From Candidatus Daviesbacteria bacterium (GTDB taxonomy: Bacteria > Patescibacteriota > Microgenomatia > Daviesbacterales > UBA10151): a DNA stretch of 64,000 bases. Below, piece by piece: positions 1-64,000 of this stretch. Every line of letters starts with the position of its first letter. Positions within the stretch are counted from its first letter, which is position 1. The translations under genes were made by a program, and so were the position numbers. The DNA lies in contig DAIDIY010000048.1 of assembly GCA_027451625.1 (NCBI GenBank), forward strand, positions 26,917 to 90,916, written 5' to 3'. Below the pieces are notes generated by a model. The model did no database searches. It was not told where the DNA came from and was given only the letters and a program-made list of their open reading frames with translations.

Positions 1-55
1 TTTTAGATTAAAACTTAAATTTTCAATTATAGTAGAATTAAAGGAGAGATTTTTT

Positions 56-805
56 ATGTATATTAATATTTTGGATCAAAACATATACTACCAAAAAACA
101 GGTCATGGCCATGATTTGATCCTACTTCATGGATGGCAACAAGATTTGTCTTCTTTTTGGCCTTTACTTGACAATCTAAGTCAGAACTTCACCGTTTGGC
201 TGATTGATTTACCCGGTTTTGGTAGGTCGGATTATCCCCGTAAGCCATTTAAAGTTTCTGACTATGCCCAAATTGTCGAATCATTCATAAAGATAAATAA
301 AATTAATAAGCCTCACCTTCTTGGACATTCTCTAGGAGGAGGAATCTCTATTAAACTAGCCGCATTTAATCCTCAATTAATAGAAAAATTAATTTTAGAA
401 GACAGTGCAGGACTAAAAAATATTTCTAACTACAAAAAGAAGATGCTCATGCTCTTTACAAAACTCTTTAAAATTTTAATTCCAAACTTGTTTAACTTAC
501 ATGAAAGAATCCGCCATCTTGGGTACAAATCTCTAAACTCAGATTATGAACATGTTGGTAAATTAAAAGAAACATTTATTCGGCTAACCTCAGAAGATGC
601 TACCTCTTATCTTCCTAAAGTAATAAACGAAACACTCATTATTTGGGGAGAGTCAGATACAACTCTTCCTTTAAATTTAGGTAAAAAAATGTATAGACTG
701 ATTCCTAATTCTAGAATTGAAACAATAGATAGGGCAGGACACTTTCCACACTTGGATAATCAAGAAATGTTTCTGTATTTCCTAAACGATTTTCTTAAAT
801 CCTAA
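56..805 (+). CDS. alpha/beta-fold hydrolase
   Basis: HGW oxyanion-hole region and a GHSLGG nucleophile elbow (GxSxG); C-terminal GHFPH histidine. RBS aaaggagag upstream. Confidence 0.75.
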   Translation: MYINILDQNIYYQKTGHGHDLILLHGWQQDLSSFWPLLDNLSQNFTVWLIDLPGFGRSDYPRKPFKVSDYAQIVESFIKINKINKPHLLGHSLGGGISIKLAAFNPQLIEKLILEDSAGLKNISNYKKKMLMLFTKLFKILIPNLFNLHERIRHLGYKSLNSDYEHVGKLKETFIRLTSEDATSYLPKVINETLIIWGESDTTLPLNLGKKMYRLIPNSRIETIDRAGHFPHLDNQEMFLYFLNDFLKS

Positions 806-818
806 AAATCTAAATTAT

Positions 819-2291
819 ATGAATTTATTAATCAAAATCTTTCCTCTACCAGACCATCTTTACATATTCCAAACGTTCGAATATGCGCCTTCGGATTTCT
901 CAAAATGGTTTTTAAGGCATTTTTTTAAACGTAATCTACAGCGGAAGCATTCCTTAAATTTAACGACTAAAGCTCTATTCCTTTTAGTAATCTCATTTAC
1001 ACTTATTTCTTTTACTTCTGTATTATCTTCCCTTTTAGTTATTAACCTATATCGAAACCTCTATCTTAATAATCTGCTCCTCTTTTTAATTTTCTTTTTT
1101 TTCTATGGACTTATATCTCCTTTATTTTTGATAACTGCATCTTTTTTAATTACTCCAATTGAGAATAATCAAAAACATCAACTAATAAAAAGGGCTCGCC
1201 AAAAACTTTATTCTCTCCCAGATTTAAAAATTGTTGCGATTGTCGGTTCTTATGGGAAAACTTCAACCAAGAATATGCTTTATACTTTACTTTGGAAAAA
1301 ATTTCGCGTAGTCAAAACCCCAAAAAGTTACAACACACCAATCTCTATCGCAAGATCAATATTAGAAGACATTAAAGACAACACCGAGATATTTTTAGTT
1401 GAGATGGATGCTTACCACCAGGGTGAGATAGATCAGTTATGTAATTTTGTTAAGCCGCACTTCGGAATAGTCACTGCAATAGCTCCTCAACATTTAGAAA
1501 GATTCGGAGATATGAAGACTTTAGCCAAAACTCAGTTTGAGTTAGTTGAATACTTATCCAAAAATGGAACAGTCTTTATAAATACAGCAGACAGCTGGAG
1601 TATGAAGCTTTTAACTCAGGATGCGACTTACCAAATAAAAAATGGTACTGGAGAAATTATTGAATTCGGAGAACGTCCAGATGATGATTTTTATGCAGAT
1701 CATATTATCCAGACACAACAAGGTTTAAAGTTTAATCTGCATATAAAATCTCCAAATAACCAACAGGCAATCACCATACCTCTATTCGGTCAACACCATA
1801 TAATAAACTTTGTATCAGCTGCAGCAATAGCTACCAAGCTAGGGATGAACCTTGCCGAGATAGCAAAAAGAGCTTCCAAAATTTTACCTACACCTCATCG
1901 TTTAGAGATAAAAAAACAATCAAACATAACTATTATAGATAATACTTATAATACTAACCCTGCCGCAGCTCAAACCTCACTTACTGTCTTATCTGCTTAT
2001 CCAGGAAATCAAAAAATCCTTATTACTCCAGGGCTTGTTGAGCTTGGGAAACAGAGTTCAACCCAAAATCAAATATTTGCCAAATCTGCAGCTAAGGTTG
2101 CTGATCTTTTTATTATAGTCGGAGAAAATTCTAAAAAAGATCTCCTCAAAGGCCTTAATGAAGCAAAATATCCAAAAAATAAAATCATATCTGCTAAAAC
2201 AATTGCTGAGGCTTTAGAAATACTACAAACTTACGCTAAACCTTTATCTGTGGTTTTACTTGAAAATGATCTTCCTGATCAATATTTCTAA
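819..2291 (+). CDS. murF: UDP-N-acetylmuramoyl-tripeptide--D-alanyl-D-alanine ligase (Mur ligase family) with a hydrophobic N-terminal extension
   Basis: Mur ligase P-loop IVGSYGKTSTK and a DNTYNTNP motif (MurF DxYNANP). Lies beside ddl. The N-terminal ~120 aa are hydrophobic, so the true start may be internal. Confidence 0.75.
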   Translation: MNLLIKIFPLPDHLYIFQTFEYAPSDFSKWFLRHFFKRNLQRKHSLNLTTKALFLLVISFTLISFTSVLSSLLVINLYRNLYLNNLLLFLIFFFFYGLISPLFLITASFLITPIENNQKHQLIKRARQKLYSLPDLKIVAIVGSYGKTSTKNMLYTLLWKKFRVVKTPKSYNTPISIARSILEDIKDNTEIFLVEMDAYHQGEIDQLCNFVKPHFGIVTAIAPQHLERFGDMKTLAKTQFELVEYLSKNGTVFINTADSWSMKLLTQDATYQIKNGTGEIIEFGERPDDDFYADHIIQTQQGLKFNLHIKSPNNQQAITIPLFGQHHIINFVSAAAIATKLGMNLAEIAKRASKILPTPHRLEIKKQSNITIIDNTYNTNPAAAQTSLTVLSAYPGNQKILITPGLVELGKQSSTQNQIFAKSAAKVADLFIIVGENSKKDLLKGLNEAKYPKNKIISAKTIAEALEILQTYAKPLSVVLLENDLPDQYF

Positions 2292-2294
2292 TAC

Positions 2295-3473
2295 TTATCT
2301 TTTTAATCCAGAATTTGCCATTTGCGATAATAACCCTGAATTAAAAGTATATTGAGTCTTCTTTTGATCTTCCCATCGTTCTAGAGCATACTGTATGATC
2401 TTATCTAATAATTCATTATATTTTATGCCCGCAGGTTCCCATAAATAAAAAGAGAGAGAACCTGGAGGAGAATTTATTTCATTAACATAAACTTTCTCTC
2501 GCTTAAGATCTACAAAATAATCTATTCTTGCTACTCCACAACCACCTAAAGATTTAAAGATATGAATTGTTATATCCTGAATTTTATCTGTCAATTTAGA
2601 AGTAATTGGTGCAGGAATCACTCTAGAAAGAGACGCCATCCCTGCTCCCTTACTCCCCTTTCCTCCTTTTTTATACTTATCCTCAAAAGACAAGATCTCT
2701 CCGGATGCTATTGGCATTTCACAGACAGATGCCTCAACATCTTTGTATCCCAATGCAGAACAATTAACCTCTTTAACACCCTCAAAAGCTTCCTCAATCA
2801 AAATTTTATCCGAATAAATTGCAGCAACTTCAATATTAAAGCTCAGTTCTTCTTCATTATTGGCTTTCCCAGCACCAATACTTGATCCTCCATTACCAGG
2901 CTTTACAAATAAAGGGAATTTTAGCCTATTATCTTTCTGTAAAATTATATTTAAACATTCCTTCGGATCCTTAATCCAGTCAGATCTTTTAATGTAACAA
3001 AATTTTGCGAAGTCTAGTCCTAAAGAACTAAAGAAAAACTTAGAGATCACTTTATCCATTGCCACAGCAGAGGCTAAAACATTAAATCCAGTGTAAGGAA
3101 TCTGGTAGACCTCAAAAAGTCCCTGGATAGAACCATCTTCTCCAAAAGACCCATGAAAAAGAGGAAAAGCCAGATCAAAAGGAATAAATTTATTAAACCA
3201 AGATGAAATTGTTACAAGAGTCGGTTTACCTTTATATCGTATGGGTATAACCTCTACCGAAGAGATAAGTAAATTATCAATATCTTTATAGTTCTTTAAA
3301 TCTAAGAATTTAGGATTGGTATAAAACCTGCTTTCTTTGCTAACATAAACTGGAATAATGTTATATTTCAGCTTATCTAAATGCTTAAAAGCTTGTAAAG
3401 CAGTAATTACTGAGACTTCATGTTCAGTAGATCTACCTCCAAAGAATAGACCCAAAGTCAACTTTCCCATCAA
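2295..3473 (-). CDS. ddl: D-alanine--D-alanine ligase
   Basis: N-terminal GGRSTEHEVSVITA matches the Ddl signature GGxSxEHEVS; ATP-grasp architecture. Confidence 0.85.
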   Translation of the reverse strand: MMGKLTLGLFFGGRSTEHEVSVITALQAFKHLDKLKYNIIPVYVSKESRFYTNPKFLDLKNYKDIDNLLISSVEVIPIRYKGKPTLVTISSWFNKFIPFDLAFPLFHGSFGEDGSIQGLFEVYQIPYTGFNVLASAVAMDKVISKFFFSSLGLDFAKFCYIKRSDWIKDPKECLNIILQKDNRLKFPLFVKPGNGGSSIGAGKANNEEELSFNIEVAAIYSDKILIEEAFEGVKEVNCSALGYKDVEASVCEMPIASGEILSFEDKYKKGGKGSKGAGMASLSRVIPAPITSKLTDKIQDITIHIFKSLGGCGVARIDYFVDLKREKVYVNEINSPPGSLSFYLWEPAGIKYNELLDKIIQYALERWEDQKKTQYTFNSGLLSQMANSGLKR

Positions 3474-3548
3474 TTTCCTATTTTAATACATAACTCATTC
3501 AAATATTAGTCATTATTTACATTGAAAAATTAAATACAATATTCCTAA

Positions 3549-4529
3549 CTAATTTAAAGCTTCAATCGTTAGTAAAGTGCCTTTTGAAAGGAACTCCAGC
3601 ATTGCTCCTCCTCCGGAAGAAACAAAATCAAACTTATCGAGGAATTGAGACAAGGATGAGATTGTGTCCCCTCCTCCTATAATAGACTTAATACTCGAAC
3701 CTGTTATTGTCTGGGCAAGCTGCAAATCAGAATAATTACCTCTTGGATCTTCATATTTTCCCATTGGTCCACCCCAAATGACTTCTTTAGAAGTCTTAAG
3801 AATAGACATAAACTCATTCATTGATTCGGCTGCTAAATCAATACCAGAGTCGTTTACTTTTCCTAGTCGAACATTACTTGGTACTTCTAAACTCTGTTCT
3901 TTAATCTTTTGTGGCAACAATCCTCCAACTAAGACATAATCAGAGAATTTACTTAAAGCTATTACTGCATCGTATTTGTCTTCAACCTTTACACCTCCAA
4001 CTAAGGAAACTAGAGGACGCTGAGGATTTCCCCTGACATTTTCTAGTGTATGGACCTCTTTAGCAAAACGAAGGCCTGCAGCGTGAGGCAATAGAGTTGG
4101 TAAAACAGTTGTGGAGGCAGCTTTATGATGTGAGGCAAAAGCCTCATTCACAAAACAATCTCCGAATTCTGCTAATTGTTTTGCATATTCTAAATCAGCT
4201 TCATCTTCACCTTTTTCAAAACGCAAGTTCTCTAATAGCTTCAACCTGCCATTATTTAAATCTCTTGCAAAACCGTACTCCATAAACCAGTCATAAATAG
4301 GTTCGATCGAAAGATCCTTAACCTCTATCCCTTTAGGTCTTCCGATATGGCCAATGACTGTTACTTCTTTTCCAAATTCAAGGCAAAGATGCAGGGTAGG
4401 TATTCCTACTTCAAGGCGGAAGCTCTCTGAAACCACCCATTTTTCTCCATCAAAATGTAATGGAACATCCAAATCCATCCTCACAAGAACTCGCTTGTCT
4501 TTTACAAATTCAGCTGAAACTATCTGCAT
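3549..4529 (-). CDS. pgk: phosphoglycerate kinase (short form)
   Basis: RVLVRMDLDVP, IGHIGRPKG, LENLRFEKGE and GGGDT/GGGA motifs in PGK order. At 326 aa it is shorter than canonical PGK. Confidence 0.8.
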   Translation of the reverse strand: MQIVSAEFVKDKRVLVRMDLDVPLHFDGEKWVVSESFRLEVGIPTLHLCLEFGKEVTVIGHIGRPKGIEVKDLSIEPIYDWFMEYGFARDLNNGRLKLLENLRFEKGEDEADLEYAKQLAEFGDCFVNEAFASHHKAASTTVLPTLLPHAAGLRFAKEVHTLENVRGNPQRPLVSLVGGVKVEDKYDAVIALSKFSDYVLVGGLLPQKIKEQSLEVPSNVRLGKVNDSGIDLAAESMNEFMSILKTSKEVIWGGPMGKYEDPRGNYSDLQLAQTITGSSIKSIIGGGDTISSLSQFLDKFDFVSSGGGAMLEFLSKGTLLTIEALN

Positions 4530-4601
4530 AAATTTATAGTAACAATATGCAGCGAATGAGGCAAGGTTCCAACTTTGCCCCTAATAGGCTAAAATACTTC
4601 G

Positions 4602-5384
4602 ATGGCAGAACAACATACTCAATCAATAAGATTAGTAAGCTATAATACAAGGCACGGTCTAGGATTAGATGATTGGGATAAACTACCTAAATCTCATATT
4701 GTTGGTTTTCAAGAAGTTCCAGAGTCAAAAATTAGCAAGTTGAATGACCAAATGAGGTCAAACGGCTATCTTTTAGCGGGGTTTGCTCCTGCGTGGACCA
4801 ACAAAGATGGGTCATCTGAAGGCGAAGTAACTTATTACCATAAAGAATCTGGGCTGAAAAAAATACAATCAAAAGTTATTCCTATCGGAAGATCTATAAT
4901 TGAATCTTGGATATTTGGGATGGATGGTTGTCGAAGTGCATTATACACAAGCTTTTACCATAGTGATTTAAATATTCCATTTAGCTTCATTAATGCACAT
5001 TTAGTGCTACTCGGATCTTTAGTATTTTTTTGGTCTATCAATAAAAGAATCTTACAGATTAAAAAGATCATATCTGAAACAAACAGCACTTCCCTTCCTA
5101 CAGTTATATTTGGAGATTTTAATACAAGCACCCTACTTCCAGAGTCAAAAAAGTTAGATGATTTCCTGTCTAGAAATGGTTTTAATAGACAGAATATTAA
5201 TCTGGCAACTCATCAATATTATATCCAAGCAGGCCCTTTTAGATTTAATATATTTAAGCATCAACTGGATTACATTTTTGCAAAGAATTGTTCAATACAA
5301 GACAGTCAGTCTTTAGAATCGCTAAACAAGTCAGACCATTATCCTATTATGGCCAAAATAATTATTCCCAGTACTTCCAAGTAG
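4602..5384 (+). CDS. endonuclease/exonuclease/phosphatase (EEP) family protein
   Basis: N-terminal VSYNTRHG and C-terminal SDHYPI motif typical of the EEP fold. Confidence 0.6.
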   Translation: MAEQHTQSIRLVSYNTRHGLGLDDWDKLPKSHIVGFQEVPESKISKLNDQMRSNGYLLAGFAPAWTNKDGSSEGEVTYYHKESGLKKIQSKVIPIGRSIIESWIFGMDGCRSALYTSFYHSDLNIPFSFINAHLVLLGSLVFFWSINKRILQIKKIISETNSTSLPTVIFGDFNTSTLLPESKKLDDFLSRNGFNRQNINLATHQYYIQAGPFRFNIFKHQLDYIFAKNCSIQDSQSLESLNKSDHYPIMAKIIIPSTSK

Positions 5385-6474
5385 CATACTTAGCTTCCAA
5401 TTGAGACTCAGTTATATTAGCAGGCGGTATGCCAAATTTTTGAAATCCTAAGTCCAGTAGTTCAGATGCCCACATATCTCGCTGCAACACTCCAGGAGCA
5501 CCGAGAGCTACTACAAGAATTCTTTTTCCACCTCTCTCTGCTGCGACAATTGATGTAAATCCAGCTTGATCAGTATTGCCAATTTTGACCCCATAAGCTC
5601 CAGGATAGACTCCCAATAGCCCATTCCAATTATATAAATCAAACTGCTTATGATTTAAATCTGCGGATAAAAACTGATAATCGCTCTTCACGTCAGTTGC
5701 GATTGTCGGATAATTTGTAATCGCATAATGCGCTAGAACAGCCAGATCAGCAGCAGAACTATAATTATTTATTGAATCTAGTCCTTCTGGGTTAGCAAAA
5801 CGAGTATCTTTTAACCCCATAACTACTGCTTTCTCGTTCATTAAAGATATAAAGATATTCCGATTATATAGATTATTAATACCCACTTTGATTGCTTCAG
5901 CAGCGTCGTTAGCTGAAGTAAGCAAGGCTCCTTTTAAAAGTTCATCTAAACTCATTCTCTGCCCTTCGACTACTCCAATTTTAGTTGGAATCATTTGTGC
6001 TGCTTGATTTGTAATAGTAAATTCCTGATCTGGAGAGGTAACATCAAGCGATACTACTGCGGTCATAAGCTTAGTGAGTGAAGCAATTGGTAATTGCTGA
6101 TGAATATTTTTTTCAGCTAGAATTTGCCCCGTACCATCGTCAATAACTATATATGATTTTAAAAATTCAAAATCTCCTGCTGCCTGTGCTTGAGGAATTA
6201 TAGATTCGCCTGTAGATCTGAACAAACTAAAATTATTCTGTTTTTGTTGTAATCTTGGCAACAATTGTTGAATGACAGACTTCTCTGACAAACTGGGAGA
6301 TGTCAAACTTTCGCTTTGAACTCTTAACGTATTCAAAGATAGCCTTTGTAAAAATAATGGTGCTTTTATACCTAATCCGAGGAGTATTGTCAAAATTAGT
6401 TGCAAACCAAATGATAAAAAAAATAATCTCCAACGTTTCTCTAAATAATCAAAAAAAAGATCAATATATTTCAT
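5362..6474 (-). CDS. D-alanyl-D-alanine carboxypeptidase (PBP5-like serine peptidase)
   Basis: SLTKLM (SxxK), SAND (SxN) and KIGNT (KTG-like) motifs in canonical order; N-terminal TM anchor. Confidence 0.75.
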   Translation of the reverse strand: MKYIDLFFDYLEKRWRLFFLSFGLQLILTILLGLGIKAPLFLQRLSLNTLRVQSESLTSPSLSEKSVIQQLLPRLQQKQNNFSLFRSTGESIIPQAQAAGDFEFLKSYIVIDDGTGQILAEKNIHQQLPIASLTKLMTAVVSLDVTSPDQEFTITNQAAQMIPTKIGVVEGQRMSLDELLKGALLTSANDAAEAIKVGINNLYNRNIFISLMNEKAVVMGLKDTRFANPEGLDSINNYSSAADLAVLAHYAITNYPTIATDVKSDYQFLSADLNHKQFDLYNWNGLLGVYPGAYGVKIGNTDQAGFTSIVAAERGGKRILVVALGAPGVLQRDMWASELLDLGFQKFGIPPANITESQLEAKYATWKYWE

Positions 6475-6486
6475 ATATTTAACTGT

Positions 6487-7818
6487 TTATCCTCTAATCT
6501 CTCGATTTAATACCGCATTATCAGCAATTTTTTTACCAAACACATCCGCAAGTTCTTGCCATAGGTCATTCCTTCCTTGGTCATTACCTAAGGCCCAAAT
6601 ACCAATACCTTCTAAATTCTTTTGCTTTGCTAAATCATACTTTAATGCCAACGATTTGGGATTATCCATAAAAACCATTCTCCAAGTTCCCAAGCTATTA
6701 TCATAATACGAAGTCCATTCCACTTGACCATTCTTGTCCCAACCTTGAGTCACATTGCCAAGTTGTCCAGAGGTCAAACTATTCATAAAATCGGAGTAAG
6801 TTTCAGAAATATTTGACCCCCACCAAGAAGAAGGCCTAACTAGCGCTAAAATTCCCGGCTGATAGACCATGTAGTTATACCCGTACCATGGAACTCCTAA
6901 GATTAATTTGTCTGCAGGAATTTTAGAAAGAAAATCATTAACAGCTGTAGTTACATCATACCAATACTGTCCATCCTGTGCTCCATTAAGAGGTGCTGTA
7001 GGAATCGCGTTGGCTGAACTTGCATTCGCAAAATCATAAGCCATCATAAAGATTCCGTCTGAAACCTGAGACAGCGCAGATACGTCATAAAGTTTAGGTT
7101 CCTTAGCTGAGGCTGCATAAACTGATACAGTAACTCTGGAATCGGGGTTTAACTGATGCATCTTTTTAGTTAAATCAGAAACAAAATTAGTAAAATTATT
7201 TCGTAGGTCATTTCCAGGATCACCTTGATATTCAAAATCAATATTAACTCCATCTATACCTCTGCTCATAACCTCCGAAACAGTCTGGTTGATTGCATTT
7301 TGAAAGGCTACGGGATCATCTAGAATACTCTCAATCGTAGAGTTATCCATCTGAATAATAGTCAAGACTACTCTTGTACCATAACTATGCGCTCTAGTAA
7401 AAAGATCCGTCGCCTGACTACTTTTAAAAGTAAGATAACCTGGATCATAACGATCTAAGCTTCCATCCGCTTCTACTGGTACTCCAAAATAAGCTAATGT
7501 AGTTAGTGTATTAAAATCAACATTATCTAATTTATCAATATTCCAGTATGGCATAAAACCGAAAACCTCTTTTTGAGTTAAATCTTCTTGTAATGGATGT
7601 AAAGCAGTTGAACTAGAGATAGCTGAGCTACTTATAGTATTCGATACTCCTAAATTAAAAGAAAAAATTACCGGCAAAATAGAGACTAAGATACTCGCAT
7701 TATTAACACGAAAAATTGATGAGATATCTATTAATCTTAATCTGAATTTAAAAATTAATATTTCTTCCGAAATATAGGATTTAATCTTACTTGGCAGTTG
7801 TGTTAGGTAATTCCCCAT
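6487..7818 (-). CDS. glycoside hydrolase family 18-like (chitinase or peptidoglycan hydrolase-like), membrane anchored
   Basis: DGVNIDFEY matches the GH18 catalytic DxxDxDxE motif; N-terminal TM segment. Confidence 0.65.
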   Translation of the reverse strand: MGNYLTQLPSKIKSYISEEILIFKFRLRLIDISSIFRVNNASILVSILPVIFSFNLGVSNTISSSAISSSTALHPLQEDLTQKEVFGFMPYWNIDKLDNVDFNTLTTLAYFGVPVEADGSLDRYDPGYLTFKSSQATDLFTRAHSYGTRVVLTIIQMDNSTIESILDDPVAFQNAINQTVSEVMSRGIDGVNIDFEYQGDPGNDLRNNFTNFVSDLTKKMHQLNPDSRVTVSVYAASAKEPKLYDVSALSQVSDGIFMMAYDFANASSANAIPTAPLNGAQDGQYWYDVTTAVNDFLSKIPADKLILGVPWYGYNYMVYQPGILALVRPSSWWGSNISETYSDFMNSLTSGQLGNVTQGWDKNGQVEWTSYYDNSLGTWRMVFMDNPKSLALKYDLAKQKNLEGIGIWALGNDQGRNDLWQELADVFGKKIADNAVLNREIRG

Positions 7819-7965
7819 CTTTTGAATTCTGAGCCAAAATTTCCCTAAAGTATTAAACGGGTGGGATTACGACAAGATAGTCTCAGATCAAGATCGCTGC
7901 GCAAGTCTACCAAGAGCAATCTGTCTTGTCAAACCCAAAAGTATTGAGTTCAAGCCTAAAAAAGT

Positions 7966-8970
7966 ATGAAAATAGTAAGAACGTCCTTTTATGCTGCTAT
8001 TTCAACCCAGCAAGGAATTTTATTATATAAAGTCTTTTATCTTTTTTTGCGATTCATATTATATTATATCTATATGATTATTCTAACCCCTTCCACTTGG
8101 ACAGACTACGATCTTTTAGATTCTGGAGATTATAAAAAACTAGAAAGATTTGGTCCTTATACAGTAGTTCGTCCTGATCCTCAAGTTATGTGGAAAAAAA
8201 ATTTATCAGAATCTTTATGGAAAAATGCTGATGCTATTTTTGAGAGAATATCTGAAGATAAAGGTATATGGAGATTTCATAAAAAAACACCTCAAAGATG
8301 GACGATCAAATATGACAATCTTACACTTTTGGTCAAGCTCTCTCCTTTTAAGCATACAGGAGTATTTCCTGAACAGGAACCTCACTGGAGGTTTATTCAA
8401 AATATACTAGCTAAGAATCATAATCAGTTAAATTCGGGTGTTTCAACAGCAAGAAAACCTTCTATATTAAATTTGTTTGGTTATACAGGGATATCCACCC
8501 TTATTACAGTCAAATCCGGAGCCAAAGTTACACATGTCGATGCATCATATCCTGCCATAGGTTGGGCAAAAGAGAATCAGAAACTATCCGGTCTGGAAAA
8601 TGAACCAATCAGATGGATAGAAGATGATGTTATCAAATTCTGTCAAAGAGAAGTAAGAAGAGGTAATAAATATGACGGTATTATCATGGACCCCCCAGCT
8701 TTTGGACATGGCCCAAAAGGTGAAGTATGGAAATTTAACACCTCTCTACCTACGCTTCTTTCAATCTGTTCTCAATTAATATCTGATAAACCACTTTTTA
8801 TAATAATAAACGCTTATGCAGTATCAATTTCGGCACTTTCCTTAAAAAACCTTCTTCAAGAGTATTTCAAAGGCTTAAATGGTTATATTGATTTTGGAGA
8901 ACTCGCATTACAAGAAAGGTCAACAAAAAGACTCCTCTCTACTGGTATTTTCGTCAAATGGAGTAAATAA
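7966..8970 (+). CDS. class I SAM-dependent RNA methyltransferase (RlmI/RlmK-like)
   Basis: Motif I LNLFGYTGISTL and a DPPAF motif (IIMDPPAFGHG) typical of RlmI-type m5C methyltransferases. The start may be the internal Met near 8073. Confidence 0.65.
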   Translation: MKIVRTSFYAAISTQQGILLYKVFYLFLRFILYYIYMIILTPSTWTDYDLLDSGDYKKLERFGPYTVVRPDPQVMWKKNLSESLWKNADAIFERISEDKGIWRFHKKTPQRWTIKYDNLTLLVKLSPFKHTGVFPEQEPHWRFIQNILAKNHNQLNSGVSTARKPSILNLFGYTGISTLITVKSGAKVTHVDASYPAIGWAKENQKLSGLENEPIRWIEDDVIKFCQREVRRGNKYDGIIMDPPAFGHGPKGEVWKFNTSLPTLLSICSQLISDKPLFIIINAYAVSISALSLKNLLQEYFKGLNGYIDFGELALQERSTKRLLSTGIFVKWSK

Positions 8971-9323
8971 ATATCCTCTATAGAAAAAAATAGCAAACCT
9001 TGAGTGGGCAGTGATGGAGTTGGACCATCCACTTCGTCATTATCAGTGACGCGTTCTACCGATGAACTAACTGCCCTTAAAGTTATATTTTATATCGATT
9101 CTCCAGATTTCTTACTCCCCTTTCAATTAACAACACCCCTGCCAAAGTTCCTATGGGAAAAATACCCATTGCAATGTATCCTAAATAAATCTCTCCTGAT
9201 GCAATTGAGATATCTTTGATAAAATTCCCTATCTGTTCTTTCATGCAATTAATAAGTTTCAATATTTTATCAAATATTCATGATTTTGTCTTCCTAGAAA
9301 TCAAATCATATAGATCAATAAAA

Positions 9324-10331
9324 TCATATTTCACCATCAGGTAAATCATATTTTATCGTTAGCGCTGAAGCTACACTCTCTAAACTAGGACGATCACTAA
9401 CACACAGTATTTCAACCTCAGGACCAACACAATCTTCAACCATTCCTACTATTCTTCGAGAAGGATCAAAAATAACTAAGGTATTCACCCCTTGAGTTGA
9501 TAGTCCTTCCAAAACAGGCTTGTGATGCACTTGACTATCCAGTAAATCAGAAACTATTCTATAAATACCCTCTCTATTTTTTACTACCGGATTCAATCCT
9601 TGAGCCTCTCTAATAGGAGATAAAATTGTTCCTACGGGGTCATTTACAGAGTTGGGTAGAATTATTTGCGGTAATCTATCACGAAATCCGTCAGCTGCTT
9701 CCTTAACAAATCCTGTATGAATCGCCCAACCTATTCCACCAATTAAAATATGTTTACTTTTTTCAAAGTAATCTTTTAATGACAAAAGATTCCCTATAGG
9801 ACCACCCACGATACTTTGTTTAGGTGAATTCCAGTTAGCATATTCAACGTTTACTCCAGCATTTCTTGCTTTAACAATCCCATTTTCAACTACTTCTTTA
9901 GATAGTCCTATAATCGTCATAAGTCCAGTTCTAGGTTCTGCGGGAAGTTTAAGAAGCTCTTCTTGCCTTGCTTTCATTGCTAGTAAAGCTGATCTTAAAT
10001 CTATTGCTCCTGATGAGACTGCAGAACTTAGTTCTCCCATGCTTAAAGCTACATGGGTTTGTGGACGCCTTTCCAAAAGACGCGTTAAAGTTACCGCCAT
10101 ACCTACAGTCACAGCAACTAAGATAACCGGCTTAAACCAAGGTTTTTCTATTTCTTCACCCAATATACTCTTCGCTTGCTCAAGAGCTCTCCCAAATGAA
10201 GTATTCCTCGAAGAAAACAGAGATTCCATTCCGTCAACACCTGCGTTTTGACCCGGGAAATAATAAGCTACTTTTGATAGAGTTTTTTTAATATCCCCAA
10301 GATTTAATTGGTCTTCTTTTTCCAAAGACAT
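9324..10331 (-). CDS. fabD: [acyl-carrier-protein] S-malonyltransferase-like acyltransferase
   Basis: YFPGQNAGVDGM (FabD FPGQGSQ region), ALSMGELSS (GHSLGE nucleophile region with Ser kept) and VEYANWNSPKQSIVGGP (IANxNSPxQ). The start is trimmed to the internal Met because the longer ORF overlaps tRNA-Cys. Confidence 0.6.
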   Translation of the reverse strand: MSLEKEDQLNLGDIKKTLSKVAYYFPGQNAGVDGMESLFSSRNTSFGRALEQAKSILGEEIEKPWFKPVILVAVTVGMAVTLTRLLERRPQTHVALSMGELSSAVSSGAIDLRSALLAMKARQEELLKLPAEPRTGLMTIIGLSKEVVENGIVKARNAGVNVEYANWNSPKQSIVGGPIGNLLSLKDYFEKSKHILIGGIGWAIHTGFVKEAADGFRDRLPQIILPNSVNDPVGTILSPIREAQGLNPVVKNREGIYRIVSDLLDSQVHHKPVLEGLSTQGVNTLVIFDPSRRIVGMVEDCVGPEVEILCVSDRPSLESVASALTIKYDLPDGEI

Positions 10332-10337
10332 ACTAAG

Positions 10338-10408
10338 AGGCCTGGACCGGACTTGAACCGGTGTGTGCGGTTTTGCAGACCGCTGGATGGCCACTCTCCC
10401 ACCAGGCC
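10338..10408 (-). tRNA. tRNA-Cys (anticodon GCA)
   Basis: Cloverleaf read on the minus strand: acceptor GGCCTGG/CCAGGCC, anticodon stem GCGGT/ACCGC with loop CTGCAAA, T-arm ACCGG-TTCAAGT-CCGGT. Confidence 0.8.
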
Positions 10409-10543
10409 CTACGCTGATTTTAGCATATTTGAAAACAAGATCCTAAGATAGAATAATACTCTTTTCGTGGTAATCTAAAAGTCCTTATGGACAAACAAAG
10501 GCTACAAAACAAATCAATAAGAATCTAATTTATGATTTCAATT

Positions 10544-11215
10544 TTACGAAGCAACAGTATTTAAATATTGTCCGCATAGTCCAGGAACTCGAGCAATAAT
10601 AAATACTATTTTTCCTAGATCTGGACTCCAGCCGAGGGTACATAGAGCTACTGCGATTGCTCCGTCAATGTTGAGAGGTAAAGTCATATTTAAAGATGAA
10701 TCAATTTTATCTTTAAACTCTGAGACAAGTTTCACGAATTCATCACTAAGTCCAAAATCATTTATTTTTTCTATAATTAACATCGCTCGAGGATCTTTAT
10801 TTTTATATATTCGATGACCAAATCCAGGAAATCTTTTCCCTTCTTTAATATATCCTTCTACTAATTCTGAAATCTTTAAGCTCCCCATTTTAATTTGATA
10901 TAGAAGTTCCATTAGTTTTTCTTGAGCTCCTCCATGAATATCATTAATTTCCTCTATACCTGCAGCAATAGATTCTGAAATCGTTTTTCCCTCCCTTGCT
11001 TTTTCTATGACTTTTTTTGTGCTTGGAGTATTTGGACCATGATCGATAGATAGATTTAATATCAATTCAAATAATTTTTTTTCTTGAGGAGAGGGTTTGC
11101 GTTCACTTAAAAGTTCAAAAACAAGTTCAGGAAAAGACCTCTGCGGAGCTATTTGAAGTAAATCTTCATCTCCAAATAAAATATCAAGATCTCGATGTAT
11201 AACTGTTTTTGCCAT
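10544..11215 (-). CDS. citrate synthase C-terminal domain-like protein (citryl-CoA lyase-like)
   Basis: HGGAQE (citrate synthase HGGANE) and GFGHRIYKNKDPRA (GFGHRVYKxxDPRA, including the catalytic His and Asp). Only 223 aa, matching the C-terminal half of citrate synthase or the AclA tail. Confidence 0.6.
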   Translation of the reverse strand: MAKTVIHRDLDILFGDEDLLQIAPQRSFPELVFELLSERKPSPQEKKLFELILNLSIDHGPNTPSTKKVIEKAREGKTISESIAAGIEEINDIHGGAQEKLMELLYQIKMGSLKISELVEGYIKEGKRFPGFGHRIYKNKDPRAMLIIEKINDFGLSDEFVKLVSEFKDKIDSSLNMTLPLNIDGAIAVALCTLGWSPDLGKIVFIIARVPGLCGQYLNTVAS

Positions 11216-11244
11216 ACTTAAAAATTAGATTTATTCATTTTATT

Positions 11245-12138
11245 CTATTTTAAAACCTCCTCTACAAGTCCAACAATTTGATCAAATTCTCTGGCCACTC
11301 GAACTCCTGCTTGAGCTAGAACTTGACGTTTATATTCAGGATTTCCTCTATTACCTTCAATTATCGCTCCAGCATGACCAAACTGAACTTCTGAAGGTAG
11401 AGTCATAGTGAACTCTCCCCCTATAAATGCTATTATCGGTTTTTTGATTTTATCAAGTTTAACAAATTCTGCTACCCTCTCTTCATAAGTTCCCCCTAAC
11501 TCTCCAAACATGACAAAGCAATCTGTTTCTTTATCATCTTCTAAATCCAGCATTAGGTCAACGAAGTCGGAGCCTATAATTCTATCTCCCCCTATCCCTA
11601 TAGCCCAAGAGATCCCCTTACCTCTTTTTTTAAGCTGTAACGAGATTTCAGCAGCCATACTCCCAGATTTAGAAAGTACAGCTATACTTCCAGGTACAAA
11701 CATCTTTTGAGGATTTCCCCCTCCCATTAATCCCATCTTTAGTTTTCTAGAAGGAGAGATAAGCCCCGCGGTATTAGGTCCTATTATTTGAGCTCCTTTT
11801 AAACGTGCATAAGACACGATGTATGTAGTATCTTTAGTAGGAACCTTCTCTGCTTGAACTATGTGGAATTTGATGCCAGCATCGATCGCCTCAATAGTAG
11901 CGTTTTTAACAAAACTAGGGGGAACGAATTGAATTGATGCATCTACAAACCCAATTTTACTAATAGCCTCAGATACTGTATTAAAAACTGGAACACCATT
12001 GACTTCTAATCCCCCTTTACCTGGGGTCACTCCCGCAACAATATCAGTCCCATAATCCATCATCCATGGTAGAGCCCTTGCTCCTTCAGAGCCTGTCATT
12101 CCTTGACCTAAAATTCTTATTCCTGATTTTGGTAGCAT
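11245..12138 (-). CDS. succinyl-CoA synthetase alpha-subunit-like / ATP-citrate lyase AclA N-terminal-like CoA ligase
   Basis: GMTGSEGARA...GVTPGKGG CoA-binding motifs and a GHAGAII phosphohistidine loop. Confidence 0.75.
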   Translation of the reverse strand: MLPKSGIRILGQGMTGSEGARALPWMMDYGTDIVAGVTPGKGGLEVNGVPVFNTVSEAISKIGFVDASIQFVPPSFVKNATIEAIDAGIKFHIVQAEKVPTKDTTYIVSYARLKGAQIIGPNTAGLISPSRKLKMGLMGGGNPQKMFVPGSIAVLSKSGSMAAEISLQLKKRGKGISWAIGIGGDRIIGSDFVDLMLDLEDDKETDCFVMFGELGGTYEERVAEFVKLDKIKKPIIAFIGGEFTMTLPSEVQFGHAGAIIEGNRGNPEYKRQVLAQAGVRVAREFDQIVGLVEEVLK

Positions 12139-12210
12139 CTTTATATTCCTTAGTAAGTTAAAAAAAACTTATCTAATTTAGGTAATAAATTCTATTTGTC
12201 TTACCCTCAA

Positions 12211-13467
12211 TTACGAATCGATTATCTTTTTATATTTATTCACTAAATCTACCATAATTTTTGCCGACTGGGAAATTGTTGCTTCCTCTCCGTATACATA
12301 AAGTTGAAAATCTTTAACTTTTCTCAGCATATCAAAGGCTTCTTCTTCTCTTGGTCCTCCTCTTCGAATTAAGATTGGAAATTTAAACTTTTTATCCAAT
12401 TTTTTTTCTACCTCACGAAGTCCTTCTATTATTCCTAGTAAAGTTTCATAAATATCGGTAAAGTTAGCAGCTACAGTTCCAATAATCCATAATCCATGAA
12501 TATTTGGCTTAGATAAGACTATTTCTGTTAACTTTACAACCTTTTCTTTAGGAGGATTACCTGAATACTCAGTGAAATTAGCGGGTTTTCCTCCATATTC
12601 AATCAGAGCATCCATAGCTGTAAGTGATACTCCTCCTCCAGAGGATAAAATAGCTATATCTCCAGGGAGATCAAAATATGTTGAACCGGCAGTTCCGCGA
12701 TAATCGAGAAGATCAATTTGTTTGGCAGCAACCTCACTATTTGTGGGCTCATGTCCAGGAACTGAACGAGGAGGGAAATTCCACTCTTTATGCCTAAATC
12801 TAGCATCATCATCTATCTTAATCTTAGCATCCAAAGCTATCCATTCTCCGGTTTTGGTTATAACTAAAGGATTTATTTCTAAAAGTAAGCAATCGTTCTC
12901 AAAAAAAATATTTATTAATTTTTGAACAAGGATAAGAAAAGATTTTTTATTTTTATTAGTCAAAAAAAGATCTAAGTCATTTAGAAATTTAGATCTACTC
13001 TTATTCACAATTTCTGTATCCGTTAAACCTTTCTGATTTAGCTTATCCCAAACAACTTGCTGTTCTAAAATATTTATAGGATACATACTCTTCTCTCTCT
13101 CCTCTACCCCTGTTCCTCCTAATAAAGATAAAGTTAGTACAGGCAGTCGAACTAATGTATCGTAAGATATAGAGATATAATATTCTTTAGCAAAACCTAC
13201 AGCATCTTCAACGAGTACTTTATTTACCCTTTCACCATTGATCTTCTTTCCAAACAAATCTATTATTTCACCTGAAACATCTTCTTCTTTTAACACTTTA
13301 ATAATTCCTCCAGAGTTAGCCCTTTTACCTGATAAGACTTGAGCCTTCAAGACTATAGGAACTTTAAGTCTTACTGGTTGATTAAGATTCTCTATAACCT
13401 CAGATCTAGGAACTTTAATCCCATTGTTTCCAAGGATCTCCTTTCCCTCAAACTCATATAAAATCAT
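12211..13467 (-). CDS. succinyl-CoA synthetase beta-subunit-like / AclB-like ATP-grasp subunit
   Basis: N-terminal MILYEFEGKEIL...VLKAQVLSGKR resembles the SucC ATP-grasp N-terminus; 418 aa. Confidence 0.7.
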   Translation of the reverse strand: MILYEFEGKEILGNNGIKVPRSEVIENLNQPVRLKVPIVLKAQVLSGKRANSGGIIKVLKEEDVSGEIIDLFGKKINGERVNKVLVEDAVGFAKEYYISISYDTLVRLPVLTLSLLGGTGVEEREKSMYPINILEQQVVWDKLNQKGLTDTEIVNKSRSKFLNDLDLFLTNKNKKSFLILVQKLINIFFENDCLLLEINPLVITKTGEWIALDAKIKIDDDARFRHKEWNFPPRSVPGHEPTNSEVAAKQIDLLDYRGTAGSTYFDLPGDIAILSSGGGVSLTAMDALIEYGGKPANFTEYSGNPPKEKVVKLTEIVLSKPNIHGLWIIGTVAANFTDIYETLLGIIEGLREVEKKLDKKFKFPILIRRGGPREEEAFDMLRKVKDFQLYVYGEEATISQSAKIMVDLVNKYKKIIDS

Positions 13468-13550
13468 ACGATCTATTCTACCCTAAAACTGGTTATTTGA
13501 CAGCATAAATGTTTACAGTGGAGGCTAATGTAAGGTAAAATTACCGGTAA

Positions 13551-13622
13551 GGCAGGGTAGCTTAGAGGAAGAGCAACACATTCATAACGTGTAGGCCATG
13601 GGTTCGAATCCCATCCCTGCTA
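13551..13622 (+). tRNA. tRNA with anticodon CAT (elongator Met, or Ile2 if lysidinylated)
   Basis: Acceptor GGCAGGG/CCCTGCT (G1-U72 wobble), anticodon loop TTCATAA, T-arm ATGGG-TTCGAAT-CCCAT. No 3-GC run in the anticodon stem, so it is not the initiator. Confidence 0.65.
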
Positions 13623-13662
13623 CTTTTTTAGTGGTATATTAACTTCAAAAATAAAATCTATG

Positions 13663-13734
13663 TTGCGGGGCTGGGATTCGAACCCAGGACCTCGAGATTA
13701 TGAGCCTCGCGAGCTGCCACTGCTCTACCCCGCG
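13663..13734 (-). tRNA. initiator tRNA-fMet (CAT)
   Basis: Minus-strand sequence CGCGGGGTAGAGCAG...CTCATAA...CCCCGCAA is near-identical to E. coli tRNA-fMet, including the C1-A72 mismatch. Confidence 0.85.
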
Positions 13735-13852
13735 GTTTTTAGATATCTATAAATTAATCCAAAAGAAAAATCTTGAGTAAACTTTTCTAAATGTATTATA
13801 TAACAAGACTGACCTGAGTGCAAAATCGATTACAAATATTATATATTCTTAA

Positions 13853-14218
13853 TCAGAAAAAACCAAAAATATTTAACCATCCCTGCCAATATGGTAGTTT
13901 CACTTGAGGAACTTTTCTCTCTTGAGCCATTATCTTGTCTAATTCACTTTGAGAGATAATCACGACTGTCTCATTAGGTTTGGCTAAATCCATTCTATCT
14001 CGTGCTTGTTCCTCAATAAAATTTAAAGAGGAAACATTCTTAAATTCAGATTTAAGTTTTAAATTATTGTCTTCTAAAGTCTGCAGTTGTGCTTGTGCAT
14101 CATACAACCTTTTCCCGGCCTGGAGTGAATCATAAATCTGCTTACTTAGGCTATAAAGCAGCAAGAAGAAAAGGCCAACTATAGCCACGAATGTAATATT
14201 TTTTCTTAAGTTATTCAT
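13853..14218 (-). CDS. ftsB: cell division protein FtsB/DivIC family (septum formation initiator)
   Basis: Single N-terminal TM, a coiled-coil, then IEEQARDRMDLAKPNETVVI, the conserved FtsB/DivIC C-terminal motif. Confidence 0.7.
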   Translation of the reverse strand: MNNLRKNITFVAIVGLFFLLLYSLSKQIYDSLQAGKRLYDAQAQLQTLEDNNLKLKSEFKNVSSLNFIEEQARDRMDLAKPNETVVIISQSELDKIMAQERKVPQVKLPYWQGWLNIFGFF

Positions 14219-14292
14219 ATATCAAAAAAAAAATTGTACATTGACTTTCACAACCTATATAAGTAATATATAAGATATAAATTTCTATTAAA

Positions 14293-15159
14293 ATGACACT
14301 TACCGAAGCCAGAACTAAATTTATTGATTTCTTAAAGACTAAAAAACGTTCCTCGAGTACTATTCTAGCTTACGGAAAGGATATAGAGCAACTTGTTTCC
14401 TATTTAGAAGAGAGAAAAGTTATTGATCCTACCAATGTGACTACCGATCAACTAAATCTTTTTATGCAGAAATTGGCTCAAGAAAACTATACAGCTAAAT
14501 CAATCTCTCGGAAAACTAACTCAACTAAAACTTTTTTTAAATATCTGAAGACAGAAAATATCATTCAAAATGATCCAGCTTCAGCCTTAGAACACCCCAA
14601 CTTTGAAAATAAGCCACCTCGGATATTAACAAAAATGGAATATCGAGCTTTGAGAGATGCTGCCAGAGGTGATATACGAATGTCAGCTGTAATAGAACTC
14701 CTATTACAAACAGGTGTAAGAATTGGAGAATTAGCTAAGATAGATCTAGAAGATTTAACTTTAAGTAGTGATAATCCCAGTTTATATATAAAACCTCAAG
14801 AAGGAGCTGTGGAGAGGCATATTCCTCTTAATAAACCTGCACTTGATGCTTTAACAAAATATTTAGATGTTAGATCCAAAACGCAAAGTAAATCTTTATT
14901 TGTGACCAAAACAGGCAGACCTCTACTAGTAAGAAATATTCGAACAGCCATAGATCGATATTTCAGACTCGCTGGTATAAAAGGTGCCAAAGTTAATGAT
15001 TTACGTCATACTTGGGTTGCTCATCAACTAGAATCTGGAATGTCACTGGTTATGGTTTCTAAACTTTCTGGGCACAAAAGAGTTTCTACTACTGAAAAGT
15101 ATCTTCAATATATCCCTTCTCGTACATCTGAAGATAAAATTAAATTAGAAGAACTTTAA
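14293..15159 (+). CDS. xerD: tyrosine site-specific recombinase, XerC/XerD family
   Basis: N-terminal SAM-like domain (ILAYGKDIEQLVSYL); catalytic LRHTWVAHQL...GHKRVSTTEKYL with the R-H-R-Y residues. Confidence 0.75.
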   Translation: MTLTEARTKFIDFLKTKKRSSSTILAYGKDIEQLVSYLEERKVIDPTNVTTDQLNLFMQKLAQENYTAKSISRKTNSTKTFFKYLKTENIIQNDPASALEHPNFENKPPRILTKMEYRALRDAARGDIRMSAVIELLLQTGVRIGELAKIDLEDLTLSSDNPSLYIKPQEGAVERHIPLNKPALDALTKYLDVRSKTQSKSLFVTKTGRPLLVRNIRTAIDRYFRLAGIKGAKVNDLRHTWVAHQLESGMSLVMVSKLSGHKRVSTTEKYLQYIPSRTSEDKIKLEEL

Positions 15160-15177
15160 ATTCATAAAAGTATAGAG

Positions 15178-15249
15178 TGCGCCTGCTTGGGATCGAACCA
15201 AGGACATCTACTTTATAAGAGTAGCGCTCTACCACTGAGCTACAGGCGC
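15178..15249 (-). tRNA. tRNA-Ile (anticodon TAT/UAU)
   Basis: Minus-strand read GCGCCTG-TA-GCTCAGTGGTAGAGC-G-CTACT-CTTATAA-AGTAG-ATGTC-CTTGG-TTCGATC-CCAAG-CAGGCGC-A. The 7-nt anticodon loop has UAU at positions 34-36. Confidence 0.7.
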
Positions 15250-15385
15250 ATCAAAACCTTTCAATTGTATCAAGATATATTTATTAAAAACATAAACTTT
15301 TTAATAAATACTATTTTAAGAAATACTCAAGTATTAAAAGACTATACGAATAGTAATATGTGCCTGTTCTTATGTCAACAAATAG

Positions 15386-15589
15386 CTATTTAAGATAGTT
15401 TAATACAAAACTAAGGATGATTGCTAAAAGTAAACCTGAAACAAATGGAATATATAATTTTATACTGTATCTATCTACAAAAATATCCCCAGGAATTGGA
15501 GGATAATTTTTTAGCACTAAGTTAGCTAAAAAAGCTATAAACAACTCACTAACAACAAATAAATAAAACCCTCTTATTATAAGATGCAT
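15386..15589 (-). CDS. small hydrophobic membrane protein (hypothetical)
   Basis: 67-aa ORF with two predicted TM helices, immediately downstream of the VirD4-like gene on the same strand. No motif. Confidence 0.3.
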   Translation of the reverse strand: MHLIIRGFYLFVVSELFIAFLANLVLKNYPPIPGDIFVDRYSIKLYIPFVSGLLLAIILSFVLNYLK

Positions 15590-15609
15590 TATTTAAACTC
15601 TTATAGCCT

Positions 15610-17952
15610 CTAAAGATTTGCCCTATGAGTAATCTCTGTTTCAACTTCTCCTACATCACGACCATATGTTAGTCGAGATAATTCCTTAATAGCTTGGGCA
15701 ATATTGGGATTTTTCATTGCATTCCAAGCATTAACATCAATTCCAACATTCATTGAAAATGGAGGGACAGGTTCTCCATGAACTTGGGTTTTAACATACA
15801 CGTGCCGAGCTTCAATATTTACCAAATCTTGTTCAGAAAATACCGGTGAGAACTCATGTTGTAAAAAGTTTGCATCTGTTACTCCTACTCGATAAGTCAT
15901 TAAAGTTCCAACATTACCAAAAATAGCATTCTTAATTTCTTCAGGCATCTGTCCTATAAACTGGTTAGCAACAATTAAGTTTAAATGGTACTTTCTAGCT
16001 TCAGACAAGATAGTAGCAAAAGTGTCCGTAGCAAAATTTTGAAACTCATCTACATACAAATAAAAATCTCTTCTTTGAGATTCTGGGACATCAGCTCTCG
16101 ACATCGCAGCAGCCAAAATTTTAGGAACTAAAATAAGTCCTAAGAAATTAGAATTTTCTTCTCCCATTCTTCCTTTCGAGAGATTAACAATTAAAATTTT
16201 TCCATTATCCATAATCTCTCGAAGATTGAACGAGGACTTACTCTGACCAATGATATTCCTTAACATTCTATTTGTGACAAAACGCCCAAATTTAGAAACT
16301 GTATAATCTAACACCTCGGATTTATGAAAATCGGCTGTATGAGCAATCTGATCAGTCCAATACCGCCTTACTATCGGATCAGTTACATAGGGTAAGAGCT
16401 CTTTAACATACTCAGGATCTTGCATTATTCTCATAACTTCAACAAAAGTATTTCCAGGAACAGACATGACTGTTAACATCGCATTTCTTACTCCATGCTC
16501 AAAACGAGGTCCAATAATTCCTGTTTTATGAGGGTCATATAGCTTATACATAAGACCTAAAATTTCAGTTGTGATGAAGTGTTTCTCATCTTCTGTTCTA
16601 GCATCAAGCATATTCATTCCAAAAGGTCGAGAAACATCACCTGGGTCAAAATAAACTACGTCTTGAGCTCTATTAGGAGGAATAAGCGATAACATCTCCT
16701 CAGCAGCATCACCGTGCGGATCGATAAAAGCTATTCCCTTACCCGATATAATATCTTGAAGCATTAAAGTCTTAAGTAGAGTGGTTTTACCTGTTCCAGT
16801 ACGTCCAATAATATACATATGTCGTTGGCGATCCTCCTCAGAGATATAAACAGGTCTTTGAGTACCTCGGAAAATAGATTTCCCTAAATAAAGACCTGAG
16901 GTAGGAATTTTCTCTGAGGCTGGAGCTGATCTTGCTGGCAACCAAGCTATATGAGGAGTTGTTATAGATTTATTGGGGAAGTGATAAATCGTGGCTATTT
17001 CTTCAGGGGTAAGAATCGGAATCTTGTGTAAAAGAGGAGTGTAGCGGTTGATAAAATCAGTAATAAACCCTTTTTCAGATGGCACTTTAGCACCACTGAA
17101 GCTATTATAAGGACCAGCAAACTGCTCAAATGAAGCCTTAATATTGGCAAGATGCGCCTTTGCACTATCCTTATTAATTGAAGAGGTAACTATCCTTATA
17201 GTCACAAAAAAACCAGGTTTAGAAATTTTATTTTCAACAGCTTCAAGTTGTTTAGTATCTGGAGGTGGTTTAGGATTATCGGGCTTACCAGGATCTTTTT
17301 CTTTTTTTATCCATTTTTTAGCTAAATCCTTCCATTTATTATCTGCAGGACTCATGATAAGCTGAACCGTAGCACCTTCCCCTTCTCCCATCTTAGCCAA
17401 GGCTGAAGTCATTGAACTTAATGGGTCTGTGGGTAAATCCTTATAAGTCTTTATTGGAAAATAATCAGATGATTTAAGATTATATTGAGCATAAGCGGTC
17501 TGTCCACCTTCTGAAAAAATATTATATTCTGGAACTTCTTTAATCTCAGCATCAGGATATGCACCATGGATCTGTTTTTCCACTAAATCTTGTAATGATT
17601 TATTAACACATATATAGAACTTTATTGACTCATGTAAAGCCACTATCTCAAAAGAAATTTGGTTTTGCATTTTTAGGCTCATAAAACCAGTATTTTTCTT
17701 TATCGAATTTAAGGCTGCAAAGAGTTGTTCCATTGCATCAATCTTAATCTCATTATCTTTAGGTACATTAACCTGGAGCACTATAGATTGCAAAGAATAC
17801 TTATCTCTACCTCGACTTCTCAACCAAGCAAAAAAATAATGGAAAAAAGAAACAGCTAGAATTACAAAAAGTCCAACCAAAAAGAATCCTCCAATAACTA
17901 AAGCTATAATAAGTGTTAAATCAGAGCCTCCTGTGGCTGTTGAAACTTCCAT
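15610..17952 (-). CDS. VirD4/TraG/TrwB-like type IV coupling-protein-family P-loop ATPase (or DUF87/HerA-like)
   Basis: N-terminal TM anchor; Walker A MYIIGRTGTGKTTLLK, then IAFIDPHGD, Walker B DFYLYVDEFQNF. 780 aa. Confidence 0.5.
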   Translation of the reverse strand: MEVSTATGGSDLTLIIALVIGGFFLVGLFVILAVSFFHYFFAWLRSRGRDKYSLQSIVLQVNVPKDNEIKIDAMEQLFAALNSIKKNTGFMSLKMQNQISFEIVALHESIKFYICVNKSLQDLVEKQIHGAYPDAEIKEVPEYNIFSEGGQTAYAQYNLKSSDYFPIKTYKDLPTDPLSSMTSALAKMGEGEGATVQLIMSPADNKWKDLAKKWIKKEKDPGKPDNPKPPPDTKQLEAVENKISKPGFFVTIRIVTSSINKDSAKAHLANIKASFEQFAGPYNSFSGAKVPSEKGFITDFINRYTPLLHKIPILTPEEIATIYHFPNKSITTPHIAWLPARSAPASEKIPTSGLYLGKSIFRGTQRPVYISEEDRQRHMYIIGRTGTGKTTLLKTLMLQDIISGKGIAFIDPHGDAAEEMLSLIPPNRAQDVVYFDPGDVSRPFGMNMLDARTEDEKHFITTEILGLMYKLYDPHKTGIIGPRFEHGVRNAMLTVMSVPGNTFVEVMRIMQDPEYVKELLPYVTDPIVRRYWTDQIAHTADFHKSEVLDYTVSKFGRFVTNRMLRNIIGQSKSSFNLREIMDNGKILIVNLSKGRMGEENSNFLGLILVPKILAAAMSRADVPESQRRDFYLYVDEFQNFATDTFATILSEARKYHLNLIVANQFIGQMPEEIKNAIFGNVGTLMTYRVGVTDANFLQHEFSPVFSEQDLVNIEARHVYVKTQVHGEPVPPFSMNVGIDVNAWNAMKNPNIAQAIKELSRLTYGRDVGEVETEITHRANL

Positions 17953-17983
17953 AATTAGTATTCTATTCTCCTTATCTACTACT

Positions 17984-18370
17984 TTACTTCTTATTTACTT
18001 CTACAATTTCCATCCCCGGATGTTTAGCTGATAAACGTTTCTTGTGCTCTATGAGAAAAACATTGGAAGGCTCAGTTCGAGGTCTGCCCATGTTACCAGC
18101 TATTATATCCTCTAGGTCAACATTATTCTGGTCTGATATTTTAAACCATTTTAAAATTTTTTCCCACAGACTAGCCTTTTTACTTTGTTCTCCAGAAGCA
18201 AGATTGTCTTCAGGAATCATTGGAGTTTGATTTTCTATAGGTACGATATTATCTAAACTAACAGCTTTACCAGTAATTTCGGTTAAGTTTTGAGATATAT
18301 TCTGATGCAGCGATTTTGTATGAGATTCAGCATCACTTCCAGGTTGGATTAAATCATATATATCTACCAT
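17984..18370 (-). CDS. hypothetical protein
   Basis: 128-aa ORF directly upstream of and co-directional with the VirD4-like gene. No recognisable motif. Confidence 0.35.
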   Translation of the reverse strand: MVDIYDLIQPGSDAESHTKSLHQNISQNLTEITGKAVSLDNIVPIENQTPMIPEDNLASGEQSKKASLWEKILKWFKISDQNNVDLEDIIAGNMGRPRTEPSNVFLIEHKKRLSAKHPGMEIVEVNKK

Positions 18371-18451
18371 ATAAAGTTATTATACTCTACATGTCACGAC
18401 AAAGAGAGAATGTTATAGAACTAAATTAAATGGTAAAACTGAGGATTCTAG

Positions 18452-19399
18452 TTACTTACTTTGTTTAATTTTAAGATTTTCTAAATAGTCTTCAACGTCT
18501 AAAGCTGCTTTACAGCCAGCTGCAGCAGCAGTAACTGCCTGTTTGTATATCCGATCAGCGACGTCTCCAGCCCAGAAGATACCATCGATGGATGTTTTAG
18601 TCTCGTCAAAAACTTTAATATATCCTTTATCATCAAGCTCTAGTTGAGATTTTAAAAACTCCGTATTAGGTTTATGTCCAATTGCTATAAAAACTCCAGC
18701 AATCGGCATAACGGAGGTAGTACCGTTTTTAATATTTTTTAATCTTACAGAGGTAAGAACATTCTCCCCAAGAAATTCTTCTATAACACTATCTATTATA
18801 AATTCAATATTAGGCTTCGACTTAACTAACTCTAAAAGTGCTGGTTGAGCACGAAATTCATTTCGTCTATGAACTATATACACTTTTGAACAGATCTTAG
18901 ATAGATGTTGAGCTTCTCTCATAGCCGTATCTCCTCCACCTATTACAAGAACCTCTTTCCCTTGAAAAAACAATCCGTCACAAACTGCACAAGCTGAAAC
19001 TCCATGACCAATAAACTTCTCCTCTGAAGGAATTCCTAACCACATAGCTGAAGCACCCGTAGCTATAATTACTGACTGAGCGATGACTTTTTCACTCTCA
19101 GTTTGAATTACAAACGGTCGTGTTGAGAAATCTACTTCAACCACATCTTCATTAATGAATCTTGTATTAAAACGTTCAGCTTGAGATCTCATTTGCATCA
19201 TCAGTTGAGGGCCTTGAATACCTTCACTAAACCCTGGGAAGTCATCAACATCTGTTGTAAGCATAAGTTGTCCTCCGGCAGATCTGCCTGCTATAACTAG
19301 TGGAGATAAACTTCCTCTTGCTGCATAGATAGCTGCTGTAAGTCCAGCTGGTCCTGAACCTATAATGACTAATTTTTTGATGTCTGTAGAATCTTTCAT
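18452..19399 (-). CDS. trxB: thioredoxin-disulfide reductase
   Basis: FAD site GSGPAG, redox-active CAVCDG, NADPH site GGGDTA, C-terminal GDV. Confidence 0.9.
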   Translation of the reverse strand: MKDSTDIKKLVIIGSGPAGLTAAIYAARGSLSPLVIAGRSAGGQLMLTTDVDDFPGFSEGIQGPQLMMQMRSQAERFNTRFINEDVVEVDFSTRPFVIQTESEKVIAQSVIIATGASAMWLGIPSEEKFIGHGVSACAVCDGLFFQGKEVLVIGGGDTAMREAQHLSKICSKVYIVHRRNEFRAQPALLELVKSKPNIEFIIDSVIEEFLGENVLTSVRLKNIKNGTTSVMPIAGVFIAIGHKPNTEFLKSQLELDDKGYIKVFDETKTSIDGIFWAGDVADRIYKQAVTAAAAGCKAALDVEDYLENLKIKQSK

Positions 19400-19423
19400 A
19401 TTTCTCCTTTTTCAAAAGATACC

Positions 19424-19729
19424 TTAAGATTTTGGAGATATCTTTACTTGGGGGATAACCTTTACAGCAGATGGTGACACTTCTTTCACTCTCATTGATG
19501 GTGTAATTATTGCTGAAGATGAAGATACTAATGGAAGAGGCGTAATGGTTGGAGTTGGTACCGACATCATAGGAGTAGGAGTTGCGGAAACAGCGACTTC
19601 CTGAGAAAATTGATTTCTAAGCCAAACGAGATATCCTGCAATAACTAATATCGTAAGTACAACAATCAGAATAGTCACATTTCGATTCATAACTTTATCG
19701 ATTTTACATGAATGTAAACATAGGTACAA
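19424..19729 (-). CDS. small secreted/membrane-anchored Ser/Pro/Thr-rich protein (hypothetical)
   Basis: N-terminal TM or signal (VTILIVVLTILVIAGYLVW), then a low-complexity S/P/T-rich tail. Confidence 0.35.
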   Translation of the reverse strand: MYLCLHSCKIDKVMNRNVTILIVVLTILVIAGYLVWLRNQFSQEVAVSATPTPMMSVPTPTITPLPLVSSSSAIITPSMRVKEVSPSAVKVIPQVKISPKS

Positions 19730-19779
19730 GAGATGATTTTTGGCTTGCTAAAAACAAAATATTAATTTAAAATTTTTTT

Positions 19780-20502
19780 ATGCATCTCTCTCTTTTTCTT
19801 AAAGAACACCGGCAAGAAACTCCAGAAATAGAATCATTCATATTTTCTTCTAATCAAAAAATAAATTACCAGCCAGGACAATTTCTAAGATGGAATCTAC
19901 CTCATCAAAATCCTGATAATAGAGGAATATGGAGATACTTTACAGTATCATCATCTCCAGCCGAAGGTATAATCATGCTGACAACCAAATTTAGTACTCC
20001 TTCAAGTACTTTTAAGACAACTTTGCATTCACTTAAGATTGGACAGGAGATTACAGTCGAAGGGCCGTTTGGTGATTTCACTTATCCAGATCCAACCGTA
20101 AAAGCTGTCTTTATAGCAGGAGGAATAGGTATAACTCCTTTCAGATCTATTCTCACTCAGTTAGATCTATTAGGAACCAACTCACCCATTATTATTCTAT
20201 ACTCCAACAGGAATGAAGAGATTCCTTTTAAAGTACTTTTAGATGATATATCTAAAAGACGCAAAACTATAAAAATTATTTATACAGTTACAGAAAAGGA
20301 CTCTCGTTATAAAGGAGAGACAGACAAGATTGATGCTAATTTTGTTAAACAATATGTTCCCAATTATCTATCAACTGGCTTACTATATTATTTATCTGGA
20401 CCTAAACCGATGGTTGAATCAATAGAAAAAGAGCTTATTTTTCTGAAAATCTCCAAGCAACAGATAAAAAAAGACTTTTTTCCAGGATATACTGAAATAT
20501 AG
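19780..20502 (+). CDS. ferredoxin-NADP reductase-like FAD/NAD(P)-binding oxidoreductase
   Basis: RYFTVSSSP (FAD-binding RxYS) and GGIGITPFRSIL (NAD-binding GGxGxxP) motifs. Confidence 0.65.
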   Translation: MHLSLFLKEHRQETPEIESFIFSSNQKINYQPGQFLRWNLPHQNPDNRGIWRYFTVSSSPAEGIIMLTTKFSTPSSTFKTTLHSLKIGQEITVEGPFGDFTYPDPTVKAVFIAGGIGITPFRSILTQLDLLGTNSPIIILYSNRNEEIPFKVLLDDISKRRKTIKIIYTVTEKDSRYKGETDKIDANFVKQYVPNYLSTGLLYYLSGPKPMVESIEKELIFLKISKQQIKKDFFPGYTEI

Positions 20503-20544
20503 TAATTTTAAAGCTAATAATAGATTATAAAGGGGGTGATAAAT

Positions 20545-20748
20545 ATGTGCTTGAATTGCGGATGTGGAATAGCTGATGATCCAATGGGAAATGATGATAA
20601 TTTAACTTTAACAGATTTAGCAAAGGCAGCAATTGCAGCGGGCCAAGACGCAGAGACAACTCTAAATAACACTAGGCAGGCACTCCAAAATATTACAGTG
20701 GAAGGACTGCAAAAAAGAATAGATGAATTAAAAGATCACCAATCTTAG
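20545..20748 (+). CDS. small Cys-rich (CxxCxC) protein, hypothetical
   Basis: ATG at 20545 preceded by agggggtg RBS; N-terminal MCLNCGCG; followed by a strong terminator. Confidence 0.4.
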   Translation: MCLNCGCGIADDPMGNDDNLTLTDLAKAAIAAGQDAETTLNNTRQALQNITVEGLQKRIDELKDHQS

Positions 20749-20761
20749 ATTGGAGTGTTTT

Positions 20762-20791
20762 CTAGCCCTCTTCTGAAGAGGGCTAGTTTTG
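20762..20791 (+). terminator. rho-independent terminator
   Basis: Perfect inverted repeat tagccctcttc ... gaagagggcta with a short loop and a TTTT run. Confidence 0.7.
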
Positions 20792-20888
20792 TTAAGTACA
20801 GTCTTTATTTTAGTATTAAAAAATCAGCTAATATCTTAATCTGTTATTAATTTTATATTTAAAGGATTAAGCCCTGCTAAATATGGAA

Positions 20889-21950
20889 CTATTGTAGAGA
20901 GAATGTAGCATCTAGTAAATCGTCTATTTGTGTAGATAGTTTTTCATTTGTAAACTTTTTCAAATCTGAATTTACCATTAATTTAACTAACTCTTCAAAC
21001 CCTACTGTCGGTGCCCACCCAAGCTCTTTTTGTGCTAAAGAATAATCACCTCTAAGCTCTCTAATCTCTGTTGGACGTAATAGGCTTTTATCGCTTATAA
21101 CATGATCCTCCCAATTTAATCCTACCAAGGAAAAAGCTATCTGACAAAAATCTTTTACAGAATGTTGAGTATTAGTTCCGATAACATAATCTTTTGGAGA
21201 TGGCTGTTGTAACATAAGCCACATTGCAAATACATAATCTTTAGCGTATCCCCAATCTCGTTTAGCATCTAAATAACCCAAGTGTAGCTTTCCATTATCA
21301 TCAATTAATGGTTCTCCTAATTCGTTCAAAGGAGGCCTTTTAACTTTATTTTTAATACAAGCTACACCTACAGAAATCTTTCTTGAAACATATTGTAGCC
21401 CTCTTCTTTCACTTTCATGATTAAATAAAAATCCTCCGCATACAAAGATATTGTAGCTTTCACGATAGCAACGAACCATCATATGTGCATAAGCCTTAGA
21501 AATTCCATATGGATTATTTGCATCAAAAGGAGTCTCCTCTGTAGCAACCTCTGCCTTTATATTTCCAAACACTTCTCTTGATGTTGCCTGATAGACTCTA
21601 GAATGAGGAGAGAAATTCTTTACTGCCTCAAGAACTCTTACAATACCTAAGCCTGTTACCTCTGCCGTATAGATAGGAGTAGACCAAGAGTCGGCAGGGA
21701 CTGCTTGAGCAGCAATATTATATACTTCATCTGGCTGGTATTTTTTTATTACTCTATTTAAACTCTCAGGGTCTATTAAATCTGCGACTTCGATTTTTAT
21801 CTTCCCATAAAGATGAGATATGTTTTCCCGATAGAAACTACTCGTACGGCGAATTGTACCTATAACTTCATAGCCTTTAGATATAAGTAAATCGGCTAAA
21901 AAAGAACCGTCTTGTGAAGTTACACCAATAATAAGAGCTTTTTTAGCCAT
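20889..21950 (-). CDS. gmd: GDP-mannose 4,6-dehydratase
   Basis: ALIIGVTSQDGSFLADLLISKGYEVIGTIRRTSSF is near-identical to the Gmd N-terminus; SDR YxxxK present. Confidence 0.85.
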   Translation of the reverse strand: MAKKALIIGVTSQDGSFLADLLISKGYEVIGTIRRTSSFYRENISHLYGKIKIEVADLIDPESLNRVIKKYQPDEVYNIAAQAVPADSWSTPIYTAEVTGLGIVRVLEAVKNFSPHSRVYQATSREVFGNIKAEVATEETPFDANNPYGISKAYAHMMVRCYRESYNIFVCGGFLFNHESERRGLQYVSRKISVGVACIKNKVKRPPLNELGEPLIDDNGKLHLGYLDAKRDWGYAKDYVFAMWLMLQQPSPKDYVIGTNTQHSVKDFCQIAFSLVGLNWEDHVISDKSLLRPTEIRELRGDYSLAQKELGWAPTVGFEELVKLMVNSDLKKFTNEKLSTQIDDLLDATFSLQ

Positions 21951-22042
21951 ATTTAAAAGATGCTTCCCAGATTACCATAGAATCAGTTGTTTTTCAATTT
22001 AAAAATCCAAAATTTAATATCTTTATTCAAAAAACAATTAAA

Positions 22043-22999
22043 TCATAAATTATCTAGTAGTGTTTGATTTTCCCAAAATTTTAATATATCTTTTAAAGAT
22101 TCATCTATTGAGATTAATGGTTTCCAGGAGAAAGTACTCTTAAATTTATTGTTATTTCCAACAATCGTAGGAATATCCTTCTTTCTTACCTTATTTGGAT
22201 CAGTCGTGACTGTAATATTTTTCAAGCTGAAACTAATTAATTTATCCAAAATCTGTTTACCTGAATAGTCTACTCCCGAGCAGAGATTAAATGCCTCTCC
22301 CCAATTCAAATCTCTTTTTTCAATAATCTTTTTATATCCCAAGGCAACATCTCGAACGTCTAAATAGTCTCGTGTCGATTTCAGATTTCCTACTCTGATA
22401 TTCCCTTCATTATTCTTCACCTCGGCTATTTGAGAAGCAATATCCGAAACTAGAAAACCTTTCTTCTGCCCTGGGCCAATATGGTTGAACGCTCTTACAA
22501 TTATAATCTTAAGATTATGACTTCTACTATATTGATAACTTAAGATATCACCAGCTGCCTTACTTGAACCATAGAAATTAACTGGATTTATGGGAAAATT
22601 TTCATCAATCGCCACTTTAGTATCAACATCTCCATAAATCTGTGCTGAGCTTACATAGATAATCTTAGGATTAATCGAAGATGCTTCTTTAAACTTAGCA
22701 ACTGCTTGATATAGATTAAATGTACCCAAAAAATTAACATTAAAATAATCTTCTGGAGAGCAATCCCAGGTCATTGAACGAGCAGCGAGATGGACAATTA
22801 CATCAGAGCTATATTTTAACAAAGAGTCATAAATCAACTTCTCATTCTTAATATCTAAGTTAAAGGAAAGTCCATTCGTTAAATGATAAGCATACTCATC
22901 AGAATGAGTTACTGCAATTAGAAAATATTCCTTTTCTAAGCAACTAATTAAATATTTTCCAACAAACCCCCCAGCACCTGTTATTAAAACTTTTTGCAT
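22043..22999 (-). CDS. NAD-dependent epimerase/dehydratase (GDP-4-keto-6-deoxymannose reductase or GDP-fucose synthase-like)
   Basis: Rossmann VLITGAGGFVGKYL; catalytic YGSSKAAGD (YxxxK); lies beside gmd. Confidence 0.65.
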   Translation of the reverse strand: MQKVLITGAGGFVGKYLISCLEKEYFLIAVTHSDEYAYHLTNGLSFNLDIKNEKLIYDSLLKYSSDVIVHLAARSMTWDCSPEDYFNVNFLGTFNLYQAVAKFKEASSINPKIIYVSSAQIYGDVDTKVAIDENFPINPVNFYGSSKAAGDILSYQYSRSHNLKIIIVRAFNHIGPGQKKGFLVSDIASQIAEVKNNEGNIRVGNLKSTRDYLDVRDVALGYKKIIEKRDLNWGEAFNLCSGVDYSGKQILDKLISFSLKNITVTTDPNKVRKKDIPTIVGNNNKFKSTFSWKPLISIDESLKDILKFWENQTLLDNL

Positions 23000-23006
23000 T
23001 AATATC

Positions 23007-23735
23007 CTATTCTATCCCTAAAAGATGTGGTAGGATAGTTCCAAGGAAATATCCTCCAATTCCTGAGGCCGCACCAATTAACAGGACCTGTAATCCACTT
23101 TTAATATAAGGCAGAGCAGCTACCCTTCCTTTAACTACTCCAATAATAAAAAGTGCTGCAAAAGTAAATAGAATTGAAGCTATGATAGCTAATCTTCCAG
23201 AAATAAAAAAATAAGGGAAAAGAGGCACCATAGCTGATCCTAAGTAAGATGCACCTACAAACAAAGCATCTTTTTTAGGCGTTCCTGTAGGTTCAGGATC
23301 TATTCCCAATTCTTTCTGTATCATAGTATATAAAAAAGATTTTGGGCTAGAGCTTATTTTTTGAGTAACAATATGCGCACTTTCAGTAGATAAACCTTCT
23401 CTCTCAAATATTTTCTTTAACTCTTCATTTTCATAAGATGGCTTATTTTCAATCTCCTTCTTCTCTTTACTAATTTCGAAATCATGAACTTGTCTTTCGG
23501 CCTGAGAAGATAAATAAGCCCCAGTCGCCATCGAAAAAGCCCCTGCCAAAGCCTCGGAAATACCAGCCACAATAACAATATGATTATTATTAAACGCTCC
23601 CGCCACGGATGAAACAACTCCTAGAGGAACCAATAATCCGTCTTGGGCTCCAAGAACAATTTCTCTTATTTGCGATAATTTTCCAATCCTTTCCTTCTCC
23701 GCAAAGATTGCTTCTTTATTTAAATTTTGAGCCAT
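23007..23735 (-). CDS. VIT1/CCC1 family (DUF125) membrane transporter-like protein
   Basis: LGAQDGLLVPLGVVSSVAGAF matches the VIT-family LGANDGL helix; hydrophobic C-terminal half. Confidence 0.6.
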   Translation of the reverse strand: MAQNLNKEAIFAEKERIGKLSQIREIVLGAQDGLLVPLGVVSSVAGAFNNNHIVIVAGISEALAGAFSMATGAYLSSQAERQVHDFEISKEKKEIENKPSYENEELKKIFEREGLSTESAHIVTQKISSSPKSFLYTMIQKELGIDPEPTGTPKKDALFVGASYLGSAMVPLFPYFFISGRLAIIASILFTFAALFIIGVVKGRVAALPYIKSGLQVLLIGAASGIGGYFLGTILPHLLGIE

Positions 23736-23959
23736 CTTTTTATTATACCAATATTTAACAAAATTCCATTAATACATAACTGGATTAAATTTTTAAATAA
23801 GGTGCTCTTTTCATATAATTTTAGCAGGGATATCCTCAAATAATTCTATCTTTATATTTTTATAAAAATTCGAATAAAAACATTACTATATTTACAATTT
23901 AAGAGAGACATTATTTTTTGTAAACTCTTCGCTACAATATTCGCAATGACCGCGCTGAT

Positions 23960-24330
23960 TATTTTAATGGTCCTACTTATAATACTCATATTCAACAGAT
24001 CATTTCTTATGGAGCTCCATATGTACTTTTAGAACCATTAGTCATACACCATCTAATCAAACAAACGGAAATTAAAAAAGATAATATTTTTTACGAGCTT
24101 GGATCTGGAGACGGAAGAATTGTTATTGCTGCTGCTCTACCCCCTAAGAATTCTCTATTCTAGATTAGGTTATTAACTATTAAATAATAAAGCTAAAATT
24201 TTATCTAAAAATTTGATACTGATCTAAGCAATGCTGACATAGCTTACATGTATTTATTGCCTAAAACTACGTCTAATTTAGAATTGAAATTAGAAAAAAT
24301 TGAAGAAGAGATCTAAAATTATTAATGTTT
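23960..24330 (+). pseudogene. degraded class I SAM-dependent methyltransferase
   Basis: Frame fragments ...YGAPYVLLEPLVIHHLIKQTEIKKDNIFYELGSGDGRIVIAAALPP then an in-frame stop. The next fragment ...NADIAYMYLLPK is in another frame and also stops. No intact ORF spans the region. Confidence 0.45.
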
Positions 24331-24590
24331 TGCTTCCATTTCCGCTTTGGAAACCTATAGAGATAGAACTTCACAGACCAATATATGGACCTACCTATAT
24401 CTATCAGAGATAATTTGTCTTTTTCAGTTAATATTATTCCTACCCAAGGAGAAAAGCTTTCGGTAATATATTACTAGAAACTACTTAAGTGTTATAATTA
24501 CGTTCTAAAAGAAAATAACAACTCATAAAGTAGCTATTTTCAAAATACTCGAAGTTATTTAATATAAAGTGTACTTTCAAAATTAAATAT

Positions 24591-24888
24591 TCCTCGATAG
24601 CTCAACGGTAGAGCGGCTCGCTGTAAGCTATAGAAATATTTCGTATAGAGATATACAATTTGCAGCTTCCAAGAGAAATTTTGGAATGATAACTGGGTTA
24701 ATTGCGAAAAGCCTATAAAAATGGTAATCCGCAGCCAAGGGATAAGTTATTTATTCAAGGTTCAGAGACTATACGCCCGGATCCTAAGTCTGGTAAATAT
24801 AGATAAGGATAAGAGATAGTCCAAGCCTTAAGGAAACTTAGGGGCACTTGTAACGAGAAGGTTCCTGGTTCGAATCCAGGTCGAGGAG
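24591..24888 (+). tRNA. tRNA-Asn (GUU) interrupted by a group I intron in the anticodon loop
   Basis: 5' exon TCCTCGA-TA-GCTC-AACGGTA-GAGC-G-GCTCG-CTGT (24591-24624). 3' exon TAA-CGAGA-AGGTT-CCTGG-TTCGAAT-CCAGG-TCGAGGA-G followed by CCA (24851-24888). Acceptor stem is a perfect 7 bp with G73 discriminator; ends match E. coli tRNA-Asn. The spliced loop would be CTGTTAA. Confidence 0.8.
24625..24850 (+). ncRNA. group I self-splicing intron (IC3-like) within tRNA-Asn
   Basis: 226 nt. 5' exon ends in U and the intron ends in G. P-like AATTGCGAAAAGCC (~24699-24713); Q AATCCGCAGC (24726-24735); R GGTTCAGAGACTA (24759-24771); S AAGAGATAGTCC (24811-24822), giving P7 GACUA/UAGUC. A candidate IGS GCAGC (~24657) can pair with exon GCUGU using a U-G pair. 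Confidence 0.75.
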
Positions 24889-25345
24889 CCAAGCTTGACG
24901 ATCAGCGAAATTTAAGATCGTATCAAAGGGTTTTATAGCGTCATATCGGACTAATTTGCTTTATACCCTTAGGTTCGATAGTACAAGATTGATCAACTAC
25001 CTTCTTTCTTCAACTTCAGCACTTTTGAATAATTCATAAGCATTGTTTGCCAGTTCCAAAAGGTATTTAGACGTGATGTAGTAGTTATCCTCAGCTTCTT
25101 GCAGTAAAGCAATTCGGGTATCAATATCTGCTAACTGATCACGGAAAATTGATAAAATCTGTCATACTCATTGTCAGTAATTCTCCAAAGTATCTTACAT
25201 CCGGAAACTCTTGAATTATTAAAGAGAAATCCAAGGCTAGGGGAGCAAAAGTATAAAAAGATCTCTCAAACCCCCTAAAGTCTTTTTAATTATAAGCATT
25301 TTTCCTTGACACAAACTTTTAGTAGAGTAATACTAAATAGAGAAG

Positions 25346-25561
25346 GTGAGTTTTATGCTTTCTGCAAAAACATTTCTTCAGCTTGTCGGAACAATTTTCA
25401 CTATTATTGGAACTCTACATCTATTACGTCTCCTTACAGGCTGGCAAGTGGTTCTAGTCGGGTGGGCTGTACCGCTTTGGATAAGTCTCTTTGGAGCAGT
25501 AATTGGTTGGTATTTAGCATATACAGCATTTTCGCTTGCAAAAAAGAAAAACAAGAAGTAA
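25346..25561 (+). CDS. small two-TM membrane protein (hypothetical)
   Basis: 71 aa, two hydrophobic helices and a Lys-rich tail. A GGTGAG-like RBS lies upstream (aGAAGGTGAGtttt ATG). Confidence 0.45.
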   Translation: MSFMLSAKTFLQLVGTIFTIIGTLHLLRLLTGWQVVLVGWAVPLWISLFGAVIGWYLAYTAFSLAKKKNKK

Positions 25562-25575
25562 AGGAAGTGAGCTAT

Positions 25576-25824
25576 ATGAAATTGGAAATAAAACGAGTAG
25601 CAATTGCTGGTGGAATTATGTGGGCACTCTGTTTATTCGTAACAACACTTGTAAGTGTATTTGTGGGAGGATTTGCCAAGGCTTTTCTTGACGGAATAGC
25701 CAGTATTTATCCCGGATATTCAATTTCTATAGTTGGGAGTTTTATTGGACTAATTTACGGATTTCTTGATGTATTTATTGGAGTGTACATCTTTGCATGG
25801 ATATACAAAATGGTTAGAAAATAA
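25576..25824 (+). CDS. small multi-TM membrane protein (hypothetical)
   Basis: ATG at 25576 preceded by aaggaagtga RBS; 82 aa, very hydrophobic. The 172-aa track ORF 25306..25824 fuses an out-of-frame read-through of the previous gene onto this one. Confidence 0.45.
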   Translation: MKLEIKRVAIAGGIMWALCLFVTTLVSVFVGGFAKAFLDGIASIYPGYSISIVGSFIGLIYGFLDVFIGVYIFAWIYKMVRK

Positions 25825-25842
25825 AATCTAAAACAAAATTAA

Positions 25843-26013
25843 TGGATAACGTTCATTTAATTACAGTAGTTGGATTAGTATTGATGATCGCACTTATCGT
25901 TGCCATGGATGTTCTATTCTTTAGAAATCACTTTTGGGAACGTCTATTAATGAATATAGGAATTGTTCTTGTGTTTTTAGCTTTTTACTTAAGATTTTTT
26001 AGACATCCATAAA
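25843..26013 (+). CDS. small membrane protein (hypothetical, 56 aa)
   Basis: Manual translation MDNVHLITVVGLVLMIALIVAMDVLFFRNHFWERLLMNIGIVLVFLAFYLRFFRHP. Third of three consecutive small hydrophobic ORFs on the same strand. Confidence 0.3.
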
Positions 26014-26337
26014 AAACAATATGAAAAGACCAAAATTTCTAACTGTATAGTTATTTTATTACCATTATTTACTTTAATTATAACAATTAATTCTTTTTCA
26101 CATCTTCCTTTTCTTTTATATCCTTACTAAAAGTTATGTCAGTTTTTTGGGAATTATTGCTGGTAAGATATGCGCAGTAGTCCAAATTTTAAGATTGAAA
26201 AAGATAGGAACTACGATTTTAGTATCCTTAGCAATATAGTTTTAAGTATGTTAGCTGTATTAGGAGTCAACATCATTATGTTTGGGGTTTTATAGTTACC
26301 AGTATGGAAAAATTTCAAATAGAAAAAACATTTATCC

Positions 26338-26646
26338 TCATTTTATCTTTTGTTTATTTAGCACATATTGTACAGAAGGACTTATTGGCTTGTCCTTACG
26401 ATGGAAACAACCAATCCAACAACAAGGCCTTCGCATTCCTTCTTTAAGTTCAGAAATTACTCTTTCGACATGCTGCTTTCTGGTTTCCTCCCTTTTAACT
26501 AAGGTTGCCCAGCATATCCATTCATTGCGTGCAAGTGGTGTAAGGCTTTCCCATACTGTAAGAGCTTTTGAGTCAGAAGTCAAAGCCTCACGCAAATCTA
26601 TTGGAACTTTGTGTACTGTACCGTCTGAAATATTTGTTTTTATCAT
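26338..26646 (-). CDS. YdeI/OmpD-associated (OmdA-like) family protein
   Basis: PIDLREALTSDSKALTVWESLTPLARNEWICWATLVKREETRKQHVERVISELKEG matches the YdeI/OmdA pattern. Start taken at the internal Met (MIKTN). Confidence 0.45.
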   Translation of the reverse strand: MIKTNISDGTVHKVPIDLREALTSDSKALTVWESLTPLARNEWICWATLVKREETRKQHVERVISELKEGMRRPCCWIGCFHRKDKPISPSVQYVLNKQKIK

Positions 26647-26760
26647 AAAATAATGATAACAAACCTGAGAGTAAAAATAATAGACTAAGATTAGCGTATA
26701 GAACTTTGACAGTGAGTATGCGGATAGTATCACTTAATGAAAACCAATTTTAATAATCAA

Positions 26761-27828
26761 TTAATTGAAAAACTGAATAGGTAAATAAATAGAAAAGATT
26801 GATCCTTTTCCAGGAGTACTCTTTACAGAAACTGTTCCTTTATGTCGATATATTATTTGTTGAGTTATATATAAACCTAGTCCAAGTCCCCTTATATATG
26901 ATGTGGAAGGTCTTTTTTCTCTGAAGTGTTGATTAAATATTTTATGTAAATTATTTCTCTCTATACCAAAACCAAAATCTTGTACTGAAATACGAATTCT
27001 TCTCTTAGAAGAAGTTAAACTTACCTTTATATCACTATCTTTAGGGGAATATTTAGCAGCATTTGCCACTAAATTAATTAAAGTTTGACTTAGACGATAC
27101 TTATCTCCATATACAAAAATATCTGCTTTTTCTAGATCTGTTTTAAATATTATTTTGTGATCCTTAATAACTAAACGCAAGTTTTCAATAATGCTTTTCA
27201 CAAATCTAAGAATATTAATAGATTCATCTCTATAAGTAAATTTTCCACCTTCTATTTTATTTAGATCTAATAAATCATTGATAAGATTCGTTGCTCGGTC
27301 AGATTGTTCAATTATATCTGATGAATATTCGGCAAGTTTAGGAAAATTTTTCTGTACTAATTTTTTATTTAAAATTTCCGCAAATCCCCTTATCGAAGCT
27401 AGTGGATTTTTTAATTCATGAGATGCAAAATTAATAAAACTTATTTTTTGCATATTAGCCCTTATCAGAGATTCGCTTACTAAGCTAATAAAAAAACCTT
27501 CTATTATAAATATGACTAACAGAATTAGATCTTCAGCTATTCCTAAACGAATATTATGGGTTTGAAAAAAATACGTATTTATAAGACCCAGCGACAAAGT
27601 CGTAATAACCCCAGGAATTAATCCTCCATACCAAGCGCTTAACATAACTCCTAACAGTGCTAAATGTAATGAGATATATTTTCCTAAAAATACTTGTGCC
27701 AAAGTTCTTGTAAGGATGAATGAAATGGTAATAATAAAGACAAATCCATATCTAGCCCAATAGCTTTTATTCTGGGAAAAAATATATTTATTAATTAAGC
27801 GTTGTATCTGCTCTTTCCTTAAAAACAT
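26761..27828 (-). CDS. sensor histidine kinase (membrane bound)
   Basis: Four N-terminal TM helices; H-box FASHELKNPLASIRGF; N-box LINLVANAAKYS; G-boxes DFGFGIE and GLGLGLYI. Confidence 0.85.
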   Translation of the reverse strand: MFLRKEQIQRLINKYIFSQNKSYWARYGFVFIITISFILTRTLAQVFLGKYISLHLALLGVMLSAWYGGLIPGVITTLSLGLINTYFFQTHNIRLGIAEDLILLVIFIIEGFFISLVSESLIRANMQKISFINFASHELKNPLASIRGFAEILNKKLVQKNFPKLAEYSSDIIEQSDRATNLINDLLDLNKIEGGKFTYRDESINILRFVKSIIENLRLVIKDHKIIFKTDLEKADIFVYGDKYRLSQTLINLVANAAKYSPKDSDIKVSLTSSKRRIRISVQDFGFGIERNNLHKIFNQHFREKRPSTSYIRGLGLGLYITQQIIYRHKGTVSVKSTPGKGSIFSIYLPIQFFN

Positions 27829-27883
27829 CGTCGGGTTATATACAAAATACTAAACGCCTAAAAAGGCTTTTATATAATTTTTA

Positions 27884-28978
27884 TTACTCTAAATAATCGC
27901 GCAGCTTTTTTGCTCGAGTGGGATGACGAAGTTTTCTTATAGCCTTAGCTTCAATCTGTCTGATTCTCTCTCTTGTGACCCCGAACTCTTTGCCTACTTC
28001 TTCCAGAGTTCGTTGTTTACCATCTTCCAGTCCAAATCTTAGCTGCAAAACTCTTTTTTCTCTTGGCGAGAGTGAGTCTAACACCTCATCTAAATCTCCT
28101 CGCAGTAATTCCTGAGCTGCTTGTTGGTCTGGTTTCAATCCTTGAGCTTCAATGAAATCTCCCAGTTCTGAATCTTCTTCATCTCCAATTTTTGTCGCAA
28201 GAGATGTCGGTTCTTGTGATACTTTAATAATCTCACGAGCTTTAGTAGCGTCTATTCCTAAGGCTTTTGCAACCTCTTCAGGTGTTGGTTCTCTACCTAA
28301 ATCTTGCATCAATTTTCTCTGTGCTCGATTAAAACGATTAATAGTCTCAACCATATGTACTGGAATCCTAATAGTTCTGGCTTGGTCCGCTAAAGCACGA
28401 GTAATAGCTTGTCTTATCCACCAAGTAGCATAAGTTGAGAACTTAAAACCTCGTCTCCAATCATATTTCTCAACGGCCCTCATAAGCCCCATATTCCCCT
28501 CTTCAATTAAATCTAGCAGACTCATTCCTCGACCTACATATTTTTTGGCAATTGAAACAACCAGCCTTAAATTAGCACTAATAAGCCTATCTTTAGCTCT
28601 CCTATCTCCTTTTTCACTTTTTTTAGCAAGCTCTATCTCTTCTGCAGCAGTCAACAAAGATACTCTTCCAATCTCTCTTAAATATTGCCTAACCGGATCT
28701 GAAACATATCCTTCCTCAAGAGAAGCTAGCATTTCTAGTTCTTTTTCTAAATCTGTTGCACCTTTCTCATCGTCAGCAACCTCTTCTGCAGTACTCTCGA
28801 AGACATCAACACCTGAATCAATTAGCTTGAGATAAAAATTATCTAGTTCTTCAATCTTTTCTTCAGGCTTAGGGAAAATCTGCAAAATCTCTTCTTGAGT
28901 CACGAAACCTCGGTCTCTTCCCATTTGTAATAGTTTTTTTTCATCTAGTTGTGCACTTCTTTGTTGACTTTTATTCAT
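27884..28978 (-). CDS. rpoD: RNA polymerase sigma-70 factor
   Basis: Region 1.2 [11 protein letters not shown], region 2 [13 protein letters not shown]...[13 protein letters not shown], region 3 [11 protein letters not shown], region 4 TLEEVG...[18 protein letters not shown]. Confidence 0.9.
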
Positions 28979-28982
28979 ATAA

Positions 28983-30746
28983 TTAACTCTTTAATTTTAA
29001 AGATAAATCACGGAAACGTTTATTCAACGCTTCAAGTTGCTCTATTTTACCAAATGTTTGAGCATTTTTAATATCGGCAGCTAATTTTTCTAAAGACGAC
29101 TTCACTAAGGCTTTTTTCAACTCTGATACTACAACTTGAACTTCATCTTGCCAAGCCTTTGACTGCAAGATCTTTTCATTAATTTCCATTAAGTATAGCT
29201 TATCTACGATACCAATAAACTCCTGAGGCAGTGTTTTAACAAAATCAGCAATCGAAAATACTCTCCCTTTAAAAGAAATCGAATCTAAATATAGCACACA
29301 AAGGACATATATGGAACGGTTAATATTAGATTGAAATAAAGTCTCAGGGAAATTTGGTACAAATGTAAGCTCATCAGGTATATGCAAGAGTAAAGAGAGA
29401 AGATATTCTTCCAGTAGTTCTCGTCTACTCCTAAGAGTTTTTTCTGATTCTTCTACACTATCTATTTTTTTATAACTTATTTTATCTACTTTTATCTTTT
29501 TTATTTCATTCTTCAAAATTTCTTCCGAAAGGCCTAATAAAGCAGAAAGTTTTTGCAAATAATGATCAAATACTAAAGGATCTGAGATCTTTCTCCAGAT
29601 TGGAAATAGCTCTTCACTCATCTTGCGTCTATCTTCTACCTTATTTCTATTAAAGCGGTCTGCTGCCGAACGTAAATAATAATCATAGATAGGTTCTGCC
29701 TCCTCTACCACTTTATGCCATTTAGATTGGTCTTTCTTCGCCAATTCTGCCGGATCTTTACCTTCCTCAATTCGAATAACCTTAATATTCATTCCTGCTT
29801 CATCCGCAATTTCAATTCCCCGTCGAGAAGCAATTTCACCCGCTTTATCCATGTCAAAACTTAAAATTAAAGTCTGTGTATAATTCTTTAATAAATCTAT
29901 TTGGCCAGAAGTCAGCGCAGTCCCTTTGGAAGCAACTACATTTTTAACTCCACTTTGATAAGATAAAATCATATCCATCTCGCCTTCTGTTAAGATAGCA
30001 GAACCTTGAGATCTAATTTCATTTTTAGTTAGATTAAGACCAAACAAAAAATGACTTTTATCAAAAATTAAGGTCTGAGGAGTATTTACATATTTAGGTT
30101 CACCTTTATCTAACACTCTTCCCGCAAAACCTATGACCAAACCTTTTTGGTCGATAAGAGGAAAAATTATACGTCCTCTAAAACGATCATAGCATCCTCT
30201 TTTTGAAGGCACCGCAAGTCCTGAATCTATTAATTCATCATTAGAAAACCCCCGTTTGTTAGCAAAAAGGGTTAATGAATCCCAGGAGTTAGGCGCATAA
30301 CCTAATTGAAAAGTTTCTATTGTTTCTTTGGTTAATCCTCGATCCAATAAATAAGCTAAAGCCTTTTTGCCTAGCTTATGATTTAAAAGAAGATAATTAA
30401 AAAACTCTACTGCTTTAAGATTAAGGTCTAATAATTTACTCTTTTTGTCTTTACTAATATCCTTAGATCTTTTTAAAACTACTCCAGACTTTTTAGCTAA
30501 AATTTCCAACGCTTCTGGAAAGGTTAGAGCTTCTTTCTCCATTAAGAACTTAAAGACATCTCCGCCCTTACTACAACCAAAACAATGCCAAATAGCTCTT
30601 TCGGGGGAGACCACAAATGAGGGTGTATTTTCTTGATGAAAAGGACAGTTTGCTTTAAAATTAACTCCAGATTTTTTAAGAGGAAAGTACTCCTGGATAA
30701 AATCAACAATATTTATCCTTTTTTTTATTTCTTCGAGGTCATCCAT
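28983..30746 (-). CDS. dnaG: DNA primase
   Basis: Zinc-binding [13 protein letters not shown]...[14 protein letters not shown] and a TOPRIM domain ([14 protein letters not shown]). Immediately upstream of rpoD. Confidence 0.9.
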
Positions 30747-30997
30747 AGCATTACAATGATCTTATCGCCCGCTTTGCAAAGCCATAAGGTATTGTGGGCA
30801 GATTTTACACCTAACAAAGCCCGAAGTCAACGCAATCAATATAAGTAATTAGCACAGACAGACAAGCTGATTTAAAATTTCTAACAAAAATATTCAAATC
30901 CAGATATTTGCTCAAAAATAAACATTACGTTATCATAACGGGTAATTGAGTCCAAAATTCAAAATTGTTTAAAATTAAATAATCTTAAATTTTTAAT

Positions 30998-31084
30998 GGA
31001 GAGATGCAAGAGTGGTTTAATTGGCAGTCCTGGAAAGACTGTGTGCGGGTGACCGTACCGTGGGTTCGAATCCCACTCTCTCCG
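30998..31084 (+). tRNA. tRNA-Ser (GGA), type II
   Basis: Acceptor GGAGAGA/TCTCTCC, anticodon stem-loop CAGTC-CTGGAAA-GACTG, long variable arm, T-arm GTGGG-TTCGAAT-CCCAC, discriminator G, encoded CCA. Confidence 0.8.
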
Positions 31085-31129
31085 CCAGGTATAATTGTGA
31101 ATTAATACTTAATTTATTATAATTTTTAT

Positions 31130-31690
31130 TTAAAAAGAAATAGAAATTTTTAAAAGGTATTCTTTATTACCCGAACCTCCTCTAATAGGAGAATCCATCA
31201 CCTTTTCTACTTCAAAATTAAGTTCTTTTATTTTCCTTAAGCTTTCATCTTTTATTTCCTCCGCCACATCATCTGCCAATAACCCTTTTTTCAACAAATT
31301 TACACGGGCTTCATACTGGGGTTTAAGTAATGCAATAATAATAGCTTTAGACTTAACGAAATTTTTTATAACTGGAAGAACCTTTTCCATCCTCGTCCAG
31401 CCTGCATCTATTGTAACTAGATCTACCTTTTCTGGTAAGGTTGTTAAATGCAATATATTAGTCCGTTCCAGAACTGTAACTTTTGGATTTGTTCTTAATT
31501 TCCATGACAGTTCTCCGTAAGAGGTATCCACTGCATAAACCCTGGATGCTCCGTACTGAATCAGACAATCAACAAAACCACCAGTCGAAGATCCAATATC
31601 CAAACAAAGTAGATTATTGATATCTAATTTCCATTTTTCAATTGCCCCTTGGAGTTTGATTCCCCCTCTAGAAACAAAAACTTTATTCAT
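31130..31690 (-). CDS. tlyA: TlyA-family rRNA 2'-O-methyltransferase (FtsJ-like), lacking the S4 domain
   Basis: RGGIKLQGAIEKWKLDINNLLCLDIGSSTGGFVDCLIQYGASRVYAVD aligns closely with the TlyA core. Confidence 0.7.
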   Translation of the reverse strand: MNKVFVSRGGIKLQGAIEKWKLDINNLLCLDIGSSTGGFVDCLIQYGASRVYAVDTSYGELSWKLRTNPKVTVLERTNILHLTTLPEKVDLVTIDAGWTRMEKVLPVIKNFVKSKAIIIALLKPQYEARVNLLKKGLLADDVAEEIKDESLRKIKELNFEVEKVMDSPIRGGSGNKEYLLKISISF

Positions 31691-32111
31691 TTAAGATTTC
31701 CTTTGCCAGCCTTAAAAATTCTTTATCCTTGGAAAAACTTAAGGTCTGTAATGCCTCATCAAAAGACAACCAGACGGCTTCAGAGATCTCTTCTTCCTGA
31801 CGTTTAACATCACCACCTGCATACTCCATTAGAAAGATTATCACTATTTTAAATATTTTTTGACCTTCCCTCTCAAAAACATATTTTGACTCTCCTAATT
31901 TAGAAACTACTGTTGCCTCCACTCCAGTTTCTTCTCTAACTTCTCTATTTGCAGCTCCTTCGCTGGATTCGTTTTCTTCTATATGACCTTTAGGAAACCC
32001 CCAATAACTAACTCCCGCATGTGCTATCGAAGAATTTTTTATCAACAAAAAATAGAACTTATCTCCTTTTTTATAAAAAACTACACCCCCAGCAGAAACT
32101 TCTCTTCTCAT
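31683..32111 (-). CDS. NUDIX hydrolase
   Basis: Nudix box GHIEENESSEGAANREVREETGV. Start trimmed to the internal Met (MRREVSAGG) because the longer ORF overlaps tRNA-Arg. Confidence 0.8.
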   Translation of the reverse strand: MRREVSAGGVVFYKKGDKFYFLLIKNSSIAHAGVSYWGFPKGHIEENESSEGAANREVREETGVEATVVSKLGESKYVFEREGQKIFKIVIIFLMEYAGGDVKRQEEEISEAVWLSFDEALQTLSFSKDKEFLRLAKEILNE

Positions 32112-32141
32112 ATAGTCCTTATTAGATTTATAACTATCCAG

Positions 32142-32213
32142 TGCCCCTGGCGGGAATCGAACCCGCATATCGGGATCCGGAATCCCGTGGTCTATCCATT
32201 AGCCTACAGAGGC
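32142..32213 (-). tRNA. tRNA-Arg (CCG)
   Basis: Minus strand: acceptor GCCTCTG/CAGGGGC, anticodon stem-loop CGGGA-TTCCGGA-TCCCG, T-arm GCGGG-TTCGATT-CCCGC. Confidence 0.7.
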
Positions 32214-32220
32214 AAAAAAG

Positions 32221-32309
32221 CGGAGGAGGTGGGATTCGAACCCACGGTCACCTAAAAGGCGACAGCCGCTTTCGAAACGGCCCCGTTACAACCACTTCGG
32301 TACTCCTCC
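32221..32309 (-). tRNA. tRNA-Ser (CGA), type II
   Basis: Minus strand: acceptor GGAGGAG/CTCCTCC, anticodon stem-loop GCCGT-TTCGAAA-GCGGC, long variable arm, T-arm GTGGG-TTCGAAT-CCCAC. Confidence 0.7.
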
Positions 32310-32609
32310 AAGAACTATCTAAGTTTACCATAAGCTTAAAACTAACAAGCCGTCTTTTGAGAAACTCCGATAGAATCTGTTTTGAGAAACTAAGTAGAGA
32401 CTACAATTTTTTTATTTTTATAATGAAGCGCAAACCCTATATAGCAATGTTAGATCAGGCTAATAAGATAGTATATAAATTTATGTACAGATTTTCTCAT
32501 CGAGAACATATTGATCTCTTTATTGATACTTGCTAAATACTTTAAATTCCGTATCTGTAAACTGTAATTACTACTATTCGTATAGTTATAATAAGACCAT
32601 CCAATCCTG

Positions 32610-32682
32610 TGCGCCCGGCGGGAGTCGAACCCACAACCGTCAGATCCGCAATCTGATGCTCTATCCATTAAGCTACGGGCGC
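32610..32682 (-). tRNA. tRNA-Arg (anticodon GCG as read)
   Basis: Minus strand: acceptor GCGCCCG/CGGGCGC, D-arm GCTT/GAGC, anticodon stem-loop TCAGA-TTGCGGA-TCTGA, T-arm GTGGG-TTCGACT-CCCGC. Confidence 0.65.
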
Positions 32683-32744
32683 CAACAGGGACAATTTTAG
32701 CATAAAAGTAGATCAAAATAGAATTTCAAATAATCTTAATTTAT

Positions 32745-33323
32745 TTATACGCTGACTCGATGGGGATTTTCCAGGGGAAAATGCTTTTGAATGCTTTCCG
32801 CCCATCTATCAAACATTGTTTTAGGAGGAATTTCGTGAAAAGGGATAAACCGAGCAATAATCTCTTTGACAGCATCTTCATTTAAATCTCCAGGCATTAA
32901 AATTAGCTCTCCAGGAAAGCGTAAGTGAGTCCAAATGTGTATTAATCTATATCCATCTTTATCAGCAAACCAAAATGAATCAAGAACTTCCCAAAGATAA
33001 AAATGGTCTCCGATTGTCACCCCTTGAGTTGATACTTTATAAGGGATACTCTCAGGTTGCACATATGCTAAAACAAAAGTTATGAATGCAACCGCAAGGA
33101 TTGCTCCTATCAAAAGCATCTCATTAATTAAAAACGAAATTAGAGTTAGCAGTACTACAATTATCATAATAGTAGTGTAGTAAGATCTGTCCTTCCTACG
33201 ATAAGGTCTTGCTGGTGCTTGCCAGGAGAGGAGTGTTCTAACTGGCAAATCTGAGGCATAGCTGCTTATTTGTATCGAGGAGGGCAAAGAAGATTTGTTT
33301 TCTTTAACAAAGACTTTGGGCAT
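32745..33323 (-). CDS. hypothetical membrane protein
   Basis: 192-aa ORF with two central TM helices. No motif recognised. Confidence 0.4.
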   Translation of the reverse strand: MPKVFVKENKSSLPSSIQISSYASDLPVRTLLSWQAPARPYRRKDRSYYTTIMIIVVLLTLISFLINEMLLIGAILAVAFITFVLAYVQPESIPYKVSTQGVTIGDHFYLWEVLDSFWFADKDGYRLIHIWTHLRFPGELILMPGDLNEDAVKEIIARFIPFHEIPPKTMFDRWAESIQKHFPLENPHRVSV

Positions 33324-33416
33324 ATCCTTAGTGTACTTTGGATAACAGCTAGTGTACAGAGACTACTTGAATACAAACACTAAATCTTAAGTTAAAGTTA
33401 ACTGACAATTATCATG

Positions 33417-33803
33417 TGGAGACGGAGGGAGTGACCCTCGTGTGAACTTACAAAATAAAAACACCTACAAGCTTAGCTGATATATTTATAAGTAAAAGAT
33501 GTAACCTATCAGCAGGAAATCATTTACTTGATTCAATATTCTTAATAATCTCAGTTGAATCTGACCAAAATTACTGCATTCTGACTGTTGTACGTATTCT
33601 AAGCTTCCGCCAGAAAAGAAATTCTTAGAATACCGTTATGCTGCTAACGCGTATCCAACTTGAGGCTGGACTAACGCCGCAAACATTTCGGATGCTTTAT
33701 TTTTTAGATTAGCATCTATTTTTGAAACAATATTTTACGAATAATGTTTCCTGTTCGGCTTGCAGTTTTTAAAGTGCGAAGTACATCGAATCTGTACGTC
33801 CCC
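33417..33803 (-). ncRNA. ssrA: tmRNA (transfer-messenger RNA)
   Basis: Minus strand. 5' end GGGGACGTACAGATTCGATG matches the tmRNA 5' consensus (GGGG...GATTCGAC). 3' end has a T-arm-like GAGGGTCACTCCCTC, and an acceptor 3' strand CGTCTCC that pairs with the 5' GGGGACG. Internal tag ORF ...GCA TCC GAA ATG TTT GCG GCG TTA GTC CAG CCT CAA GTT GGA TAC GCG TTA GCA GCA TAA ends in YALAA-stop. smpB lies 1.1 kb away. Confidence 0.75.
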
Positions 33804-33855
33804 GTAAGCATATTTTAACATATAAACAGCTGCACCTCAAGTAAATCTTGTAGTG

Positions 33856-34533
33856 TCACGACTTTTGATACAGTTTAACAAACTCAAATGGTGTTTTGTA
33901 ATCTAAAGCTTGATGAGGTCTCCACGTATTGTAGCTGTTAATGAATTCTTGTATCCACTGATTAAGCTGTCCAATATGCTCAGGTCTATTCTCCAGCCAG
34001 TAGTAGAACTCATCTTGATCAGTCCTGAATGACCTTTCAATGACTGCATATTCGAAAACTGTAAAAGGTAATCCACCTAGCTCTGGAGTAACATGTTTAG
34101 TATCCATTTGTAGATAACCTAATGATTTAGTATTTCTTGGCCTCATAGCATGACCATTCTGGAATTTAGGTCTTCTGTATTGTACCTGTTTTGTTATTAA
34201 GTTTTTGTTTTTTAGCAGTCTATGGATTGTTCTCCATGAAGCAGATACACCATCTACATAAGCTAGCTCTCTTGCTGCTACATGTTTTCTACTTCTGATT
34301 TTGATCAACTTTTCAGCCTCCAAAACAGATATTTTGTAATTGATAGTTTTGGGTCTGGTAGATCTTCTCCTCAATCCTCTAGTAGTCAAATGTAATCTGT
34401 TATGAACAGATTTAGCTCTTTTGATCCATCTGTAAACAGTCGGTCTTGATATACCGAGATCTCTGGAAGTTTTAGTAATGGAATTACTCTCTTTAAATGA
34501 ATAAATAATTTCTTTAACTTCAATTCGTTTCAT
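33856..34533 (-). mobile_element. IS-family transposase (HTH plus rve/DDE integrase core; possibly truncated)
   Basis: N-terminal HTH (SRDLGISRPTVYRWIKR); C-terminal rve signature YNTWRPHQALDYKTPFEF. 225 aa is short for IS481/IS3/IS30-type enzymes. I found no clear terminal inverted repeats. Confidence 0.55.
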
Positions 34534-34709
34534 ACATTCATTACTAGTGTAACAAATGTCATGTCACCTTAAGGGAAATTGGAAGCTGAATCCGACACAG
34601 GATCATAAGATAAAACAATTAGCCTTAATAATAACTTAGATAAAGCAGTCCACGGCTAGCGAATATCATTAAGCGATGATATACTAAAGAATGTCATTTA
34701 GGCGTAACA

Positions 34710-34794
34710 GGAGGGGTCGCATAGTGGTCTAGTGCGGCGGTCTTGAAAACCGCTGTGTCGTAAGGCACCGTGAGTTCGAATCTCACCCCCTCCG
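34710..34794 (+). tRNA. tRNA-Ser (UGA), type II
   Basis: Acceptor GGAGGGG/CCCCTCC, anticodon stem-loop GCGGT-CTTGAAA-ACCGC, long variable arm, T-arm GTGAG-TTCGAAT-CTCAC, discriminator G. Confidence 0.8.
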
Positions 34795-34847
34795 CCTAAA
34801 AAAGACTTTTGGTTGAAAATACTAGTTGGAGTAAATTTGTAGAATCA

Positions 34848-34935
34848 GGAGAGGTCGCATAGTTGGTCTAGTGCGGCGCAGTGCTAATGCGCTGTCCGAG
34901 AAATCGGACCGTGGGTTCGAATCCCACCCTCTCCG
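34848..34935 (+). tRNA. tRNA-Ser (GCU), type II
   Basis: Acceptor GGAGAGG/CCTCTCC, anticodon stem-loop GCGCA-GTGCTAA-TGCGC, long variable arm, T-arm GTGGG-TTCGAAT-CCCAC. Confidence 0.8.
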
Positions 34936-34958
34936 CTTTGATATTGAATTTTCTCAAT

Positions 34959-35399
34959 TTATATTTTACCTCTCAATTCTTGCTCAATTCGACGCAAATG
35001 GTCGCGATCTTTAAGTGCTTTTCTTTTATCAAATTCCCTTTTGCTTTTACCTACCCCTAACTGTAATTTAATAAAATTATTCTTATCGTAGAAAGATAAG
35101 GGAACAAGGACCATCTTACCTCCAGATATTTTACCAATAAGAGTCTTAATTTGATCTTCATGTAATAATAATTTACGACTCCTACTTGGGGTATAACCTT
35201 CAATATGAGAGTTTTTATAAAGAGGTATATTCGCATTAACTAAAAATACTTCCCCACTAATAATTCGAGCAAAACTCTGGCCTAGATCAGCTCGACCTTG
35301 TCTTAAAGATTTCACTTCTGAACCAAGTAAGACAACTCCTGTCTCTATTGATTCTAGAATATGATAATTCCTATAAGCTTCTTTGTTAACGATTCGCAT
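34959..35399 (-). CDS. smpB: SsrA-binding protein
   Basis: NKEAYRNYHILE...GVVLLGSEVKSLR and C-terminal GKSKREFDKRKALKDRD are characteristic of SmpB. Confidence 0.9.
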   Translation of the reverse strand: MRIVNKEAYRNYHILESIETGVVLLGSEVKSLRQGRADLGQSFARIISGEVFLVNANIPLYKNSHIEGYTPSRSRKLLLHEDQIKTLIGKISGGKMVLVPLSFYDKNNFIKLQLGVGKSKREFDKRKALKDRDHLRRIEQELRGKI

Positions 35400-35408
35400 A
35401 GTAATATT

Positions 35409-37232
35409 TTACTGCAAATCGATCCGGAATATCTTGCTGCCTTTAAGAAGATAGATTTTTTTATTATCTTCATCTACAGCTAAATCTGTAAAAGTTGCGA
35501 ATTTATCTCCTCTATATTGAGATTGGTAAACTCCTTTTTTGTCAACAATTAATAATCTGCTGTTCCCGCTATCCAGGATATAGACGTTATCACCATTTTC
35601 TGAAACAAAAAAACTAACAGGATGGTTGACATCTTTATCTAACCCTTGATAGGAGAAAAAATCAGATCCTCCTTCAGTAAATTTATCAATTCCTCCGTTG
35701 GCTTTTAAAACCCATATAGAAGAGTCAATTTGCATCTTTTTGCTCCCTAAGAATTGATCAGTAACTCCATTTAAATAACCAATTTTATCCGAATAACCAT
35801 CAGCAACAGGAACATACTTCCATATTTGATTCTTTAGCTCATCTAACAAATAGATGTTGTTTGCAAACCCAACCATATTGACTATTCCTCCCCAATCTTT
35901 ATCAAGTTTGATTGGATTCGAGATCTGATCATTCCCTAAATCAATATTTAACAATCCTTTTTGCTGTGAATATACCCATGCAGTACTACCATTTAAAGAT
36001 GCAAGAGAGGCATCACCTAATTTATCTTTTCCGGCTAAGATTTGAGGTGATTTGGTAGCAAGATCGACAGAGATAAGGTCACCATGGGTTGGATCTAAAA
36101 GCAGGAGATTACCATGAGATAAAGACATTTGCTGAGCCTCAAAGTTTGGTTTTAAAAGTGAGAGATCCAACCAGAGTGGAAAATTATTAACTTGATATAT
36201 CTTTAAAATCTGAGGAAACTTTTGATTAATTTCTGATTTTAATTCTTGTGCTTGCGAATTTTTTGGATCTATTACTGCTATTTGAGTTAATAATTTTTGA
36301 GCATTTTTTAAATCAGATAAAGCTTGCGCCTTACTCTCAGCTTTATTATTTGTTTTATTAATAGATATAGTAGCTGCTTTTATTAAATTAGAAATCTGAA
36401 TTTCTTTGTTTTTTTCAGCTTTATACTTTTTAAATCCTAAATACCCTCCCCCACAAATTATCAACAAAATAGCTACGATGATAGGTATTATTTTTTTTGG
36501 TTTAGAAGCTGGAATAAGAGTATCTGCTAGTACTGTAGGAAATTTTTGCATACCAGAGAAAACTTTCTCTGTTTTTGGTTGAGTTTCCATCCATTGAGCT
36601 ACTGGAACTTCATTATTCTCCTCTGAAGACTCTTCAATGATAATAGCTGTGATTGGATGAATTTCACCTTTAGGCAGTAGTTCTAAAGTCGCGTCTTCTA
36701 TCTCTTCTAATGGTATCTGTCTAATCTCTTCTAAACCATTTTTGAACAAAGGTAAAAAATCCTCGGTAGCCAAAACAATTCTATCTCCAGGGTGAATAAA
36801 TCCAGACAGAAGTTGTCCTTCTGGAGTCATCTCTGATAAGTTTGATGATTGATTTATCTTAGTAAGAAATATTTTTAAGCTTGTTCCAAATCTTAAAACA
36901 TACAATACTCGATCCAAAAGGTCTTCTTTTATAGTTGCCGCAACTACGAACTCCAGTTTGTCTACTTCCGGTAAATTTTGCTTAATAATCTCTTGCAACG
37001 CCGATAATCGCTCGGGGATAGACCTAGTCTCATCCAAATAGAACGATTCTTCTAGTAGAGGTAGCAGCTGACGAGTCTTTACAAATGCTTCCTCACCAGA
37101 AACTTTAGTTAAAAAGAACAACCTAATATCTAATTGCTTCCCCGAAGAATTAGATACTTGTTTTTGAAAAATATGAGACAAAGCTACTTCGAAGTCTGAA
37201 TTTAAACCAACAATCTTTTCTGCTCTTAACAT
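35409..37232 (-). CDS. hypothetical membrane protein with C-terminal beta-propeller-like repeats
   Basis: 607 aa; central TM; the C-terminal half has repeated hydrophobic motifs (NNIYLLDELKNQIWKY, DNVYILDSGNSRLLIVD, KKIYLLKGSKIFRID) suggestive of NHL/YVTN-type blades. Confidence 0.4.
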   Translation of the reverse strand: MLRAEKIVGLNSDFEVALSHIFQKQVSNSSGKQLDIRLFFLTKVSGEEAFVKTRQLLPLLEESFYLDETRSIPERLSALQEIIKQNLPEVDKLEFVVAATIKEDLLDRVLYVLRFGTSLKIFLTKINQSSNLSEMTPEGQLLSGFIHPGDRIVLATEDFLPLFKNGLEEIRQIPLEEIEDATLELLPKGEIHPITAIIIEESSEENNEVPVAQWMETQPKTEKVFSGMQKFPTVLADTLIPASKPKKIIPIIVAILLIICGGGYLGFKKYKAEKNKEIQISNLIKAATISINKTNNKAESKAQALSDLKNAQKLLTQIAVIDPKNSQAQELKSEINQKFPQILKIYQVNNFPLWLDLSLLKPNFEAQQMSLSHGNLLLLDPTHGDLISVDLATKSPQILAGKDKLGDASLASLNGSTAWVYSQQKGLLNIDLGNDQISNPIKLDKDWGGIVNMVGFANNIYLLDELKNQIWKYVPVADGYSDKIGYLNGVTDQFLGSKKMQIDSSIWVLKANGGIDKFTEGGSDFFSYQGLDKDVNHPVSFFVSENGDNVYILDSGNSRLLIVDKKGVYQSQYRGDKFATFTDLAVDEDNKKIYLLKGSKIFRIDLQ

Positions 37233-37290
37233 GATTAGTTTTTAAAAATAAACTTTTAATTCATACAGTTTATAAGAATATTCCTTCGAT

Positions 37291-37572
37291 TTACCTTTTA
37301 CCTGATAAATGTAAAAAATACAATATCTGAGAAGCGTCAAAGAAAAATCCTATAAATAACACGGTAACAAATACTGCAAGCGCTACATTAGCTAAGGCAA
37401 GGTTACGCAAAACACCTTTTGAATCAGTCTCTACAGTTTCTGTCATTCTATCTACTTCTGTAACAACTAATAAACTAAATAGAAAATATAAAAAAGCCAT
37501 AAGAATTGATACTAACCTTAATCCCGTCCAAGTATCTATAAGTAAGACCGAAAACACAGATGTAGTCTCCAT
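37291..37572 (-). CDS. small membrane protein (hypothetical)
   Basis: 93 aa, three hydrophobic segments. Confidence 0.3.
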   Translation of the reverse strand: METTSVFSVLLIDTWTGLRLVSILMAFLYFLFSLLVVTEVDRMTETVETDSKGVLRNLALANVALAVFVTVLFIGFFFDASQILYFLHLSGKR

Positions 37573-37576
37573 TATT

Positions 37577-38134
37577 TTATTTTTTCATACTCTCCTTAAG
37601 GCTTTGAATTCTATCCGCAACAAAAACGGGATCAGGAATTTTTACAAACTCTACACTCTGATTCTCTGCAGCTGTTTCCATAATTACATCACCAAAATTT
37701 AAAAAAGTCTCATTAAAGCCTTGTTGAACAGATTTTACACTTTGAATATCAGAGAGTTCAGCTTGAGTAATCTCCCTACGGAACAAATTATAAAAATGTA
37801 CTTGAATAATATGAAGGTTAGTCACAATATAACAATTGAAATACCAGTGCAGAAAACTTTGGAGTAAATAAAACATACTTAATAAATACCAGAGGATTGT
37901 TGCAGATATAATTATGTCCAAGGGTATAAATCGTAGTTCTGGCTTAAAAAAAATCCAAGCTAAATCTAATCCCAAAACTGGAATTAAAGACATAAATAGA
38001 AAACCAATAATCCAGTTAAGATTTGTTATCCAATATTGTCGTAAAAATATTTCAACTGTTTCACTATCCTCTACTTCAGAAAAATGAACTGAATCTGGTT
38101 TATCAAAAAGCGCAGGGAAAAAGGATAGATTCAT
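37577..38134 (-). CDS. membrane protein with bacterial PH-like (YdbT/bPH_2-like) domain
   Basis: Two N-terminal TM helices, then a soluble domain (FLNFGDVIMETAAENQSVEFVKIPDP) resembling membrane-flanked bPH domains. Confidence 0.35.
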   Translation of the reverse strand: MNLSFFPALFDKPDSVHFSEVEDSETVEIFLRQYWITNLNWIIGFLFMSLIPVLGLDLAWIFFKPELRFIPLDIIISATILWYLLSMFYLLQSFLHWYFNCYIVTNLHIIQVHFYNLFRREITQAELSDIQSVKSVQQGFNETFLNFGDVIMETAAENQSVEFVKIPDPVFVADRIQSLKESMKK

Positions 38135-38192
38135 CCTAATATGGATAATACCACTCTTGGTTTAAGGATTACAGCCACACAACCATTAATTG

Positions 38193-40031
38193 TCATTTAA
38201 TACGAACGTCAAAAAGTCGACTTTTAATCGAAATATTACCAGGAGCCCGAAGAGCAAAAATTGTCCAAAAATCTTTACACCCTCCACCTGGATGTGAGCA
38301 GTTAACATCAAACCCGGGAAGGGTAAGATCTCCTCGATCAGTTTGAAAAGTTACATCTGCTGTATATCCTCCTCCATTTTGAGAAACACTTACACCATTC
38401 ACACTACTATATGCCCCGCCTAATGCATTTGCTCTATCCTTCATTTGTGAAATTGAATACGGTGAACCTCCACCACAATTATCTGCAGGAAGGATATGGC
38501 TTTGGTCATCGCTTGTACCTTTAGTATAAACCACCCAAGCATTTAAAATATCGGTAATGTCTTCTTGTGAAAGCCATGGATTATTACGATCACATGTAGA
38601 AAATCCGCTTCCATAGCGATAATTGCTATACCATGCTTTATAGAACCAAGGGCTGGAAGAATCGTATGCCCCTCCTGATAAACAACCGCCGTTATTACAG
38701 GTTGTATCCCAACCTTTTGTATCCAAATATCCTCCAGGAGTAGAGACATATTGAGCCGAGACTCCATCGGGCAGAATCATCCCTTTTGTTTGATCAACAG
38801 CGTCTTTCCATGCTTGAGGAGGGTTTGCACCCTTACTTGCATCATATACTTGGCAGTGATCGCTGGTACATATAGTAGATCCACTTTGAATATAGTGGTA
38901 AGCATATGTTCGCGCAGCTATTGCTTGAGCTTTAAGAGCCGCTAAATTATTATCTGTCCAGGAAGCAGGCATCTCAGCTATACCATATAAATACTGTGTC
39001 TCAAAAGGCATAGTCCCTTGATCTGTATTAATTGTAGCTGGCATACTTCGCTGTATAGGAGTAGATCCGTAATATGCCTGAAGTATTGCATTATAGTCTT
39101 GGCCTGCCTTAGCTCTTGCCCAAGCTCCATACTGACTCATTCCATTTCTGCGGAAATTAGAACCATTTCCAGCATAAGCTCCAAAAGAAAATACAGTCAC
39201 AGAGCCAGAAGGTGCATTAGATTGCCAGCCAGACAATGATGCATTTGGGTCATCAGCCAAAGCCGCACTCCCTACAGAAACATTAAAATTTCCTGATTTA
39301 GCTGCTATTAAAGATTGTTGTTGTGCTGTAAGACTCGCTATCTTTGTTTCTAAATCCTTTTGGTATGCCTTAGCTGTAGTAATTACACCTCCCAAATACT
39401 GAGCATTTTTATCTACTTGAGCTTGAAAGGAAGCAAGACTTGCTTTGTCTTTTTCCAGTTTAGCCTTTTCATTTGCTAAATTAACCATATCTAAGGTTAC
39501 ACTGCCAATGACTCTTTGATCTTCTGCTGTCGTTGCTTGACTATAAGTCATCTCTCTTATTAGATCACCTGTATTATTAGATGAAAGAAGCATTATTAGT
39601 GGGTTAACTAAAAAAGATTGAATATAATATGCTCTAACCCTAGAATCAAGGAGTACTTGCTGTGTTGCCAGTTTATCCTCACGAACTTTAATATCCTCTT
39701 CCCTTTGACCTATCTGATCTGACAGATTATTTAATCTGATCTGTATTTGATTGAGTTGAACTTTTATCGCTTCCAGTTGACCTTCTAAAGGTTTGGTTGC
39801 ATTTATAGAATTTTGCAGATTGGTATTTAGTTGGTTAATTTCTTGTCCAATCGATTGTATGCATTGATCTGATGTATCGTTACATGTTGTATCAGCCCAA
39901 ATTAAATGGATAGGTGTAAAAAAAGAAATCAAGCCGATCATTAAGGAGAAAGCAAATATGGTTACAATTCTTTTTTTATATATTTTAGAAAACAACTTAT
40001 CTAGATGCATAAAAGACAAATGAGGATGCAT
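38193..40031 (-). CDS. SpoIID/LytB-domain protein with N-terminal coiled-coil (EnvC-like architecture); probable cell-wall remodelling enzyme
   Basis: N-terminal signal/TM, a long coiled-coil (aa 60-230), then NGMSQYGAWARAKAGQDYNAILQAYYGS matching the SpoIID/LytB signature (GMSQxGAxxMAxxGxxYxxILxHYYxG). Confidence 0.5.
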   Translation of the reverse strand: MHPHLSFMHLDKLFSKIYKKRIVTIFAFSLMIGLISFFTPIHLIWADTTCNDTSDQCIQSIGQEINQLNTNLQNSINATKPLEGQLEAIKVQLNQIQIRLNNLSDQIGQREEDIKVREDKLATQQVLLDSRVRAYYIQSFLVNPLIMLLSSNNTGDLIREMTYSQATTAEDQRVIGSVTLDMVNLANEKAKLEKDKASLASFQAQVDKNAQYLGGVITTAKAYQKDLETKIASLTAQQQSLIAAKSGNFNVSVGSAALADDPNASLSGWQSNAPSGSVTVFSFGAYAGNGSNFRRNGMSQYGAWARAKAGQDYNAILQAYYGSTPIQRSMPATINTDQGTMPFETQYLYGIAEMPASWTDNNLAALKAQAIAARTYAYHYIQSGSTICTSDHCQVYDASKGANPPQAWKDAVDQTKGMILPDGVSAQYVSTPGGYLDTKGWDTTCNNGGCLSGGAYDSSSPWFYKAWYSNYRYGSGFSTCDRNNPWLSQEDITDILNAWVVYTKGTSDDQSHILPADNCGGGSPYSISQMKDRANALGGAYSSVNGVSVSQNGGGYTADVTFQTDRGDLTLPGFDVNCSHPGGGCKDFWTIFALRAPGNISIKSRLFDVRIK

Positions 40032-40097
40032 ATTAAAATTTTACCACAGTAATCACTTACTAGACACTTATATCCAGCCTGAGATATTCTATTATTA

Positions 40098-42041
40098 ATG
40101 ATTCCCATTAAAAAGTACTTAAAAGTATCTGCTATATTAATCGTTCTTATGATGTTTTTTTCGATCTTTCCCAAAAAAGTTAAAGCTGATAATAATTTTA
40201 GTTATTCTCAATACTTTGGGACTCTCAATCAAATCTCAACTTCTGGAATAAAGGTTACAATTACAAATAATGCTGGCGACTTTGCATCTGGTTCAGATAT
40301 TTCTTATGCATGGGGTTTGTCTTATAATGGATCCCCGATTGATGTAGAAAACTCTATTCCCCAGATAAGTGGTAACACAATTACTGTTGATATTTATTCA
40401 TCATATTTTCAATGGTACGGCGCTGGGAACTACCAATTTTCATTATGGGTTGGAAAGTTTGGACAACCTCCTGATTATAATTCATCAAGTGCAAGTTATA
40501 TTATTCACAATAAAACAATCGTCTTCAAACAAGTTTGTCCTTCCAATACAGGATGTAGTGATGATGCGACTTTTAGCAACAACTCTTCTCCAATAAAAGT
40601 AGTTATTGGAGAAAATACAATGCCTAAGATAACAGTCAACAACCTTTATGATTACAATAGCTATTATTTTTGGTGGATTGATGGAAATAATAATTTAGAA
40701 AATTCTGGTTATAGCCTTGTAAATCCAGGTGAACAAACCGAACAAGTAGTAGGGGTTAACGCACCCAATTCTTTGCTTTCAAATGCATATGAAAATAGTA
40801 GCAATGCAAAATCTGTGACTTTATATCTTTGTATAACAACAGATTCGACAGGCATTCCTCCAACTTCTTCTGGATGTATAAATAAACAACAATTTGAATT
40901 TGATCCTCCATCAATCTACCCCTACCCCAACCCCATACAGATAAATCAACCTGCACAAGTATTAATCAGTTTTGGGGGAGTAGGAACTAATTACACATTC
41001 GTGCCGACATCTGGGTTCGGGTATCTCCTAAACTCAAACTCTCCAACACGAGATGGATCCTTTGTGATCCCAATAGGCACATTTTCTCAACCGGGGAATC
41101 CTTCATATTGTATGATTATAAATTCTGGAGCAAATCAAATAGGCGATGATCAAAATTGTCAATTTAAAGTAACATTTAATGTTCAGGCGTCTCCAAGCAC
41201 ATCTACAAATCTTCCTTGTGGACCCACAAGTTCGGCTTCTATATCTTTATACTCAGATGGTCAACAAACATCAACTCTAGAAATAAACAAATCAGGGAGT
41301 ATTGACTGGAATAATATTTGCATTCCCTCTCCGCAAGATGTAATTAAAATCTTTAAAACAGATTCTTCTGGGAATAATTTAGGTGACCCAGTCTTTTATA
41401 CCTATGTTGATTGTAAAAATGTGACAACAGGGCAACAAGACGATCCAAACATAGGTGATAGTCCCCTACCTTCAGGAAATTGTTCAGTAGGACCTTTTAC
41501 AGACACAGGAAACTATAAAGCTTATTATGTGTCTATTTTCTATCAAAACAACCCTCTAGCTTCTTTTCCATTCGTAGTTACCTTACCTAATACGCCTACA
41601 GTAACTACATCTCCTCAGTCTTTAACATCAGCTCCTCCTGCTCCAGTTGTTTCTAATTCTACCGGACAATTATGTAATGTAAAAACAGGTAAGTATTATA
41701 ATGGCTCACCAAGTAACCCAACTCCTCTGACTTTAGACGATATACCAAATCCAGCAGATAGAGGAGTTTATACTGCAGTAGGATGTGTTCCAACAGATCC
41801 AGCTATTTTTATAAATAACCTATTAAGAGTAGCAATTGGAGCGGGAGGTGGAATAGCACTTCTACTTATGGTAAGAGGTGTGTTTGAGATTATGGGTTCA
41901 GCTGGCAATCAAGAAGCAGTACATAAAGGTCGAGATCAACTTATTTCAGCGGGTATTGGACTCCTATTTATAATTTTTGCAGTCCTCCTTCTCAAATTCA
42001 TCGGAATTAATATATTGCAAATTCCGGGATTTTCTTCTTAA
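40098..42041 (+). CDS. large secreted Ser/Thr/Asn-rich protein ending in a VirB2/TrbC-like pilin module (pilin-fusion adhesin candidate)
   Basis: Signal peptide MIPIKKYLKVSAILIVLMMFFSIFPKKVKA. About 560 aa of low-complexity extracellular sequence. C-terminal 75 aa (LRVAIGAGGGIALLLMVRGVFEIMGSAGNQEAVHKGRDQLISAGIGLLFIIFAVLLL) has the same helix/GxxxE charged loop/helix pattern as the next four genes. Confidence 0.55.
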   Translation: MIPIKKYLKVSAILIVLMMFFSIFPKKVKADNNFSYSQYFGTLNQISTSGIKVTITNNAGDFASGSDISYAWGLSYNGSPIDVENSIPQISGNTITVDIYSSYFQWYGAGNYQFSLWVGKFGQPPDYNSSSASYIIHNKTIVFKQVCPSNTGCSDDATFSNNSSPIKVVIGENTMPKITVNNLYDYNSYYFWWIDGNNNLENSGYSLVNPGEQTEQVVGVNAPNSLLSNAYENSSNAKSVTLYLCITTDSTGIPPTSSGCINKQQFEFDPPSIYPYPNPIQINQPAQVLISFGGVGTNYTFVPTSGFGYLLNSNSPTRDGSFVIPIGTFSQPGNPSYCMIINSGANQIGDDQNCQFKVTFNVQASPSTSTNLPCGPTSSASISLYSDGQQTSTLEINKSGSIDWNNICIPSPQDVIKIFKTDSSGNNLGDPVFYTYVDCKNVTTGQQDDPNIGDSPLPSGNCSVGPFTDTGNYKAYYVSIFYQNNPLASFPFVVTLPNTPTVTTSPQSLTSAPPAPVVSNSTGQLCNVKTGKYYNGSPSNPTPLTLDDIPNPADRGVYTAVGCVPTDPAIFINNLLRVAIGAGGGIALLLMVRGVFEIMGSAGNQEAVHKGRDQLISAGIGLLFIIFAVLLLKFIGINILQIPGFSS

Positions 42042-42102
42042 TAAAATACTAATTTCTCTTTACTGTCTTGCCTAGAAAAATTTAAAAGATTAGTATGTTC
42101 TT

Positions 42103-42786
42103 ATGTTATCATTTTTGAGTAATACAGCTTACGCTCAGACATTAAAAATTCCTGGACTAGATCAAATTAAAGGTCCCCTAACTAATACAAATCGACCTTT
42201 TGATACTCCGGGAGGAGTTATCACAACAGGTTTAGATATTTTTTTTACAGTCATGACTTTTATTGCCTTTTTATGGATGATCTGGGGAGCTATTGCATAC
42301 ATATTTGCTGCTGGGGAGAAGGAAGCATTATCTAAAGCTAAAAATCGAATATTCGCTGCTTTAATAGGATTGTTTATAATTGCTTTATCTTATACAGCCA
42401 CCCAATTAATTTTTCAAATACTACAGCCTAATGTTCCTAATCCACTATCTCTTAGCATTATTCAACCTGTTTATGCACAAGCATCAACAGGTTATGGTTC
42501 AGATTTGAGTAAAACATATGCTTTTGGTAATTTCTTAGATTTTGGTAGCATTACTGCATTAATTATGCCTTTTATTTTCTCTATAGCTACTACTGGAGTA
42601 GTTATATACTTTCTAATTGGAGCTTTTAGATTTGTTATCTCAGCTGGTAATAAAGAATCAATAAGTAAAGCACAGTCAATGATTACCCATGCAGTAATTG
42701 GATTCTTTATTTTGATATTTATTTTTCTGATATTTCAATTTATTCCGCAATTTTTCGGTTTTAAGTTTAGTGTATTTGGCCAGTAG
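42103..42786 (+). CDS. VirB2/TrbC-like pilin-fold protein, internal tandem duplication (two modules)
   Basis: Module 1 FFTVMTFIAFLWMIWGAIAYIFAAGEKEALSKAKNRIFAALIGLFIIALSY. Module 2 FIFSIATTGVVIYFLIGAFRFVISAGNKESISKAQSMITHAVIGFFILIFIFLIF. Confidence 0.55.
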   Translation: MLSFLSNTAYAQTLKIPGLDQIKGPLTNTNRPFDTPGGVITTGLDIFFTVMTFIAFLWMIWGAIAYIFAAGEKEALSKAKNRIFAALIGLFIIALSYTATQLIFQILQPNVPNPLSLSIIQPVYAQASTGYGSDLSKTYAFGNFLDFGSITALIMPFIFSIATTGVVIYFLIGAFRFVISAGNKESISKAQSMITHAVIGFFILIFIFLIFQFIPQFFGFKFSVFGQ

Positions 42787-42834
42787 TTAACTTAAATATT
42801 TTATAAACAAAAATGTTAAGATTTAAAATCTAAA

Positions 42835-43371
42835 ATGACAAAAAAACTTTTAGTTTTATCTGTTTTTATAGTAGTCTTTTTTTTGGCTATTCCAAACAAC
42901 GTTTATGCTTGCAGTGGGCCTGGAGATTGTCCTGCTGGTGAATATTGCAACACTAGTAACCCTCCGGGAGAATGCCAGTCTGTCTTAGGACATATTAGTC
43001 CTCCCCAAGCTATTTCGAATATAGGTTACGGGTCTCAGGGTATTGGACACTTCTTAAGCCAGCTTATTCAACTTTTATATGTTGCTGCAGCAATTGTCTT
43101 TGTTTTTATGATCCTTTGGAGTGCATTTCAATGGATAATGTCAGCAGGAGATAAAGAAAAGCTAAACGCAGTAAGGAGCAGAATGATACATGCTATTATC
43201 GGTATAGCTCTTCTTGCAGCCGCTTTTGTAATAATTAGATTTTTCGGACAGGTTACAGGGTTTCATTTCTTCCAAGGACAAGAAAATCCAGACTTCTCTC
43301 TTCCTACACCTACTCCTTGTTTAATGTTTGTTCCAGGAGCAGGTCAATTGACTCCTCAGCCTTGTTCCTAA
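42835..43371 (+). CDS. VirB2/TrbC-like pilin-fold protein with Cys-rich N-terminal segment
   Basis: Signal peptide; CSGPGDCPAGEYCNTSNPPGEC; then LLYVAAAIVFVFMILWSAFQWIMSAGDKEKLNAVRSRMIHAIIGIALLAAAFVII. Confidence 0.55.
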   Translation: MTKKLLVLSVFIVVFFLAIPNNVYACSGPGDCPAGEYCNTSNPPGECQSVLGHISPPQAISNIGYGSQGIGHFLSQLIQLLYVAAAIVFVFMILWSAFQWIMSAGDKEKLNAVRSRMIHAIIGIALLAAAFVIIRFFGQVTGFHFFQGQENPDFSLPTPTPCLMFVPGAGQLTPQPCS

Positions 43372-43450
43372 ATTAAGTTTATATGCCTAATCTTTAGGTT
43401 CACTAGGACGAACTATTGACAAGGTACGTTAATCAATCTAAGATTAAATC

Positions 43451-43804
43451 ATGACTCCTACACCTACAGAATCACCAGCAACCACCATAGCAATTCAACC
43501 CCCAAGTGGTGTTGGAATAAGTCCTACTTATTCTATTAGCAGTTTATTCCACAATATCATAGGTTTATTTTTCGTAGTAGGTGCAATACTTGTAATATAC
43601 AATTTAATCATGGGTGCTTTTGATTGGATATTATCAGGTGGAGATAAGGAAAAAATAAGTGCTGCGAGAAATAAAATTATAAATGCTTTAATTGGTTTTG
43701 CCATACTTGCCGTTGCTTTTGTAATACTCAACTTTACTGGAAAATTAATTAATATTGATATTTCAAATCTTAATGTACCTAAATTAGGAAATCCTCCCTC
43801 TTAA
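43451..43804 (+). CDS. VirB2/TrbC-like pilin-fold protein
   Basis: IIGLFFVVGAILVIYNLIMGAFDWILSGGDKEKISAARNKIINALIGFAILAVAFVIL. Confidence 0.55.
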   Translation: MTPTPTESPATTIAIQPPSGVGISPTYSISSLFHNIIGLFFVVGAILVIYNLIMGAFDWILSGGDKEKISAARNKIINALIGFAILAVAFVILNFTGKLINIDISNLNVPKLGNPPS

Positions 43805-43870
43805 ATTTCTTCAACGATATAAACTAAGTTAGTTGTCAAAAATAAATATCTAATTTATTATTATTGTGAT

Positions 43871-44179
43871 ATGCAAGCCGCAGCAGGAATCGAGGATTTA
43901 CAAGCTTTAATTCAAAGAATTCTAGGATTAGTAGTAATTGGAGCATTCTTAGTTCTCTTATTCCTCTTCCTTTCAGCTGGATTCAAATATTTAACTTCAG
44001 GAGGAGAACCCAAAGGAGTTCAGTCAGCCCATAACACATATACATGGGCATTAATAGGTATCGCCCTTTTACTAATCGTATTTGTAGCCTTACGGTTAAT
44101 TTCTTCCTTTACCGGAGTAGATGTTACCAAGTTTTGTTTAGGTTTCCCTGGCTTGGAGAGTACTACTTCATGCTTTTAA
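43871..44179 (+). CDS. VirB2/TrbC-like pilin-fold protein
   Basis: LVVIGAFLVLLFLFLSAGFKYLTSGGEPKGVQSAHNTYTWALIGIALLLIVFVAL. Confidence 0.5.
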   Translation: MQAAAGIEDLQALIQRILGLVVIGAFLVLLFLFLSAGFKYLTSGGEPKGVQSAHNTYTWALIGIALLLIVFVALRLISSFTGVDVTKFCLGFPGLESTTSCF

Positions 44180-44970
44180 AATTAATTTCATCTGTAGTAA
44201 TAATAATTTTTATTTTTATTCCCCTTACAGTCTTTGCAGATCAAGCAAGCTCTCCATATAGTTCTCCTGGACCGACACAAGAATCACTTCCAAGCCCGAC
44301 TCTTCCCCCCGTCGATGCTTCAAAATTAGATAACGATTTTGTACTTACCAAAGTAGTTAACAAAGCTACTCTCCCTAATCTAGCAGATAGCATCACTCCA
44401 TCTTTATTTCCTTCTCCTGCTACTCAAATAGGTCTTGAAGAAAATAGTAGCTTCTTATCTTGGATAAACCAGTTTGCCTGTAGTATAGGAACTTTTATAG
44501 ATCAAATTATAGGAGGAACATTCTGCCGAGATCAATTAATCCTAGCCGCAAACAAAGGAGATCAATTTGCATCCAATGCAAGTATTGAAGCTCAATCTCA
44601 AAGGCCGTTTGATATAACGATTACTCCGATCTGGAAAAATCCTGGTCTAAAAGATTCTCCCAACCAAACAACTGGAGATAAAGATCTAACTAATATCAAT
44701 AATTCACAGGGAACATCCGTGGGTATTTATTCGCTAAACATGCCTCAACTAAAAGGAATTGATTGCCCAACTCCTCCATCCCCAGATACAAACTCACTTA
44801 ACAACGATAGTCAATATTATGCTTCTAATGGAGCTCTAACAGTTGGTGGTAATATAATTTCAGACTGTAGACTACCTGACACAAATGCTAGACGGAACGA
44901 GTACAATCAAGCAAACTTTCCTCCAGGGGTTGATCCAACTAATAAATTCATAACTCCTACACCTCCTTAG
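44170..44970 (+). CDS. secreted hypothetical protein (signal peptide)
   Basis: Start moved to the internal ATG at 44170 (MLLKLISSVVIIIFIFIPLTVFADQ...). The track ORF from 44044 would overlap the preceding pilin gene by 136 nt in another frame. Confidence 0.45.
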   Translation: MLLKLISSVVIIIFIFIPLTVFADQASSPYSSPGPTQESLPSPTLPPVDASKLDNDFVLTKVVNKATLPNLADSITPSLFPSPATQIGLEENSSFLSWINQFACSIGTFIDQIIGGTFCRDQLILAANKGDQFASNASIEAQSQRPFDITITPIWKNPGLKDSPNQTTGDKDLTNINNSQGTSVGIYSLNMPQLKGIDCPTPPSPDTNSLNNDSQYYASNGALTVGGNIISDCRLPDTNARRNEYNQANFPPGVDPTNKFITPTPP

Positions 44971-45058
44971 ATTTTGATTTAAACTCTTAGATACTTAACT
45001 CATCAAAAAATATGATTTTCCTTCTACACAAAAAATACAAATTATGTACAATTAAATT

Positions 45059-46792
45059 ATGCTTTCTGCCCGAGTATTAATTCTTTTATTCCTAACATTT
45101 ATATATTTAGTATTTACCAAAAATATTTATGCTGTCTCTCCTATCCCAACTCCGACAGATGATATAGCTCCAGGATCTATAATATTTAATAATTTTTCTC
45201 AAGATGCTTCAAAATATACGGTTCCTCCAACCCCAACACCGAATAGTACTTCAAGTTCTACCAACTCTGTTCCTGCTACATCTCAAAATTGGGGAGCAGC
45301 GCAACAAGCTCCTTTTACTCTAGACAATATGATGGGCGGAACTATTTGTTTCTTAGGAGGATTTGATCCATACGGCGCATGTCCAGTACAAAATGGTCCT
45401 TTAGTAAATGGACGAATTCAAGTTATGCTTTATAATCAAATTCCTGGAGATGGTGCTATTGGAGCTGCCAATAACTTAATGATCTCTTTATATAATCATC
45501 CTCCGACCTCAACCTCTTATTATTTAGCAAACTTGGGTAATTCAATCGGCATTACGAATACAGCTTATGCTGCATCTGGACCTGATCAAGGTTCTGGTTC
45601 GAGCCTAATTGTTCCTGTTTATAAAATATGGACATTCACCAGAAATATGGCTTACGTATTGATTATTTTTATAATTATAGCTGTTGGATTTATGATTATG
45701 TTCAGAAGCAAGATAAACCCGCAAACTACAATATCTATACAGTCAGCGATACCACGAATAGTAATAAGCTTGGCACTTATCACTTTCAGCTATTTCATTG
45801 CATCTTTATTAATTGACATATCTTTTTTTGGTGTTCAAATAATAGCTCAACTTTTTCTTCAAGCTCAGAATCAAGCAGGCGCTAATAATGCTTTTGATGT
45901 GAATAGTGTAGCTAACAATTCTAACATATTTCAATTATTGTCGATCGCTCAATCTCAGAGCTGGAATGTGGGTGAGATTATGACAGCTATCTGGAATGTA
46001 ACTTTAAATGCAGCCGGAAATAATTTTGCACAGATCGGTCATACAGGGAACATCGCTGGAGCAATAGGTTCAATTGTCACTGGATTAATTTTAGGAGTCG
46101 GAGGGTTAATAGGAGGAACTTTGGGAGGAATACTTATACCTCTTATACTTATGATAGTATTTTTTATTCAGACATTCAGACTTTTATGGAGCCTCCTTAA
46201 TGCATACATTACTATTCTTATATACACAGTGATTGGCCCGTTCCTAATTCTATATTCTGCTATTCCTGGGAAAGGAGGAGTTTTGACAAACTGGTGGAAA
46301 ACCATTTTAGGAAATTCGCTAATTTTTCCAGCTGTTATAGCCGTATTTTTATTTTCCGGTGTCATTCTAGGAACGCCTTCTACTGATTGGAATGGTGCTC
46401 GTCCTCCACTTTTGAATTTTGACAGCGGAGAGATATTAAGACTGGTAATCTCATACGGACTTCTTATCGGTCTACCTGCTATTCCCGGGATGGTCAAAGA
46501 ATTACTAGGTATTAAAGATATTCAAGGTATCCCTGGAGCAGCTATGGCTGGAGCTATGGCTGGGGTTGGAGTAGTTCAAGCGGGAGTCAATCTAACACAA
46601 ATTCCAGCTACTATTCAACAACGAAGACTTGCATGGAGTAGATACAACGCTGGAGTCGATAACGCTCCCGCTCCAAGAACTAGAACTGGTGCGACAGGTA
46701 GATATGCATTTATAAGGAATCTTCCATCCAACATTGTTGACTTGTTCGGTGGACAAGGTAATGGAACTGGTGGTGGCGGTGCGTCACACTAA
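45059..46792 (+). CDS. VirB6/TrbL-like polytopic membrane protein (candidate T4SS channel component)
   Basis: Signal peptide, ~150-aa extracellular segment, then at least six TM helices (aa 190-470), then a Gly-rich tail. Size and topology resemble VirB6/TrbL. No sequence motif, so assignment is by architecture and context. Confidence 0.4.
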   Translation: MLSARVLILLFLTFIYLVFTKNIYAVSPIPTPTDDIAPGSIIFNNFSQDASKYTVPPTPTPNSTSSSTNSVPATSQNWGAAQQAPFTLDNMMGGTICFLGGFDPYGACPVQNGPLVNGRIQVMLYNQIPGDGAIGAANNLMISLYNHPPTSTSYYLANLGNSIGITNTAYAASGPDQGSGSSLIVPVYKIWTFTRNMAYVLIIFIIIAVGFMIMFRSKINPQTTISIQSAIPRIVISLALITFSYFIASLLIDISFFGVQIIAQLFLQAQNQAGANNAFDVNSVANNSNIFQLLSIAQSQSWNVGEIMTAIWNVTLNAAGNNFAQIGHTGNIAGAIGSIVTGLILGVGGLIGGTLGGILIPLILMIVFFIQTFRLLWSLLNAYITILIYTVIGPFLILYSAIPGKGGVLTNWWKTILGNSLIFPAVIAVFLFSGVILGTPSTDWNGARPPLLNFDSGEILRLVISYGLLIGLPAIPGMVKELLGIKDIQGIPGAAMAGAMAGVGVVQAGVNLTQIPATIQQRRLAWSRYNAGVDNAPAPRTRTGATGRYAFIRNLPSNIVDLFGGQGNGTGGGGASH

Positions 46793-46797
46793 ATAAA

Positions 46798-49110
46798 CTA
46801 ATGATGTCTCGCAGCAGGGGCGCTACCCATTGATGACCTAATCATAGCCCATATAAGTTCGAATAAGACGCCTCTTAAATTTAACCTTGTTGCAAGAATA
46901 TCTAGAGCGATCAATGATTCAAATCCTTTATTCTCAATGACTTTATCCCAGGCATTTCTAATTTCAGTTTCATCAAGTCTCATCTGTCGCCCTCTTTGAG
47001 CAACCATTAAATCCAGAGAAGACATCGAAGGTCTGGCGATATGCATGACGTGCTGACCCTCGTGAGTCTGCTCAAATCCTGCTAAATTAACCAGCATGTT
47101 CCGTATATTGCTAAACTGACCTGCACCTTGGTTAAAAAACAATCCCCCAAATTTAACCATTCCTTCTTCGCTGGGATTTGCTAAATAACCTTCACCTGAC
47201 TCTGCTTGTGACCTTATCTGATCAGGAATCAGAACCCGAGGAGCTAGTTTAAAAGAAGGTCCTTCAATAAGCTTAAAATCAAAAAGTCTAATTCTACCAT
47301 CATCAGATTTAAATGCCGAATTTATTGATGAATCCTCTATTACTTCTTCAATAAAGCTTTTCCTTTCTTTCAGATCATCTGGAGATATATTTAAAGAATT
47401 AAGATCTTCTATACGAAAAATTGTATTTTGTAAAGATAAAGATATACCTGAAGGCCATTTATAATCACCCCCATCCATTCTTCCTTTCACACCAAATATA
47501 GCATAGGTATAATTGGCTGCCATCTCAGCAGGATTCTTTTTACCAGCAACTGCAAACCTTTTTGATAAACTTTTATATAAGTCTTCAGGCAAAAGACTAA
47601 AAAAATCTCTATTATTAAAATCTACACCTTTTACTAATTCATAATACATTCTATATTTTGAATGTCCAGCACGATATCCTAATCTTGCTTTAATATTTAA
47701 ATTTCTAGCAGTATAAGAACCAGTGCCTTCCATCTCTACTCCGTACCAATCTAAGCTTCTTCCTGTATTTAAAAATTTAATCATTTCCTCTTCAGCTTTT
47801 GGATCATTGGGATCAAAAATGCGAGTAACTCCCTTTTCATCCACTCCAACCAATTTTTCATGATAATATTTTCTAAAATCCATCTCCCATTTTCTCTCAG
47901 CTATTCTCATAGCTGACTCTAAAGCAGCTTTCATATAAAATGCATGTCTGCTTTTCTCTTTATCAGATAGGTCTTTATCCGGTCTCCCTTTCTCCCAATT
48001 AGCAAAAACCTCATTTTCTATCTCTTCTCTCATCTTCTCCTTTGCACTGTTATCTTTTTTAATAAAATCTCCAGCATGCCTTTCTAAAGCTTGATAGAAA
48101 TGGAACACTAGAAGAGGTGAATTATTAGTAAGGTCATAATTTTTTTTATTACCTTCCGAATCTTTATAGCTGAACTTATATGCATCAGGAGCATCGACCA
48201 TTAAAAAATTAAGCTGATCATTATATTGTGAACCTATCGCACCGACTATTCCTTGTGTGTCTTTAGCTTGATAAAACTGAACGTACGCTTGATGAAAATG
48301 AAGTCTCCTATAAAATTCTCTATACATTGCATCACCTAAATGCTTCAACCGATAGCGGCGTTCATCATACTCATCATCACTTTCTTCGTTTTGTATAGGT
48401 TCTCCATCAGGACCGGATCTTTCACCAGGCTTAAATTTAGGAACAACCTCTGTTGTTCCTGATCCAATAGATACAGTTTTTTCACCTAGACCGGGAAGTC
48501 TTATCTTTTCTTCTACTTTAAGACTTTGCATAAGAGGTAAAACCAAAATAAATTCATTCAATCTCCTCCTATTAGATTGATCTCCTTCGGGAGCTAGACT
48601 CGACTCAATTTTATTCAATAACTCTCTCATCTCCGCAATTTTTGCCTCATCATCTCTTGGAAGATAGATATCTCGCGGGTAACCCACTTCAGACACAATA
48701 GTAAATCTTTCCCATTCTCCCTCTCTCATCTCCTCTGCAGATTTTGTCGCTTCGGAAGAAATTGACCTCGTAAAAGATTGTGCTAAAGCGGAAGCCTGTT
48801 GTTGTCTTCTAAAAGCTTCTGTCAATCGTAACTGTATCTCACTTTGTGCTTGCTGTTGTATCTGTTGGCGTAAAGCTATATCTGCTTGCATTTGTTGCTC
48901 TGCAGTCATCTCACTCATTCGATTCCGATATTCAGGAGTAGAAGTATGTTGTTGATATAATTGATCCACTCTACTATTTAAACTCCCGAATGCATCAATA
49001 TTTTCAAAAGTTTCAGACTCCTCTCTCCCCACATTCTCTTGAGGATTAGTATGCTCTGCGGGGTTAGGTGGATTCGATTCAGGATTATCCATTGGTCGTT
49101 CTAAAGACAT
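46798..49110 (-). CDS. hypothetical large soluble protein (770 aa)
   Basis: Acidic, no TM, N-terminal coiled-coil or Gln-rich region. No recognisable catalytic motif. Sits on the opposite strand inside the T4SS-like locus. Confidence 0.4.
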   Translation of the reverse strand: MSLERPMDNPESNPPNPAEHTNPQENVGREESETFENIDAFGSLNSRVDQLYQQHTSTPEYRNRMSEMTAEQQMQADIALRQQIQQQAQSEIQLRLTEAFRRQQQASALAQSFTRSISSEATKSAEEMREGEWERFTIVSEVGYPRDIYLPRDDEAKIAEMRELLNKIESSLAPEGDQSNRRRLNEFILVLPLMQSLKVEEKIRLPGLGEKTVSIGSGTTEVVPKFKPGERSGPDGEPIQNEESDDEYDERRYRLKHLGDAMYREFYRRLHFHQAYVQFYQAKDTQGIVGAIGSQYNDQLNFLMVDAPDAYKFSYKDSEGNKKNYDLTNNSPLLVFHFYQALERHAGDFIKKDNSAKEKMREEIENEVFANWEKGRPDKDLSDKEKSRHAFYMKAALESAMRIAERKWEMDFRKYYHEKLVGVDEKGVTRIFDPNDPKAEEEMIKFLNTGRSLDWYGVEMEGTGSYTARNLNIKARLGYRAGHSKYRMYYELVKGVDFNNRDFFSLLPEDLYKSLSKRFAVAGKKNPAEMAANYTYAIFGVKGRMDGGDYKWPSGISLSLQNTIFRIEDLNSLNISPDDLKERKSFIEEVIEDSSINSAFKSDDGRIRLFDFKLIEGPSFKLAPRVLIPDQIRSQAESGEGYLANPSEEGMVKFGGLFFNQGAGQFSNIRNMLVNLAGFEQTHEGQHVMHIARPSMSSLDLMVAQRGRQMRLDETEIRNAWDKVIENKGFESLIALDILATRLNLRGVLFELIWAMIRSSMGSAPAARHH

Positions 49111-49255
49111 AGGCTTATCTCCTTTTACAACAATATTCTTTATAGGATATTATACCATTTTGAGTTAAGCTTAGCCTAATTCAAACTATAATCTCTTTCA
49201 AATTTCTTGTCAATTTTATCTAACCGATTTCTATCAAAAATCTAAAAATAAAAGT

Positions 49256-50629
49256 TTATCTAAATATTTTTTCCATACGTTCTTTTATTTTTACCATTCT
49301 AGCTGCTTCATCATATCTGGTTTGGCATTCTCTACAAATATTGCATTGTGCAACTTCTACACTTTTTTTTCCACAGCCATTAGTACAATCTCCAATTCTC
49401 CATACAAGCTCCGGATGAGAGATGTCTACCACATCATACACAGACCCTCCATTAATAAATGGTAAAATGTTTCGTCTCTCTAGACCAGAGTAATTAGTGA
49501 AAGATCGTCCTTTACTTAATAACTGTCTCTGTCCCCAATCTCCACAAAAATCACCATTAGAGCCGCTGTAAACCATTAATTCCGCTCCAATAAAAGATTC
49601 TTGATACCTTCTTCCTCCTAAGAGCTCTACCTCTCTGTTTTTTTCCAGCCAGTACATAGAAAGAGCTTCTTTAGTTGCGTTAATATATTCTTGACGGACT
49701 TTTGCCTGAAGTTCATCTGGGCTCTGACCGGATTCTATTCGTGACAAAATCCATTCAGCAACAGATGGAGCTGCAAATTCTTTTATTAGCTGATGTAATC
49801 TTTTATCTTGTACAGCTTGAATTGTATCTGCTGACAAGTTAAATATTTTGTTATCCTTTCCTGCTTCGTTTTTTGCCTCACCTAATAGCCTCCAGACTTC
49901 GCCGACGTTAAAATCGTATTTCGTTTTTGCAATTGTGGTCATAGATCTATCAAGGTCAGGTTTAATCTCCGATTCTTTATCTATAAAAAACTCAGTCCCG
50001 ACTTTCTTAAGGAAGATATTAAACGCATCCCTCTGCAAATCCATTTTGAAATCATATACCACCATTCTTCGGGCTTCTCCTTCTCCGTAAATTTTTGCCA
50101 TATAGGCATATCCATAGCTACCGTTATACTTTTGGATAAGAGGGTCTTCCCAATCTTCAGCTTTTAAACTCCCCCAAAACAGCACATTCTCATCTTGGCT
50201 GTTTAGAAACTGATTTCTAACTTCTGTCATTGCTGTCCGGTCCAAACTTCTTCTCCAATCAGAAAATGTACTTAAAACATCTTTTTCTAAAAACAAATAC
50301 TCTGGAGCAGTCATGTACGGTTCTGTTGTTTGTGAATAGCGTGCCTTGATATATGTATGTTGAGGTGGAGTCAATTGAAGTCTTACTCTCGATTCAGTAT
50401 CAAAAATAAAATTACCGTTCTCCTTTTCAGAAGATATTTTTTCAGTTATTAAACCTACCCCATCATTTATAAGAGATGTTCTAACTACATTTCTAGCTCC
50501 GTTTGAACCCAGCTTCTGAACAGCTTCTTGATATAAATGATAGTATCTACTGACGTCAAAGACTCTCAGGTCTGAAGTTGATGTATAAGTGTGTTGAAAA
50601 TCAGCTAAAGATGATAAAGTTCGTTCCAT
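49256..50629 (-). CDS. hypothetical protein with C-terminal Cys4 zinc-ribbon
   Basis: 457 aa; C-terminal CTNGCGKK...CNICRECQ (CxxxC...CxxC). Co-directional with the 770-aa gene. Confidence 0.4.
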   Translation of the reverse strand: MERTLSSLADFQHTYTSTSDLRVFDVSRYYHLYQEAVQKLGSNGARNVVRTSLINDGVGLITEKISSEKENGNFIFDTESRVRLQLTPPQHTYIKARYSQTTEPYMTAPEYLFLEKDVLSTFSDWRRSLDRTAMTEVRNQFLNSQDENVLFWGSLKAEDWEDPLIQKYNGSYGYAYMAKIYGEGEARRMVVYDFKMDLQRDAFNIFLKKVGTEFFIDKESEIKPDLDRSMTTIAKTKYDFNVGEVWRLLGEAKNEAGKDNKIFNLSADTIQAVQDKRLHQLIKEFAAPSVAEWILSRIESGQSPDELQAKVRQEYINATKEALSMYWLEKNREVELLGGRRYQESFIGAELMVYSGSNGDFCGDWGQRQLLSKGRSFTNYSGLERRNILPFINGGSVYDVVDISHPELVWRIGDCTNGCGKKSVEVAQCNICRECQTRYDEAARMVKIKERMEKIFR

Positions 50630-50988
50630 GCTTTCTCCTGCTCGGGATATAAATATCTTTAGAAAACTTCCAGCACAAAATTTTAATCTTCTATCTTTGT
50701 TTTCTAAAAATGATGGTCGGTCTCCGGACTTATCAAAATAAATTGAATTACCGTTGCGGCACAGTTCTCGAATTACACGAGATTCCCTTCTTTGAATCTT
50801 ATCTGTTGTCTACAGACGATTCACCACAACTGAAATTTACTCCAACTTTTTTTGAAAAACAAGAGGGTAAACACGTTCATACTAACTTGCTAAGTTGTAC
50901 ATCCAAATAAGTCTTATTAATGAGTAATTGATCTACTTTGAACTTCTTGTCACGTATTTTTTCACGCTGTATAAAGATGGAGTAAAGT

Positions 50989-52146
50989 ATGGATGCACAT
51001 CCTGTCCCACAAAATGTGACTTCTTTTGAGTTCCACCTGGTTGGAGATATGACTCTAAAGCAATTTGGATATCTTGCAACGGGGTTAATTATTGCCTATA
51101 TCACATTCTTATTTTTTTTTAATAACCTTCCGTATGTAGCAACTCCAATTATTGCTATCTCTGCTGGATTAGGAGCAGCTTTTGCCTTTTTGCCCATCTA
51201 TAATCGTCCTTTAGATCACTGGGTAAACGTCTTCTTTCATGCTATATTCTCTCCTACCCAGAGAGCATGGAGAACCCCAACAGACAAACCAATACCAAAT
51301 GACCTAAGAGCTGAATTAATTAAAAACCGCCTTCATCTTTTTATGCAAAGCACTGCCATACCCCAATCCTCCTATGGAACACCATTTCCTTCTAACTCTG
51401 CATCTATTAATTTAAGACGTCTACCTATAAATACCCACCCAAACTTAAATTTTCCTTCACACCCTAACTCTTCTAATAAACCTGAACCATCTCAAAATCA
51501 AACCTTAAAACCGACTAAAACAGGCTCGACAACCTCTAAGATGCCTACCCCTGAGGAACTAAACCACTTAGTAGAAATGGCCCGACAGACCCAAATGCTT
51601 CAGAGTAAAACTCTCGAATTGGAAAAAGAGCTCTCCCAACTTAAGTCTTTGCTTGCATTACAATCTACAAAAGGATCTTCTCCTGTTCAGCTGTCACAAA
51701 CAGGATCAGTAGTTCAGCAAGCTGGATCACAATTAAATCAATTGCAAAAACAGGCCATACAAGTTGCACAGCAAAAAGTTCAACCTCCAATCCCTAACCC
51801 AACTCCTCCTGCTAAACCCCCTAAAGTCGTGATAATAGAGCCTCCAAAACAAACAAAAACAGTAATTGCCTTAACATCGCTACCCAATATTATTAACGGT
51901 ATTATTACAGATACAGTCGGAAATTATCTCGAAAATGTAATTGTCATAATTCATAATCAGGATAACCTACCAGTCAGGGCTTTAAAAACCAATAAACTTG
52001 GCCAGTTCACAGGAGCCACGCCGTTACCTTCTGGTGTTTACACTATTACAATGGAAAAGGAAGGATTTGATTTTGACACATTACAAATAACTCTAAACAA
52101 CCAGATTGTTCCACCAATTAAAGTTACGGCAAAAAAAGGAGGTTAA
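50989..52146 (+). CDS. VirB10/TrbI-like architecture: TM anchor, Pro-rich linker, coiled-coil, C-terminal beta domain
   Basis: Two TM helices (aa 35-75); Pro-rich aa 100-290; coiled-coil (LEKELSQLKSLLALQ); C-terminal domain GIITDTVGNYLENVIVIIHN...GVYTITMEKEGF resembling a carboxypeptidase-regulatory or Cna-B-like beta-sandwich. Directly precedes VirB4. Confidence 0.35.
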   Translation: MDAHPVPQNVTSFEFHLVGDMTLKQFGYLATGLIIAYITFLFFFNNLPYVATPIIAISAGLGAAFAFLPIYNRPLDHWVNVFFHAIFSPTQRAWRTPTDKPIPNDLRAELIKNRLHLFMQSTAIPQSSYGTPFPSNSASINLRRLPINTHPNLNFPSHPNSSNKPEPSQNQTLKPTKTGSTTSKMPTPEELNHLVEMARQTQMLQSKTLELEKELSQLKSLLALQSTKGSSPVQLSQTGSVVQQAGSQLNQLQKQAIQVAQQKVQPPIPNPTPPAKPPKVVIIEPPKQTKTVIALTSLPNIINGIITDTVGNYLENVIVIIHNQDNLPVRALKTNKLGQFTGATPLPSGVYTITMEKEGFDFDTLQITLNNQIVPPIKVTAKKGG

Positions 52147-53136
52147 ATGTTCTCTACTCAACAAGCTATATTAATCGAGGACATTAAAGATGATCTAATA
52201 TTTTTAAAAGATGGCGGCGCATCCTTAATTCTCAATACTACTGCTGTTAATTTCGGTTTACTTTTTGAGACAGAGCAAATGGCTATTATCGATGCTTTCG
52301 CTCAACTGTTAAACTCTCTTTCATTCCCAATACAAATTGTTATTCGCTCAAAAAAAATGGATATCTCTTCATACCTTAGCACACTTGAGAGAGCTTTAAA
52401 GTCACAAACTAACCAACTCCTCGCTCAACTAACTCTAGATTACCGGAATTTTGTTGAAGGATTAATTAAGGAAAACGATGTACTCGATAAACAATTCTAT
52501 GTTTGCCTTTATGTTTCAGCAATCGAAATGGGAATTTTACCTAAACAACAAACTGATAGGAGTAGAAAAGCTAAAGCAATGCTAGAAACAAGAAGAGATT
52601 TAATATTAAGGCAACTGAACAGAATTGGGCTCAAAGCGAGACAGCTTGCAACAGCTGAGTTAATTAATCTCTTTTATGATATCTATAACCCAGATAATTG
52701 GTACTTCTCCACTGATGACGAAAGTGTAGTCGATCCTGAAGCAGAAAGAAAAGAAAACGAATTACAAACGTCAACTCCCAACATACCTTCACAACTCAAA
52801 CGAATTGTTCCTCAAACACCTATTGTTCAACACACACTTCAAAGTAACCTCCAATTAAGACCGATACCTCAACTCGTTCAACATCAATCACATCTAGAAC
52901 CTAGATCTCCACTACAACAAAATTCTACCCCTCTTTCTCAAAACAACCCACAAGCTACAAATATATTTCAAAAACCTCAAATTCCATTTCAAATACCAGT
53001 TAATGGGCCTACAGTAAATCCTTTACCTCCAATAAAACAAAATCCACCAAATAGCCAACAGCCATCGCAGAACAATTCGATAAATAGGGCCTCTCCGTTT
53101 ATAGTTGAAGAACTAAAAGATGACTTTGGATCCTAA
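52147..53136 (+). CDS. VirB4/TrbE/CagE N-terminal domain protein (first part of a split VirB4) with Gln/Pro-rich tail
   Basis: N-terminus AILIEDIKDDLIFLKDGGASLILNTTAVNFGLLFETEQMAIIDAFAQLLNSLSFPIQIVIRS matches the VirB4/CagE_TrbE_VirB N-domain. Residues ~230-329 are Q/P-rich. Overlaps the next ORF by 17 nt in another frame. Confidence 0.6.
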   Translation: MFSTQQAILIEDIKDDLIFLKDGGASLILNTTAVNFGLLFETEQMAIIDAFAQLLNSLSFPIQIVIRSKKMDISSYLSTLERALKSQTNQLLAQLTLDYRNFVEGLIKENDVLDKQFYVCLYVSAIEMGILPKQQTDRSRKAKAMLETRRDLILRQLNRIGLKARQLATAELINLFYDIYNPDNWYFSTDDESVVDPEAERKENELQTSTPNIPSQLKRIVPQTPIVQHTLQSNLQLRPIPQLVQHQSHLEPRSPLQQNSTPLSQNNPQATNIFQKPQIPFQIPVNGPTVNPLPPIKQNPPNSQQPSQNNSINRASPFIVEELKDDFGS

Positions 53137-54850
53137 ACCTAAAATAGATCTTACATTGCAAGATGTCGTTGCCCCTGCTGAATGGGAGGTAGATTTTTCA
53201 CACCTACGGATCAATCAAACTCTTTTTAGAAGCTTTATAGTTACTTCATATCCAAGATTCGTTGATCCAAATTGGTTAGAACCACTAATTGCGTTTGACC
53301 ATTCACTTACCATTTCTATGTTTATTTATCCAACTAACTCCGCTGGTGTTATGGATGACTTAAAAAGAAAAATTGCAGAGATGGAGGCAACTCTCCAATC
53401 AGATTTAGATAGAGGCAGAGCTGTTGATCCGTCTGTTGAAGTTGCCTTAGAAGACGCAGAAGCTCTACAAGACCAATTGGCAAGAGGTACAGAGAGATTC
53501 TTTCAATATTCTTTGTATGTAACAGTACCTGCAAAAAATAAAACTGAACTTAATAACATATCACAGCTTGTAACATCAACTTTGAGAAGCATTTCAATTA
53601 CGGCATATCCATCTGTTTTGGAAATGGAAGATGGTTTCAAGTCAACTCTTCCAGTAGGAGAAGATATGCTATATGTTCCTCATAATATGGATACCACTTC
53701 TTTAGCCACTACGTTTCCATTTACTTCCTCTGAATTAACATCGCCCCAAGGAGTAGTTTATGGAATTAATGAGCATAATGATTCCTTAATAATCTTTGAT
53801 AGATTCAGCCAAGAAAATGCTAATTCAACAATTCTTGCTACCTCTGGAGCTGGAAAATCGTATCTGGTCAAACTAGAAACACTGCGATCTCTAATGTTAG
53901 GTACAGAGGTCATTGTTATTGATCCTGAGCGTGAATACTTAAAACTTGCTCAAGCTGTCGGAGGAGATTATATAAATTTCTCCACGAACTCTCCCATAAA
54001 GATTAATCCATTTGATCTTCCAGAAGTCGCAGACCAAGGAGAAAACGAACTGGGGAGAAAGATACTGTCATTAAGTGGCTTCCTAAAACTAGTATTAGGA
54101 GAACTTACCCCCCAAGAGTCAGCCATTTTAGATCGAGCTTTAAATACTACATATAGAATTAAAGGTATTACTGAAGATACTAGAACACAAATGGGAAAAA
54201 AGGATACTGAAATGCCACTAATGGAAGATCTATATAAAGTACTTTTGGGCATGGAGGATCAAGTATCAACAGGACTGGCGGTCCGACTTGAAAGATTCAT
54301 CAGAGGATCGCTTGCGGGAATTTTCTCTGCTCCATCAAATTTAAGAATTTCCAACCTACTGACAATCTTTTCTGTCCGTGATTTACCAGAACAACTTCGG
54401 CCTCTAGCAATGCATCTAATTTTAGATTACATTTGGACTAAGATTAGGAAGGAACAAAAAAAGCGGATATTGGTTGTTGATGAAGCATGGTATCTGATGA
54501 AATATCCTGACTCTGCCAGCTTTCTAGTTGAAATGGTAAAAAGGGCTAGAAAGTATTTTCTTGGAGTAACTACAATCAGCCAGGATGTTGAAGATTTCTT
54601 AGAAAGAGATCATGGAAAAGAGGTTATCTCAAACTCATCAATGCAAGTTTTACTTAAACAAGCGCCTGCATCAATTGAAAGGATAGGTGAAACATTCAAT
54701 CTCTCTCAAGGAGAAAAAAGGCTATTACTTTCATCTGGAGTCGGACAGGGCTTATTTTTTGCTGGTAATACTCATGTCGCGATGAGAGTAGTTGCTTCTC
54801 CAAAGGAACACCAATTAGTTACAACTAATCCCACTGAATATCAAAACTAA
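53120..54850 (+). CDS. virB4: VirB4-family type IV secretion ATPase (C-terminal catalytic part)
   Basis: Walker A ILATSGAGKSYLVK; Walker B RILVVDEAWYLM; downstream GVTTISQDVEDF; upstream FRSFIVTSYPRFVDPNWL. Confidence 0.8.
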   Translation: MTLDPKPKIDLTLQDVVAPAEWEVDFSHLRINQTLFRSFIVTSYPRFVDPNWLEPLIAFDHSLTISMFIYPTNSAGVMDDLKRKIAEMEATLQSDLDRGRAVDPSVEVALEDAEALQDQLARGTERFFQYSLYVTVPAKNKTELNNISQLVTSTLRSISITAYPSVLEMEDGFKSTLPVGEDMLYVPHNMDTTSLATTFPFTSSELTSPQGVVYGINEHNDSLIIFDRFSQENANSTILATSGAGKSYLVKLETLRSLMLGTEVIVIDPEREYLKLAQAVGGDYINFSTNSPIKINPFDLPEVADQGENELGRKILSLSGFLKLVLGELTPQESAILDRALNTTYRIKGITEDTRTQMGKKDTEMPLMEDLYKVLLGMEDQVSTGLAVRLERFIRGSLAGIFSAPSNLRISNLLTIFSVRDLPEQLRPLAMHLILDYIWTKIRKEQKKRILVVDEAWYLMKYPDSASFLVEMVKRARKYFLGVTTISQDVEDFLERDHGKEVISNSSMQVLLKQAPASIERIGETFNLSQGEKRLLLSSGVGQGLFFAGNTHVAMRVVASPKEHQLVTTNPTEYQN

Positions 54851-54855
54851 ACAAC

Positions 54856-57387
54856 ATGGCTCAAGATACGGAACAAAAGCAAGATCTTTCAGACTTAGAG
54901 CAAGCCTTAAGTTGTGTAAACCCCTTTCGTCGTAAAACTTTACAAGTACTCTACAAATCACATCCTAAAACATATCAAAAGATAATTGAACAAACAATTA
55001 AGATTTTAATTAAAAATGAACCTTCTTTAAAAAATATTTTTGAATATTTACATAAACAGGAAAATGGTAATGAAATCTTTTTAAATCATCTTTACAAAGA
55101 TAATTTCTACTACACAAATCTTTGGAAAAAAGCTCATCCCGACCTGACTAGTCAGGGGGTTATAAATAATAAAATTGAAGAAATAAATAAAACAGCCATC
55201 GCAACTCGAGAACAAAAACAAAAGGTTTTGTCCGAAAAAAGTGTTTTTGAACCTCTCAATATCCAAAATGAGGTAAAAAATACAGATACAAAGAAAAATG
55301 TTCAGACAGAAAAAGAAGAAACATCGAAGGCCAGCCGACCTCCATCTCAACCCGAAAAAATTTTGTCTGGATCTAAAAAAACAACTCTTCCTAATGCTGC
55401 TTTCCCTCCTTATTCAGCAGCTCCTATAACTAACCCCGTTAACCAAACCTCAGATTCCCTTATAGACTCATCAAAAATTTCTCCCTCGGAAGATAAGATA
55501 TCCAGAGAAGCTAATATTAATATAGTCCCAATAGACCTTCAGGAAATAACCGTTCCAAAGGTTGCCCCATTAATTTCTTCTACTAAAAAAGTTGCTGGGT
55601 CCTCAGTTACCAAAAACATTCTTTCCAATGCAGCTATCTTAATAAAAAAAACAGTTGGTAAGATTTTGATCCCTGAAAACATTATTTATTTGCCCGCTGT
55701 TTTAGCCAGCGCTGCTGTAGGTGGAGCAGCTGCACCTATTATAGGTATCTCTCCAGCTGTTGGTATGGCCCTTGGCGGAGGTGCAGGCGCTACTATTATT
55801 CCGCAAGGTACTAAACGAGGTTGGTTTAACAACACCCTTAATATGGCTTTAAACTTTATACCGGGACCGGAGGGGACAGCAATTAATCTGGGAAGAAGAG
55901 TCTTAGGTAGCAGACTCGGAGTCAAGCAAGTTGCTCAAAAAGGTCTGATTGCATTTTTTAGTACTCCTCTTGGATGGGGAACTATTGGAGTTATTATTTT
56001 TTTATTTATCGTTATCTTAATTACCCAACAGAGCTCTGCCATGCTTCCTCCTTACCAGGTAGAAGGAATTTCTGAAGTCTCTGTGGCAAATTCCACACCA
56101 GGAGCTTCACTATCTCCAACAAACACTCCTGGCAGCGGAGAATCTCCAATTGGTTATGCTATACCCATAAGAGATACATCTGTTATTCCAAATACAAGTA
56201 ACACAATCGCACAAGCTGTTCAAAGTCTTTGTGGTGGTCAAGGGTATGGTGAGCCTCACTTGGAACTTTGGCAAGACCTCATTCAAGCAAGTGTTGATAA
56301 GGGTTGGAATCCATCATTTGTATCTGCGCTATGGATAGAAGAAACAGGTGCTCAATGTCCTGCTGTATATGACGATGCAGTAGGGTGTGGAAATGATCCA
56401 AATAAAAGTTCTCCTGATGCAAAAAAACGATTATTTAATTATGCTCTACCTTGTTTAGATAGTTTTTTTACTAATTGGTTTCCGAGAGGTTATAGTAATG
56501 ATCAGTTTCAAAAATTTATGTGTATTTATGCTGATGGCCCTAGCGGGTATCCGGCATGTAACTCCTCAAAATATACTGGGTTTATTTCTAGAGTAAGTTA
56601 TTGGTATACAAAACTATCTGGAAATAATTCTAGTATATCTCCTACCCCCACAACAGAATCTATCCCAAACGATATTACAGGGAAAATAAACACTATAAAT
56701 CAGCAATTTCATATCGATTTTAGTAAGTTTGATTTTCAGAGTGCGGGGTTAACTACATCTCAATATAACCAAGATCTTCAATGGGCCTGGGCGGATTTAA
56801 ATCTTGCAAAACAAGTTGCTCCTAAATTTGATACACTTCTTGGAAATGTACAGATAGAACTAGGATCCCTGCCGTATAATTACAGGAGCGGCCAAACTGT
56901 TAACTTCTCTAAAAACTACTATTTCTTCACTACAGAAAATTTTTTCAAACAGAATTTCATTCACGAGTTAACCCATGTTATAAACGATGGCCAACCTGGA
57001 AAATATGGAGTCGATTTATGGAACCAAGCCATCACAAAAGAAGGATACATTAGTCAATACTCTTCCGCTGCCACCCCTGGAGATGTTTCTCAAATTTGTA
57101 CATATAGTTATCCATTAGCAGATGAAGAACAATATATGTCAGCTGGAAACACAAACCCAAACGATACAATCCTTCAATACATTGATGCAAGAGACGACGA
57201 GGATTTCTCAGAATCTGTAGCTTATTATATTACCAGCTTTTATGATCCTCCTATTGTAGAAATGCCTTATGGTAACAGCGCTACAAGTCCTTCCTGTGCA
57301 GGTGTAGAAAATTCTACCAATCCGTTTACTGGTGGAGGGCACCCCTACCATACAGAATTTATAAAAAAGATATTAGGCGGGCAGTAA
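54856..57387 (+). CDS. large multi-domain protein: Gly-rich TM segment, lysozyme/transglycosylase-like region and HExxH metallopeptidase-like motif (candidate T4SS-associated cell-wall hydrolase or effector)
   Basis: 843 aa. Central Gly/Ala-rich hydrophobic block (AAVGGAAAPIIGISPAVGMALGGGAGA), then ITQQ. GQGYGEPHLELWQDLIQASVDKGWNPSFVSALWIEETG resembles lysozyme/SLT-type active-site regions. FIHELTHVINDG carries HExxH. Confidence 0.35.
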   Translation: MAQDTEQKQDLSDLEQALSCVNPFRRKTLQVLYKSHPKTYQKIIEQTIKILIKNEPSLKNIFEYLHKQENGNEIFLNHLYKDNFYYTNLWKKAHPDLTSQGVINNKIEEINKTAIATREQKQKVLSEKSVFEPLNIQNEVKNTDTKKNVQTEKEETSKASRPPSQPEKILSGSKKTTLPNAAFPPYSAAPITNPVNQTSDSLIDSSKISPSEDKISREANINIVPIDLQEITVPKVAPLISSTKKVAGSSVTKNILSNAAILIKKTVGKILIPENIIYLPAVLASAAVGGAAAPIIGISPAVGMALGGGAGATIIPQGTKRGWFNNTLNMALNFIPGPEGTAINLGRRVLGSRLGVKQVAQKGLIAFFSTPLGWGTIGVIIFLFIVILITQQSSAMLPPYQVEGISEVSVANSTPGASLSPTNTPGSGESPIGYAIPIRDTSVIPNTSNTIAQAVQSLCGGQGYGEPHLELWQDLIQASVDKGWNPSFVSALWIEETGAQCPAVYDDAVGCGNDPNKSSPDAKKRLFNYALPCLDSFFTNWFPRGYSNDQFQKFMCIYADGPSGYPACNSSKYTGFISRVSYWYTKLSGNNSSISPTPTTESIPNDITGKINTINQQFHIDFSKFDFQSAGLTTSQYNQDLQWAWADLNLAKQVAPKFDTLLGNVQIELGSLPYNYRSGQTVNFSKNYYFFTTENFFKQNFIHELTHVINDGQPGKYGVDLWNQAITKEGYISQYSSAATPGDVSQICTYSYPLADEEQYMSAGNTNPNDTILQYIDARDDEDFSESVAYYITSFYDPPIVEMPYGNSATSPSCAGVENSTNPFTGGGHPYHTEFIKKILGGQ

Positions 57388-57409
57388 ATTATTTGTTAAT
57401 ATAATAATT

Positions 57410-57856
57410 ATGAAGTATTTAGATTTAAAAATAACAGCTTCATTAATAATAGCTGTTGTTGTTTTAGGAATAATTTATATTAGCTTTATACACAAAAAGG
57501 TAAACATAGAAAAACCGATTTCTTTCAATATCACTCCCAACATAGTTTCCACAGATCCTAACCCGCTAGATAATGCAGTCATATTTTCAAAGGAATCTTT
57601 TAGTATTACTTTCAACTTACCTATTCAAAATGTAGGTGAGTTAAAACATACAATTACACCTAAAATGGATTATTCATTAAAACTCTCTGATGATCGAAAA
57701 ACTGCAATTTTTACACCCAACAAACCTTTACCTATAGGAAAAGAGTATACTCTTCAAATCACAGGAGACACAAAGATGGATGGACCTTCTGGAATGATTC
57801 TTTTAGATCAAACCTTAATTTACCATATTAGAACAATTCCATATAATGGAGTTTAA
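57410..57856 (+). CDS. small membrane-anchored protein with Ig-like beta domain (hypothetical)
   Basis: N-terminal TM; the remainder is beta-rich. Last gene of the plus-strand block before dnaN. Confidence 0.35.
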   Translation: MKYLDLKITASLIIAVVVLGIIYISFIHKKVNIEKPISFNITPNIVSTDPNPLDNAVIFSKESFSITFNLPIQNVGELKHTITPKMDYSLKLSDDRKTAIFTPNKPLPIGKEYTLQITGDTKMDGPSGMILLDQTLIYHIRTIPYNGV

Positions 57857-57866
57857 TTGTTAACGA

Positions 57867-58967
57867 TTAGCTTAAGTTAATCGGCATAATAATATATTCA
57901 AGACTTGAGTCCTGCAAAGGCCTAACCAAAACAGCAGACAAGGAGCCAGAAAGCTGCATCTCTACTTCCGAATCAGGGAATGCGCCTAAGACATCCATCA
58001 AAAATTTTGCATTAAAAGCAATCTGAATCTCTTCTCCTAATACTTTGGCTGAAATTTCTTTTTTTTGGCCACCCAATTCTTTAGTCTCAGAGGTTAAGGT
58101 AATACCTTGGTTTCCCACAAAAAACTTTATAACATTAGCCTCTCCTCGAGCAAAAACAGAAGCCAACTTGACAGCCTTTAGAAGCTCATTTCTATCAAAA
58201 TTTACTGTTGTTTTTTTGTCAGTAGGTATAATTTTCTCCCAGGAAGGAAATTGTCCTTCAATCAAGCGTGATGAAAGTTTGGTATTACCAAAGCTAAAAA
58301 TTATTTGATTCTGATTATCAGAGGTTGAGATATTAACTTGCAGAGGTTTCTCTTCCGAAATTAATCTCAAGATTTCTTCTAAAGTTCTTCTTGGCACAAG
58401 AGCCTTAAAAGAGGAATCTTCATCAATCTCTACAACCTTGTGTGCTAATCTATACCCGTCAGTGGCCACAAACTGAAGTTTTTTATCTTTTATTTCAGTC
58501 AACACCCCAGTCAGAACTGGCCTTCCTTCATCCAAAGCCGAAGCAAAACTAACCTGAGGCAGACATGAATGGAGTGTATCTGCTTTCACTAGCGCAGTCT
58601 CTTTACCGCTTAAAGGAATCGCAGGAAACTCAGACGAGTCAATTCCATTAATAGTTGAAGAGAATGTTGGAGTTTTTATTTCCATTAAATTTGAATTAGC
58701 TGTAAATTCTATCTTTTCTCCTTGTAAATTAGAAACTAAATCCACAAGAGTACGTGCTGGCACACTAACAGCTCCTTCCTCGATAACTTCAGTCTTTATT
58801 GTTCTTACAACACCTACCTCTAAGTTTGTCGCTGAAACTTTCAGAGAGCCACTCTCTGCCTCTATAAGTATATTTCCCAGCACAGGAAGTTGAGCTTTCA
58901 TCCCCACAGATCTTGATGCTGAGTTTAATATGGGCATTATGTCTTGTTGAAGAATCGAAAATTTCAT
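57867..58967 (-). CDS. dnaN: DNA polymerase III beta sliding clamp
   Basis: N-terminus MKFSILQQDIMPILNSASRSVG...QLPVLGNILIEA and three-domain length (366 aa); downstream of dnaA. Confidence 0.9.
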   Translation of the reverse strand: MKFSILQQDIMPILNSASRSVGMKAQLPVLGNILIEAESGSLKVSATNLEVGVVRTIKTEVIEEGAVSVPARTLVDLVSNLQGEKIEFTANSNLMEIKTPTFSSTINGIDSSEFPAIPLSGKETALVKADTLHSCLPQVSFASALDEGRPVLTGVLTEIKDKKLQFVATDGYRLAHKVVEIDEDSSFKALVPRRTLEEILRLISEEKPLQVNISTSDNQNQIIFSFGNTKLSSRLIEGQFPSWEKIIPTDKKTTVNFDRNELLKAVKLASVFARGEANVIKFFVGNQGITLTSETKELGGQKKEISAKVLGEEIQIAFNAKFLMDVLGAFPDSEVEMQLSGSLSAVLVRPLQDSSLEYIIMPINLS

Positions 58968-58975
58968 TTTTTAAA

Positions 58976-59431
58976 TCATTGTTCTTTTCGTTGTGCGGAT
59001 ACAAACTTCTGAATCTCTTCCTCTCTAACTCTTATCAGACGAAAACTAACTCTTCCGCTTTGTATTAGGTTTTTAATGTGTTTTTCTTCTTCTGTCAAGA
59101 GAGCAGAATCTCCTGATTTAACCTCAATAAAATCTATCCTATCGTTATTTTTAATACCAATGAAGTCAATCGGCCAACCTAAAGGAACAATTCGATCGTA
59201 GTCGTAGCGCAGTTCAGCATAGGTTAGAAGTTCGGCCATTTTTCCTTTTTGTGGATTAATTGAACCTTGAATTGTTTGCAAAATCTTTACTGGAAGTTCC
59301 TGAACTCCACGATAAAGATCTATTAAATCTGTGGGGATATCTCCTCTTGGTTTTTGATGAACCCTTCCTAAAAGATATGCAATAAGTAAAGCAGATGCTC
59401 CAAGAAGACAATAAACTATTATTGGATTCAT
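58976..59431 (-). CDS. membrane-anchored PD-(D/E)xK-like nuclease-fold protein (YraN/Hjc-like), hypothetical
   Basis: N-terminal TM; core GWPIDFIGIKNNDRIDFIEVKSGDSALLTEEEK shows a D...(D/E)VK arrangement typical of the restriction-endonuclease-like fold. Confidence 0.35.
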   Translation of the reverse strand: MNPIIVYCLLGASALLIAYLLGRVHQKPRGDIPTDLIDLYRGVQELPVKILQTIQGSINPQKGKMAELLTYAELRYDYDRIVPLGWPIDFIGIKNNDRIDFIEVKSGDSALLTEEEKHIKNLIQSGRVSFRLIRVREEEIQKFVSAQRKEQ

Positions 59432-59439
59432 TGATTTGA

Positions 59440-59702
59440 TTATAACATGTGTTATTAAGTTATCCCCTATGGTTTGTTCTATTTTTTATTTATATATTAA
59501 ACAATAGTCGTATTAATAAGCGGGGTTGATATGTGGAATTTATAAAGTGAGCAGGCTTAAAATATGTGTGGATATCTTTTTAAAGCTAACTTAAATGTTT
59601 ATAGATTTTTTGATCTTGGTTTTTGGGTTTGATTAGTGTGTATAAAACAGGACCTTTTGTGGATAAGTTTGTGGATAAGTTGATAAGTATTTGTGGATAG
59701 TT
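59440..59702. promoter_or_regulatory. oriC candidate: DnaA-box cluster plus AT-rich unwinding region
   Basis: Perfect TGTGGATAA at 59658-59666 and 59670-59678; TGTGGATAG at 59692-59700; TGTGGATAT at 59567-59575; TGTGGAATT near 59532. AT-rich tract 59585-59640. Confidence 0.7.
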
Positions 59703-61022
59703 TTATCCTTGAGTAATAATTTGGCGAATCTCTATAATCATCCTTTGAAGTTCTCGATCTCTGTTAATAGTTGATCTCATCTTTTCCACTCCATGAAGAA
59801 TTGTGGTATGATCGCGTCCTCCTAAGATATCCCCTATTCTTTCATATGGAAGTTTACACTCTTCATATAAAAAGTACATTACAATTTGTCTGGGGATAAC
59901 CAGATCTCTTTTTCGCCTCGGACCGATTAGATCGCTTGTCTTAACATGGAAGTATTGATTAACACCTGTTATTACTTTTTTATAATCGGGAGCCTTTGCC
60001 GTATGAGAAGGTGTCCCGAGGTATTTATGAACAACGTCTTCTGATAATATTTGGTTCGTTAGTTTTGCTGCCTGCACTATCTGAATAAGCTTACCTTCTA
60101 ACTCCCTTGCGTTTGTATCCTGAGACTGCGCTATTATGGTGAGTATTTCATCCGAAATGTGCTCATTTCTTTCCATGCATTTTGCTCTTAAAATAGCAAC
60201 TCTAGTATCGAAGTCGGGATTTTGAATATCAACCATCAGTCCACCTTGAAATCTAGATCTTAACCTAGACTCCAAATCCTTCATTTGGTCCGGAGTTCTA
60301 TCGGAGGTTAAAATTATTTGTGAATTTTTAGTATGCAGCTCATTAAAGGTGTGGAAAAACTCCTCTTGAGTAGAATCCCTTCCTGAAATAAATTGAATAT
60401 CGTCTACTAAAAAAAGGTCGCAATTTCGATACTTTGCTCTAAATTCGCTGGTTTTTTTATTTTGTATAGATTGAATAAAGTCATTTGTATACTTTTCCGA
60501 TGTGCAGTAGATAATTTTTAAACCAGGATTTTTTTTAAATAATTCATTGCCGATGGCTTGCATAAGATGAGTTTTCCCGACGCCTGTTCCACCATAGATA
60601 AAAAGAGGGTTATAAGTTGTCCCTGGGGTCTGAACGACAGCTCTGGCCGCAGCGAAGGCTAAATTATTTGAGAGTCCGACTACAAAATTTTCTAAATTAT
60701 ACTTTGGATTTAATCCTACAGTAGGAACCTTGACCGTTGGTGTGGTAAACTCAAATTCAACTTCTGTTTCTTTAAGAGATTGTTTTACTTCGATAGAGAT
60801 TTCAGCCTCATCAGGGTAGACTTCTTTAAATGTATTACTTAATAGTGTAGGATACTTAGCCAGAATATTTTGCTTGATGAATGAAGATTCGACGTAAACA
60901 ATAAAGTGGTTTTTATCTTTTTGCTCTAAAGCCGTTTTCCCAAACCATATCCTAAAGTTAGCTTCAGATAACTGTGGGCGTATTCTTTCTAGAACGTTTT
61001 TCCATAGTTTTTGAGAGTCCAT
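59703..61022 (-). CDS. dnaA: chromosomal replication initiator protein
   Basis: Walker A GGTGVGKTHLMQA; Walker B LFLVDDIQFI; C-terminal DNA-binding signature RRKRDLVIPRQIVMYFLYE...GGRDHTTILHGVEKM. Confidence 0.95.
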   Translation of the reverse strand: MDSQKLWKNVLERIRPQLSEANFRIWFGKTALEQKDKNHFIVYVESSFIKQNILAKYPTLLSNTFKEVYPDEAEISIEVKQSLKETEVEFEFTTPTVKVPTVGLNPKYNLENFVVGLSNNLAFAAARAVVQTPGTTYNPLFIYGGTGVGKTHLMQAIGNELFKKNPGLKIIYCTSEKYTNDFIQSIQNKKTSEFRAKYRNCDLFLVDDIQFISGRDSTQEEFFHTFNELHTKNSQIILTSDRTPDQMKDLESRLRSRFQGGLMVDIQNPDFDTRVAILRAKCMERNEHISDEILTIIAQSQDTNARELEGKLIQIVQAAKLTNQILSEDVVHKYLGTPSHTAKAPDYKKVITGVNQYFHVKTSDLIGPRRKRDLVIPRQIVMYFLYEECKLPYERIGDILGGRDHTTILHGVEKMRSTINRDRELQRMIIEIRQIITQG

Positions 61023-61041
61023 CCAGCAATATTAGTGTAAA

Positions 61042-61050
61042 AGTTATCCA
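61042..61050 (+). promoter_or_regulatory. consensus DnaA box (TTATCCACA) in the dnaA upstream/rpmH divergent intergenic region
   Basis: Exact 9-mer match, 20 nt upstream of the dnaA start on the opposite strand. Confidence 0.6.
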
Positions 61051-61246
61051 CATTAAATAGGGGTAAAATACTACATAATAGGTCAGGACTTGTTACGGTA
61101 GAGTTTTAAAGAGAATTAGTTAGTATTAACATGCAAAAGCTATTATGGGAAGGTCTTTGTAAATTTACTTTTGGAAGCATCTGTTTTGACAGATATCAAC
61201 AGAGTCATTGAATTTTAGTTTAAAAATTAGTAAACTTCTTTCTACA

Positions 61247-61390
61247 ATGGCTAAAACTAAAAGGACCTACCAACCAAAGAAAATGAAACGTTTGCGGAAA
61301 CACGGGTTTTTAGAACGAAATTCTACTAGGGATGGTCGAAAAGTAATGAAGAGGCGAATTGCTAAAGGGCGAAGTAGAATTACTATTTAA
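61247..61390 (+). CDS. rpmH: 50S ribosomal protein L34
   Basis: [47 protein letters not shown] matches L34. Start taken at the internal Met. Confidence 0.85.
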
Positions 61391-61752
61391 TGCTATCAAA
61401 AGAAAAACGCCTTAATCTGAACTTAAGCTTCCGCTGGACAGCATCTGGAGAAAAAATATCACTTCCTTTTGTAAAGATATTTTATAGAACAGGTCATAAT
61501 AGTAACCCCCTTATAGGAGTATCTCTTTCAAAAACAAATTTTAAAACAGCCATTGAGCGTAATAGAGCGAAAAGGCTTTTAAGTGAAGCGTTTAACGAGC
61601 TTTACCCTAAAATAGAGCCTCATCTTAATATAGTAGCTATTCCCTATACTCAAGTGTTAAAATTATCTTCAAAAGAAATTCTGAAGGTTTTAAAAGATAA
61701 TTTTAATAGAAAAAGTTTATTGAGGATGTATAACGAAAGACCTTTTAAATAA
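61390..61752 (+). CDS. rnpA: ribonuclease P protein component
   Basis: RLNLNLSFRW...NPLIGVSLSK...AIERNRAKRLLSEAF (RNR motif); canonical position after rpmH. Confidence 0.8.
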   Translation: MLSKEKRLNLNLSFRWTASGEKISLPFVKIFYRTGHNSNPLIGVSLSKTNFKTAIERNRAKRLLSEAFNELYPKIEPHLNIVAIPYTQVLKLSSKEILKVLKDNFNRKSLLRMYNERPFK

Positions 61753-61758
61753 ATTGAA

Positions 61759-61959
61759 ATGAAAAGCTTAGTTGTTTTTGTTATTAATTTTTACCAATTT
61801 TTCCTTTCTTTTGATAGAGGGATGTTATCTGTTTTGGCTCCTGGTGGAGCTTGTAAATATTCCCCAACATGTTCTGAATATACAAAACAGATGATTCTAA
61901 AGTATGGTATCATAAAAGGCCTTATCCTTGGAGGAAAGAGAATTCTGTCATGTCGATAA
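61759..61959 (+). CDS. yidD: membrane protein insertion efficiency factor YidD
   Basis: CKYSPTCSEYTKQMILKYGIIKG matches YidD (CxFxPSCSxY...HG). Confidence 0.8.
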   Translation: MKSLVVFVINFYQFFLSFDRGMLSVLAPGGACKYSPTCSEYTKQMILKYGIIKGLILGGKRILSCR

Positions 61960-62753
61960 TAAGCCTAATAGGAGCACTTTTTAATTTAGTTTTTTTTGGG
62001 CCAATTGTTAATCTCTTGGTTTTAATTTTGCGTACGTTAGAGATCCTACATATTCCAGGAGCATTAGGTTTTTCAATAATTATTTTATCTGTATTAATTA
62101 GAATGTTGGTTTGGCCGTTTATGTCTTCTCAGCTTAAGGCTGCAAGAAAGATGGCGGAGCTTAAACCGCATTTGGATGAGCTAAAAAGAAAGCACGGTAG
62201 TGACAAGCAGGCTTTTGCTTCTGCTCAAATGGAGCTATATAAAGAGCATGGGGTCAATCCAGCAGCGGGTTGTTTGCCATCACTAGTCCAAATGCCTGTA
62301 CTTTGGGCGCTATATAGATCTATATTTGCTTTTTTTAGCGGACAGTCAGGATTGAGTCAGATAAATTCAATTTTATATATTCCAGCCTGGCACCTTAAAT
62401 CTGTGCCTAACCTCACATTTTTTGGCTTGAATTTAGCTACCAAACCTTCAGATTTTATGCATTTAGGATATCTTCTTCTTTTAATACCTTTAGTTACCGC
62501 TGGACTGCAGTTTATTCAGAGTAGAATGATGACTCCAAAACCAATTCAAGCTTATCCGAAGGACACTAAAAAGGAAGAAAAAGAGAAGGAATCTCTAGAT
62601 GAATCAATGGCGGCGATGCAGACCCAAATGATGTATATGATGCCTCTCATGATAGGTTATTTTGCATTTCAGTTTCCAATCGGATTATCAATCTATTGGA
62701 ATACAGTAACTATCTTTAGTATCCTCCAGCAAAAAATTCTATTTAAGGATTGA
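61950..62753 (+). CDS. yidC: membrane protein insertase YidC/Oxa1 family (short form)
   Basis: GFSIIILSVLIRMLVWPF...QLKAARKMAELKPHLDELKRKHG...NPAAGCLPSLVQMPVLWALY is conserved YidC core TM2-TM3. Confidence 0.85.
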   Translation: MSIISLIGALFNLVFFGPIVNLLVLILRTLEILHIPGALGFSIIILSVLIRMLVWPFMSSQLKAARKMAELKPHLDELKRKHGSDKQAFASAQMELYKEHGVNPAAGCLPSLVQMPVLWALYRSIFAFFSGQSGLSQINSILYIPAWHLKSVPNLTFFGLNLATKPSDFMHLGYLLLLIPLVTAGLQFIQSRMMTPKPIQAYPKDTKKEEKEKESLDESMAAMQTQMMYMMPLMIGYFAFQFPIGLSIYWNTVTIFSILQQKILFKD

Positions 62754-62789
62754 CTCTAACTCTATCTTCTTTTATACTTAGCCAAGCTT

Positions 62790-63287
62790 ATGGAATCACA
62801 AGTCTCAGAAATCTTAGAAAATATATTAGGAATGCTAGCTTTAGAGGGTAATTTTGAGGTTGTAGAAGGACCAGAAGAGGTTACGGTTACGATAGAAACT
62901 GCTGATGCGGGGAGGCTGATAGGCTTTAAAGGAGAGACACTTGACTCCCTCCAGCTGCTTGCTAATCAAATTTTAGGTAAAAAATCAGAAAAATTTAAAA
63001 GGGTGGTTATAGATGTTGCTGGATGGAGAAAAAACAAAGAAGGTGACTTAGAGAATAGGGCAAGATATTGGGCAGATGAAGTTAAGGAATCTAAAAAAGA
63101 GATTGAATTAGATCCGATGCCTGCATGGCAGAGAAGAATTGTACATATGGTGATTTCAGAGATAGGCGGAGTCGAAACGGAAAGTGTTGGTGAAGGTGCA
63201 GAAAGACATTTGATAATAAAGCCTACTGGAGGTTTGGTCAAGAGTGAGGAAGAAACCTCCACGGACGATCCTTCTTCTAAAGAATAA
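62790..63287 (+). CDS. jag: Jag/KhpB RNA-binding protein (KH plus R3H)
   Basis: KH-like GRLIGFKGETLDSLQLL and R3H MPAWQRRIVHMVISEIGGVETESVG; canonical position after yidC. Confidence 0.8.
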   Translation: MESQVSEILENILGMLALEGNFEVVEGPEEVTVTIETADAGRLIGFKGETLDSLQLLANQILGKKSEKFKRVVIDVAGWRKNKEGDLENRARYWADEVKESKKEIELDPMPAWQRRIVHMVISEIGGVETESVGEGAERHLIIKPTGGLVKSEEETSTDDPSSKE

Positions 63288-63363
63288 CTTGCTAACGATA
63301 CTTACTGTTGCATTAAAGGATCTCTTTTAATTGATTGTTTTTGAATATATACTTCTTAAGATA

Positions 63364-64000
63364 GTGAAGGATTTTTTTTCAAGTTCGATAGTCTCCAAGG
63401 TTACAATTCAAACGTTCTGGCAGCTCTTAGCAAAGCTAATATCTTCTTTTGCAACACTCATCCTTCTGGGGATAATAACCAGAAACTTTTATGAAAGCGG
63501 TACGGGGATATACACCTTATCCTCTACAACAATATCTTTTATATACCTCGCGATAGACTTCGGGATTAATGCCCATCTCGTATCTGAAATCATAAGAAAT
63601 AAAAATTATGGAGAATGGCAAGAAGTCTTAGGTAGTAGGGTTATACTAGTCACTCTCTTGCTTTTAATTATAGATTTAATGTTTTTATTAATACCCGGTA
63701 TTAACGAATTATTTAGAATGTCCGTATTAATTGGAGATATTTCAGCACTAGGTTATTCCCTTTTTATAACCTCTCAAGTCGTTTTTCAAGTTGAAGGAAG
63801 ATTTGATCTCTATTTTATCTCATCTTTGGTAGCATCTCTTTTTACTCTCGCCCTAACCATCATTATTATATATTTAACTCGGTTTATTCCAGGATTATTT
63901 ATAGCAACTGCATTTTCATGGGGCGTTGCTGGGCTTCTTTCACTTATTCTTGTAAAACGGTACGTTAAAATTAAACCTTTGTTTAATATCAATTTTTTAA
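63364..64000 (+). CDS. polysaccharide/lipid-linked oligosaccharide flippase-like multi-TM protein (Wzx/MurJ-like), 5' partial running off the window
   Basis: Open frame from GTG 63364 (alternative TTG 63331) to the window end, with six hydrophobic helices. Not in the ORF track because there is no stop inside the window. Confidence 0.4.
   Translation, partial: MKDFFSSSIVSKVTIQTFWQLLAKLISSFATLILLGIITRNFYESGTGIYTLSSTTISFIYLAIDFGINAHLVSEIIRNKNYGEWQEVLGSRVILVTLLLLIIDLMFLLIPGINELFRMSVLIGDISALGYSLFITSQVVFQVEGRFDLYFISSLVASLFTLALTIIIIYLTRFIPGLFIATAFSWGVAGLLSLILVKRYVKIKPLFNINFL

Follow-up and report, generated by a model that had tools for sequence, protein, structure and literature searches.

FUS, as it is termed here, is an open reading frame at positions 40098–42041 (+ strand) of the 64-kb stretch of DNA that was analyzed (the window). 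It encodes a 647 amino acid pilin-family protein with a large N-terminal ectodomain and stands first in an array of pilin genes. The best explanation of the locus is a monoderm-type T4SS of an ultrasmall Microgenomatia (Daviesbacteria-like) patescibacterium, in which FUS is the first of six VirB2-like paralogs of the PF18895 family. It is somewhat probable that FUS is a VirB2-like pilin that displays a fast-evolving host- or surface-contact domain on a T4SS pilus or channel. The combination of a conserved tail with an orphan, swapped head appears to fit a part that recognizes a host or a surface, and FUS is a good candidate for the component that makes contact with the host cell.

Reading frame and domain layout

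The FUS reading frame runs from ATG to stop without interruption. The hydropathy profile displays exactly three hydrophobic segments, at aa positions ~6–30, 574–598 and 612–640. The first of these lies in a predicted Sec-type signal peptide (positions 40098–40187, + strand, aa 1–30; MIPIKKYLKVSAILIVLMMFFSIFPKKVKA|D), whose likely cleavage site is VKA|D. The signal peptide contains neither a Cys residue nor a lipobox; thus, because Cys is missing, FUS is not a lipoprotein. No C-terminal sorting signal of the LPXTG type was found in FUS. An ortholog on an independent metagenome contig (L083) has the cleavage site ...VKA|Q, which matches the VKA site of FUS, and a signal-peptide-like N-terminus is present in 113 of 149 family members (the best 149 of 6451 relatives). 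An earlier note on this DNA had described FUS as a secreted 647 aa protein with an N-terminal signal peptide, and the reading frame, the hydrophobic segment and the VKA|D site agree with this. The predicted topology would put the large domain outside the cell.

The segment that follows the signal peptide is the ectodomain (positions 40188–41573, + strand, aa 31–492). It is rich in Ser, Asn, Thr, Pro and Gly and has 10 Cys residues in five close-spaced pairs. It is joined by a Pro/Thr/Ser-rich linker or stalk (positions 41574–41753, + strand, aa 493–552), which has a low-entropy run at aa 493–504 and includes Cys526, to a conserved C-terminal pilin module (positions 41754–42038, + strand, aa 553–647) that belongs to PF18895 and forms a helical hairpin.

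The composition of aa 31–560 (Ser 13%, Asn 10.8%, Thr 8.5%, Pro 8.5%, Gly 8.1%) bears out the Ser/Thr/Asn/Gly bias that had been noticed earlier. The description of this region as low-complexity does not hold: low-entropy (SEG-like) windows cover only 26 residues, or 4% of the protein, the entropy in 40-aa windows is 3.2–3.8 bits, and no internal or tandem repeats of note were found. In the Ser/Thr/Asn-rich region, 11.7% of the residues are aromatic, and 12 are Cys, arranged as six consecutive pairs with close spacing. The paired Cys residues together with the aromatic content suggest that the ectodomain consists of folded, disulfide-bonded domains. Cys526 and Cys563 are nearly invariant columns in the family alignment and probably pair with each other. 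Of 237 family members, 218 have an even number of Cys residues.

The ectodomain is an orphan sequence. Word-indexed searches with the full protein or with aa 31–552 yielded no ectodomain homologs beyond FUS itself and the C-terminal module. The head gave no BLAST match in any of 80 orthologous loci, and the N-terminus gave no jackhmmer match among 236 other family N-termini. HMMER alignments that reached back to aa ~350–400 were not reproduced and are taken as compositional. Pfam shows no domain in the FUS ectodomain, and its profiles revealed no recognizable adhesin, lectin or Ig domain in FUS or in 53 relatives. The 647 aa protein had no NCBIfam match, and a PHROGs scan of six proteins of the locus was likewise negative. 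AlphaFold pLDDT is below 50 at aa 34–512, because there are no homologs to align, and the beta-rich character that the earlier note gave to this region is not confirmed by the model. The one relative in which an ectodomain homolog was found is the close relative L083: it has the same N-terminus, with 58% identity over aa 4–302, and its neighbor gene is 86% identical. The Pam pilus was considered as a source of a beta-rich or Ig-like head and was rejected; it belongs to a separate, T4SS-independent system (bioRxiv 10.64898/2026.03.03.709456).

Pilin tail and the T4SS locus

The C-terminal module of FUS comprises the motif G-x-x-T-A-[IL]-G-C-[IV]-P-T-[DE]-P, two helices and the tail ...ILQIPGF. 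Helix 1 (aa 568–599) and helix 2 (aa 605–639) are separated by a polar basic loop, GSAGNQEAVHKGR. AlphaFold, used with a 54-sequence alignment, predicts aa ~520–647 with confidence (pLDDT 88–94) as a small beta-hairpin followed by helix, loop and helix. In an alignment of the module (alignment A2; 54%–65% identity) 12 columns are invariant and 20 nearly invariant over 92 residues, and the distance from the motif to the C-terminus is fixed at 85–87 residues in 97 of 112 motif-bearing matches.

With full-length FUS, the PF18895 profile (T4SS_pilin) gives 23.2 bits, which is under the gathering cut-off of 26.6 bits; with the isolated module (aa 553–647) it gives 27.5 bits, which is over the cut-off, and with the FUS-family consensus 37.3 bits. 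A PF18895 match at E ≤ 1e-3 is found in 53 of 54 family members. A profile HMM built only from the five modules encoded downstream scores the FUS C-terminus at 35.0 bits, compared with at most 9.9 bits in 2000 shuffles, thus the similarity is far above that of random TM hairpins; no further open reading frame of the window matches this HMM. Reciprocally, the family HMM matches all five downstream modules (E-values of 1e-9 to 1e-12). As judged by these sequence comparisons, the FUS tail and the five pilin modules encoded downstream are homologs, and the tail is a member of PF18895. The earlier note had proposed that the C-terminal two-helix module is the same as that of the downstream pilin-like genes, and had named a comparison with these paralogs as the check; the HMM scores and the PF18895 score of the module alone bear this out. 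Its view that a pilin module is fused to a large extracellular domain is likewise in agreement with the PF18895 tail, the signal peptide and the predicted topology.

FUS shares with PF18895 proteins the two hydrophobic helices with a short polar/basic loop, and also the location in a T4SS cluster with PrgI/VirB3, VirB4, a candidate VirB6-like gene and an array of paralogs. It departs from the small single-domain form of the family (~100–190 aa): FUS has 647 aa and the orthogroup has a median length of 385–394 aa.

Four pilin genes, which comprise five modules, lie downstream of FUS. The first of these (positions 42103–42786, + strand) encodes a 227 aa tandem double pilin with two PF18895 modules (HMM domains at aa 39–107 and 155–214), in which array positions 1 and 2 are fused; its best matches in canonical loci are at ordinal 1 or 2, and a double-pilin gene is also present in L012 and L038. 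It is followed by the paralog of position 3 (positions 42835–43371, + strand; 178 aa with a Cys-rich N-terminus; PF18895, 35.7 bits), whose best match is ordinal 3 in all 36 canonical loci, by that of position 4 (positions 43451–43804, + strand; 117 aa; 30.7 bits), with best matches at ordinal 4 in 25 loci and at ordinal 3 in 11, and by that of position 5 (positions 43871–44179, + strand; 102 aa; 26.1 bits), with ordinal 5 in all 36 canonical loci. This comparison indicates that the six paralogs are fixed positional orthologs, with one pair sometimes fused in tandem. The positional orthology of the six, together with the tandem fusion of positions 1 and 2, is more in keeping with a defined hetero-oligomer than with antigenic variation.

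The gene order is nearly invariant among related loci: a divergent SpoIID-like gene, FUS, five short pilins, a VirB6-like gene and, further on, PrgI/VirB3 and VirB4. The VirB6-like candidate (positions 45059–46792, + strand) encodes 577 aa with a signal peptide and about 7 TM segments; it has no Pfam or NCBIfam match, the assignment being by position and topology, and it adjoins the 3′ side of the pilin array in 51 related loci. The SpoIID-like lytic enzyme (positions 38193–40031, − strand; PF08486, 59.9 bits) has a PcsB-type coiled coil. In 59 loci its gene adjoins FUS, the two being separated by 83 bp (median), and the protein may be the cell-wall hydrolase of this T4SS, as a VirB1 analog. 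Core T4SS genes are present at positions 50989–54850 (+ strand) and encode PrgI/VirB3-like and VirB4 proteins (PF12666, PF11130, PF19044, PF12846). The PrgI/VirB3-like protein has 385 aa with a C-terminal beta-sandwich similar to CarboxypepD_reg. VirB4 is split into two open reading frames (52147–53136 and 53120–54850), and an identical split is found in L008, L018, L048, L064 and L067. No VirB5 homolog was detected among the locus proteins scanned. The T4SS locus is situated ~1 kb from dnaN/dnaA, in agreement with a report on Patescibacteria (PMC12102498). A scan of positions 39900–47000 for promoters and terminators gave counts equal to the shuffled expectation, and is therefore uninformative on stoichiometry.

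A single-copy orthogroup with a replaced head

An exhaustive HMMER scan yielded 6451 relatives of FUS at E ≤ 1e-3. Of the best 149, 115 are at least 300 aa long and carry the module at the very C-terminal end; the fusion, for which the earlier note had suggested a search in related genomes, is thus found there. Across loci the family-HMM scores are bimodal. A score of at least 90 bits is reached by 81 open reading frames (median length, 385 aa), and 79 of 82 loci contain exactly one of these; scores of 20–50 bits belong to 349 short pilins (median length, 126 aa). In most of the Microgenomatia loci recovered, the FUS orthogroup is single-copy and leads the pilin array. Long N-termini are also found on 4% of the other pilin-like open reading frames.

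The FUS orthologs vary in length from bare pilins (L078, 125 aa; L076, 138 aa) up to 647 aa, with heads of 0 to ~550 aa. The bare-pilin orthologs show that some lineages can dispense with the head. The tail is well conserved: its identity to 80 loci has a median of 51%, compared with ~40%–43% for the short paralogs, 40% for the SpoIID-like neighbor and 32% for the VirB6-like neighbor. Among pairs from 68 loci in which the SpoIID-like proteins are 70%–90% identical, the tails are 68%–76% identical and ~87% of pairs have no detectable head similarity. In the pair L106 and L124, identity reaches 96% for SpoIID and 98% for the tail, yet the heads are unrelated; at the DNA level, flanks with 84%–90% identity surround an unalignable block of 555–639 bp. 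Thus the head is hypervariable in these alignments and is replaced while the tail is conserved.

The nearest locus that was recovered from GTDB representatives, L072, belongs to a Ca. Daviesbacteria MAG; its SpoIID-like protein is 67% identical. In a comparison of the window with L083, dN is 0.30 for the head versus 0.089 for SpoIID; dS is saturated (pS 0.69–0.74), therefore only dN is usable. A diversity-generating retroelement (DGR) target or a silent cassette was considered and rejected. No direct or inverted repeat of at least 30 nt touches positions 40098–42041 in the 64-kb window, and head variation is by replacement of a whole domain, not by A-specific mutation of a short region; on these grounds FUS is not a DGR target. 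It should be noted that rapid turnover of the head is not in itself proof of host binding, and that relaxed constraint or evasion of phage or predators could account for it.

Proposed role, alternatives and comparison with known systems

In the proposed mechanism, the first paralog of the array would have gained a large N-terminal ectodomain in the Microgenomatia (Daviesbacteria-like) lineage. The Sec signal peptide would be cut after Ala30, and an ectodomain of ~520 aa, presumably disulfide-bonded, would remain beyond the membrane together with the Pro/Thr/Ser stalk. The C-terminal hairpin would insert N-out/C-out with the basic loop (…HKGR) in the cytoplasm, as in classical VirB2 pilins. From the membrane pool it may be taken up with the five short paralogs by the VirB4/VirB3/VirB6-like machine, and FUS and the short paralogs would build a conduit that resembles a pilus or a stub. 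In the F and T pilus structures, VirB2-type pilins have their N-terminus on the outside of the filament, so that the ectodomain of FUS would be displayed on the exterior. There it may act as a fast-evolving contact or specificity element for a host or a surface, with the conserved tail maintaining compatibility with the machine. Carried further, the VirB2-type hairpin may serve as a display scaffold, i.e. a hetero-oligomer of six paralogs whose lead subunit bears an interchangeable host-recognition head in place of adhesins of the VirB5/PrgB type; this extension is tentative and rather doubtful. If it is true, the head would be the host-range determinant of uncultivated epibionts, and the type of head would predict the host.

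A different possibility is that FUS is the major structural pilin, comparable to flagellin, with the hairpins as the core, a variable domain from every subunit coating the filament, and the short paralogs as minor or initiator subunits. The variability of the head would then come from phage, predator or antigenic pressure rather than from receptor binding. Major pilin genes are usually first in their cluster (fimA, papA, virB2, traA), as FUS is in its array; none of the other five paralogs is as well conserved as the FUS tail (51% versus ~40%–43%), the FUS head varies from 0 to ~550 aa in the manner of flagellin outer domains, and the N-terminus of a VirB2-type pilin points outward. A 50-kDa domain on each subunit of a five-start VirB2-type helix would however be sterically demanding, with ~700 Å2 of surface per subunit (a geometry estimate from F-pilus parameters), and the fusion of paralogs 1 and 2 and the positional orthology of the six suggest a hetero-oligomer, not one major pilin with minor ones. 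This interpretation is considered unlikely. About the same low probability is given to a FUS that does not polymerize at all, its hairpin being a membrane anchor or docking element beside the VirB6-like channel and its stalk and ectodomain spanning or remodeling the cell wall or S-layer. Pili are not known to be made by monoderm T4SS (PMC12102498; PMC12857230). A Pro/Thr/Ser stalk is typical of wall-spanning linkers, FUS is paired divergently with the SpoIID-like wall hydrolase in 59 loci, and because 4% of other pilin-like open reading frames have long N-termini the hairpin could be a general C-terminal anchor of surface proteins. A simple anchor, however, would need neither the 12 invariant and 20 nearly invariant positions in 92 residues, including the extracellular Cys loop and the IPGF tail, nor a fixed lead place in an array of six paralogs, and a structural wall component is unlikely to be swapped between genomes that are 96% identical (L106/L124).

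The remaining alternative, that FUS is a product of mis-assembly or read-through or that the tail is a generic hydrophobic hairpin, has a very slight probability and is already effectively refuted. The full-length PF18895 score under the cut-off (23.2 versus 26.6 bits) and the restriction of ectodomain homologs to one close relative are in its favor. Against it, the frame is continuous, the isolated module is over the cut-off and scores 35 bits versus at most 9.9 for shuffles, synteny is kept across the related genomes recovered, and in 115 of the best 149 relatives, from independent assemblies, proteins of at least 300 aa carry the module at the C-terminus. A missed stop codon or an assembly artefact, which the earlier note had named as a possible refutation, is thus contradicted by the continuous frame, by the same N-terminus in L083 and by more than 100 independent proteins that share the architecture.

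The reading of FUS as a VirB2-like pilin with a displayed contact domain can be compared with several known systems. Like FUS, the classical VirB2/TrbC/TraA pilins have a signal peptide, two hydrophobic helices and a short basic loop, and their genes are beside VirB3, VirB4 and VirB6; their N-out topology places an N-terminal fusion outside. They differ from FUS in that they have 70–120 aa without an ectodomain and occur in diderms. Classical pilins are drawn from the membrane by VirB4 and polymerize together with phospholipid to give an extracellular pilus. PF04956 gave no match to FUS at E ≤ 10, and hhalign of alignments A2 and A1 with a purpose-built MPF-T VirB2 alignment gave probabilities of 1.2% and 0.3%; where helix 1 starts, a stretch “TDPAxxINN” occupies an equivalent position, with an E-value of 0.044, which is not significant. 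No PDB profile match to solved pilins and no tblastn match to plasmids was obtained, and fold searches with the FUS hairpin returned only generic, non-specific helical hairpins. A link between PF18895 and classical VirB2 is thus not demonstrable by sequence here; it is indirect and would run through the Saccharibacteria pilins, some of which match both PF18895 and PF04956 (Wang 2023, Table S2, PMC10633639).

The VirB5/TraC tip pilin has the same proposed role, that of an exposed T4SS contact element that could nucleate assembly, and FUS may be located at a tip; its fold and family are unrelated to FUS. No homology of FUS to VirB5/TraC or PrgB was found, PF18895 being the sole match. FimH, PapG and flagellin share the design logic of a conserved polymerization domain joined to a variable exposed domain, but they have other folds (Ig-like with donor strand in FimH and PapG, coiled-coil D0/D1 in flagellin), belong to other machines and are without homology to FUS. 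In the monoderm T4SS of Mycoplasma ICEs, the Mbov_0395 family (NF045849) of conjugal transfer proteins is small, pilin-like and made of two helices. With the profile of this family, the downstream paralogs score 33.6, 23.3 and 18.6 bits, all under the 40-bit cut-off, and the 647 aa FUS gives no match. Among CPR-specific filaments, only the Pam pili, which are unrelated, have been solved to date (bioRxiv 10.64898/2026.03.03.709456).

The closest likeness is to the VirB2-like arrays of Patescibacteria, which have the same tail family (PF18895) and comprise 2–11 genes in 383 assemblies. The T4SS loci of Patescibacteria, like that of FUS, are MPF-FATA-like, have PrgI/VirB3, VirB4 and a VirB6-like candidate, and are close to dnaA. 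In Southlakia epibionticum there are six small PF18895 pilins (SEML1_0014–0019), likewise six divergent paralogs, within the essential T4SS cluster SEML1_0006–0019 (PMC10633639), and the array is reported to be essential for epibiotic growth (PMC10633639; PMC12857230). The role of the Patescibacteria T4SS has been termed “completely unknown” (PMC11665869) and its pilus is only hypothesized (PMC12857230). A 2025 survey of Patescibacteria T4SS counted such proteins among VirB2 homologs, detected no adhesins and does not mention the fusion (PMC12102498). No paper describing a fusion of a pilin with a large ectodomain was found in the literature searched, although NCBI annotates some long members of the FUS family as “pilin”. 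The earlier note's remark that such fusions are not commonly described stands as far as the literature is concerned; with 6451 relatives and NCBI “pilin” labels, the fusion itself is not rare.

VirB2-type pilins otherwise consist of a single domain and are small; FUS would widen this repertoire, and a positionally conserved pilin with a swapped exposed head is a concrete candidate for the host-contact or specificity element of the Patescibacteria T4SS. The described Saccharibacteria pilins have ~120–185 aa, whereas FUS and most Microgenomatia orthologs bear a hypervariable ectodomain of 100–550 aa. In the literature the paralogs are regarded as variants for antigenic or host versatility (PMC12102498), whereas in the FUS locus they are positional orthologs and the variability is concentrated in one head.

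FUS and its C-terminal pilin module

FUS is an open reading frame of 647 aa without interruption at positions 40098–42041(+) of the window. Hydropathy shows three hydrophobic segments only: an N-terminal signal peptide and aa positions 574–598 and 612–640. The signal peptide (MIPIKKYLKVSAILIVLMMFFSIFPKKVKA, followed by D) has no Cys and is thus not of the lipoprotein type. By composition count, nearly half of the N-terminal region (49%) is S, N, T, P or G. The signal peptide and the Ser/Thr/Asn/Gly-rich bias described in the earlier note are therefore present. Its term “low-complexity” does not apply, as SEG-like low-entropy windows cover only 4% of FUS and no tandem or internal repeats were found in it. 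Aromatic residues account for 11.7% of the N-terminal region (the head, or ectodomain), and its 12 Cys residues follow one another as six pairs with close spacing. The AlphaFold model of the ectodomain has pLDDT values <50, which leaves the beta-rich character described in the earlier note putative. A flexible Pro/Thr/Ser stalk spans aa positions 493–552.

Pfam shows one domain in FUS, PF18895 (T4SS_pilin), at aa positions 571–635. The full-length sequence scores 23.2 bits, just under the cut-off of 26.6 bits; the last 95 residues scanned alone score 27.5 bits. An HMM made from the five downstream pilin modules, with FUS left out, scores the FUS C-terminus at 35.0 bits (best of 2000 same-residue shuffles, 9.9 bits) and matches no other open reading frame of the window, several of which encode membrane proteins. 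The tail thus aligns far better than random transmembrane hairpins do. AlphaFold (aa ~520–647, pLDDT 88–94) gives a small beta-hairpin, a helix at 568–599, a short loop and a helix at 605–639. Both results agree with the earlier proposal that the C-terminus is the two-helix module of the downstream genes.

The tail motif, G-[IV]-x-T-A-[IL]-G-C-[IV]-P-T-[DE]-P … GGG-[IV]-A-LLLM … SAGNPE-x-[VL]-KKG-x-EQ … IGLLFIIF … IGV-[DN]-IL-x-[IL]-PGF, spans 92 residues, of which 12 are invariant and 20 nearly so. In the family alignment a second nearly invariant Cys lies 10–37 residues upstream, and the Cys count is even in 218 of 237 members; this points to a putative extracellular disulphide loop directly before helix 1. 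FUS agrees with PF18895 in score (tail alone), hairpin and locus context, and departs from it in not being a small protein. Since the Pfam score, the paralogue HMM against shuffles and the AlphaFold hairpin agree, FUS is a pilin-family tail on a large exported N-terminal region.

The type IV secretion locus and its orthologs

FUS heads a type IV secretion (T4SS) locus of the monoderm kind. Adjoining it upstream and divergent is a SpoIID-like lytic enzyme (38193–40031(−)) that contains a coiled coil of the PcsB type. It is a candidate cell wall hydrolase (VirB1 analog) of the system, which in most genomes reportedly has no VirB1. Downstream are PF18895 genes encoding a tandem double pilin of 227 aa (42103–42786(+), two matches, modules at aa 39–107 and 155–214) and pilins of 178 aa (42835–43371(+)), 117 aa (43451–43804(+)) and 102 aa (43871–44179(+)). 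Position and topology alone mark the polytopic membrane protein further downstream (45059–46792(+)), which has a signal peptide and about seven transmembrane segments, as a VirB6-like candidate. It is followed by two minus-strand genes that could not be annotated, and then by a PrgI/VirB3-like protein and VirB4 as two open reading frames (50989–54850(+)). The genes dnaN and dnaA (57867–61022(−)) lie about 1 kb past the last gene of the T4SS region, which places the locus beside the replication origin region. The GC content is ~35%. The locus agrees with published Patescibacteria T4SS, described as MPF-FATA-like, often near dnaA, with 2–11 VirB2-like pilins per array, a relaxase usually absent and “no adhesins detected” (PMC12102498).

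Several other features were observed. VirB4 is split into an N-terminal TraC_F_IV-like open reading frame (52147–53136(+), 329 aa) and a P-loop open reading frame (53120–54850(+), 576 aa) with a 17-nt overlap. The same split is present in five other loci (L008, L018, L048, L064 and L067) and so looks like a conserved feature, not a frameshift error. The PrgI/VirB3-like protein (50989–52146(+)) has two N-terminal transmembrane helices and a proline-rich stretch, and at its C-terminus a beta-sandwich resembling CarboxypepD_reg (aa 302–371); here a further membrane component of the T4SS has gained an extracellular domain. The last pilin gene is overlapped at its 3′ end by a 308-aa open reading frame (44044–44970(+)), whose true start is probably an internal Met that opens a signal peptide (MLLKLISSVVIIIFIFIPLTVFA, followed by DQ). 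The reading frame would then encode a secreted Pro/Ser/Thr-rich protein, placed after the pilin array and before the VirB6-like gene. A 780-aa P-loop ATPase 22 kb from the locus (15610–17952(−)), with weak HerA/DUF87 and TrwB_AAD_bind matches, is possibly coupling-protein-like. Upstream of the T4SS-linked block, at a distance of a few kb, tRNA-like repeats (31042–31085, 34752–34795 and 34893–34936) and an integrase-core/HTH transposase fragment (33856–34533) sit between SmpB (34959–35399) and primase/sigma-70 genes.

With each GTDB species represented by one genome, a scan gave 353 relatives, and the best 80 loci were kept; nearly all of these are from Ca. Daviesbacteria or other Microgenomatia. 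Record titles reading “uncultured Gammaproteobacteria” appear to be submitter mislabels. Scores of the tail HMM on all open reading frames of the loci are cleanly bimodal: 81 score at least 90 bits (median 385 aa), and 79 of 82 loci have exactly one of these; 349 score 20–50 bits (median 126 aa). The loci were recovered via the conserved tail itself, so at least one per locus is true by construction; the single copy, the bimodality and the synteny are not. The gene order is nearly invariant: orf607, (orf93), bPH and the SpoIID-like gene on one strand, and divergently FUS, about five short pilins, the VirB6-like gene and, further on, PrgI and VirB4. The SpoIID-like gene and FUS are a divergent adjacent pair in 59 loci, with a median gap of 83 bp.

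Exactly five downstream pilins are present in 36 loci. In all of these the 178-aa pilin of the window matches ordinal 3 and the 102-aa pilin ordinal 5, and the match of the 117-aa pilin falls at ordinal 4 in 25 of them and at ordinal 3 in the other 11. The 227-aa protein matches ordinals 1 or 2, and its gene is thus a tandem fusion of these two positions. By “Rosetta-stone” logic the fusion hints that paralogs 1 and 2 may be adjacent at a 1:1 ratio in the assembled structure. A double pilin gene is also found in loci L012 (249 aa) and L038 (223 aa), and the linker retains a degenerate signal-peptide-like stretch (LSLSIIQPVYAQA). As the short pilins are positional orthologs, the system comprises six distinct VirB2-like orthogroups, FUS being the first. 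Each paralog best matches the same array ordinal at ~40% identity (42103–44179 against loci L003–L082). The short pilins are not interchangeable variants, and this positional match argues against the antigenic-variation reading in the literature.

Conserved tails and replaced heads

Over the 80 loci, median identity to the window is 51% for the FUS tail, 40% for the SpoIID-like protein, 32% for the VirB6-like protein, 40%–43% for the short pilins and 59% for the C-terminal part of VirB4. The FUS ectodomain (522 aa) has no BLAST match in any of the 80. A jackhmmer search of the head against 236 other family N-termini yielded nothing, two word-indexed searches of 5.8 billion proteins returned FUS itself only, and the heads of 54 family members showed no Pfam domains.

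The closest metagenomic relative (L083) has a SpoIID-like protein 86% identical and a head 58% identical over aa 4–302; dN is 0.30 for the head and 0.089 for SpoIID (dS is saturated). In the closest GTDB relative (L072, SpoIID 67% identical) only the last 137 residues of the 436-aa ortholog align. Among 68 loci, pairs with SpoIID identities of 70%–90% have tails 68%–76% identical, and in about 87% of these pairs the heads are without detectable similarity. Loci L106 and L124 are 96% identical in SpoIID and 98% in the tail, and their heads are unrelated except for 22 residues beside the module. In the DNA (L106, 9512–10066; L124, 4231–4869) an unalignable block of 555–639 bp lies inside flanks of 84%–90% identity and spans the head, signal peptide, intergenic region and the SpoIID-like gene up to codon ~40. 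The head has been replaced and has not drifted gradually. No repeat within the window touches FUS, which rules out a DGR-type or silent-cassette mechanism within the 64 kb.

The shortest orthologs, at 125 aa (L078) and 138 aa (L076), are bare pilins and the longest has 647 aa; the head is thus an addition to a canonical pilin. In other orthogroups a length of at least 250 aa is reached by only 14 of 345 pilin-like open reading frames, and in 10 of the 14 the module is within 4 residues of the C-terminus. Locus L001 (ENA contig k141_2637752, 685–3538) has two consecutive long proteins, P0002 (546 aa) and an open reading frame of 394–401 aa, with a pilin module of the non-lead type. Such long non-lead reading frames show that the hairpin acquired ectodomains more than once.

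When 1.84 billion cluster representatives were scanned exhaustively with HMMER, 6451 relatives were obtained at E-value ≤1e-3 and 4029 at ≤1e-10. The best 150 of the 6451 match over the last ~95 residues only (50%–62% identity). Among their 149 non-self matches, 115 have at least 300 aa (median 394) with the module at the C-terminus, and 113 have a signal-peptide-like N-terminus; the conserved motif lies at a fixed 85–87 residues from the C-terminus in 97 of 112 motif-bearing matches. The fusion is therefore present in related genomes and is not a missed stop codon or assembly error. The continuous reading frame, the module score against shuffles and the family-wide architecture make an artefact or chance resemblance scarcely credible.

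In the literature searched there is no account of a VirB2-like pilin with a large ectodomain, of an ectodomain pilin fixed first in its array, or of head swapping on such a pilin. The earlier remark that such fusions are not commonly described holds for this literature and fails for the databases, where the family is widespread and some long members already have the NCBI name “pilin” (P0152, 381 aa; P0173, 385 aa). This naming and the pilin arrays are already known.

Proposed role and comparison with known systems

FUS is somewhat likely to be a pilin-anchored, fast-evolving host- or surface-contact element. The topology and assembly proposed here are drawn from VirB2-type pilins, hairpins of N-out/C-out orientation that are extracted from a membrane pool at the VirB4/VirB6 platform and added at the filament base; the F and T pilus structures have the pilin N-terminus on the outer face. 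By analogy, signal peptidase would cut FUS after Ala30, the hairpin would lie N-out/C-out with its basic loop (…HKGR) cytoplasmic, and pilins would be drawn from the pool at the platform and added at the base. The ectodomain would then be displayed outside on its Pro/Thr/Ser stalk. If filaments grow at the base, a nucleating subunit comes to lie at the tip, and “initiator” and “tip adhesin” become one model. No VirB5 homolog was detected among the locus proteins scanned.

That FUS is a major subunit with a flagellin-like variable coat is rather improbable. Its first place in the array, its best-conserved tail and a head length of 0 to 550 aa speak for this. Against it stand steric crowding and two signs that the hetero-oligomer is a defined one, strict positional orthology and the tandem 1+2 fusion. 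Equally doubtful is a role as a membrane anchor that does not polymerise, or as the docking element of a component that spans the wall: the tail is conserved to a degree and in a manner that argue against such a role, and head turnover would be odd in a structural part, although monoderm T4SS are not known as piliated and the sole CPR-specific filaments solved are the unrelated Pam pili. As a contact element, FUS offers a concrete candidate, open to test, for the way in which an essential secretion system meets its host.

PF04956 (classical TrbC/VirB2) gave no Pfam match to FUS at E-value ≤10, and the FUS module matched neither solved pilins nor plasmids. An hhalign comparison with an MPF-T VirB2 alignment assembled from annotated plasmid genes was not significant (probability 1.2%). 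The only stretch aligned, 41784–41830 (PTDPAIFINNLLRVAIGAGG) with A. tumefaciens VirB2 aa 54–72 (GTDPATMVNNICTFILGPFG), is at the start of helix 1, an equivalent position (E-value 0.044, probability 1.2%, not significant). Some Saccharibacteria PF18895 members also match PF04956 (Wang 2023). As sequence membership was not found, the link of PF18895 to VirB2 rests on context, topology and these published matches. FUS may be likened to VirB5 and FimH in its proposed role as an exposed element and is a member of neither family. Southlakia epibionticum, whose pilin array is reported to be essential (Wang 2023; PMC12857230), also has six pilins, the same number as in the FUS system, and there all six are small.

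Follow-up and report, generated by a model that had tools for sequence, protein, structure and literature searches.

A probable type IV secretion pilin array of specialised PF18895 paralogs in a Patescibacteria genome

Why would one bacterial chromosome keep five tandem genes for variants of a single small membrane module, and are their products alternative copies of one subunit or distinct parts of one structure? The only Patescibacterium tested genetically cannot live as an epibiont without its type IV secretion system (T4SS) and pilin array, the role of which has been described as completely unknown (PMC11665869, PMC10633639). We analysed such a locus in a stretch of 64,000 nucleotides, referred to here as the window. 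Taking the whole explanation proposed below together, we think it on balance probable that its five genes are the pilin array of a chromosomal T4SS of monoderm type in a Patescibacteria genome, probably one of the Microgenomatia.

Five genes and six copies of one module

The original prediction placed five pilin genes with six modules at 42103-44179. That interval contains four plus-strand ORFs, 42103-42786 (227 aa), 42835-43371 (178 aa), 43451-43804 (117 aa) and 43871-44179 (102 aa), with five modules; the predicted counts are reached only when the gene upstream, 40098-42041 (647 aa), is added, the C-terminal 90 aa of which are the same module with the loop SAGNQEA. The five genes are consecutive at 40098-44179 and encode six copies of a helix-loop-helix hairpin of ~75 residues that belongs to Pfam family PF18895:

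40098..42041, plus strand, "long pilin" g0 (PF18895 23.2 bits, E 7.4e-5; match to an HMM built from the six modules)
42103..42786, plus strand, two-module pilin g1 (PF18895 30.2 bits, in two stretches; AF2 model)
42835..43371, plus strand, pilin g2 (PF18895 35.7 bits, E 9.4e-9; hydropathy and charge analysis)
43451..43804, plus strand, pilin g3 (PF18895 30.7 bits; AF2 pLDDT >90 over helices 29-60 and 66-99)
43871..44179, plus strand, pilin g4 (PF18895 26.1 bits against a cut-off of 26.6, E 9e-6)

The predicted loops AGEKEA, AGNKES, AGDKEK, GGDKEK and GGEPKG were all found, each protein carrying the shared helix-loop-helix module, and the six modules could be aligned without a gap over a 77-residue core, with pairwise identities of 18-42%. 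An HMM made from these six modules alone recovered, from independent loci of Patescibacteria, arrays with 4-9 genes of this type; among the ORFs of the window it matched none beyond the five pilin genes. The gap-free core, the PF18895 E-values of 1e-5 to 1e-9 and the specificity of the HMM indicate that the likeness among the modules is well beyond chance. A promoter and terminator scan of 39900-47000 gave counts at chance level and no information on operon structure.

In each module, hydropathy analysis revealed a pair of hydrophobic helices with a short polar loop between them. The helices, two (or four) per protein, are strongly hydrophobic and 23-32 residues long, and the AF2 models of the hairpin had pLDDT >90. 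The density of K/R was 0.13-0.29 per residue in the loops (0.07 in g4) compared to 0-0.09 in the tails, and all Cys residues of the array proteins are located in the tails. Since the K/R-rich loop is expected inside by the positive-inside rule and the tails bear the Cys, these features imply an N-out/C-out membrane topology for each module, which is compatible with pilins as had been predicted. Signal peptides are present in two of the five genes.

The first of these is g0, where a signal peptide (residues 1-30, ending in KVKA before DNNF) is followed by an ectodomain of ~540 aa, the conserved junction TAVGCVPTDP and the module (residues ~557-647). The ectodomain is S/T/N-rich, contains 12 Cys and is an orphan, with no homologue among 5.8 billion proteins. 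Compared to the positional orthologue in a syntenic locus, L008, conservation of g0 is confined to the C-terminal 90 aa (59%), and hypervariability within the array is confined to the g0 ectodomain; the same type of architecture is also present in L006, L009 and P0133. The joining of a large orphan ectodomain to a pilin module suggests that g0 is a candidate adhesin or tip subunit.

The gene for g1 had been described as an internal tandem duplication, and it does hold two modules, with a half-against-half BLASTP E of 4e-6. It was not duplicated recently, as its halves are no more than 26% identical and the second is more like the neighbouring genes than like the first, which indicates an old two-module fusion. 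Hairpin 1 comprises helices 36-67 and 73-107 (loop AGEKEA) and hairpin 2 comprises helices 147-179 and 184-218 (loop AGNKES), with a disordered linker (108-146) between them that bears V123-Y124-A125 followed by Q. No N-terminal signal peptide was found in g1, and the idea that g1 or g3 has a signal peptide further upstream was rejected, given the in-frame stops directly upstream and intergenic gaps of only 61 and 79 nt. The two-module subfamily is conserved in at least 24 homologue clusters, and 23 of 24 carry a near-invariant, signal-peptidase-like linker motif, [AV][YH]A; polypeptides with 3-8 fused modules occur elsewhere. We tentatively raise the idea, which we regard as possible if doubtful, that g1 is a precursor cut by signal peptidase I at this motif, TM2 of module 1 serving as an internal signal sequence, so that two different pilins would be freed in a fixed 1:1 ratio and the pilus would be an ordered heteromer and no homopolymer. 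If true, PF18895 modules would be built for covalent or stoichiometric coupling and, together with the 3-8-module proteins and the conserved gene order, the Patescibacteria "pilus" would be a heteromeric conduit that is ordered and defined in composition, with a hypervariable adhesin-pilin at its top, rather than a homopolymer of one major pilin.

The Cys-rich extracellular segment predicted for g2 was present: behind a signal peptide (ending in NVYA before CSG) the protein has an extracellular knob with four Cys, then the module (loop AGDKEK) and finally a C-tail that is rich in P/T and contains 2 Cys. The orthologue in L008 (h2) is 49% identical and keeps all four Cys. In g3, which is without a signal peptide, a T/P-rich N-tail precedes the module (loop GGDKEK), and among the paralogs this protein is nearest to g2 (42% identity over the core, and 122 nt at 70% on the DNA level). 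The shortest and most divergent member, g4, has the loop GGEPKG and a Cys pair in its C-tail. Its best matches are the last array genes of L001 (72 bits), L003 (54), L004 (48) and L008 (86), and it is orthologous to the last array gene in distant relatives.

Family assignment and genes of the surrounding locus

All five genes match PF18895 (T4SS_pilin), g1, g2 and g3 above the curated gathering cut-off of 26.6 bits and g4 and g0 just below it, and the domain is carried by 109 of 109 homologues retrieved. The homologues bear the names Daviesbacteria, Microgenomates or Patescibacteria, and the taxon given here is deduced from such relatives. A single query matches >3,000 clusters at 50% identity. 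The expectation of VirB2/TrbC-like pilins was borne out as far as a pilin family within a T4SS locus and a compatible topology are concerned, but not as direct homology to TrbC/VirB2 (PF04956): no protein of the window matched PF04956 at E≤1, and only 8 of the 109 relatives matched it weakly (best E 3.2e-4). We used hhalign to compare the family alignment with eight genuine VirB2/TrbC proteins drawn from plasmid records, a small template set from alphaproteobacteria only, and obtained a probability of 3.6% (E 0.012); membership of PF04956 is therefore not claimed. NCBIfam NF045849 ("pilin-like conjugal transfer protein") gave a best score of 33.6 bits (E 2.2e-8, g1) and lower scores with the other genes, which is significant yet under the 40-bit equivalog cut-off, indicating that the array proteins are homologous to this family but outside its membership. 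A PDB sequence search with the six-module profile gave no match even at E≤10, and fold searches with the module returned generic helical hairpins only.

The other genes considered were the following:

15610..17952, minus strand, VirD4-like coupling-protein homologue (HerA/DUF87 and TrwB_AAD_bind P-loop; PF01935 E 2.1e-7, PF10412 E 2.2e-6)
38193..40031, minus strand, secreted protein with a PcsB-like coiled coil and a SpoIID (lytic transglycosylase) domain (PF08486 59.9 bits; PF24568 E 1.2e-3)
44170..44970, plus strand, secreted P/S/T-rich protein (ORF list and hydropathy; placed in the system by position only)
45059..46792, plus strand, polytopic membrane protein in the VirB6/PrgH position (signal peptide and ~6 TM helices by hydropathy)
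50989..52146, plus strand, PrgI (VirB3-like) membrane protein with a C-terminal CarboxypepD_reg beta-sandwich (PF12666 27.2 bits, PF13620 32.2 bits)
52147..53136, plus strand, TrsD-like protein related to the N-terminal part of VirB4 (PF11130 TraC_F_IV N-terminal part, E 5.9e-5)
53120..54850, plus strand, VirB4 ATPase of the monoderm (MPF_FATA-like) type (PF19044 84.5 bits; PDB 4AG5 E 2.7e-49)

The T4SS locus is chromosomal and adjoins dnaN and dnaA. The genes for PrgI, the TrsD-like protein and VirB4 lie 7-9 kb downstream of the array, virB4 being the 7th CDS downstream. The best PDB match of VirB4 is the Gram-positive 4AG5 (Thermoanaerobacter VirB4), with TrwK at E 4e-4, and PrgI is 43% identical to its counterpart h9 in L008. 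A frameshifted VirB4 was rejected as an explanation for 52147-53136 and 53120-54850, a separate TrsD-like gene upstream of virB4 being the norm in Patescibacteria; TrsD beside virB4 is the commonest T4SS component there (PMC12102498). A Pfam scan of 49 ORFs revealed no relaxase domain, and the nine unscanned ORFs (≥100 aa) are all <250 aa.

Directly downstream of the array, the probable start of the P/S/T-rich protein is Met43 of ORF 44044-44970, which gives the signal peptide MLLKLISSVVIIIFIFIPLTVFA before DQ; this protein has no Pfam or NCBIfam match, and L008 has a signal-peptide protein at the equivalent position. Relatives of the polytopic protein (30-35% identity) adjoin pilin arrays and all come from Patescibacteria or Microgenomates MAGs. 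The protein is 32% identical to h6 in L008, and an array beside it is a layout shared by the Patescibacteria MAGs L001-L004, with 4-9 pilin genes. Its identity as VirB6 had no Pfam, NCBIfam or PDB sequence support, and we keep it as a positional analogue only and as a candidate channel or pilus-assembly platform. The SpoIID-domain gene is transcribed divergently from g0 and may possibly encode a VirB1-type cell-wall hydrolase of the system. The VirD4-like homologue, ~25 kb from the array, may belong to the same T4SS; T4CP homologues are usually encoded far from virB4 (PMC12102498).

Specialised or interchangeable subunits

In the syntenic locus L008 the five architectures recur in an identical order, and the paralogs have 1:1 positional orthologues there at ~50% identity. 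Compared to the best paralog, the positional orthologue scored markedly higher with the window genes (175 vs 59, 117 vs 70, 97 vs 62 and 89 vs 47 bits). The first and last array positions are conserved even in distant arrays, and the middle members show lineage-specific duplication (L003 genes 4/5, L004 genes 5-7). Near-identical DNA repeats for cassette switching were absent from the array, and recent duplication or gene conversion was ruled out, the 122-nt stretch noted above being its only DNA-level repeat. At 18-42% identity the paralogs appear to be old. Together, the age of the paralogs and their 1:1 positional orthologues in a syntenic relative favour specialised subunits rather than antigenic variation, and among the possibilities offered by the original prediction, functional diversification or major and minor pilins fit better than antigenic diversification, against which the 1:1 orthologues and the missing near-identical repeats speak.

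The evidence leans towards an array of PF18895 pilins assembled by the T4SS as specialised subunits. Each module would enter the cytoplasmic membrane via Sec/YidC, in the topology that the sequence features show, its two termini on the outer side and its K/R-rich loop cytoplasmic. On the model of VirB2/TraA pili, VirB4, TrsD, PrgI and the protein in the VirB6 position would then extract the modules and build an extracellular tube or stalk touching a host bacterium. The paralogs would be old, specialised, non-redundant subunits that are not interchangeable and together make an ordered heteromeric structure. In it g0, with its hypervariable ectodomain, would be the first subunit and act as adhesin or tip, joined by the two-module g1, the Cys-knob protein g2, g3 as a plain subunit of shaft type and g4 as the conserved terminal one. 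We infer these tip, shaft and base roles from architecture and conservation only. To our knowledge, no pilus of PF18895 proteins has been seen, so that extracellular assembly is an analogy and is unproven. Monoderm conjugative T4SSs are normally without pili, which counts against the proposed explanation. Polypeptides with up to 8 modules would also be awkward for a simple homopolymeric pilus and could point to a membrane-embedded assembly instead. In a review, pilus formation is treated as no more than a possibility (PMC12857230).

If the paralogs were instead interchangeable major pilins, differing by cell or condition so as to fit host strains or to escape recognition by host or phage, an explanation put forward for VirB2 paralogs in Bartonella and Anaplasma, their low identity (18-42%), the duplicated middle members and the hypervariable g0 ectodomain would be readily understood. 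Promoter-like hexamers directly upstream of g3 and g4 also suit such alternation, with overall counts at chance level, and the idea has been raised for Patescibacteria (PMC12102498). We nevertheless find it quite unlikely, given the distinct conserved architectures with 1:1 orthologues, the array ends conserved in distant relatives and the lack of long similar DNA repeats for gene conversion or cassette switching. The covalent fusion of two different modules in g1 implies co-use, not alternation, and in Southlakia epibionticum the pilin array as a whole is reported to be essential (PMC10633639, PMC12857230).

A different objection concerns the word "pilin" itself, which would be a misnomer if the hairpins stayed in the membrane as a translocon, forming a ring or channel like ATPase c-rings or the FliPQR export gate, or served as anchors displaying ectodomains. 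This appears fairly unlikely since Pfam and NCBIfam tie the family to pilin-like conjugation proteins, PF04956 is touched by the 8 of 109 relatives, and topology, size and a lumen-type basic loop mirror VirB2/TraA; the number of paralogs per locus and the abundance of the family likewise suit a polymer subunit over a fixed channel part. The equivalent array of TM7x was initially read as six putative effectors, of which three were up-regulated during stable symbiosis (bioRxiv 10.1101/2022.03.25.485537), and the two signal peptides among the five genes here would accord with Sec-secreted effectors delivered by the T4SS. The two (or four) hydrophobic helices per protein indicate membrane-integral proteins, not soluble cargo, and the TM7x array has been re-identified as VirB2-like pilins (PMC12102498), making delivery as effectors very improbable.

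Relation to known systems

Arrays of this kind are already known (2023-2025). VirB2-like arrays of Patescibacteria were described by Wang et al. 2023 (PMC10633639, SEML1_0006-0019) and Quinonero-Coronel et al. 2025 (PMC12102498) and have been reviewed (PMC12857230). The 2025 study, which defined an array as ≥2 pilin genes in tandem or one gene apart within 20 CDS of virB4, reported 441 arrays of 2-11 genes near dnaA, with a mean identity of 25% and a maximum of 54% (PMC12102498). The relatives of the present locus are Microgenomatia, a group for which an abundance of these arrays is reported. Here, too, tandem genes of the PF18895 family have virB4 within 20 CDS, and their identity of 18-42% is comparable with those values. 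Shared as well are TrsD, PrgI, an MPF_FATA-like VirB4, dnaN/dnaA beside the locus and no relaxase nearby, and we see no difference in kind. The main texts of PMC12102498, PMC10633639 and PMC12857230, as searched, make no mention of a pilin in which two modules are fused through a conserved AXA-type linker, of a pilin at the first position with a large orphan ectodomain attached or of 1:1 positional paralog orthology between genomes; the fused two-unit pilin and the pilin with a large surface domain are modest new details. The locus is no new kind of system, but it offers testable handles in its position-specific conserved paralogs, its fused pair with a protease-type linker motif and its hypervariable surface domain, which could set host specificity. 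If they hold, these handles would guide the choice of subunit for tagging, knock-down and modelling on whether a monoderm T4SS builds a pilus, and would bear on how Patescibacteria cells attach to or feed on hosts.

With TrbC/VirB2 (PF04956; A. tumefaciens VirB2, RP4 TrbC) the modules share a two-helix hairpin of ~75 residues with a basic loop, N-out/C-out, and a T4SS locus beside VirB3/VirB4 homologues; the cleavable signal peptide of many members likewise ends in AXA before Q. In contrast, the loop here has 14 residues with an SGGDKE...KAR motif compared to ~5 in VirB2, there is no significant sequence or profile similarity, several paralogs are without signal peptides and, unlike in diderm systems, VirB5 and outer-membrane components are absent and the host is monoderm. 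We know of no multi-module or ectodomain fusions of VirB2. The T4SS VirB2 paralogs of Bartonella and Anaplasma are similarly several, divergent and in tandem, in a T4SS for host interaction (cited in PMC12102498). They are true PF04956 VirB2 proteins of diderm pathogens, with a presumed role in antigenic variation, whereas the paralogs here differ from one another in architecture and have positional orthologues across genomes. In NCBIfam, g1 (with both modules), g3 and g4 match best to the Mbov_0395 family of mycoplasma ICEs (NF045849), an 80-residue two-helix protein from a monoderm conjugative element; that family sits in a mobile element with conjugation genes, unlike the array here, which lies in a chromosomal, relaxase-less system.

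Pilin-module genes and their family assignment

The array consists of five consecutive plus-strand ORFs between positions 40098 and 44179, each carrying at least one helix-loop-helix hairpin (the pilin module).

Pilin-module genes of the array
40098-42041, +, g0: ORF of 647 aa; the last 90 residues form the pilin module
42103-42786, +, g1: ORF of 227 aa; two modules
42835-43371, +, g2: ORF of 178 aa
43451-43804, +, g3: ORF of 117 aa
43871-44179, +, g4: ORF of 102 aa

The original prediction had placed five VirB2/TrbC-like pilin genes with six modules in 42103-44179. The observation is real and all the loop motifs that it quoted were found, but this interval holds only g1 to g4, with four genes and five modules, and the full count is reached with the omitted first gene, g0. 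Over 77 residues the six modules form a gap-free alignment, with identities of 18-42%; the closest pair is g2 and g3 (42%), which also share the sole DNA-level repeat within the array (122 nt at 70%). An HMM built from these six modules alone found no further module-bearing ORF in the window, and detected further arrays, each with 4-9 module genes, at independent loci.

All five proteins matched PF18895 (T4SS_pilin), g1, g2, and g3 with 30.2, 35.7, and 30.7 bits and g4 and g0 with 26.1 and 23.2 bits, both below the cut-off of 26.6 bits. In contrast, none matched the TrbC/VirB2 family PF04956 at E ≤ 1, and only 8 of 109 relatives touched that family. Comparison of the family by hhalign with eight authentic VirB2/TrbC proteins from annotated plasmids gave a probability of 3.6%, and a PDB sequence search with the six-module profile returned no match. 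Direct evidence of homology to diderm VirB2/TrbC is thus weak. Given this weak similarity, we assign the genes to PF18895 and the Patescibacteria pilin arrays, where "VirB2-like" denotes a functional analogy rather than demonstrated homology. Matches to NF045849, the NCBIfam model of the "pilin-like conjugal transfer protein" of mycoplasma ICEs (Mbov_0395), were significant yet below cut-off (g1, E 2.2e-8 across both modules); they hint at pilin-like hairpins also in monoderm (Mollicutes) conjugative elements and are relevant to the literature claim of an absence of VirB2-like pilins from MPF_FATA systems.

Predicted topology and the two-module pilin

Hydropathy analysis revealed two strongly hydrophobic helices in every module, and AlphaFold2 modelled g3 as a helical hairpin (helices 29-60 and 66-99, pLDDT >90) and g1 as two hairpins separated by a disordered linker (residues 108-146). 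Because K/R content is highest in the module loops (up to 0.29 per residue) while the tails, where every Cys sits, are almost free of K/R, the positive-inside rule predicts an N-out/C-out topology with a cytoplasmic loop. VirB2/TraA propilins are N-out/C-out with a cytoplasmic loop, and the topology predicted for the array proteins is identical to theirs. Cleavable signal peptides were predicted for g0 and g2 and are absent from g1, g3, and g4, where in-frame stops directly upstream leave no space for one. The predicted membrane topology is compatible with pilins.

The two modules of g1 had been read as an internal tandem duplication. Since its halves are only 26% identical (BLASTP E 4e-6) and the second half is nearer to g2 and g3 than to its partner, g1 is instead an ancient joining of two paralogs that had already diverged, not a recent duplication. 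A full HMMER scan with g1 over 1.84 billion representatives (E ≤ 1e-3) gave 3,191 matches. At least two modules were present in 74 of the best 150 of these, eight in one protein and 3-5 in many others, and the long PF18895 concatenates run head-to-tail with a period of ~85-90 aa. The main text of the paper on Patescibacteria T4SS (PMC12102498) makes no mention of fused pilins or "poly-pilins".

Multi-module proteins (outside the window) and the g1 linker
P0150: 820 aa, 8 modules
P0159: 606 aa, 7 modules
P0170, P0147, P0277: 6 modules each
42424-42477, +: g1 linker stretch, residues 108-125, aligned with the linkers of 24 two-module homologues

About two dozen matches (~210-250 aa) span both g1 modules. 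Among 24 two-module proteins, the linker carries the motif [AV][YH]A in 23 and small-x-small in all 24, the rest of the linker being variable, and some proteins keeping the motif are only ~25-30% identical to g1. The same motif occurs in the signal-peptide c-region of single-module relatives (...AFA|Q, ...VFA|A) and is of the type of their signal-peptidase I site. The conserved motif and the modelled disorder of the linker suggest a possible cleavage of g1 by signal peptidase I, which would yield two pilins; against such cleavage, however, the motif lies ~17-25 residues past the preceding helix, and the linkers of the inspected multi-module proteins (P0170, P0159, and P0256) lack it. The g1 N-terminus (MLSFLSNTAYA|QT) is a c-region that lacks an h-region; similar starts occur in several single-module relatives (MKEVLAA..., MKDVFAA..., MIKDAFAQ...).

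Distinct identities of the paralogs

L008, a Logan contig syntenic with the locus, has all five architectures in unchanged order (long, two-module, Cys-knob, plain, and short terminal pilin) and, after them, the polytopic protein, PrgI, and TrsD. Each window gene is 49-59% identical to its positional counterpart, which outscores every paralog by a wide margin (175 vs 59, 117 vs 70, 97 vs 62, and 89 vs 47 bits). Even in arrays of more distant relatives, the best match of g4 is the last gene, and that of the g0 module is the first gene of L004. Middle members appear lineage-specifically duplicated. This positional orthology indicates that the paralogs are older than these lineages and have each kept an identity of their own. 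An equivalent pilin series is reported to be essential in Southlakia epibionticum (Wang et al. 2023, PMC10633639), and both lines of evidence favour specialised subunits without redundancy rather than antigenic variants that could replace one another. The hypervariable part of the array is confined to the g0 ectodomain, an orphan with no homologue among 5.8 billion proteins and unrelated to the ectodomains of h0 (its L008 counterpart), L006, and P0133; conservation is seen in the junction, TA[VI]GC[VI]P[TN]D, and in the module. Such a pattern would be expected of a host-contact/adhesin domain. A T4SS pilin family with diversified or major and minor subunits, as originally proposed, is essentially right, while the levels "VirB2/TrbC homologue" and "pilus" are putative.

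The T4SS locus and its surroundings

Genes of the locus
Upstream of the array, divergently transcribed: SpoIID-domain hydrolase
44170-44970, +: signal-peptide protein, first gene downstream of the array
45059-46792, +: polytopic membrane protein at the VirB6 position
46798-49110 and 49256-50629, -: large ORFs (770 and 457 aa) between the polytopic gene and PrgI
50989-52146, +: PrgI/VirB3-like
52147-53136, +: TrsD-like, related to the VirB4 N-terminus, directly before VirB4
53120-54850, +: VirB4 (PDB 4AG5 match, E 2.7e-49)
54856-57387, +: large ORF (843 aa)
Downstream of VirB4, last in gene order: dnaN, dnaA, yidC
15610-17952, -: VirD4-like coupling-protein homologue (780 aa; HerA/DUF87 and TrwB_AAD_bind P-loop)

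The locus is the same system as that described with an MPF_FATA-like VirB4, TrsD, and PrgI, often adjoining dnaA/dnaN and without relaxase, whose pilin arrays are commonest in Microgenomatia and Saccharimonadia and have a within-array identity of 25% on average and 54% at most (Quinonero-Coronel et al. 2025, PMC12102498). It is therefore a further example of an array kind already published, to which the fused two-module pilin, the adhesin-type first pilin, and the positional orthology add useful refinements, not a new system. No relaxase domain was seen in the window ORFs scanned with Pfam. The polytopic protein has relatives (30-35% identity) exclusively in Patescibacteria/Microgenomates MAGs, and pilin homologues carry the names Daviesbacteria, Microgenomates, or Patescibacteria.

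The three large ORFs had no Pfam or NCBIfam match. At matching positions and in matching orientation, L008 encodes proteins of 708 and 416 aa without BLASTP similarity to the window ORFs. The latter represent either rapidly evolving components of the system or cargo. The VirD4-like ATPase is encoded ~25 kb away from the T4SS genes, which agrees with the reported rarity of T4CP homologues near virB4 in Patescibacteria. In L008, a MazE-PIN toxin-antitoxin pair (3932-4584) separates the pilin array from the VirB6-position gene; the window lacks this pair.

An IS-type transposase (HTH and rve_3; 33856-34533, minus strand) and a XerC/D-type tyrosine recombinase (14293-15159, plus strand) are encoded on the chromosome upstream of the T4SS genes. 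Three minus-strand ORFs (10544-13467) split the domains of an ATP-citrate lyase/citryl-CoA system (ATP-grasp_2 and Citrate_bind; CoA_binding and Succ_CoA_lig; the C-terminal part of Citrate_synt), unexpected in a metabolically reduced Patescibacterium. The phosphoglycerate kinase ORF (3549-4529, minus strand) has only 326 aa and matches the 379-position profile in two stretches, and may be truncated or internally deleted.

Follow-up and report, generated by a model that had tools for sequence, protein, structure and literature searches.

Cobalamin riboswitches classically govern the uptake of vitamin B12, its synthesis, and B12-independent isozymes, and nearly all of those characterised switch their gene off upon B12 binding. 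Regulators and antisense RNAs under the control of B12 riboswitches also exist, such as PocR/AspocR in Listeria and EutX in Enterococcus. A different kind of gene arrangement is represented by the adaptor/chaperone and effector cassettes of secretion systems, including the DUF4123, DUF1795, and DUF2169 adaptors of T6SS, the CagF-CagA pair of H. pylori, and the Xanthomonas X-Tfe effectors with their C-terminal XVIPCD; we know of no such cassette that is controlled by a B12 riboswitch.

The T4SS of Patescibacteria has been described as essential for epibiotic growth and relaxase-less, with its function unknown (PMC12102498, PMC10633639, PMC11665869). The locus analysed here matches the description of the MPF-FATA-like T4SS near dnaA/dnaN in these organisms (Quinonero-Coronel et al. 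2025, PMC12102498; Wang et al. 2023, PMC10633639), while the antisense gene module that it contains, the two protein families of this module, and its riboswitch are absent from those two descriptions.

The antisense gene pair and its surroundings

The stretch of DNA under study ("the window", 64,000 nt) originates from Candidatus Daviesbacteria (Microgenomatia, CPR). Within its T4SS locus, two genes, here termed A770 and B457, are encoded antisense to their neighbours. Their existence as soluble proteins of 770 and 457 amino acids had been claimed in the original prediction and is borne out by the ORF listing and the Shine-Dalgarno sites. The genes are as follows:

45059–46792, plus strand: VirB6-like polytopic membrane protein, 6–7 TM segments by hydropathy, convergent with A770
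46798–49110, minus strand: A770 gene, 770 aa, ATG start (ORF listing)
49256–50629, minus strand: B457 gene, 457 aa, ATG start (ORF listing)
50989–54850, plus strand: divergent T4SS operon (Pfam and NCBIfam), comprising the next three genes
50989–52146, plus strand: PrgI/VirB3-like gene, PrgI domain and CarboxypepD_reg beta-sandwich
52147–53136, plus strand: TrsD-like/VirB4 N-terminal part (Pfam/NCBIfam)
53120–54850, plus strand: VirB4 ATPase, CD1110 family (Pfam/NCBIfam)

A770 is preceded by the Shine-Dalgarno site AAGGAG, 8 nt 5' of its ATG, and B457 by AGGAG at a distance of 5 nt. The flanking gene at 50989–52146 had initially been taken as VirB10-like; with its PrgI/VirB3-like part and CarboxypepD_reg domain it is a different protein, and one that is expected in a monoderm MPF-FATA-type system. 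VirB4 is 67–77% identical across approximately 40 Daviesbacteria loci. The VirB6-like gene is without a Pfam match, its product is 37–49% identical in relatives, and it is kept beside the antisense module; its stop codon and that of A770 are separated by 5 bp, and no terminator was found between them. The locus also contains a VirB2-like pilin array, with dnaN/dnaA/yidC directly downstream. No relaxase is encoded near the T4SS locus, while a VirD4-like (T4CP-like) gene is present elsewhere in the window (15610–17952). None of the DGR-type repeats in the window touches the A770 or B457 gene; in one relative (L082), a bAvd (DGR accessory) gene adjoins the module.

The leader RNA of the B457 gene

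The 5' leader of the B457 gene carries a candidate cobalamin riboswitch, which is absent from the original prediction and had not been anticipated by any of the functions proposed there. The control elements on the minus strand are:

50698–50843, minus strand: aptamer of the cobalamin (B12) riboswitch, B457 leader (Rfam RF00174)
50760–50753, minus strand: riboswitch core motif GCCGCAAC (motif search)
50730–50719, minus strand: B12-box-like core AAGUCCGGAGACC (motif search)
50635–50711, minus strand: putative expression platform of the B457 leader (folding and conservation)
49149–49213, minus strand: promoter-like elements 5' of A770 (consensus match only)

The aptamer scores 51.4 bits against RF00174, for which the gathering cut-off is 31.5, with an E-value of 7e-10 when all of the window is searched and of 6.5e-12 in a local search. 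The leader RNA retains the conserved core GGGAA...GCCGCAAC...AAGUCNGGAGACC, and the core strings are invariant in all six aligned leaders. Covariation analysis found 97.6% of cells paired versus 30–57% in slid controls, together with 40 double-sided changes; in helix 2, such compensatory changes affect four of the five pairs. In 12 other related loci, gathering-level Rfam matches (36.5–58.9 bits) immediately precede the B gene, and a cobalamin-clan riboswitch occupies the equivalent position in 33. When a custom CM was applied to 85 sources, it returned exactly one match per locus in 32 of them, with position and strand identical throughout, and none in non-Daviesbacteria loci. The element is present in 29 of 31 B-bearing loci for which upstream DNA is available versus four of ten loci that lack B. 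Judged from its sequence, the leader RNA thus qualifies as a cobalamin riboswitch by score, by core and covariation, and by its cis position with an expression platform. It has in common with the known cobalamin riboswitches (RF00174, AdoCbl-II RF01689, clan CL00101) the same core, compensatory changes, and a coding-strand site before the Shine-Dalgarno sequence and ATG. In contrast to these, the controlled gene is neither a transporter or biosynthetic gene nor one for a B12-independent isozyme, but encodes an orphan Zn-ribbon protein in a CPR T4SS cluster; no report linking a cobalamin riboswitch to a T4SS-embedded orphan gene was found in the literature.

The platform consists, in this order, of an AU-rich hairpin (50711–50655), a U-rich stretch, and the conserved element CCCGAGCAGGAG (50646–50635), which includes the Shine-Dalgarno site 5 nt from the B457 ATG. 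The leader folds with −19.5 kcal/mol (z −2.6). From the end of the aptamer to the ATG, 68 nt are counted here and 10–32 nt in most relatives; an element of the form CCCG-N4-CAGGAG-N4-6-AUG directly 3' of the aptamer is kept in approximately 20 of them. By analogy with nearly all characterised cobalamin riboswitches, B12 would exert OFF control, here probably at the level of translation by masking of the ribosome-binding site.

Since the riboswitch is situated in the leader of the B457 gene, the module is read as a B12-controlled operon. Promoter-like sites of their own are, however, found 5' of A770 and of many of the large partner genes in relatives. For A770, these are TTGACA-17-TATAGT at 49213–49185 (minus strand), matching the consensus at 11 of 12 positions, and an extended −10 element, TGGTATAAT, at 49157–49149 (minus strand); TTGACA and TGGTAyAAT-like motifs also precede the A-family genes of loci L004 and L009. 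Given this element, control by B12 is confidently predicted for B457, but is no more than a possibility for A770. At its other end, the B457 gene diverges from the PrgI-VirB4 operon over a shared control region of 360 bp.

Two lineage-restricted protein families in a modular slot

A770 is an acidic protein (pI 5.55, GRAVY −0.73) with neither cysteines nor a TM segment or signal peptide, and is taken as cytoplasmic. The depletion of cysteine had been considered as a hint at secretion, but was dropped, because VirB4 and PrgI of this locus are also devoid of it. Relatives are scarce, numbering only 23 among 1.84 billion representative proteins. The AlphaFold model is confident (pLDDT 80, pTM 0.76) and mostly alpha-helical, with a disordered start (residues 1–38), a long helix (70–114), and a small beta-hairpin/helix domain (133–215), followed by a large all-alpha body (245–742) and a C-terminal amphipathic helix (745–762). 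The predicted fold found no match among solved or viral structures, and none to a relaxase or ATPase. Across the family, only R269 and G462 are invariant; the C-terminal amphipathic helix with a terminal Lys recurs in 24 of 24 members, and corresponds to no defined translocation signal.

B457 (pI 5.81, six Cys) is likewise without a TM segment or signal peptide and taken as cytoplasmic. Its C-terminal Cys4 ribbon, C415-x3-C419 and C432-x2-C435, follows a Gly/Ser-rich linker. These four cysteines, as well as C362 and S154, are invariant in 28 family members; the zinc ribbon that the original prediction had recognised is, therefore, genuine and conserved, with metal binding predicted. The AF2 model, built from four sequences, reached a pLDDT of only 36.8, and the domain searches revealed neither an HTH nor any other known DNA-binding domain. 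The B family is fast-evolving and restricted to Daviesbacteria, with a body of 300–500 aa in four very divergent subtypes. Its HMM picks out a single ORF per locus in 30 loci. Without exception, this ORF is on the minus strand, next to the PrgI/VirB4 operon, from which it diverges as the first gene; none was found away from the T4SS slot or elsewhere in the flanks of the 85 sources. A narrower search of related loci with a B-III alignment added only one contig. About ten related loci lack B and retain the large protein, which implies that B is not an obligate partner.

Neither protein belongs to a recognised family, as had been stated from the outset: no match was obtained in Pfam or NCBIfam for A770 and 24 A-family members or for B457 and 28 B-family members, and searches of PHROG, PADLOC, and the PDB gave no relatives. 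The PDB was searched by sequence and with four profiles, B457 eliciting only weak matches to ribosomal Zn-ribbon proteins (generic noise); this remote homology check, together with the unmatched A770 fold, agrees with the initial view. As to the designation of both proteins as orphans, it holds in the sense of absent known families, but not strictly, as both belong to lineage-restricted families. The expected conservation beside VirB4 and VirB6 is found for the B family, with its single copy in the same slot of every one of the 30 loci, and in part for the A family, which is present in nine loci and as distant relatives in the synteny comparison.

The order of the module is riboswitch, B, occasional TA or ATPase genes, and a large acidic protein that lies stop-to-stop with the VirB6-like gene; insertions always fall between B as the first and the large gene as the last. 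The triad of B-like, A-like, and convergent VirB6 genes also occurs on the independent contigs L082 and L083. Compared with this locus, relatives have VirB4 at 67–77% and VirB6 at 37–49% identity, whereas A770 reaches no more than 29% in partial alignments and a counterpart of B457 mostly goes undetected; the pairwise identities have a median of 16% for B versus 78% for VirB4, with weak co-divergence of the two (rho 0.28, Mantel p ~0.004). By these sequence comparisons, the A and B proteins are shown to diverge at a much higher rate than the T4SS core. Four B subtypes pair with two large-protein superfamilies, between which no relationship was detected. A C-terminal Trp-containing tail was considered as a possible common feature of both superfamilies; being too short, it was given no weight. 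The gene pair thus appears to be the local version of an antisense module conserved in Daviesbacteria T4SS loci, putatively B12-controlled, with control of A770 being only possible.

Could these genes be passengers of a recombination or insertion hotspot, i.e., selfish or defence genes that contribute neither to secretion nor to B12 biology? In relatives, the gap between the pilin-VirB6 and PrgI-VirB4 operons indeed holds TA modules (Gp49/HigB with HTH, PIN, AbiEii/AbiEi), AAA_14/DUF4143 ATPases, and varying ORF numbers, and in other lineages ClpB, which makes position alone weak evidence for a T4SS function; the neighbouring bAvd gene of L082 and the loose agreement of B subtypes with VirB4 phylogeny point in the same direction. 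We nevertheless regard this as very unlikely, given the fixed gene order with insertions confined to the middle, the single B copy per locus with none elsewhere in the flanks, and a metabolite riboswitch across approximately 33 loci, which is atypical of defence or selfish cassettes. PADLOC (E ≤0.1) and PHROG gave no match, nor did tblastn of plasmid collections. An immunity role, as once suggested, is without support.

It had further been proposed that the proteins might replace a relaxase, and by extension a coupling protein, as missing parts of a conjugation apparatus. Patescibacteria T4SS loci are generally without a relaxase (PMC12102498), and in Gottesmanbacteria-like relatives a VirD4-type T4CP resides in the equivalent slot, as the first gene divergent from PrgI. 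B457 and A770, however, share with VirD4/TraG coupling proteins the slot, but no P-loop or any T4CP domain: Walker A is absent from 28 B and 24 A sequences, TM segments from A770 and B457, and the alignments reveal no HUH-type or catalytic motif, their invariant residues being only R269/G462 in A and Ser and Cys in B. Pfam and the PDB yield no relatives, the A770 fold is unlike that of a relaxase or ATPase, and the window already contains its VirD4-like gene. On these missing motifs the idea is rejected as largely refuted, and we consider it extremely improbable. Profiles of known T4SS components (VirB1-11, PrgX/Trs/Con, TrsD, pilins) match the neighbouring genes, and none of A770, B457, or the 28 B and 24 A sequences.

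Functional readings of the module

Cargo/effector or regulator roles, both among those originally proposed, are possible. The reading that we tentatively favour, short of calling it probable, is that of a T4SS accessory induced by B12 starvation, composed of a Zn-ribbon adaptor and a variable partner or cargo. B12 binding would shut the B457 gene off, so that the module would be produced under B12 shortage; in an epibiont unable to make B12, this would be the state of not being fed by a host. B457 would act as a cytoplasmic adaptor/chaperone or gatekeeper at the VirB4/PrgI base, and its client, A770, would be a substrate for translocation or else a docking factor, with recognition via the C-terminal helix. 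The fixed slot, the linkage of riboswitch and B, the rapid divergence of A and B relative to VirB4, the modularity of B and large proteins, the C-terminal helix of the A family, and the published relaxase-less T4SS context are consistent with this, as is the VirD4-type coupling protein filling the equivalent slot in more distant CPR relatives. The combinable B subtypes and large proteins resemble the adaptor-effector cassettes, with which the module shares a moderately conserved first gene followed by a hypervariable, interchangeable large gene in a secretion cluster. Like CagA, the large proteins are without family or fold relatives and have a conserved C-terminal element; however, neither sequence nor structure shows homology to these cassettes. 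Several points argue against an accessory role: we infer secretion, A-B interaction, and binding to T4SS parts alike; A770 and many large partners might escape B12 regulation through their own promoter-like sites; B is missing from approximately ten loci with a large protein; the slot also collects TA modules, ATPases, and ClpB; and the classical targets of cobalamin riboswitches do not include secretion.

This last point leads to the main alternative, a purely cytoplasmic role in the economy of cobalamin, where B457, alone or with A770, would serve B12 salvage, trafficking, or storage, or as a B12-independent substitute, and its placement in the T4SS locus would be inherited synteny. Apart from the riboswitch there is no direct functional signal, and such switches classically serve B12 uptake, B12 synthesis, and B12-independent isozymes; both proteins are cytoplasmic, the invariant Ser and Cys and the metal site of B would suit an enzyme or cofactor handler, and the slot is a general inter-operon gap gathering unrelated genes. 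We hold this to be rather unlikely, since a median B identity of 16% where VirB4 has 78% is extreme for a metabolic protein, and B is confined to one CPR lineage and never found outside the T4SS slot in 85 sources. Moreover, the B12-binding motif DxHxxG occurs in none of 28 B and one of 24 A members, Walker A is absent from both families, and no likeness to B12 enzymes or binders was seen in Pfam, NCBIfam, or the PDB.

The divergent transcription of B457 from the ATPase operon over their shared 360-bp region, and its zinc ribbon on a flexible linker, would also suit a nucleic-acid- or protein-binding regulator which relays B12 status, standing in for host contact, to the PrgI-VirB4 or pilin-VirB6 operon, with A770 being an unrelated or structural neighbour. 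Read-through across the closely spaced A770 and VirB6 stop codons, in the absence of a terminator, would yield antisense RNA to VirB6, and PocR/AspocR and EutX provide B12-dependent precedents. Yet, B457 has no HTH or known DNA-binding domain, and a body of 300–500 aa in four very divergent subtypes is not what a dedicated regulator usually has; we deem such a role quite unlikely.

Returning to the T4SS accessory, a more far-reaching and, in our estimation, improbable version takes the B12 level as a host-feeding signal. Depletion would release the adaptor, which would load a hypervariable, host-specific A770-type giant of novel fold onto the T4SS for delivery into or against the host to obtain nutrients. 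If this is true, the T4SS of Patescibacteria would gain, in such a nutrient-gated effector cassette, its first substrate candidates as well as a first regulatory input.

At the level of the locus, the candidate riboswitch is the first feature to tie this T4SS cluster to a nutrient signal. This B12 switch, wired into the cluster, is testable in vitro without cultivation and might provide CPR genetics with an inducible element of native origin. Should the link to the T4SS not hold, there would still be a protein family new to the B12 regulon, in organisms that rely wholly on scavenged cofactors. The lineage-wide Zn-ribbon protein at its fixed position beside VirB4/PrgI offers a concrete handle on the T4SS, and the interchangeable, fast-evolving giant cytoplasmic proteins, one of them with a confident yet unmatched predicted fold, are, of the candidates at hand, the strongest for clients of the T4SS in the Daviesbacteria lineage.

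Antisense genes in the secretion cluster

The two antisense open reading frames of the original prediction are recovered with exactly the coordinates and lengths claimed; they are two real genes, each with an ATG start and a strong upstream Shine-Dalgarno site. Neither product, the 770-aa A770 (pI 5.55, no cysteine) or the 457-aa B457 (pI 5.81, six cysteines), contains a hydrophobic segment or signal peptide. The surrounding T4SS is Gram-positive-type (MPF-FATA-like), and the flanking gene previously regarded as VirB10-like carries PrgI (VirB3-like) and a CarboxypepD_reg domain instead.

Genes of the T4SS cluster in the window (antisense genes from the ORF listing)
40098-44179 (+): T4SS_pilin genes
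45059-46792 (+): VirB6-like polytopic gene
46798-49110 (-): A770, 770 aa
49256-50629 (-): B457, 457 aa
50989-52146 (+): PrgI (VirB3-like) gene with CarboxypepD_reg domain
52147-53136 (+): TrsD-like / VirB4 N-terminal gene
53120-54850 (+): VirB4, CD1110 family

VirB4 is encoded by two genes overlapping by 17 nt, one TrsD-like for the N-terminal part and one for a CD1110-type ATPase, an arrangement which is kept in relatives and agrees with the TrsD observation in PMC12102498. Such a T4SS architecture, adjacent to dnaA/dnaN and with no relaxase, is described in that study, where the two antisense genes are not mentioned. In the window, dnaN, dnaA and yidC lie immediately downstream of the T4SS genes, and relatives of VirB4 place the stretch in Candidatus Daviesbacteria (Microgenomatia, CPR). 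A small Endonuc_Holl gene, related to archaeal Holliday junction resolvases (58976-59431, -), is located between dnaN and dnaA, in the presumed replication origin region.

The pilin array comprises at least four divergent T4SS_pilin (VirB2-like) genes; its first pilin domain is fused to a 647-aa protein, and a 122-nt direct repeat of 70% identity (43121-43242 / 43614-43735) lies between adjacent paralogues. Directly 3' of VirB4, an 843-aa protein without Pfam match is encoded (54856-57387, +), with two predicted TM segments and nine cysteines, which may be the component of the T4SS exposed at the surface or facing the wall. It is hypervariable like both antisense genes, the only similar protein being that of locus L002 (28% identity over 24% of the length).

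Substitution of a relaxase or of the type IV coupling protein (T4CP) by the antisense proteins is essentially excluded; for the T4CP, a VirD4-like candidate is already present about 30 kb from the cluster, namely a 780-aa protein (15610-17952, -) matching DUF87/HerA and TrwB_AAD_bind.

Two lineage-restricted protein families

Searches of Pfam, NCBIfam, PHROGs and PADLOC gave no match for A770 or B457. The orphan status originally assigned to them thus holds with respect to known families, but both proteins belong to small, lineage-restricted families of their own.

For B457, antisense ORFs between VirB6 and PrgI were clustered from 80 VirB4-anchored loci, yielding a 29-member family, whose HMM matched a single ORF per locus in 30 loci, each time antisense to PrgI and as its immediate upstream neighbour. 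Median pairwise identity is 16%, versus 78% for VirB4, and six residues are invariant: S154, C362 and the ribbon cysteines C415, C419, C432 and C435, the ribbon following a Gly/Ser-rich linker. The AlphaFold2 model, built from only four sequences, is too poor to indicate a fold (pLDDT 36.8). A role of B457 as a regulator is considered improbable.

When 1.84 billion representative proteins were searched exhaustively with HMMER, only 23 relatives of A770 (536-934 aa) came up, two of which were traced to contigs L082 and L083, both carrying the same triad of a B-like Zn-ribbon gene, an A-like gene and a convergent VirB6. All members of the A family end in an amphipathic helix with a terminal Lys. 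The AlphaFold2 model of A770 is confident (pLDDT 79.7, pTM 0.76; 24-sequence alignment), and the predicted fold has no match in the PDB (Foldseek, best E 0.15, TM ~0.1) or in BFVD.

Regions of the A770 AlphaFold2 model
Residues 1-38: disordered
Residues 70-114: long helix
Residues 133-215: small beta-hairpin/helix domain, a conserved segment in the family
Residues 245-742: large all-alpha body
Residues 745-762: terminal helix, lower confidence

On L082, a Logan contig, a bAvd / 23S_rRNA_IVP gene (18-392, -) lies next to the B-like/A-like pair on its upstream side. bAvd assists diversity-generating retroelements as an accessory protein; in the window, neither antisense gene was seen to take part in template or variable repeats.

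A cobalamin riboswitch on the first antisense gene

An Rfam scan of the window revealed the following element in the 5' leader of B457:
50698-50843 (-): cobalamin riboswitch RF00174, 51.4 bits, E 7e-10 (gathering score 31.5)

Gathering-level matches of the same clan (RF00174 or AdoCbl-II RF01689) precede the first antisense gene directly in 12 loci (L002, L004, L010, L017, L084, L016, L036, L083, L029, L038, L019, L039). With our own covariance model, built from six leaders and searched against 85 sources (1.48 Mb), exactly one match each was found in 32 sources, all at the equivalent position and strand, and none in non-Daviesbacteria loci. Among the 22 strongest matches, 97.6% of cells are paired, compared with 30-57% when the partners are slid, and compensatory changes are present at four of the five pairs of one helix. 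The riboswitch is found in 29 of the 31 B-bearing loci with upstream DNA (two of these weak; exceptions L006 and L021) and in four of ten loci lacking B (L002, L003, L007, L009), where a short ORF or a distant B-like gene lies downstream of it.

The element CCCG-N4-CAGGAG-N4-6-AUG, which includes the ribosome-binding site, is conserved 10-32 nt 3' of the aptamer in most relatives; in the window, the same element follows at 68 nt, with an extra AU-rich hairpin and a U-tract intervening. This geometry is as expected for translational control; polarity and ligand binding we infer. Since A770, like several other large genes, has its own TTGACA and TGGTAyAAT promoter-like sites, control by B12 is uncertain for this gene, whereas for B457 it is very probable. 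Literature searches brought up no earlier description of a cobalamin riboswitch associated with a T4SS of CPR bacteria.

Elsewhere in the window, long ORFs are sparse around a group I catalytic intron (24643-24843, +; Rfam 80.6 bits); as often happens in CPR bacteria, the intron probably splits a gene for rRNA or tRNA. A tmRNA gene (33414-33803, -; 90 bits) and a tRNA gene cluster (30998-34935) were also detected.

Exchange within the antisense unit and its proposed role

Within the T4SS cluster, the antisense unit keeps to one position, and in Daviesbacteria-like loci its layout is constant, with B first and the gene of a large, acidic, soluble protein (570-1760 aa) last, stop-to-stop with VirB6. 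The large proteins form two superfamilies, between which hhalign detected no relationship: SF1 unites the A family, the L005 protein and the D6 cluster (probability 90-97%), and SF2 the Big17 cluster, the G2 cluster and the L036 protein (97-99.7%). The four B subtypes pair freely with both. SF2 proteins (1200-1760 aa, acidic, soluble; no Pfam or PDB relatives) take the place of A770 in most Daviesbacteria loci (L015, L010, L017, L018, L022, L024, L026, L040, L023, L025, L036).

Identity of window genes to their closest relatives
VirB4: 67-77%
DnaN: 46-63%
TrsD: 40-62%
PrgI: 38-67%
VirB6: 37-49%
A770: at most 29%, partial
B457: usually undetectable

The antisense genes evolve very fast and are exchanged as modules. 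The stretch separating B from the large gene holds toxin-antitoxin pairs (Gp49/HigB+HTH, PIN, AbiEii/AbiEi) and as many as three AAA_14/DUF4143 ATPase genes (L010, L016, L017, L019, L003, L011, L028, L039); they are read as insertions, so that this intergenic region is an insertion hotspot. That the antisense genes themselves are hotspot cargo is, in our view, highly improbable. More distant CPR lineages carry a VirD4-type coupling protein or ClpB in the same slot. The ClpB of Gottesmanbacteria-like loci, beside PrgI, is unusually long (980-1443 aa) and bears an additional region at its C-terminus that resembles Zn_ribbon_8 / CDC48_2 (L059 2957-7285, -; relatives L064, L066, L072, L077). Downstream of the T4SS genes of L006, a DUF3800-III RNA motif was noted (RF02962, 52 bits; 12958-13084, -; one relative).

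That a conserved module under riboswitch control exists is, taken by itself, very probable. Cobalamin riboswitches usually follow OFF logic, and the module would for this reason be expressed under B12 scarcity. Given that CPR bacteria rely on scavenged cofactors, low B12 may plausibly signal missing productive host contact. Within the secretion cluster, a conserved first gene is combined with a large gene that is hypervariable and exchangeable and whose product ends in a conserved helix. Adaptors and effectors of other secretion systems are grouped in this way, and the module would work as a cassette of that kind for the T4SS. The main alternative, a purely cytoplasmic B12-related function for which the synteny with the T4SS is incidental, is rather unlikely in view of the extreme divergence of the proteins and of the lack of any B12-binding or enzyme signature in either family. 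The complete chain from B12-scarcity signal to adaptor-plus-effector-type cassette is preferred, if only tentatively.

The T4SS context and the riboswitch class are known; the riboswitch-T4SS combination, the two protein families and the predicted A770 fold appear to be undescribed. We rate the antisense module as a putative B12 regulon member and candidate T4SS accessory cassette, by which the question of what the essential T4SS of Patescibacteria does, and when, is made experimentally approachable.
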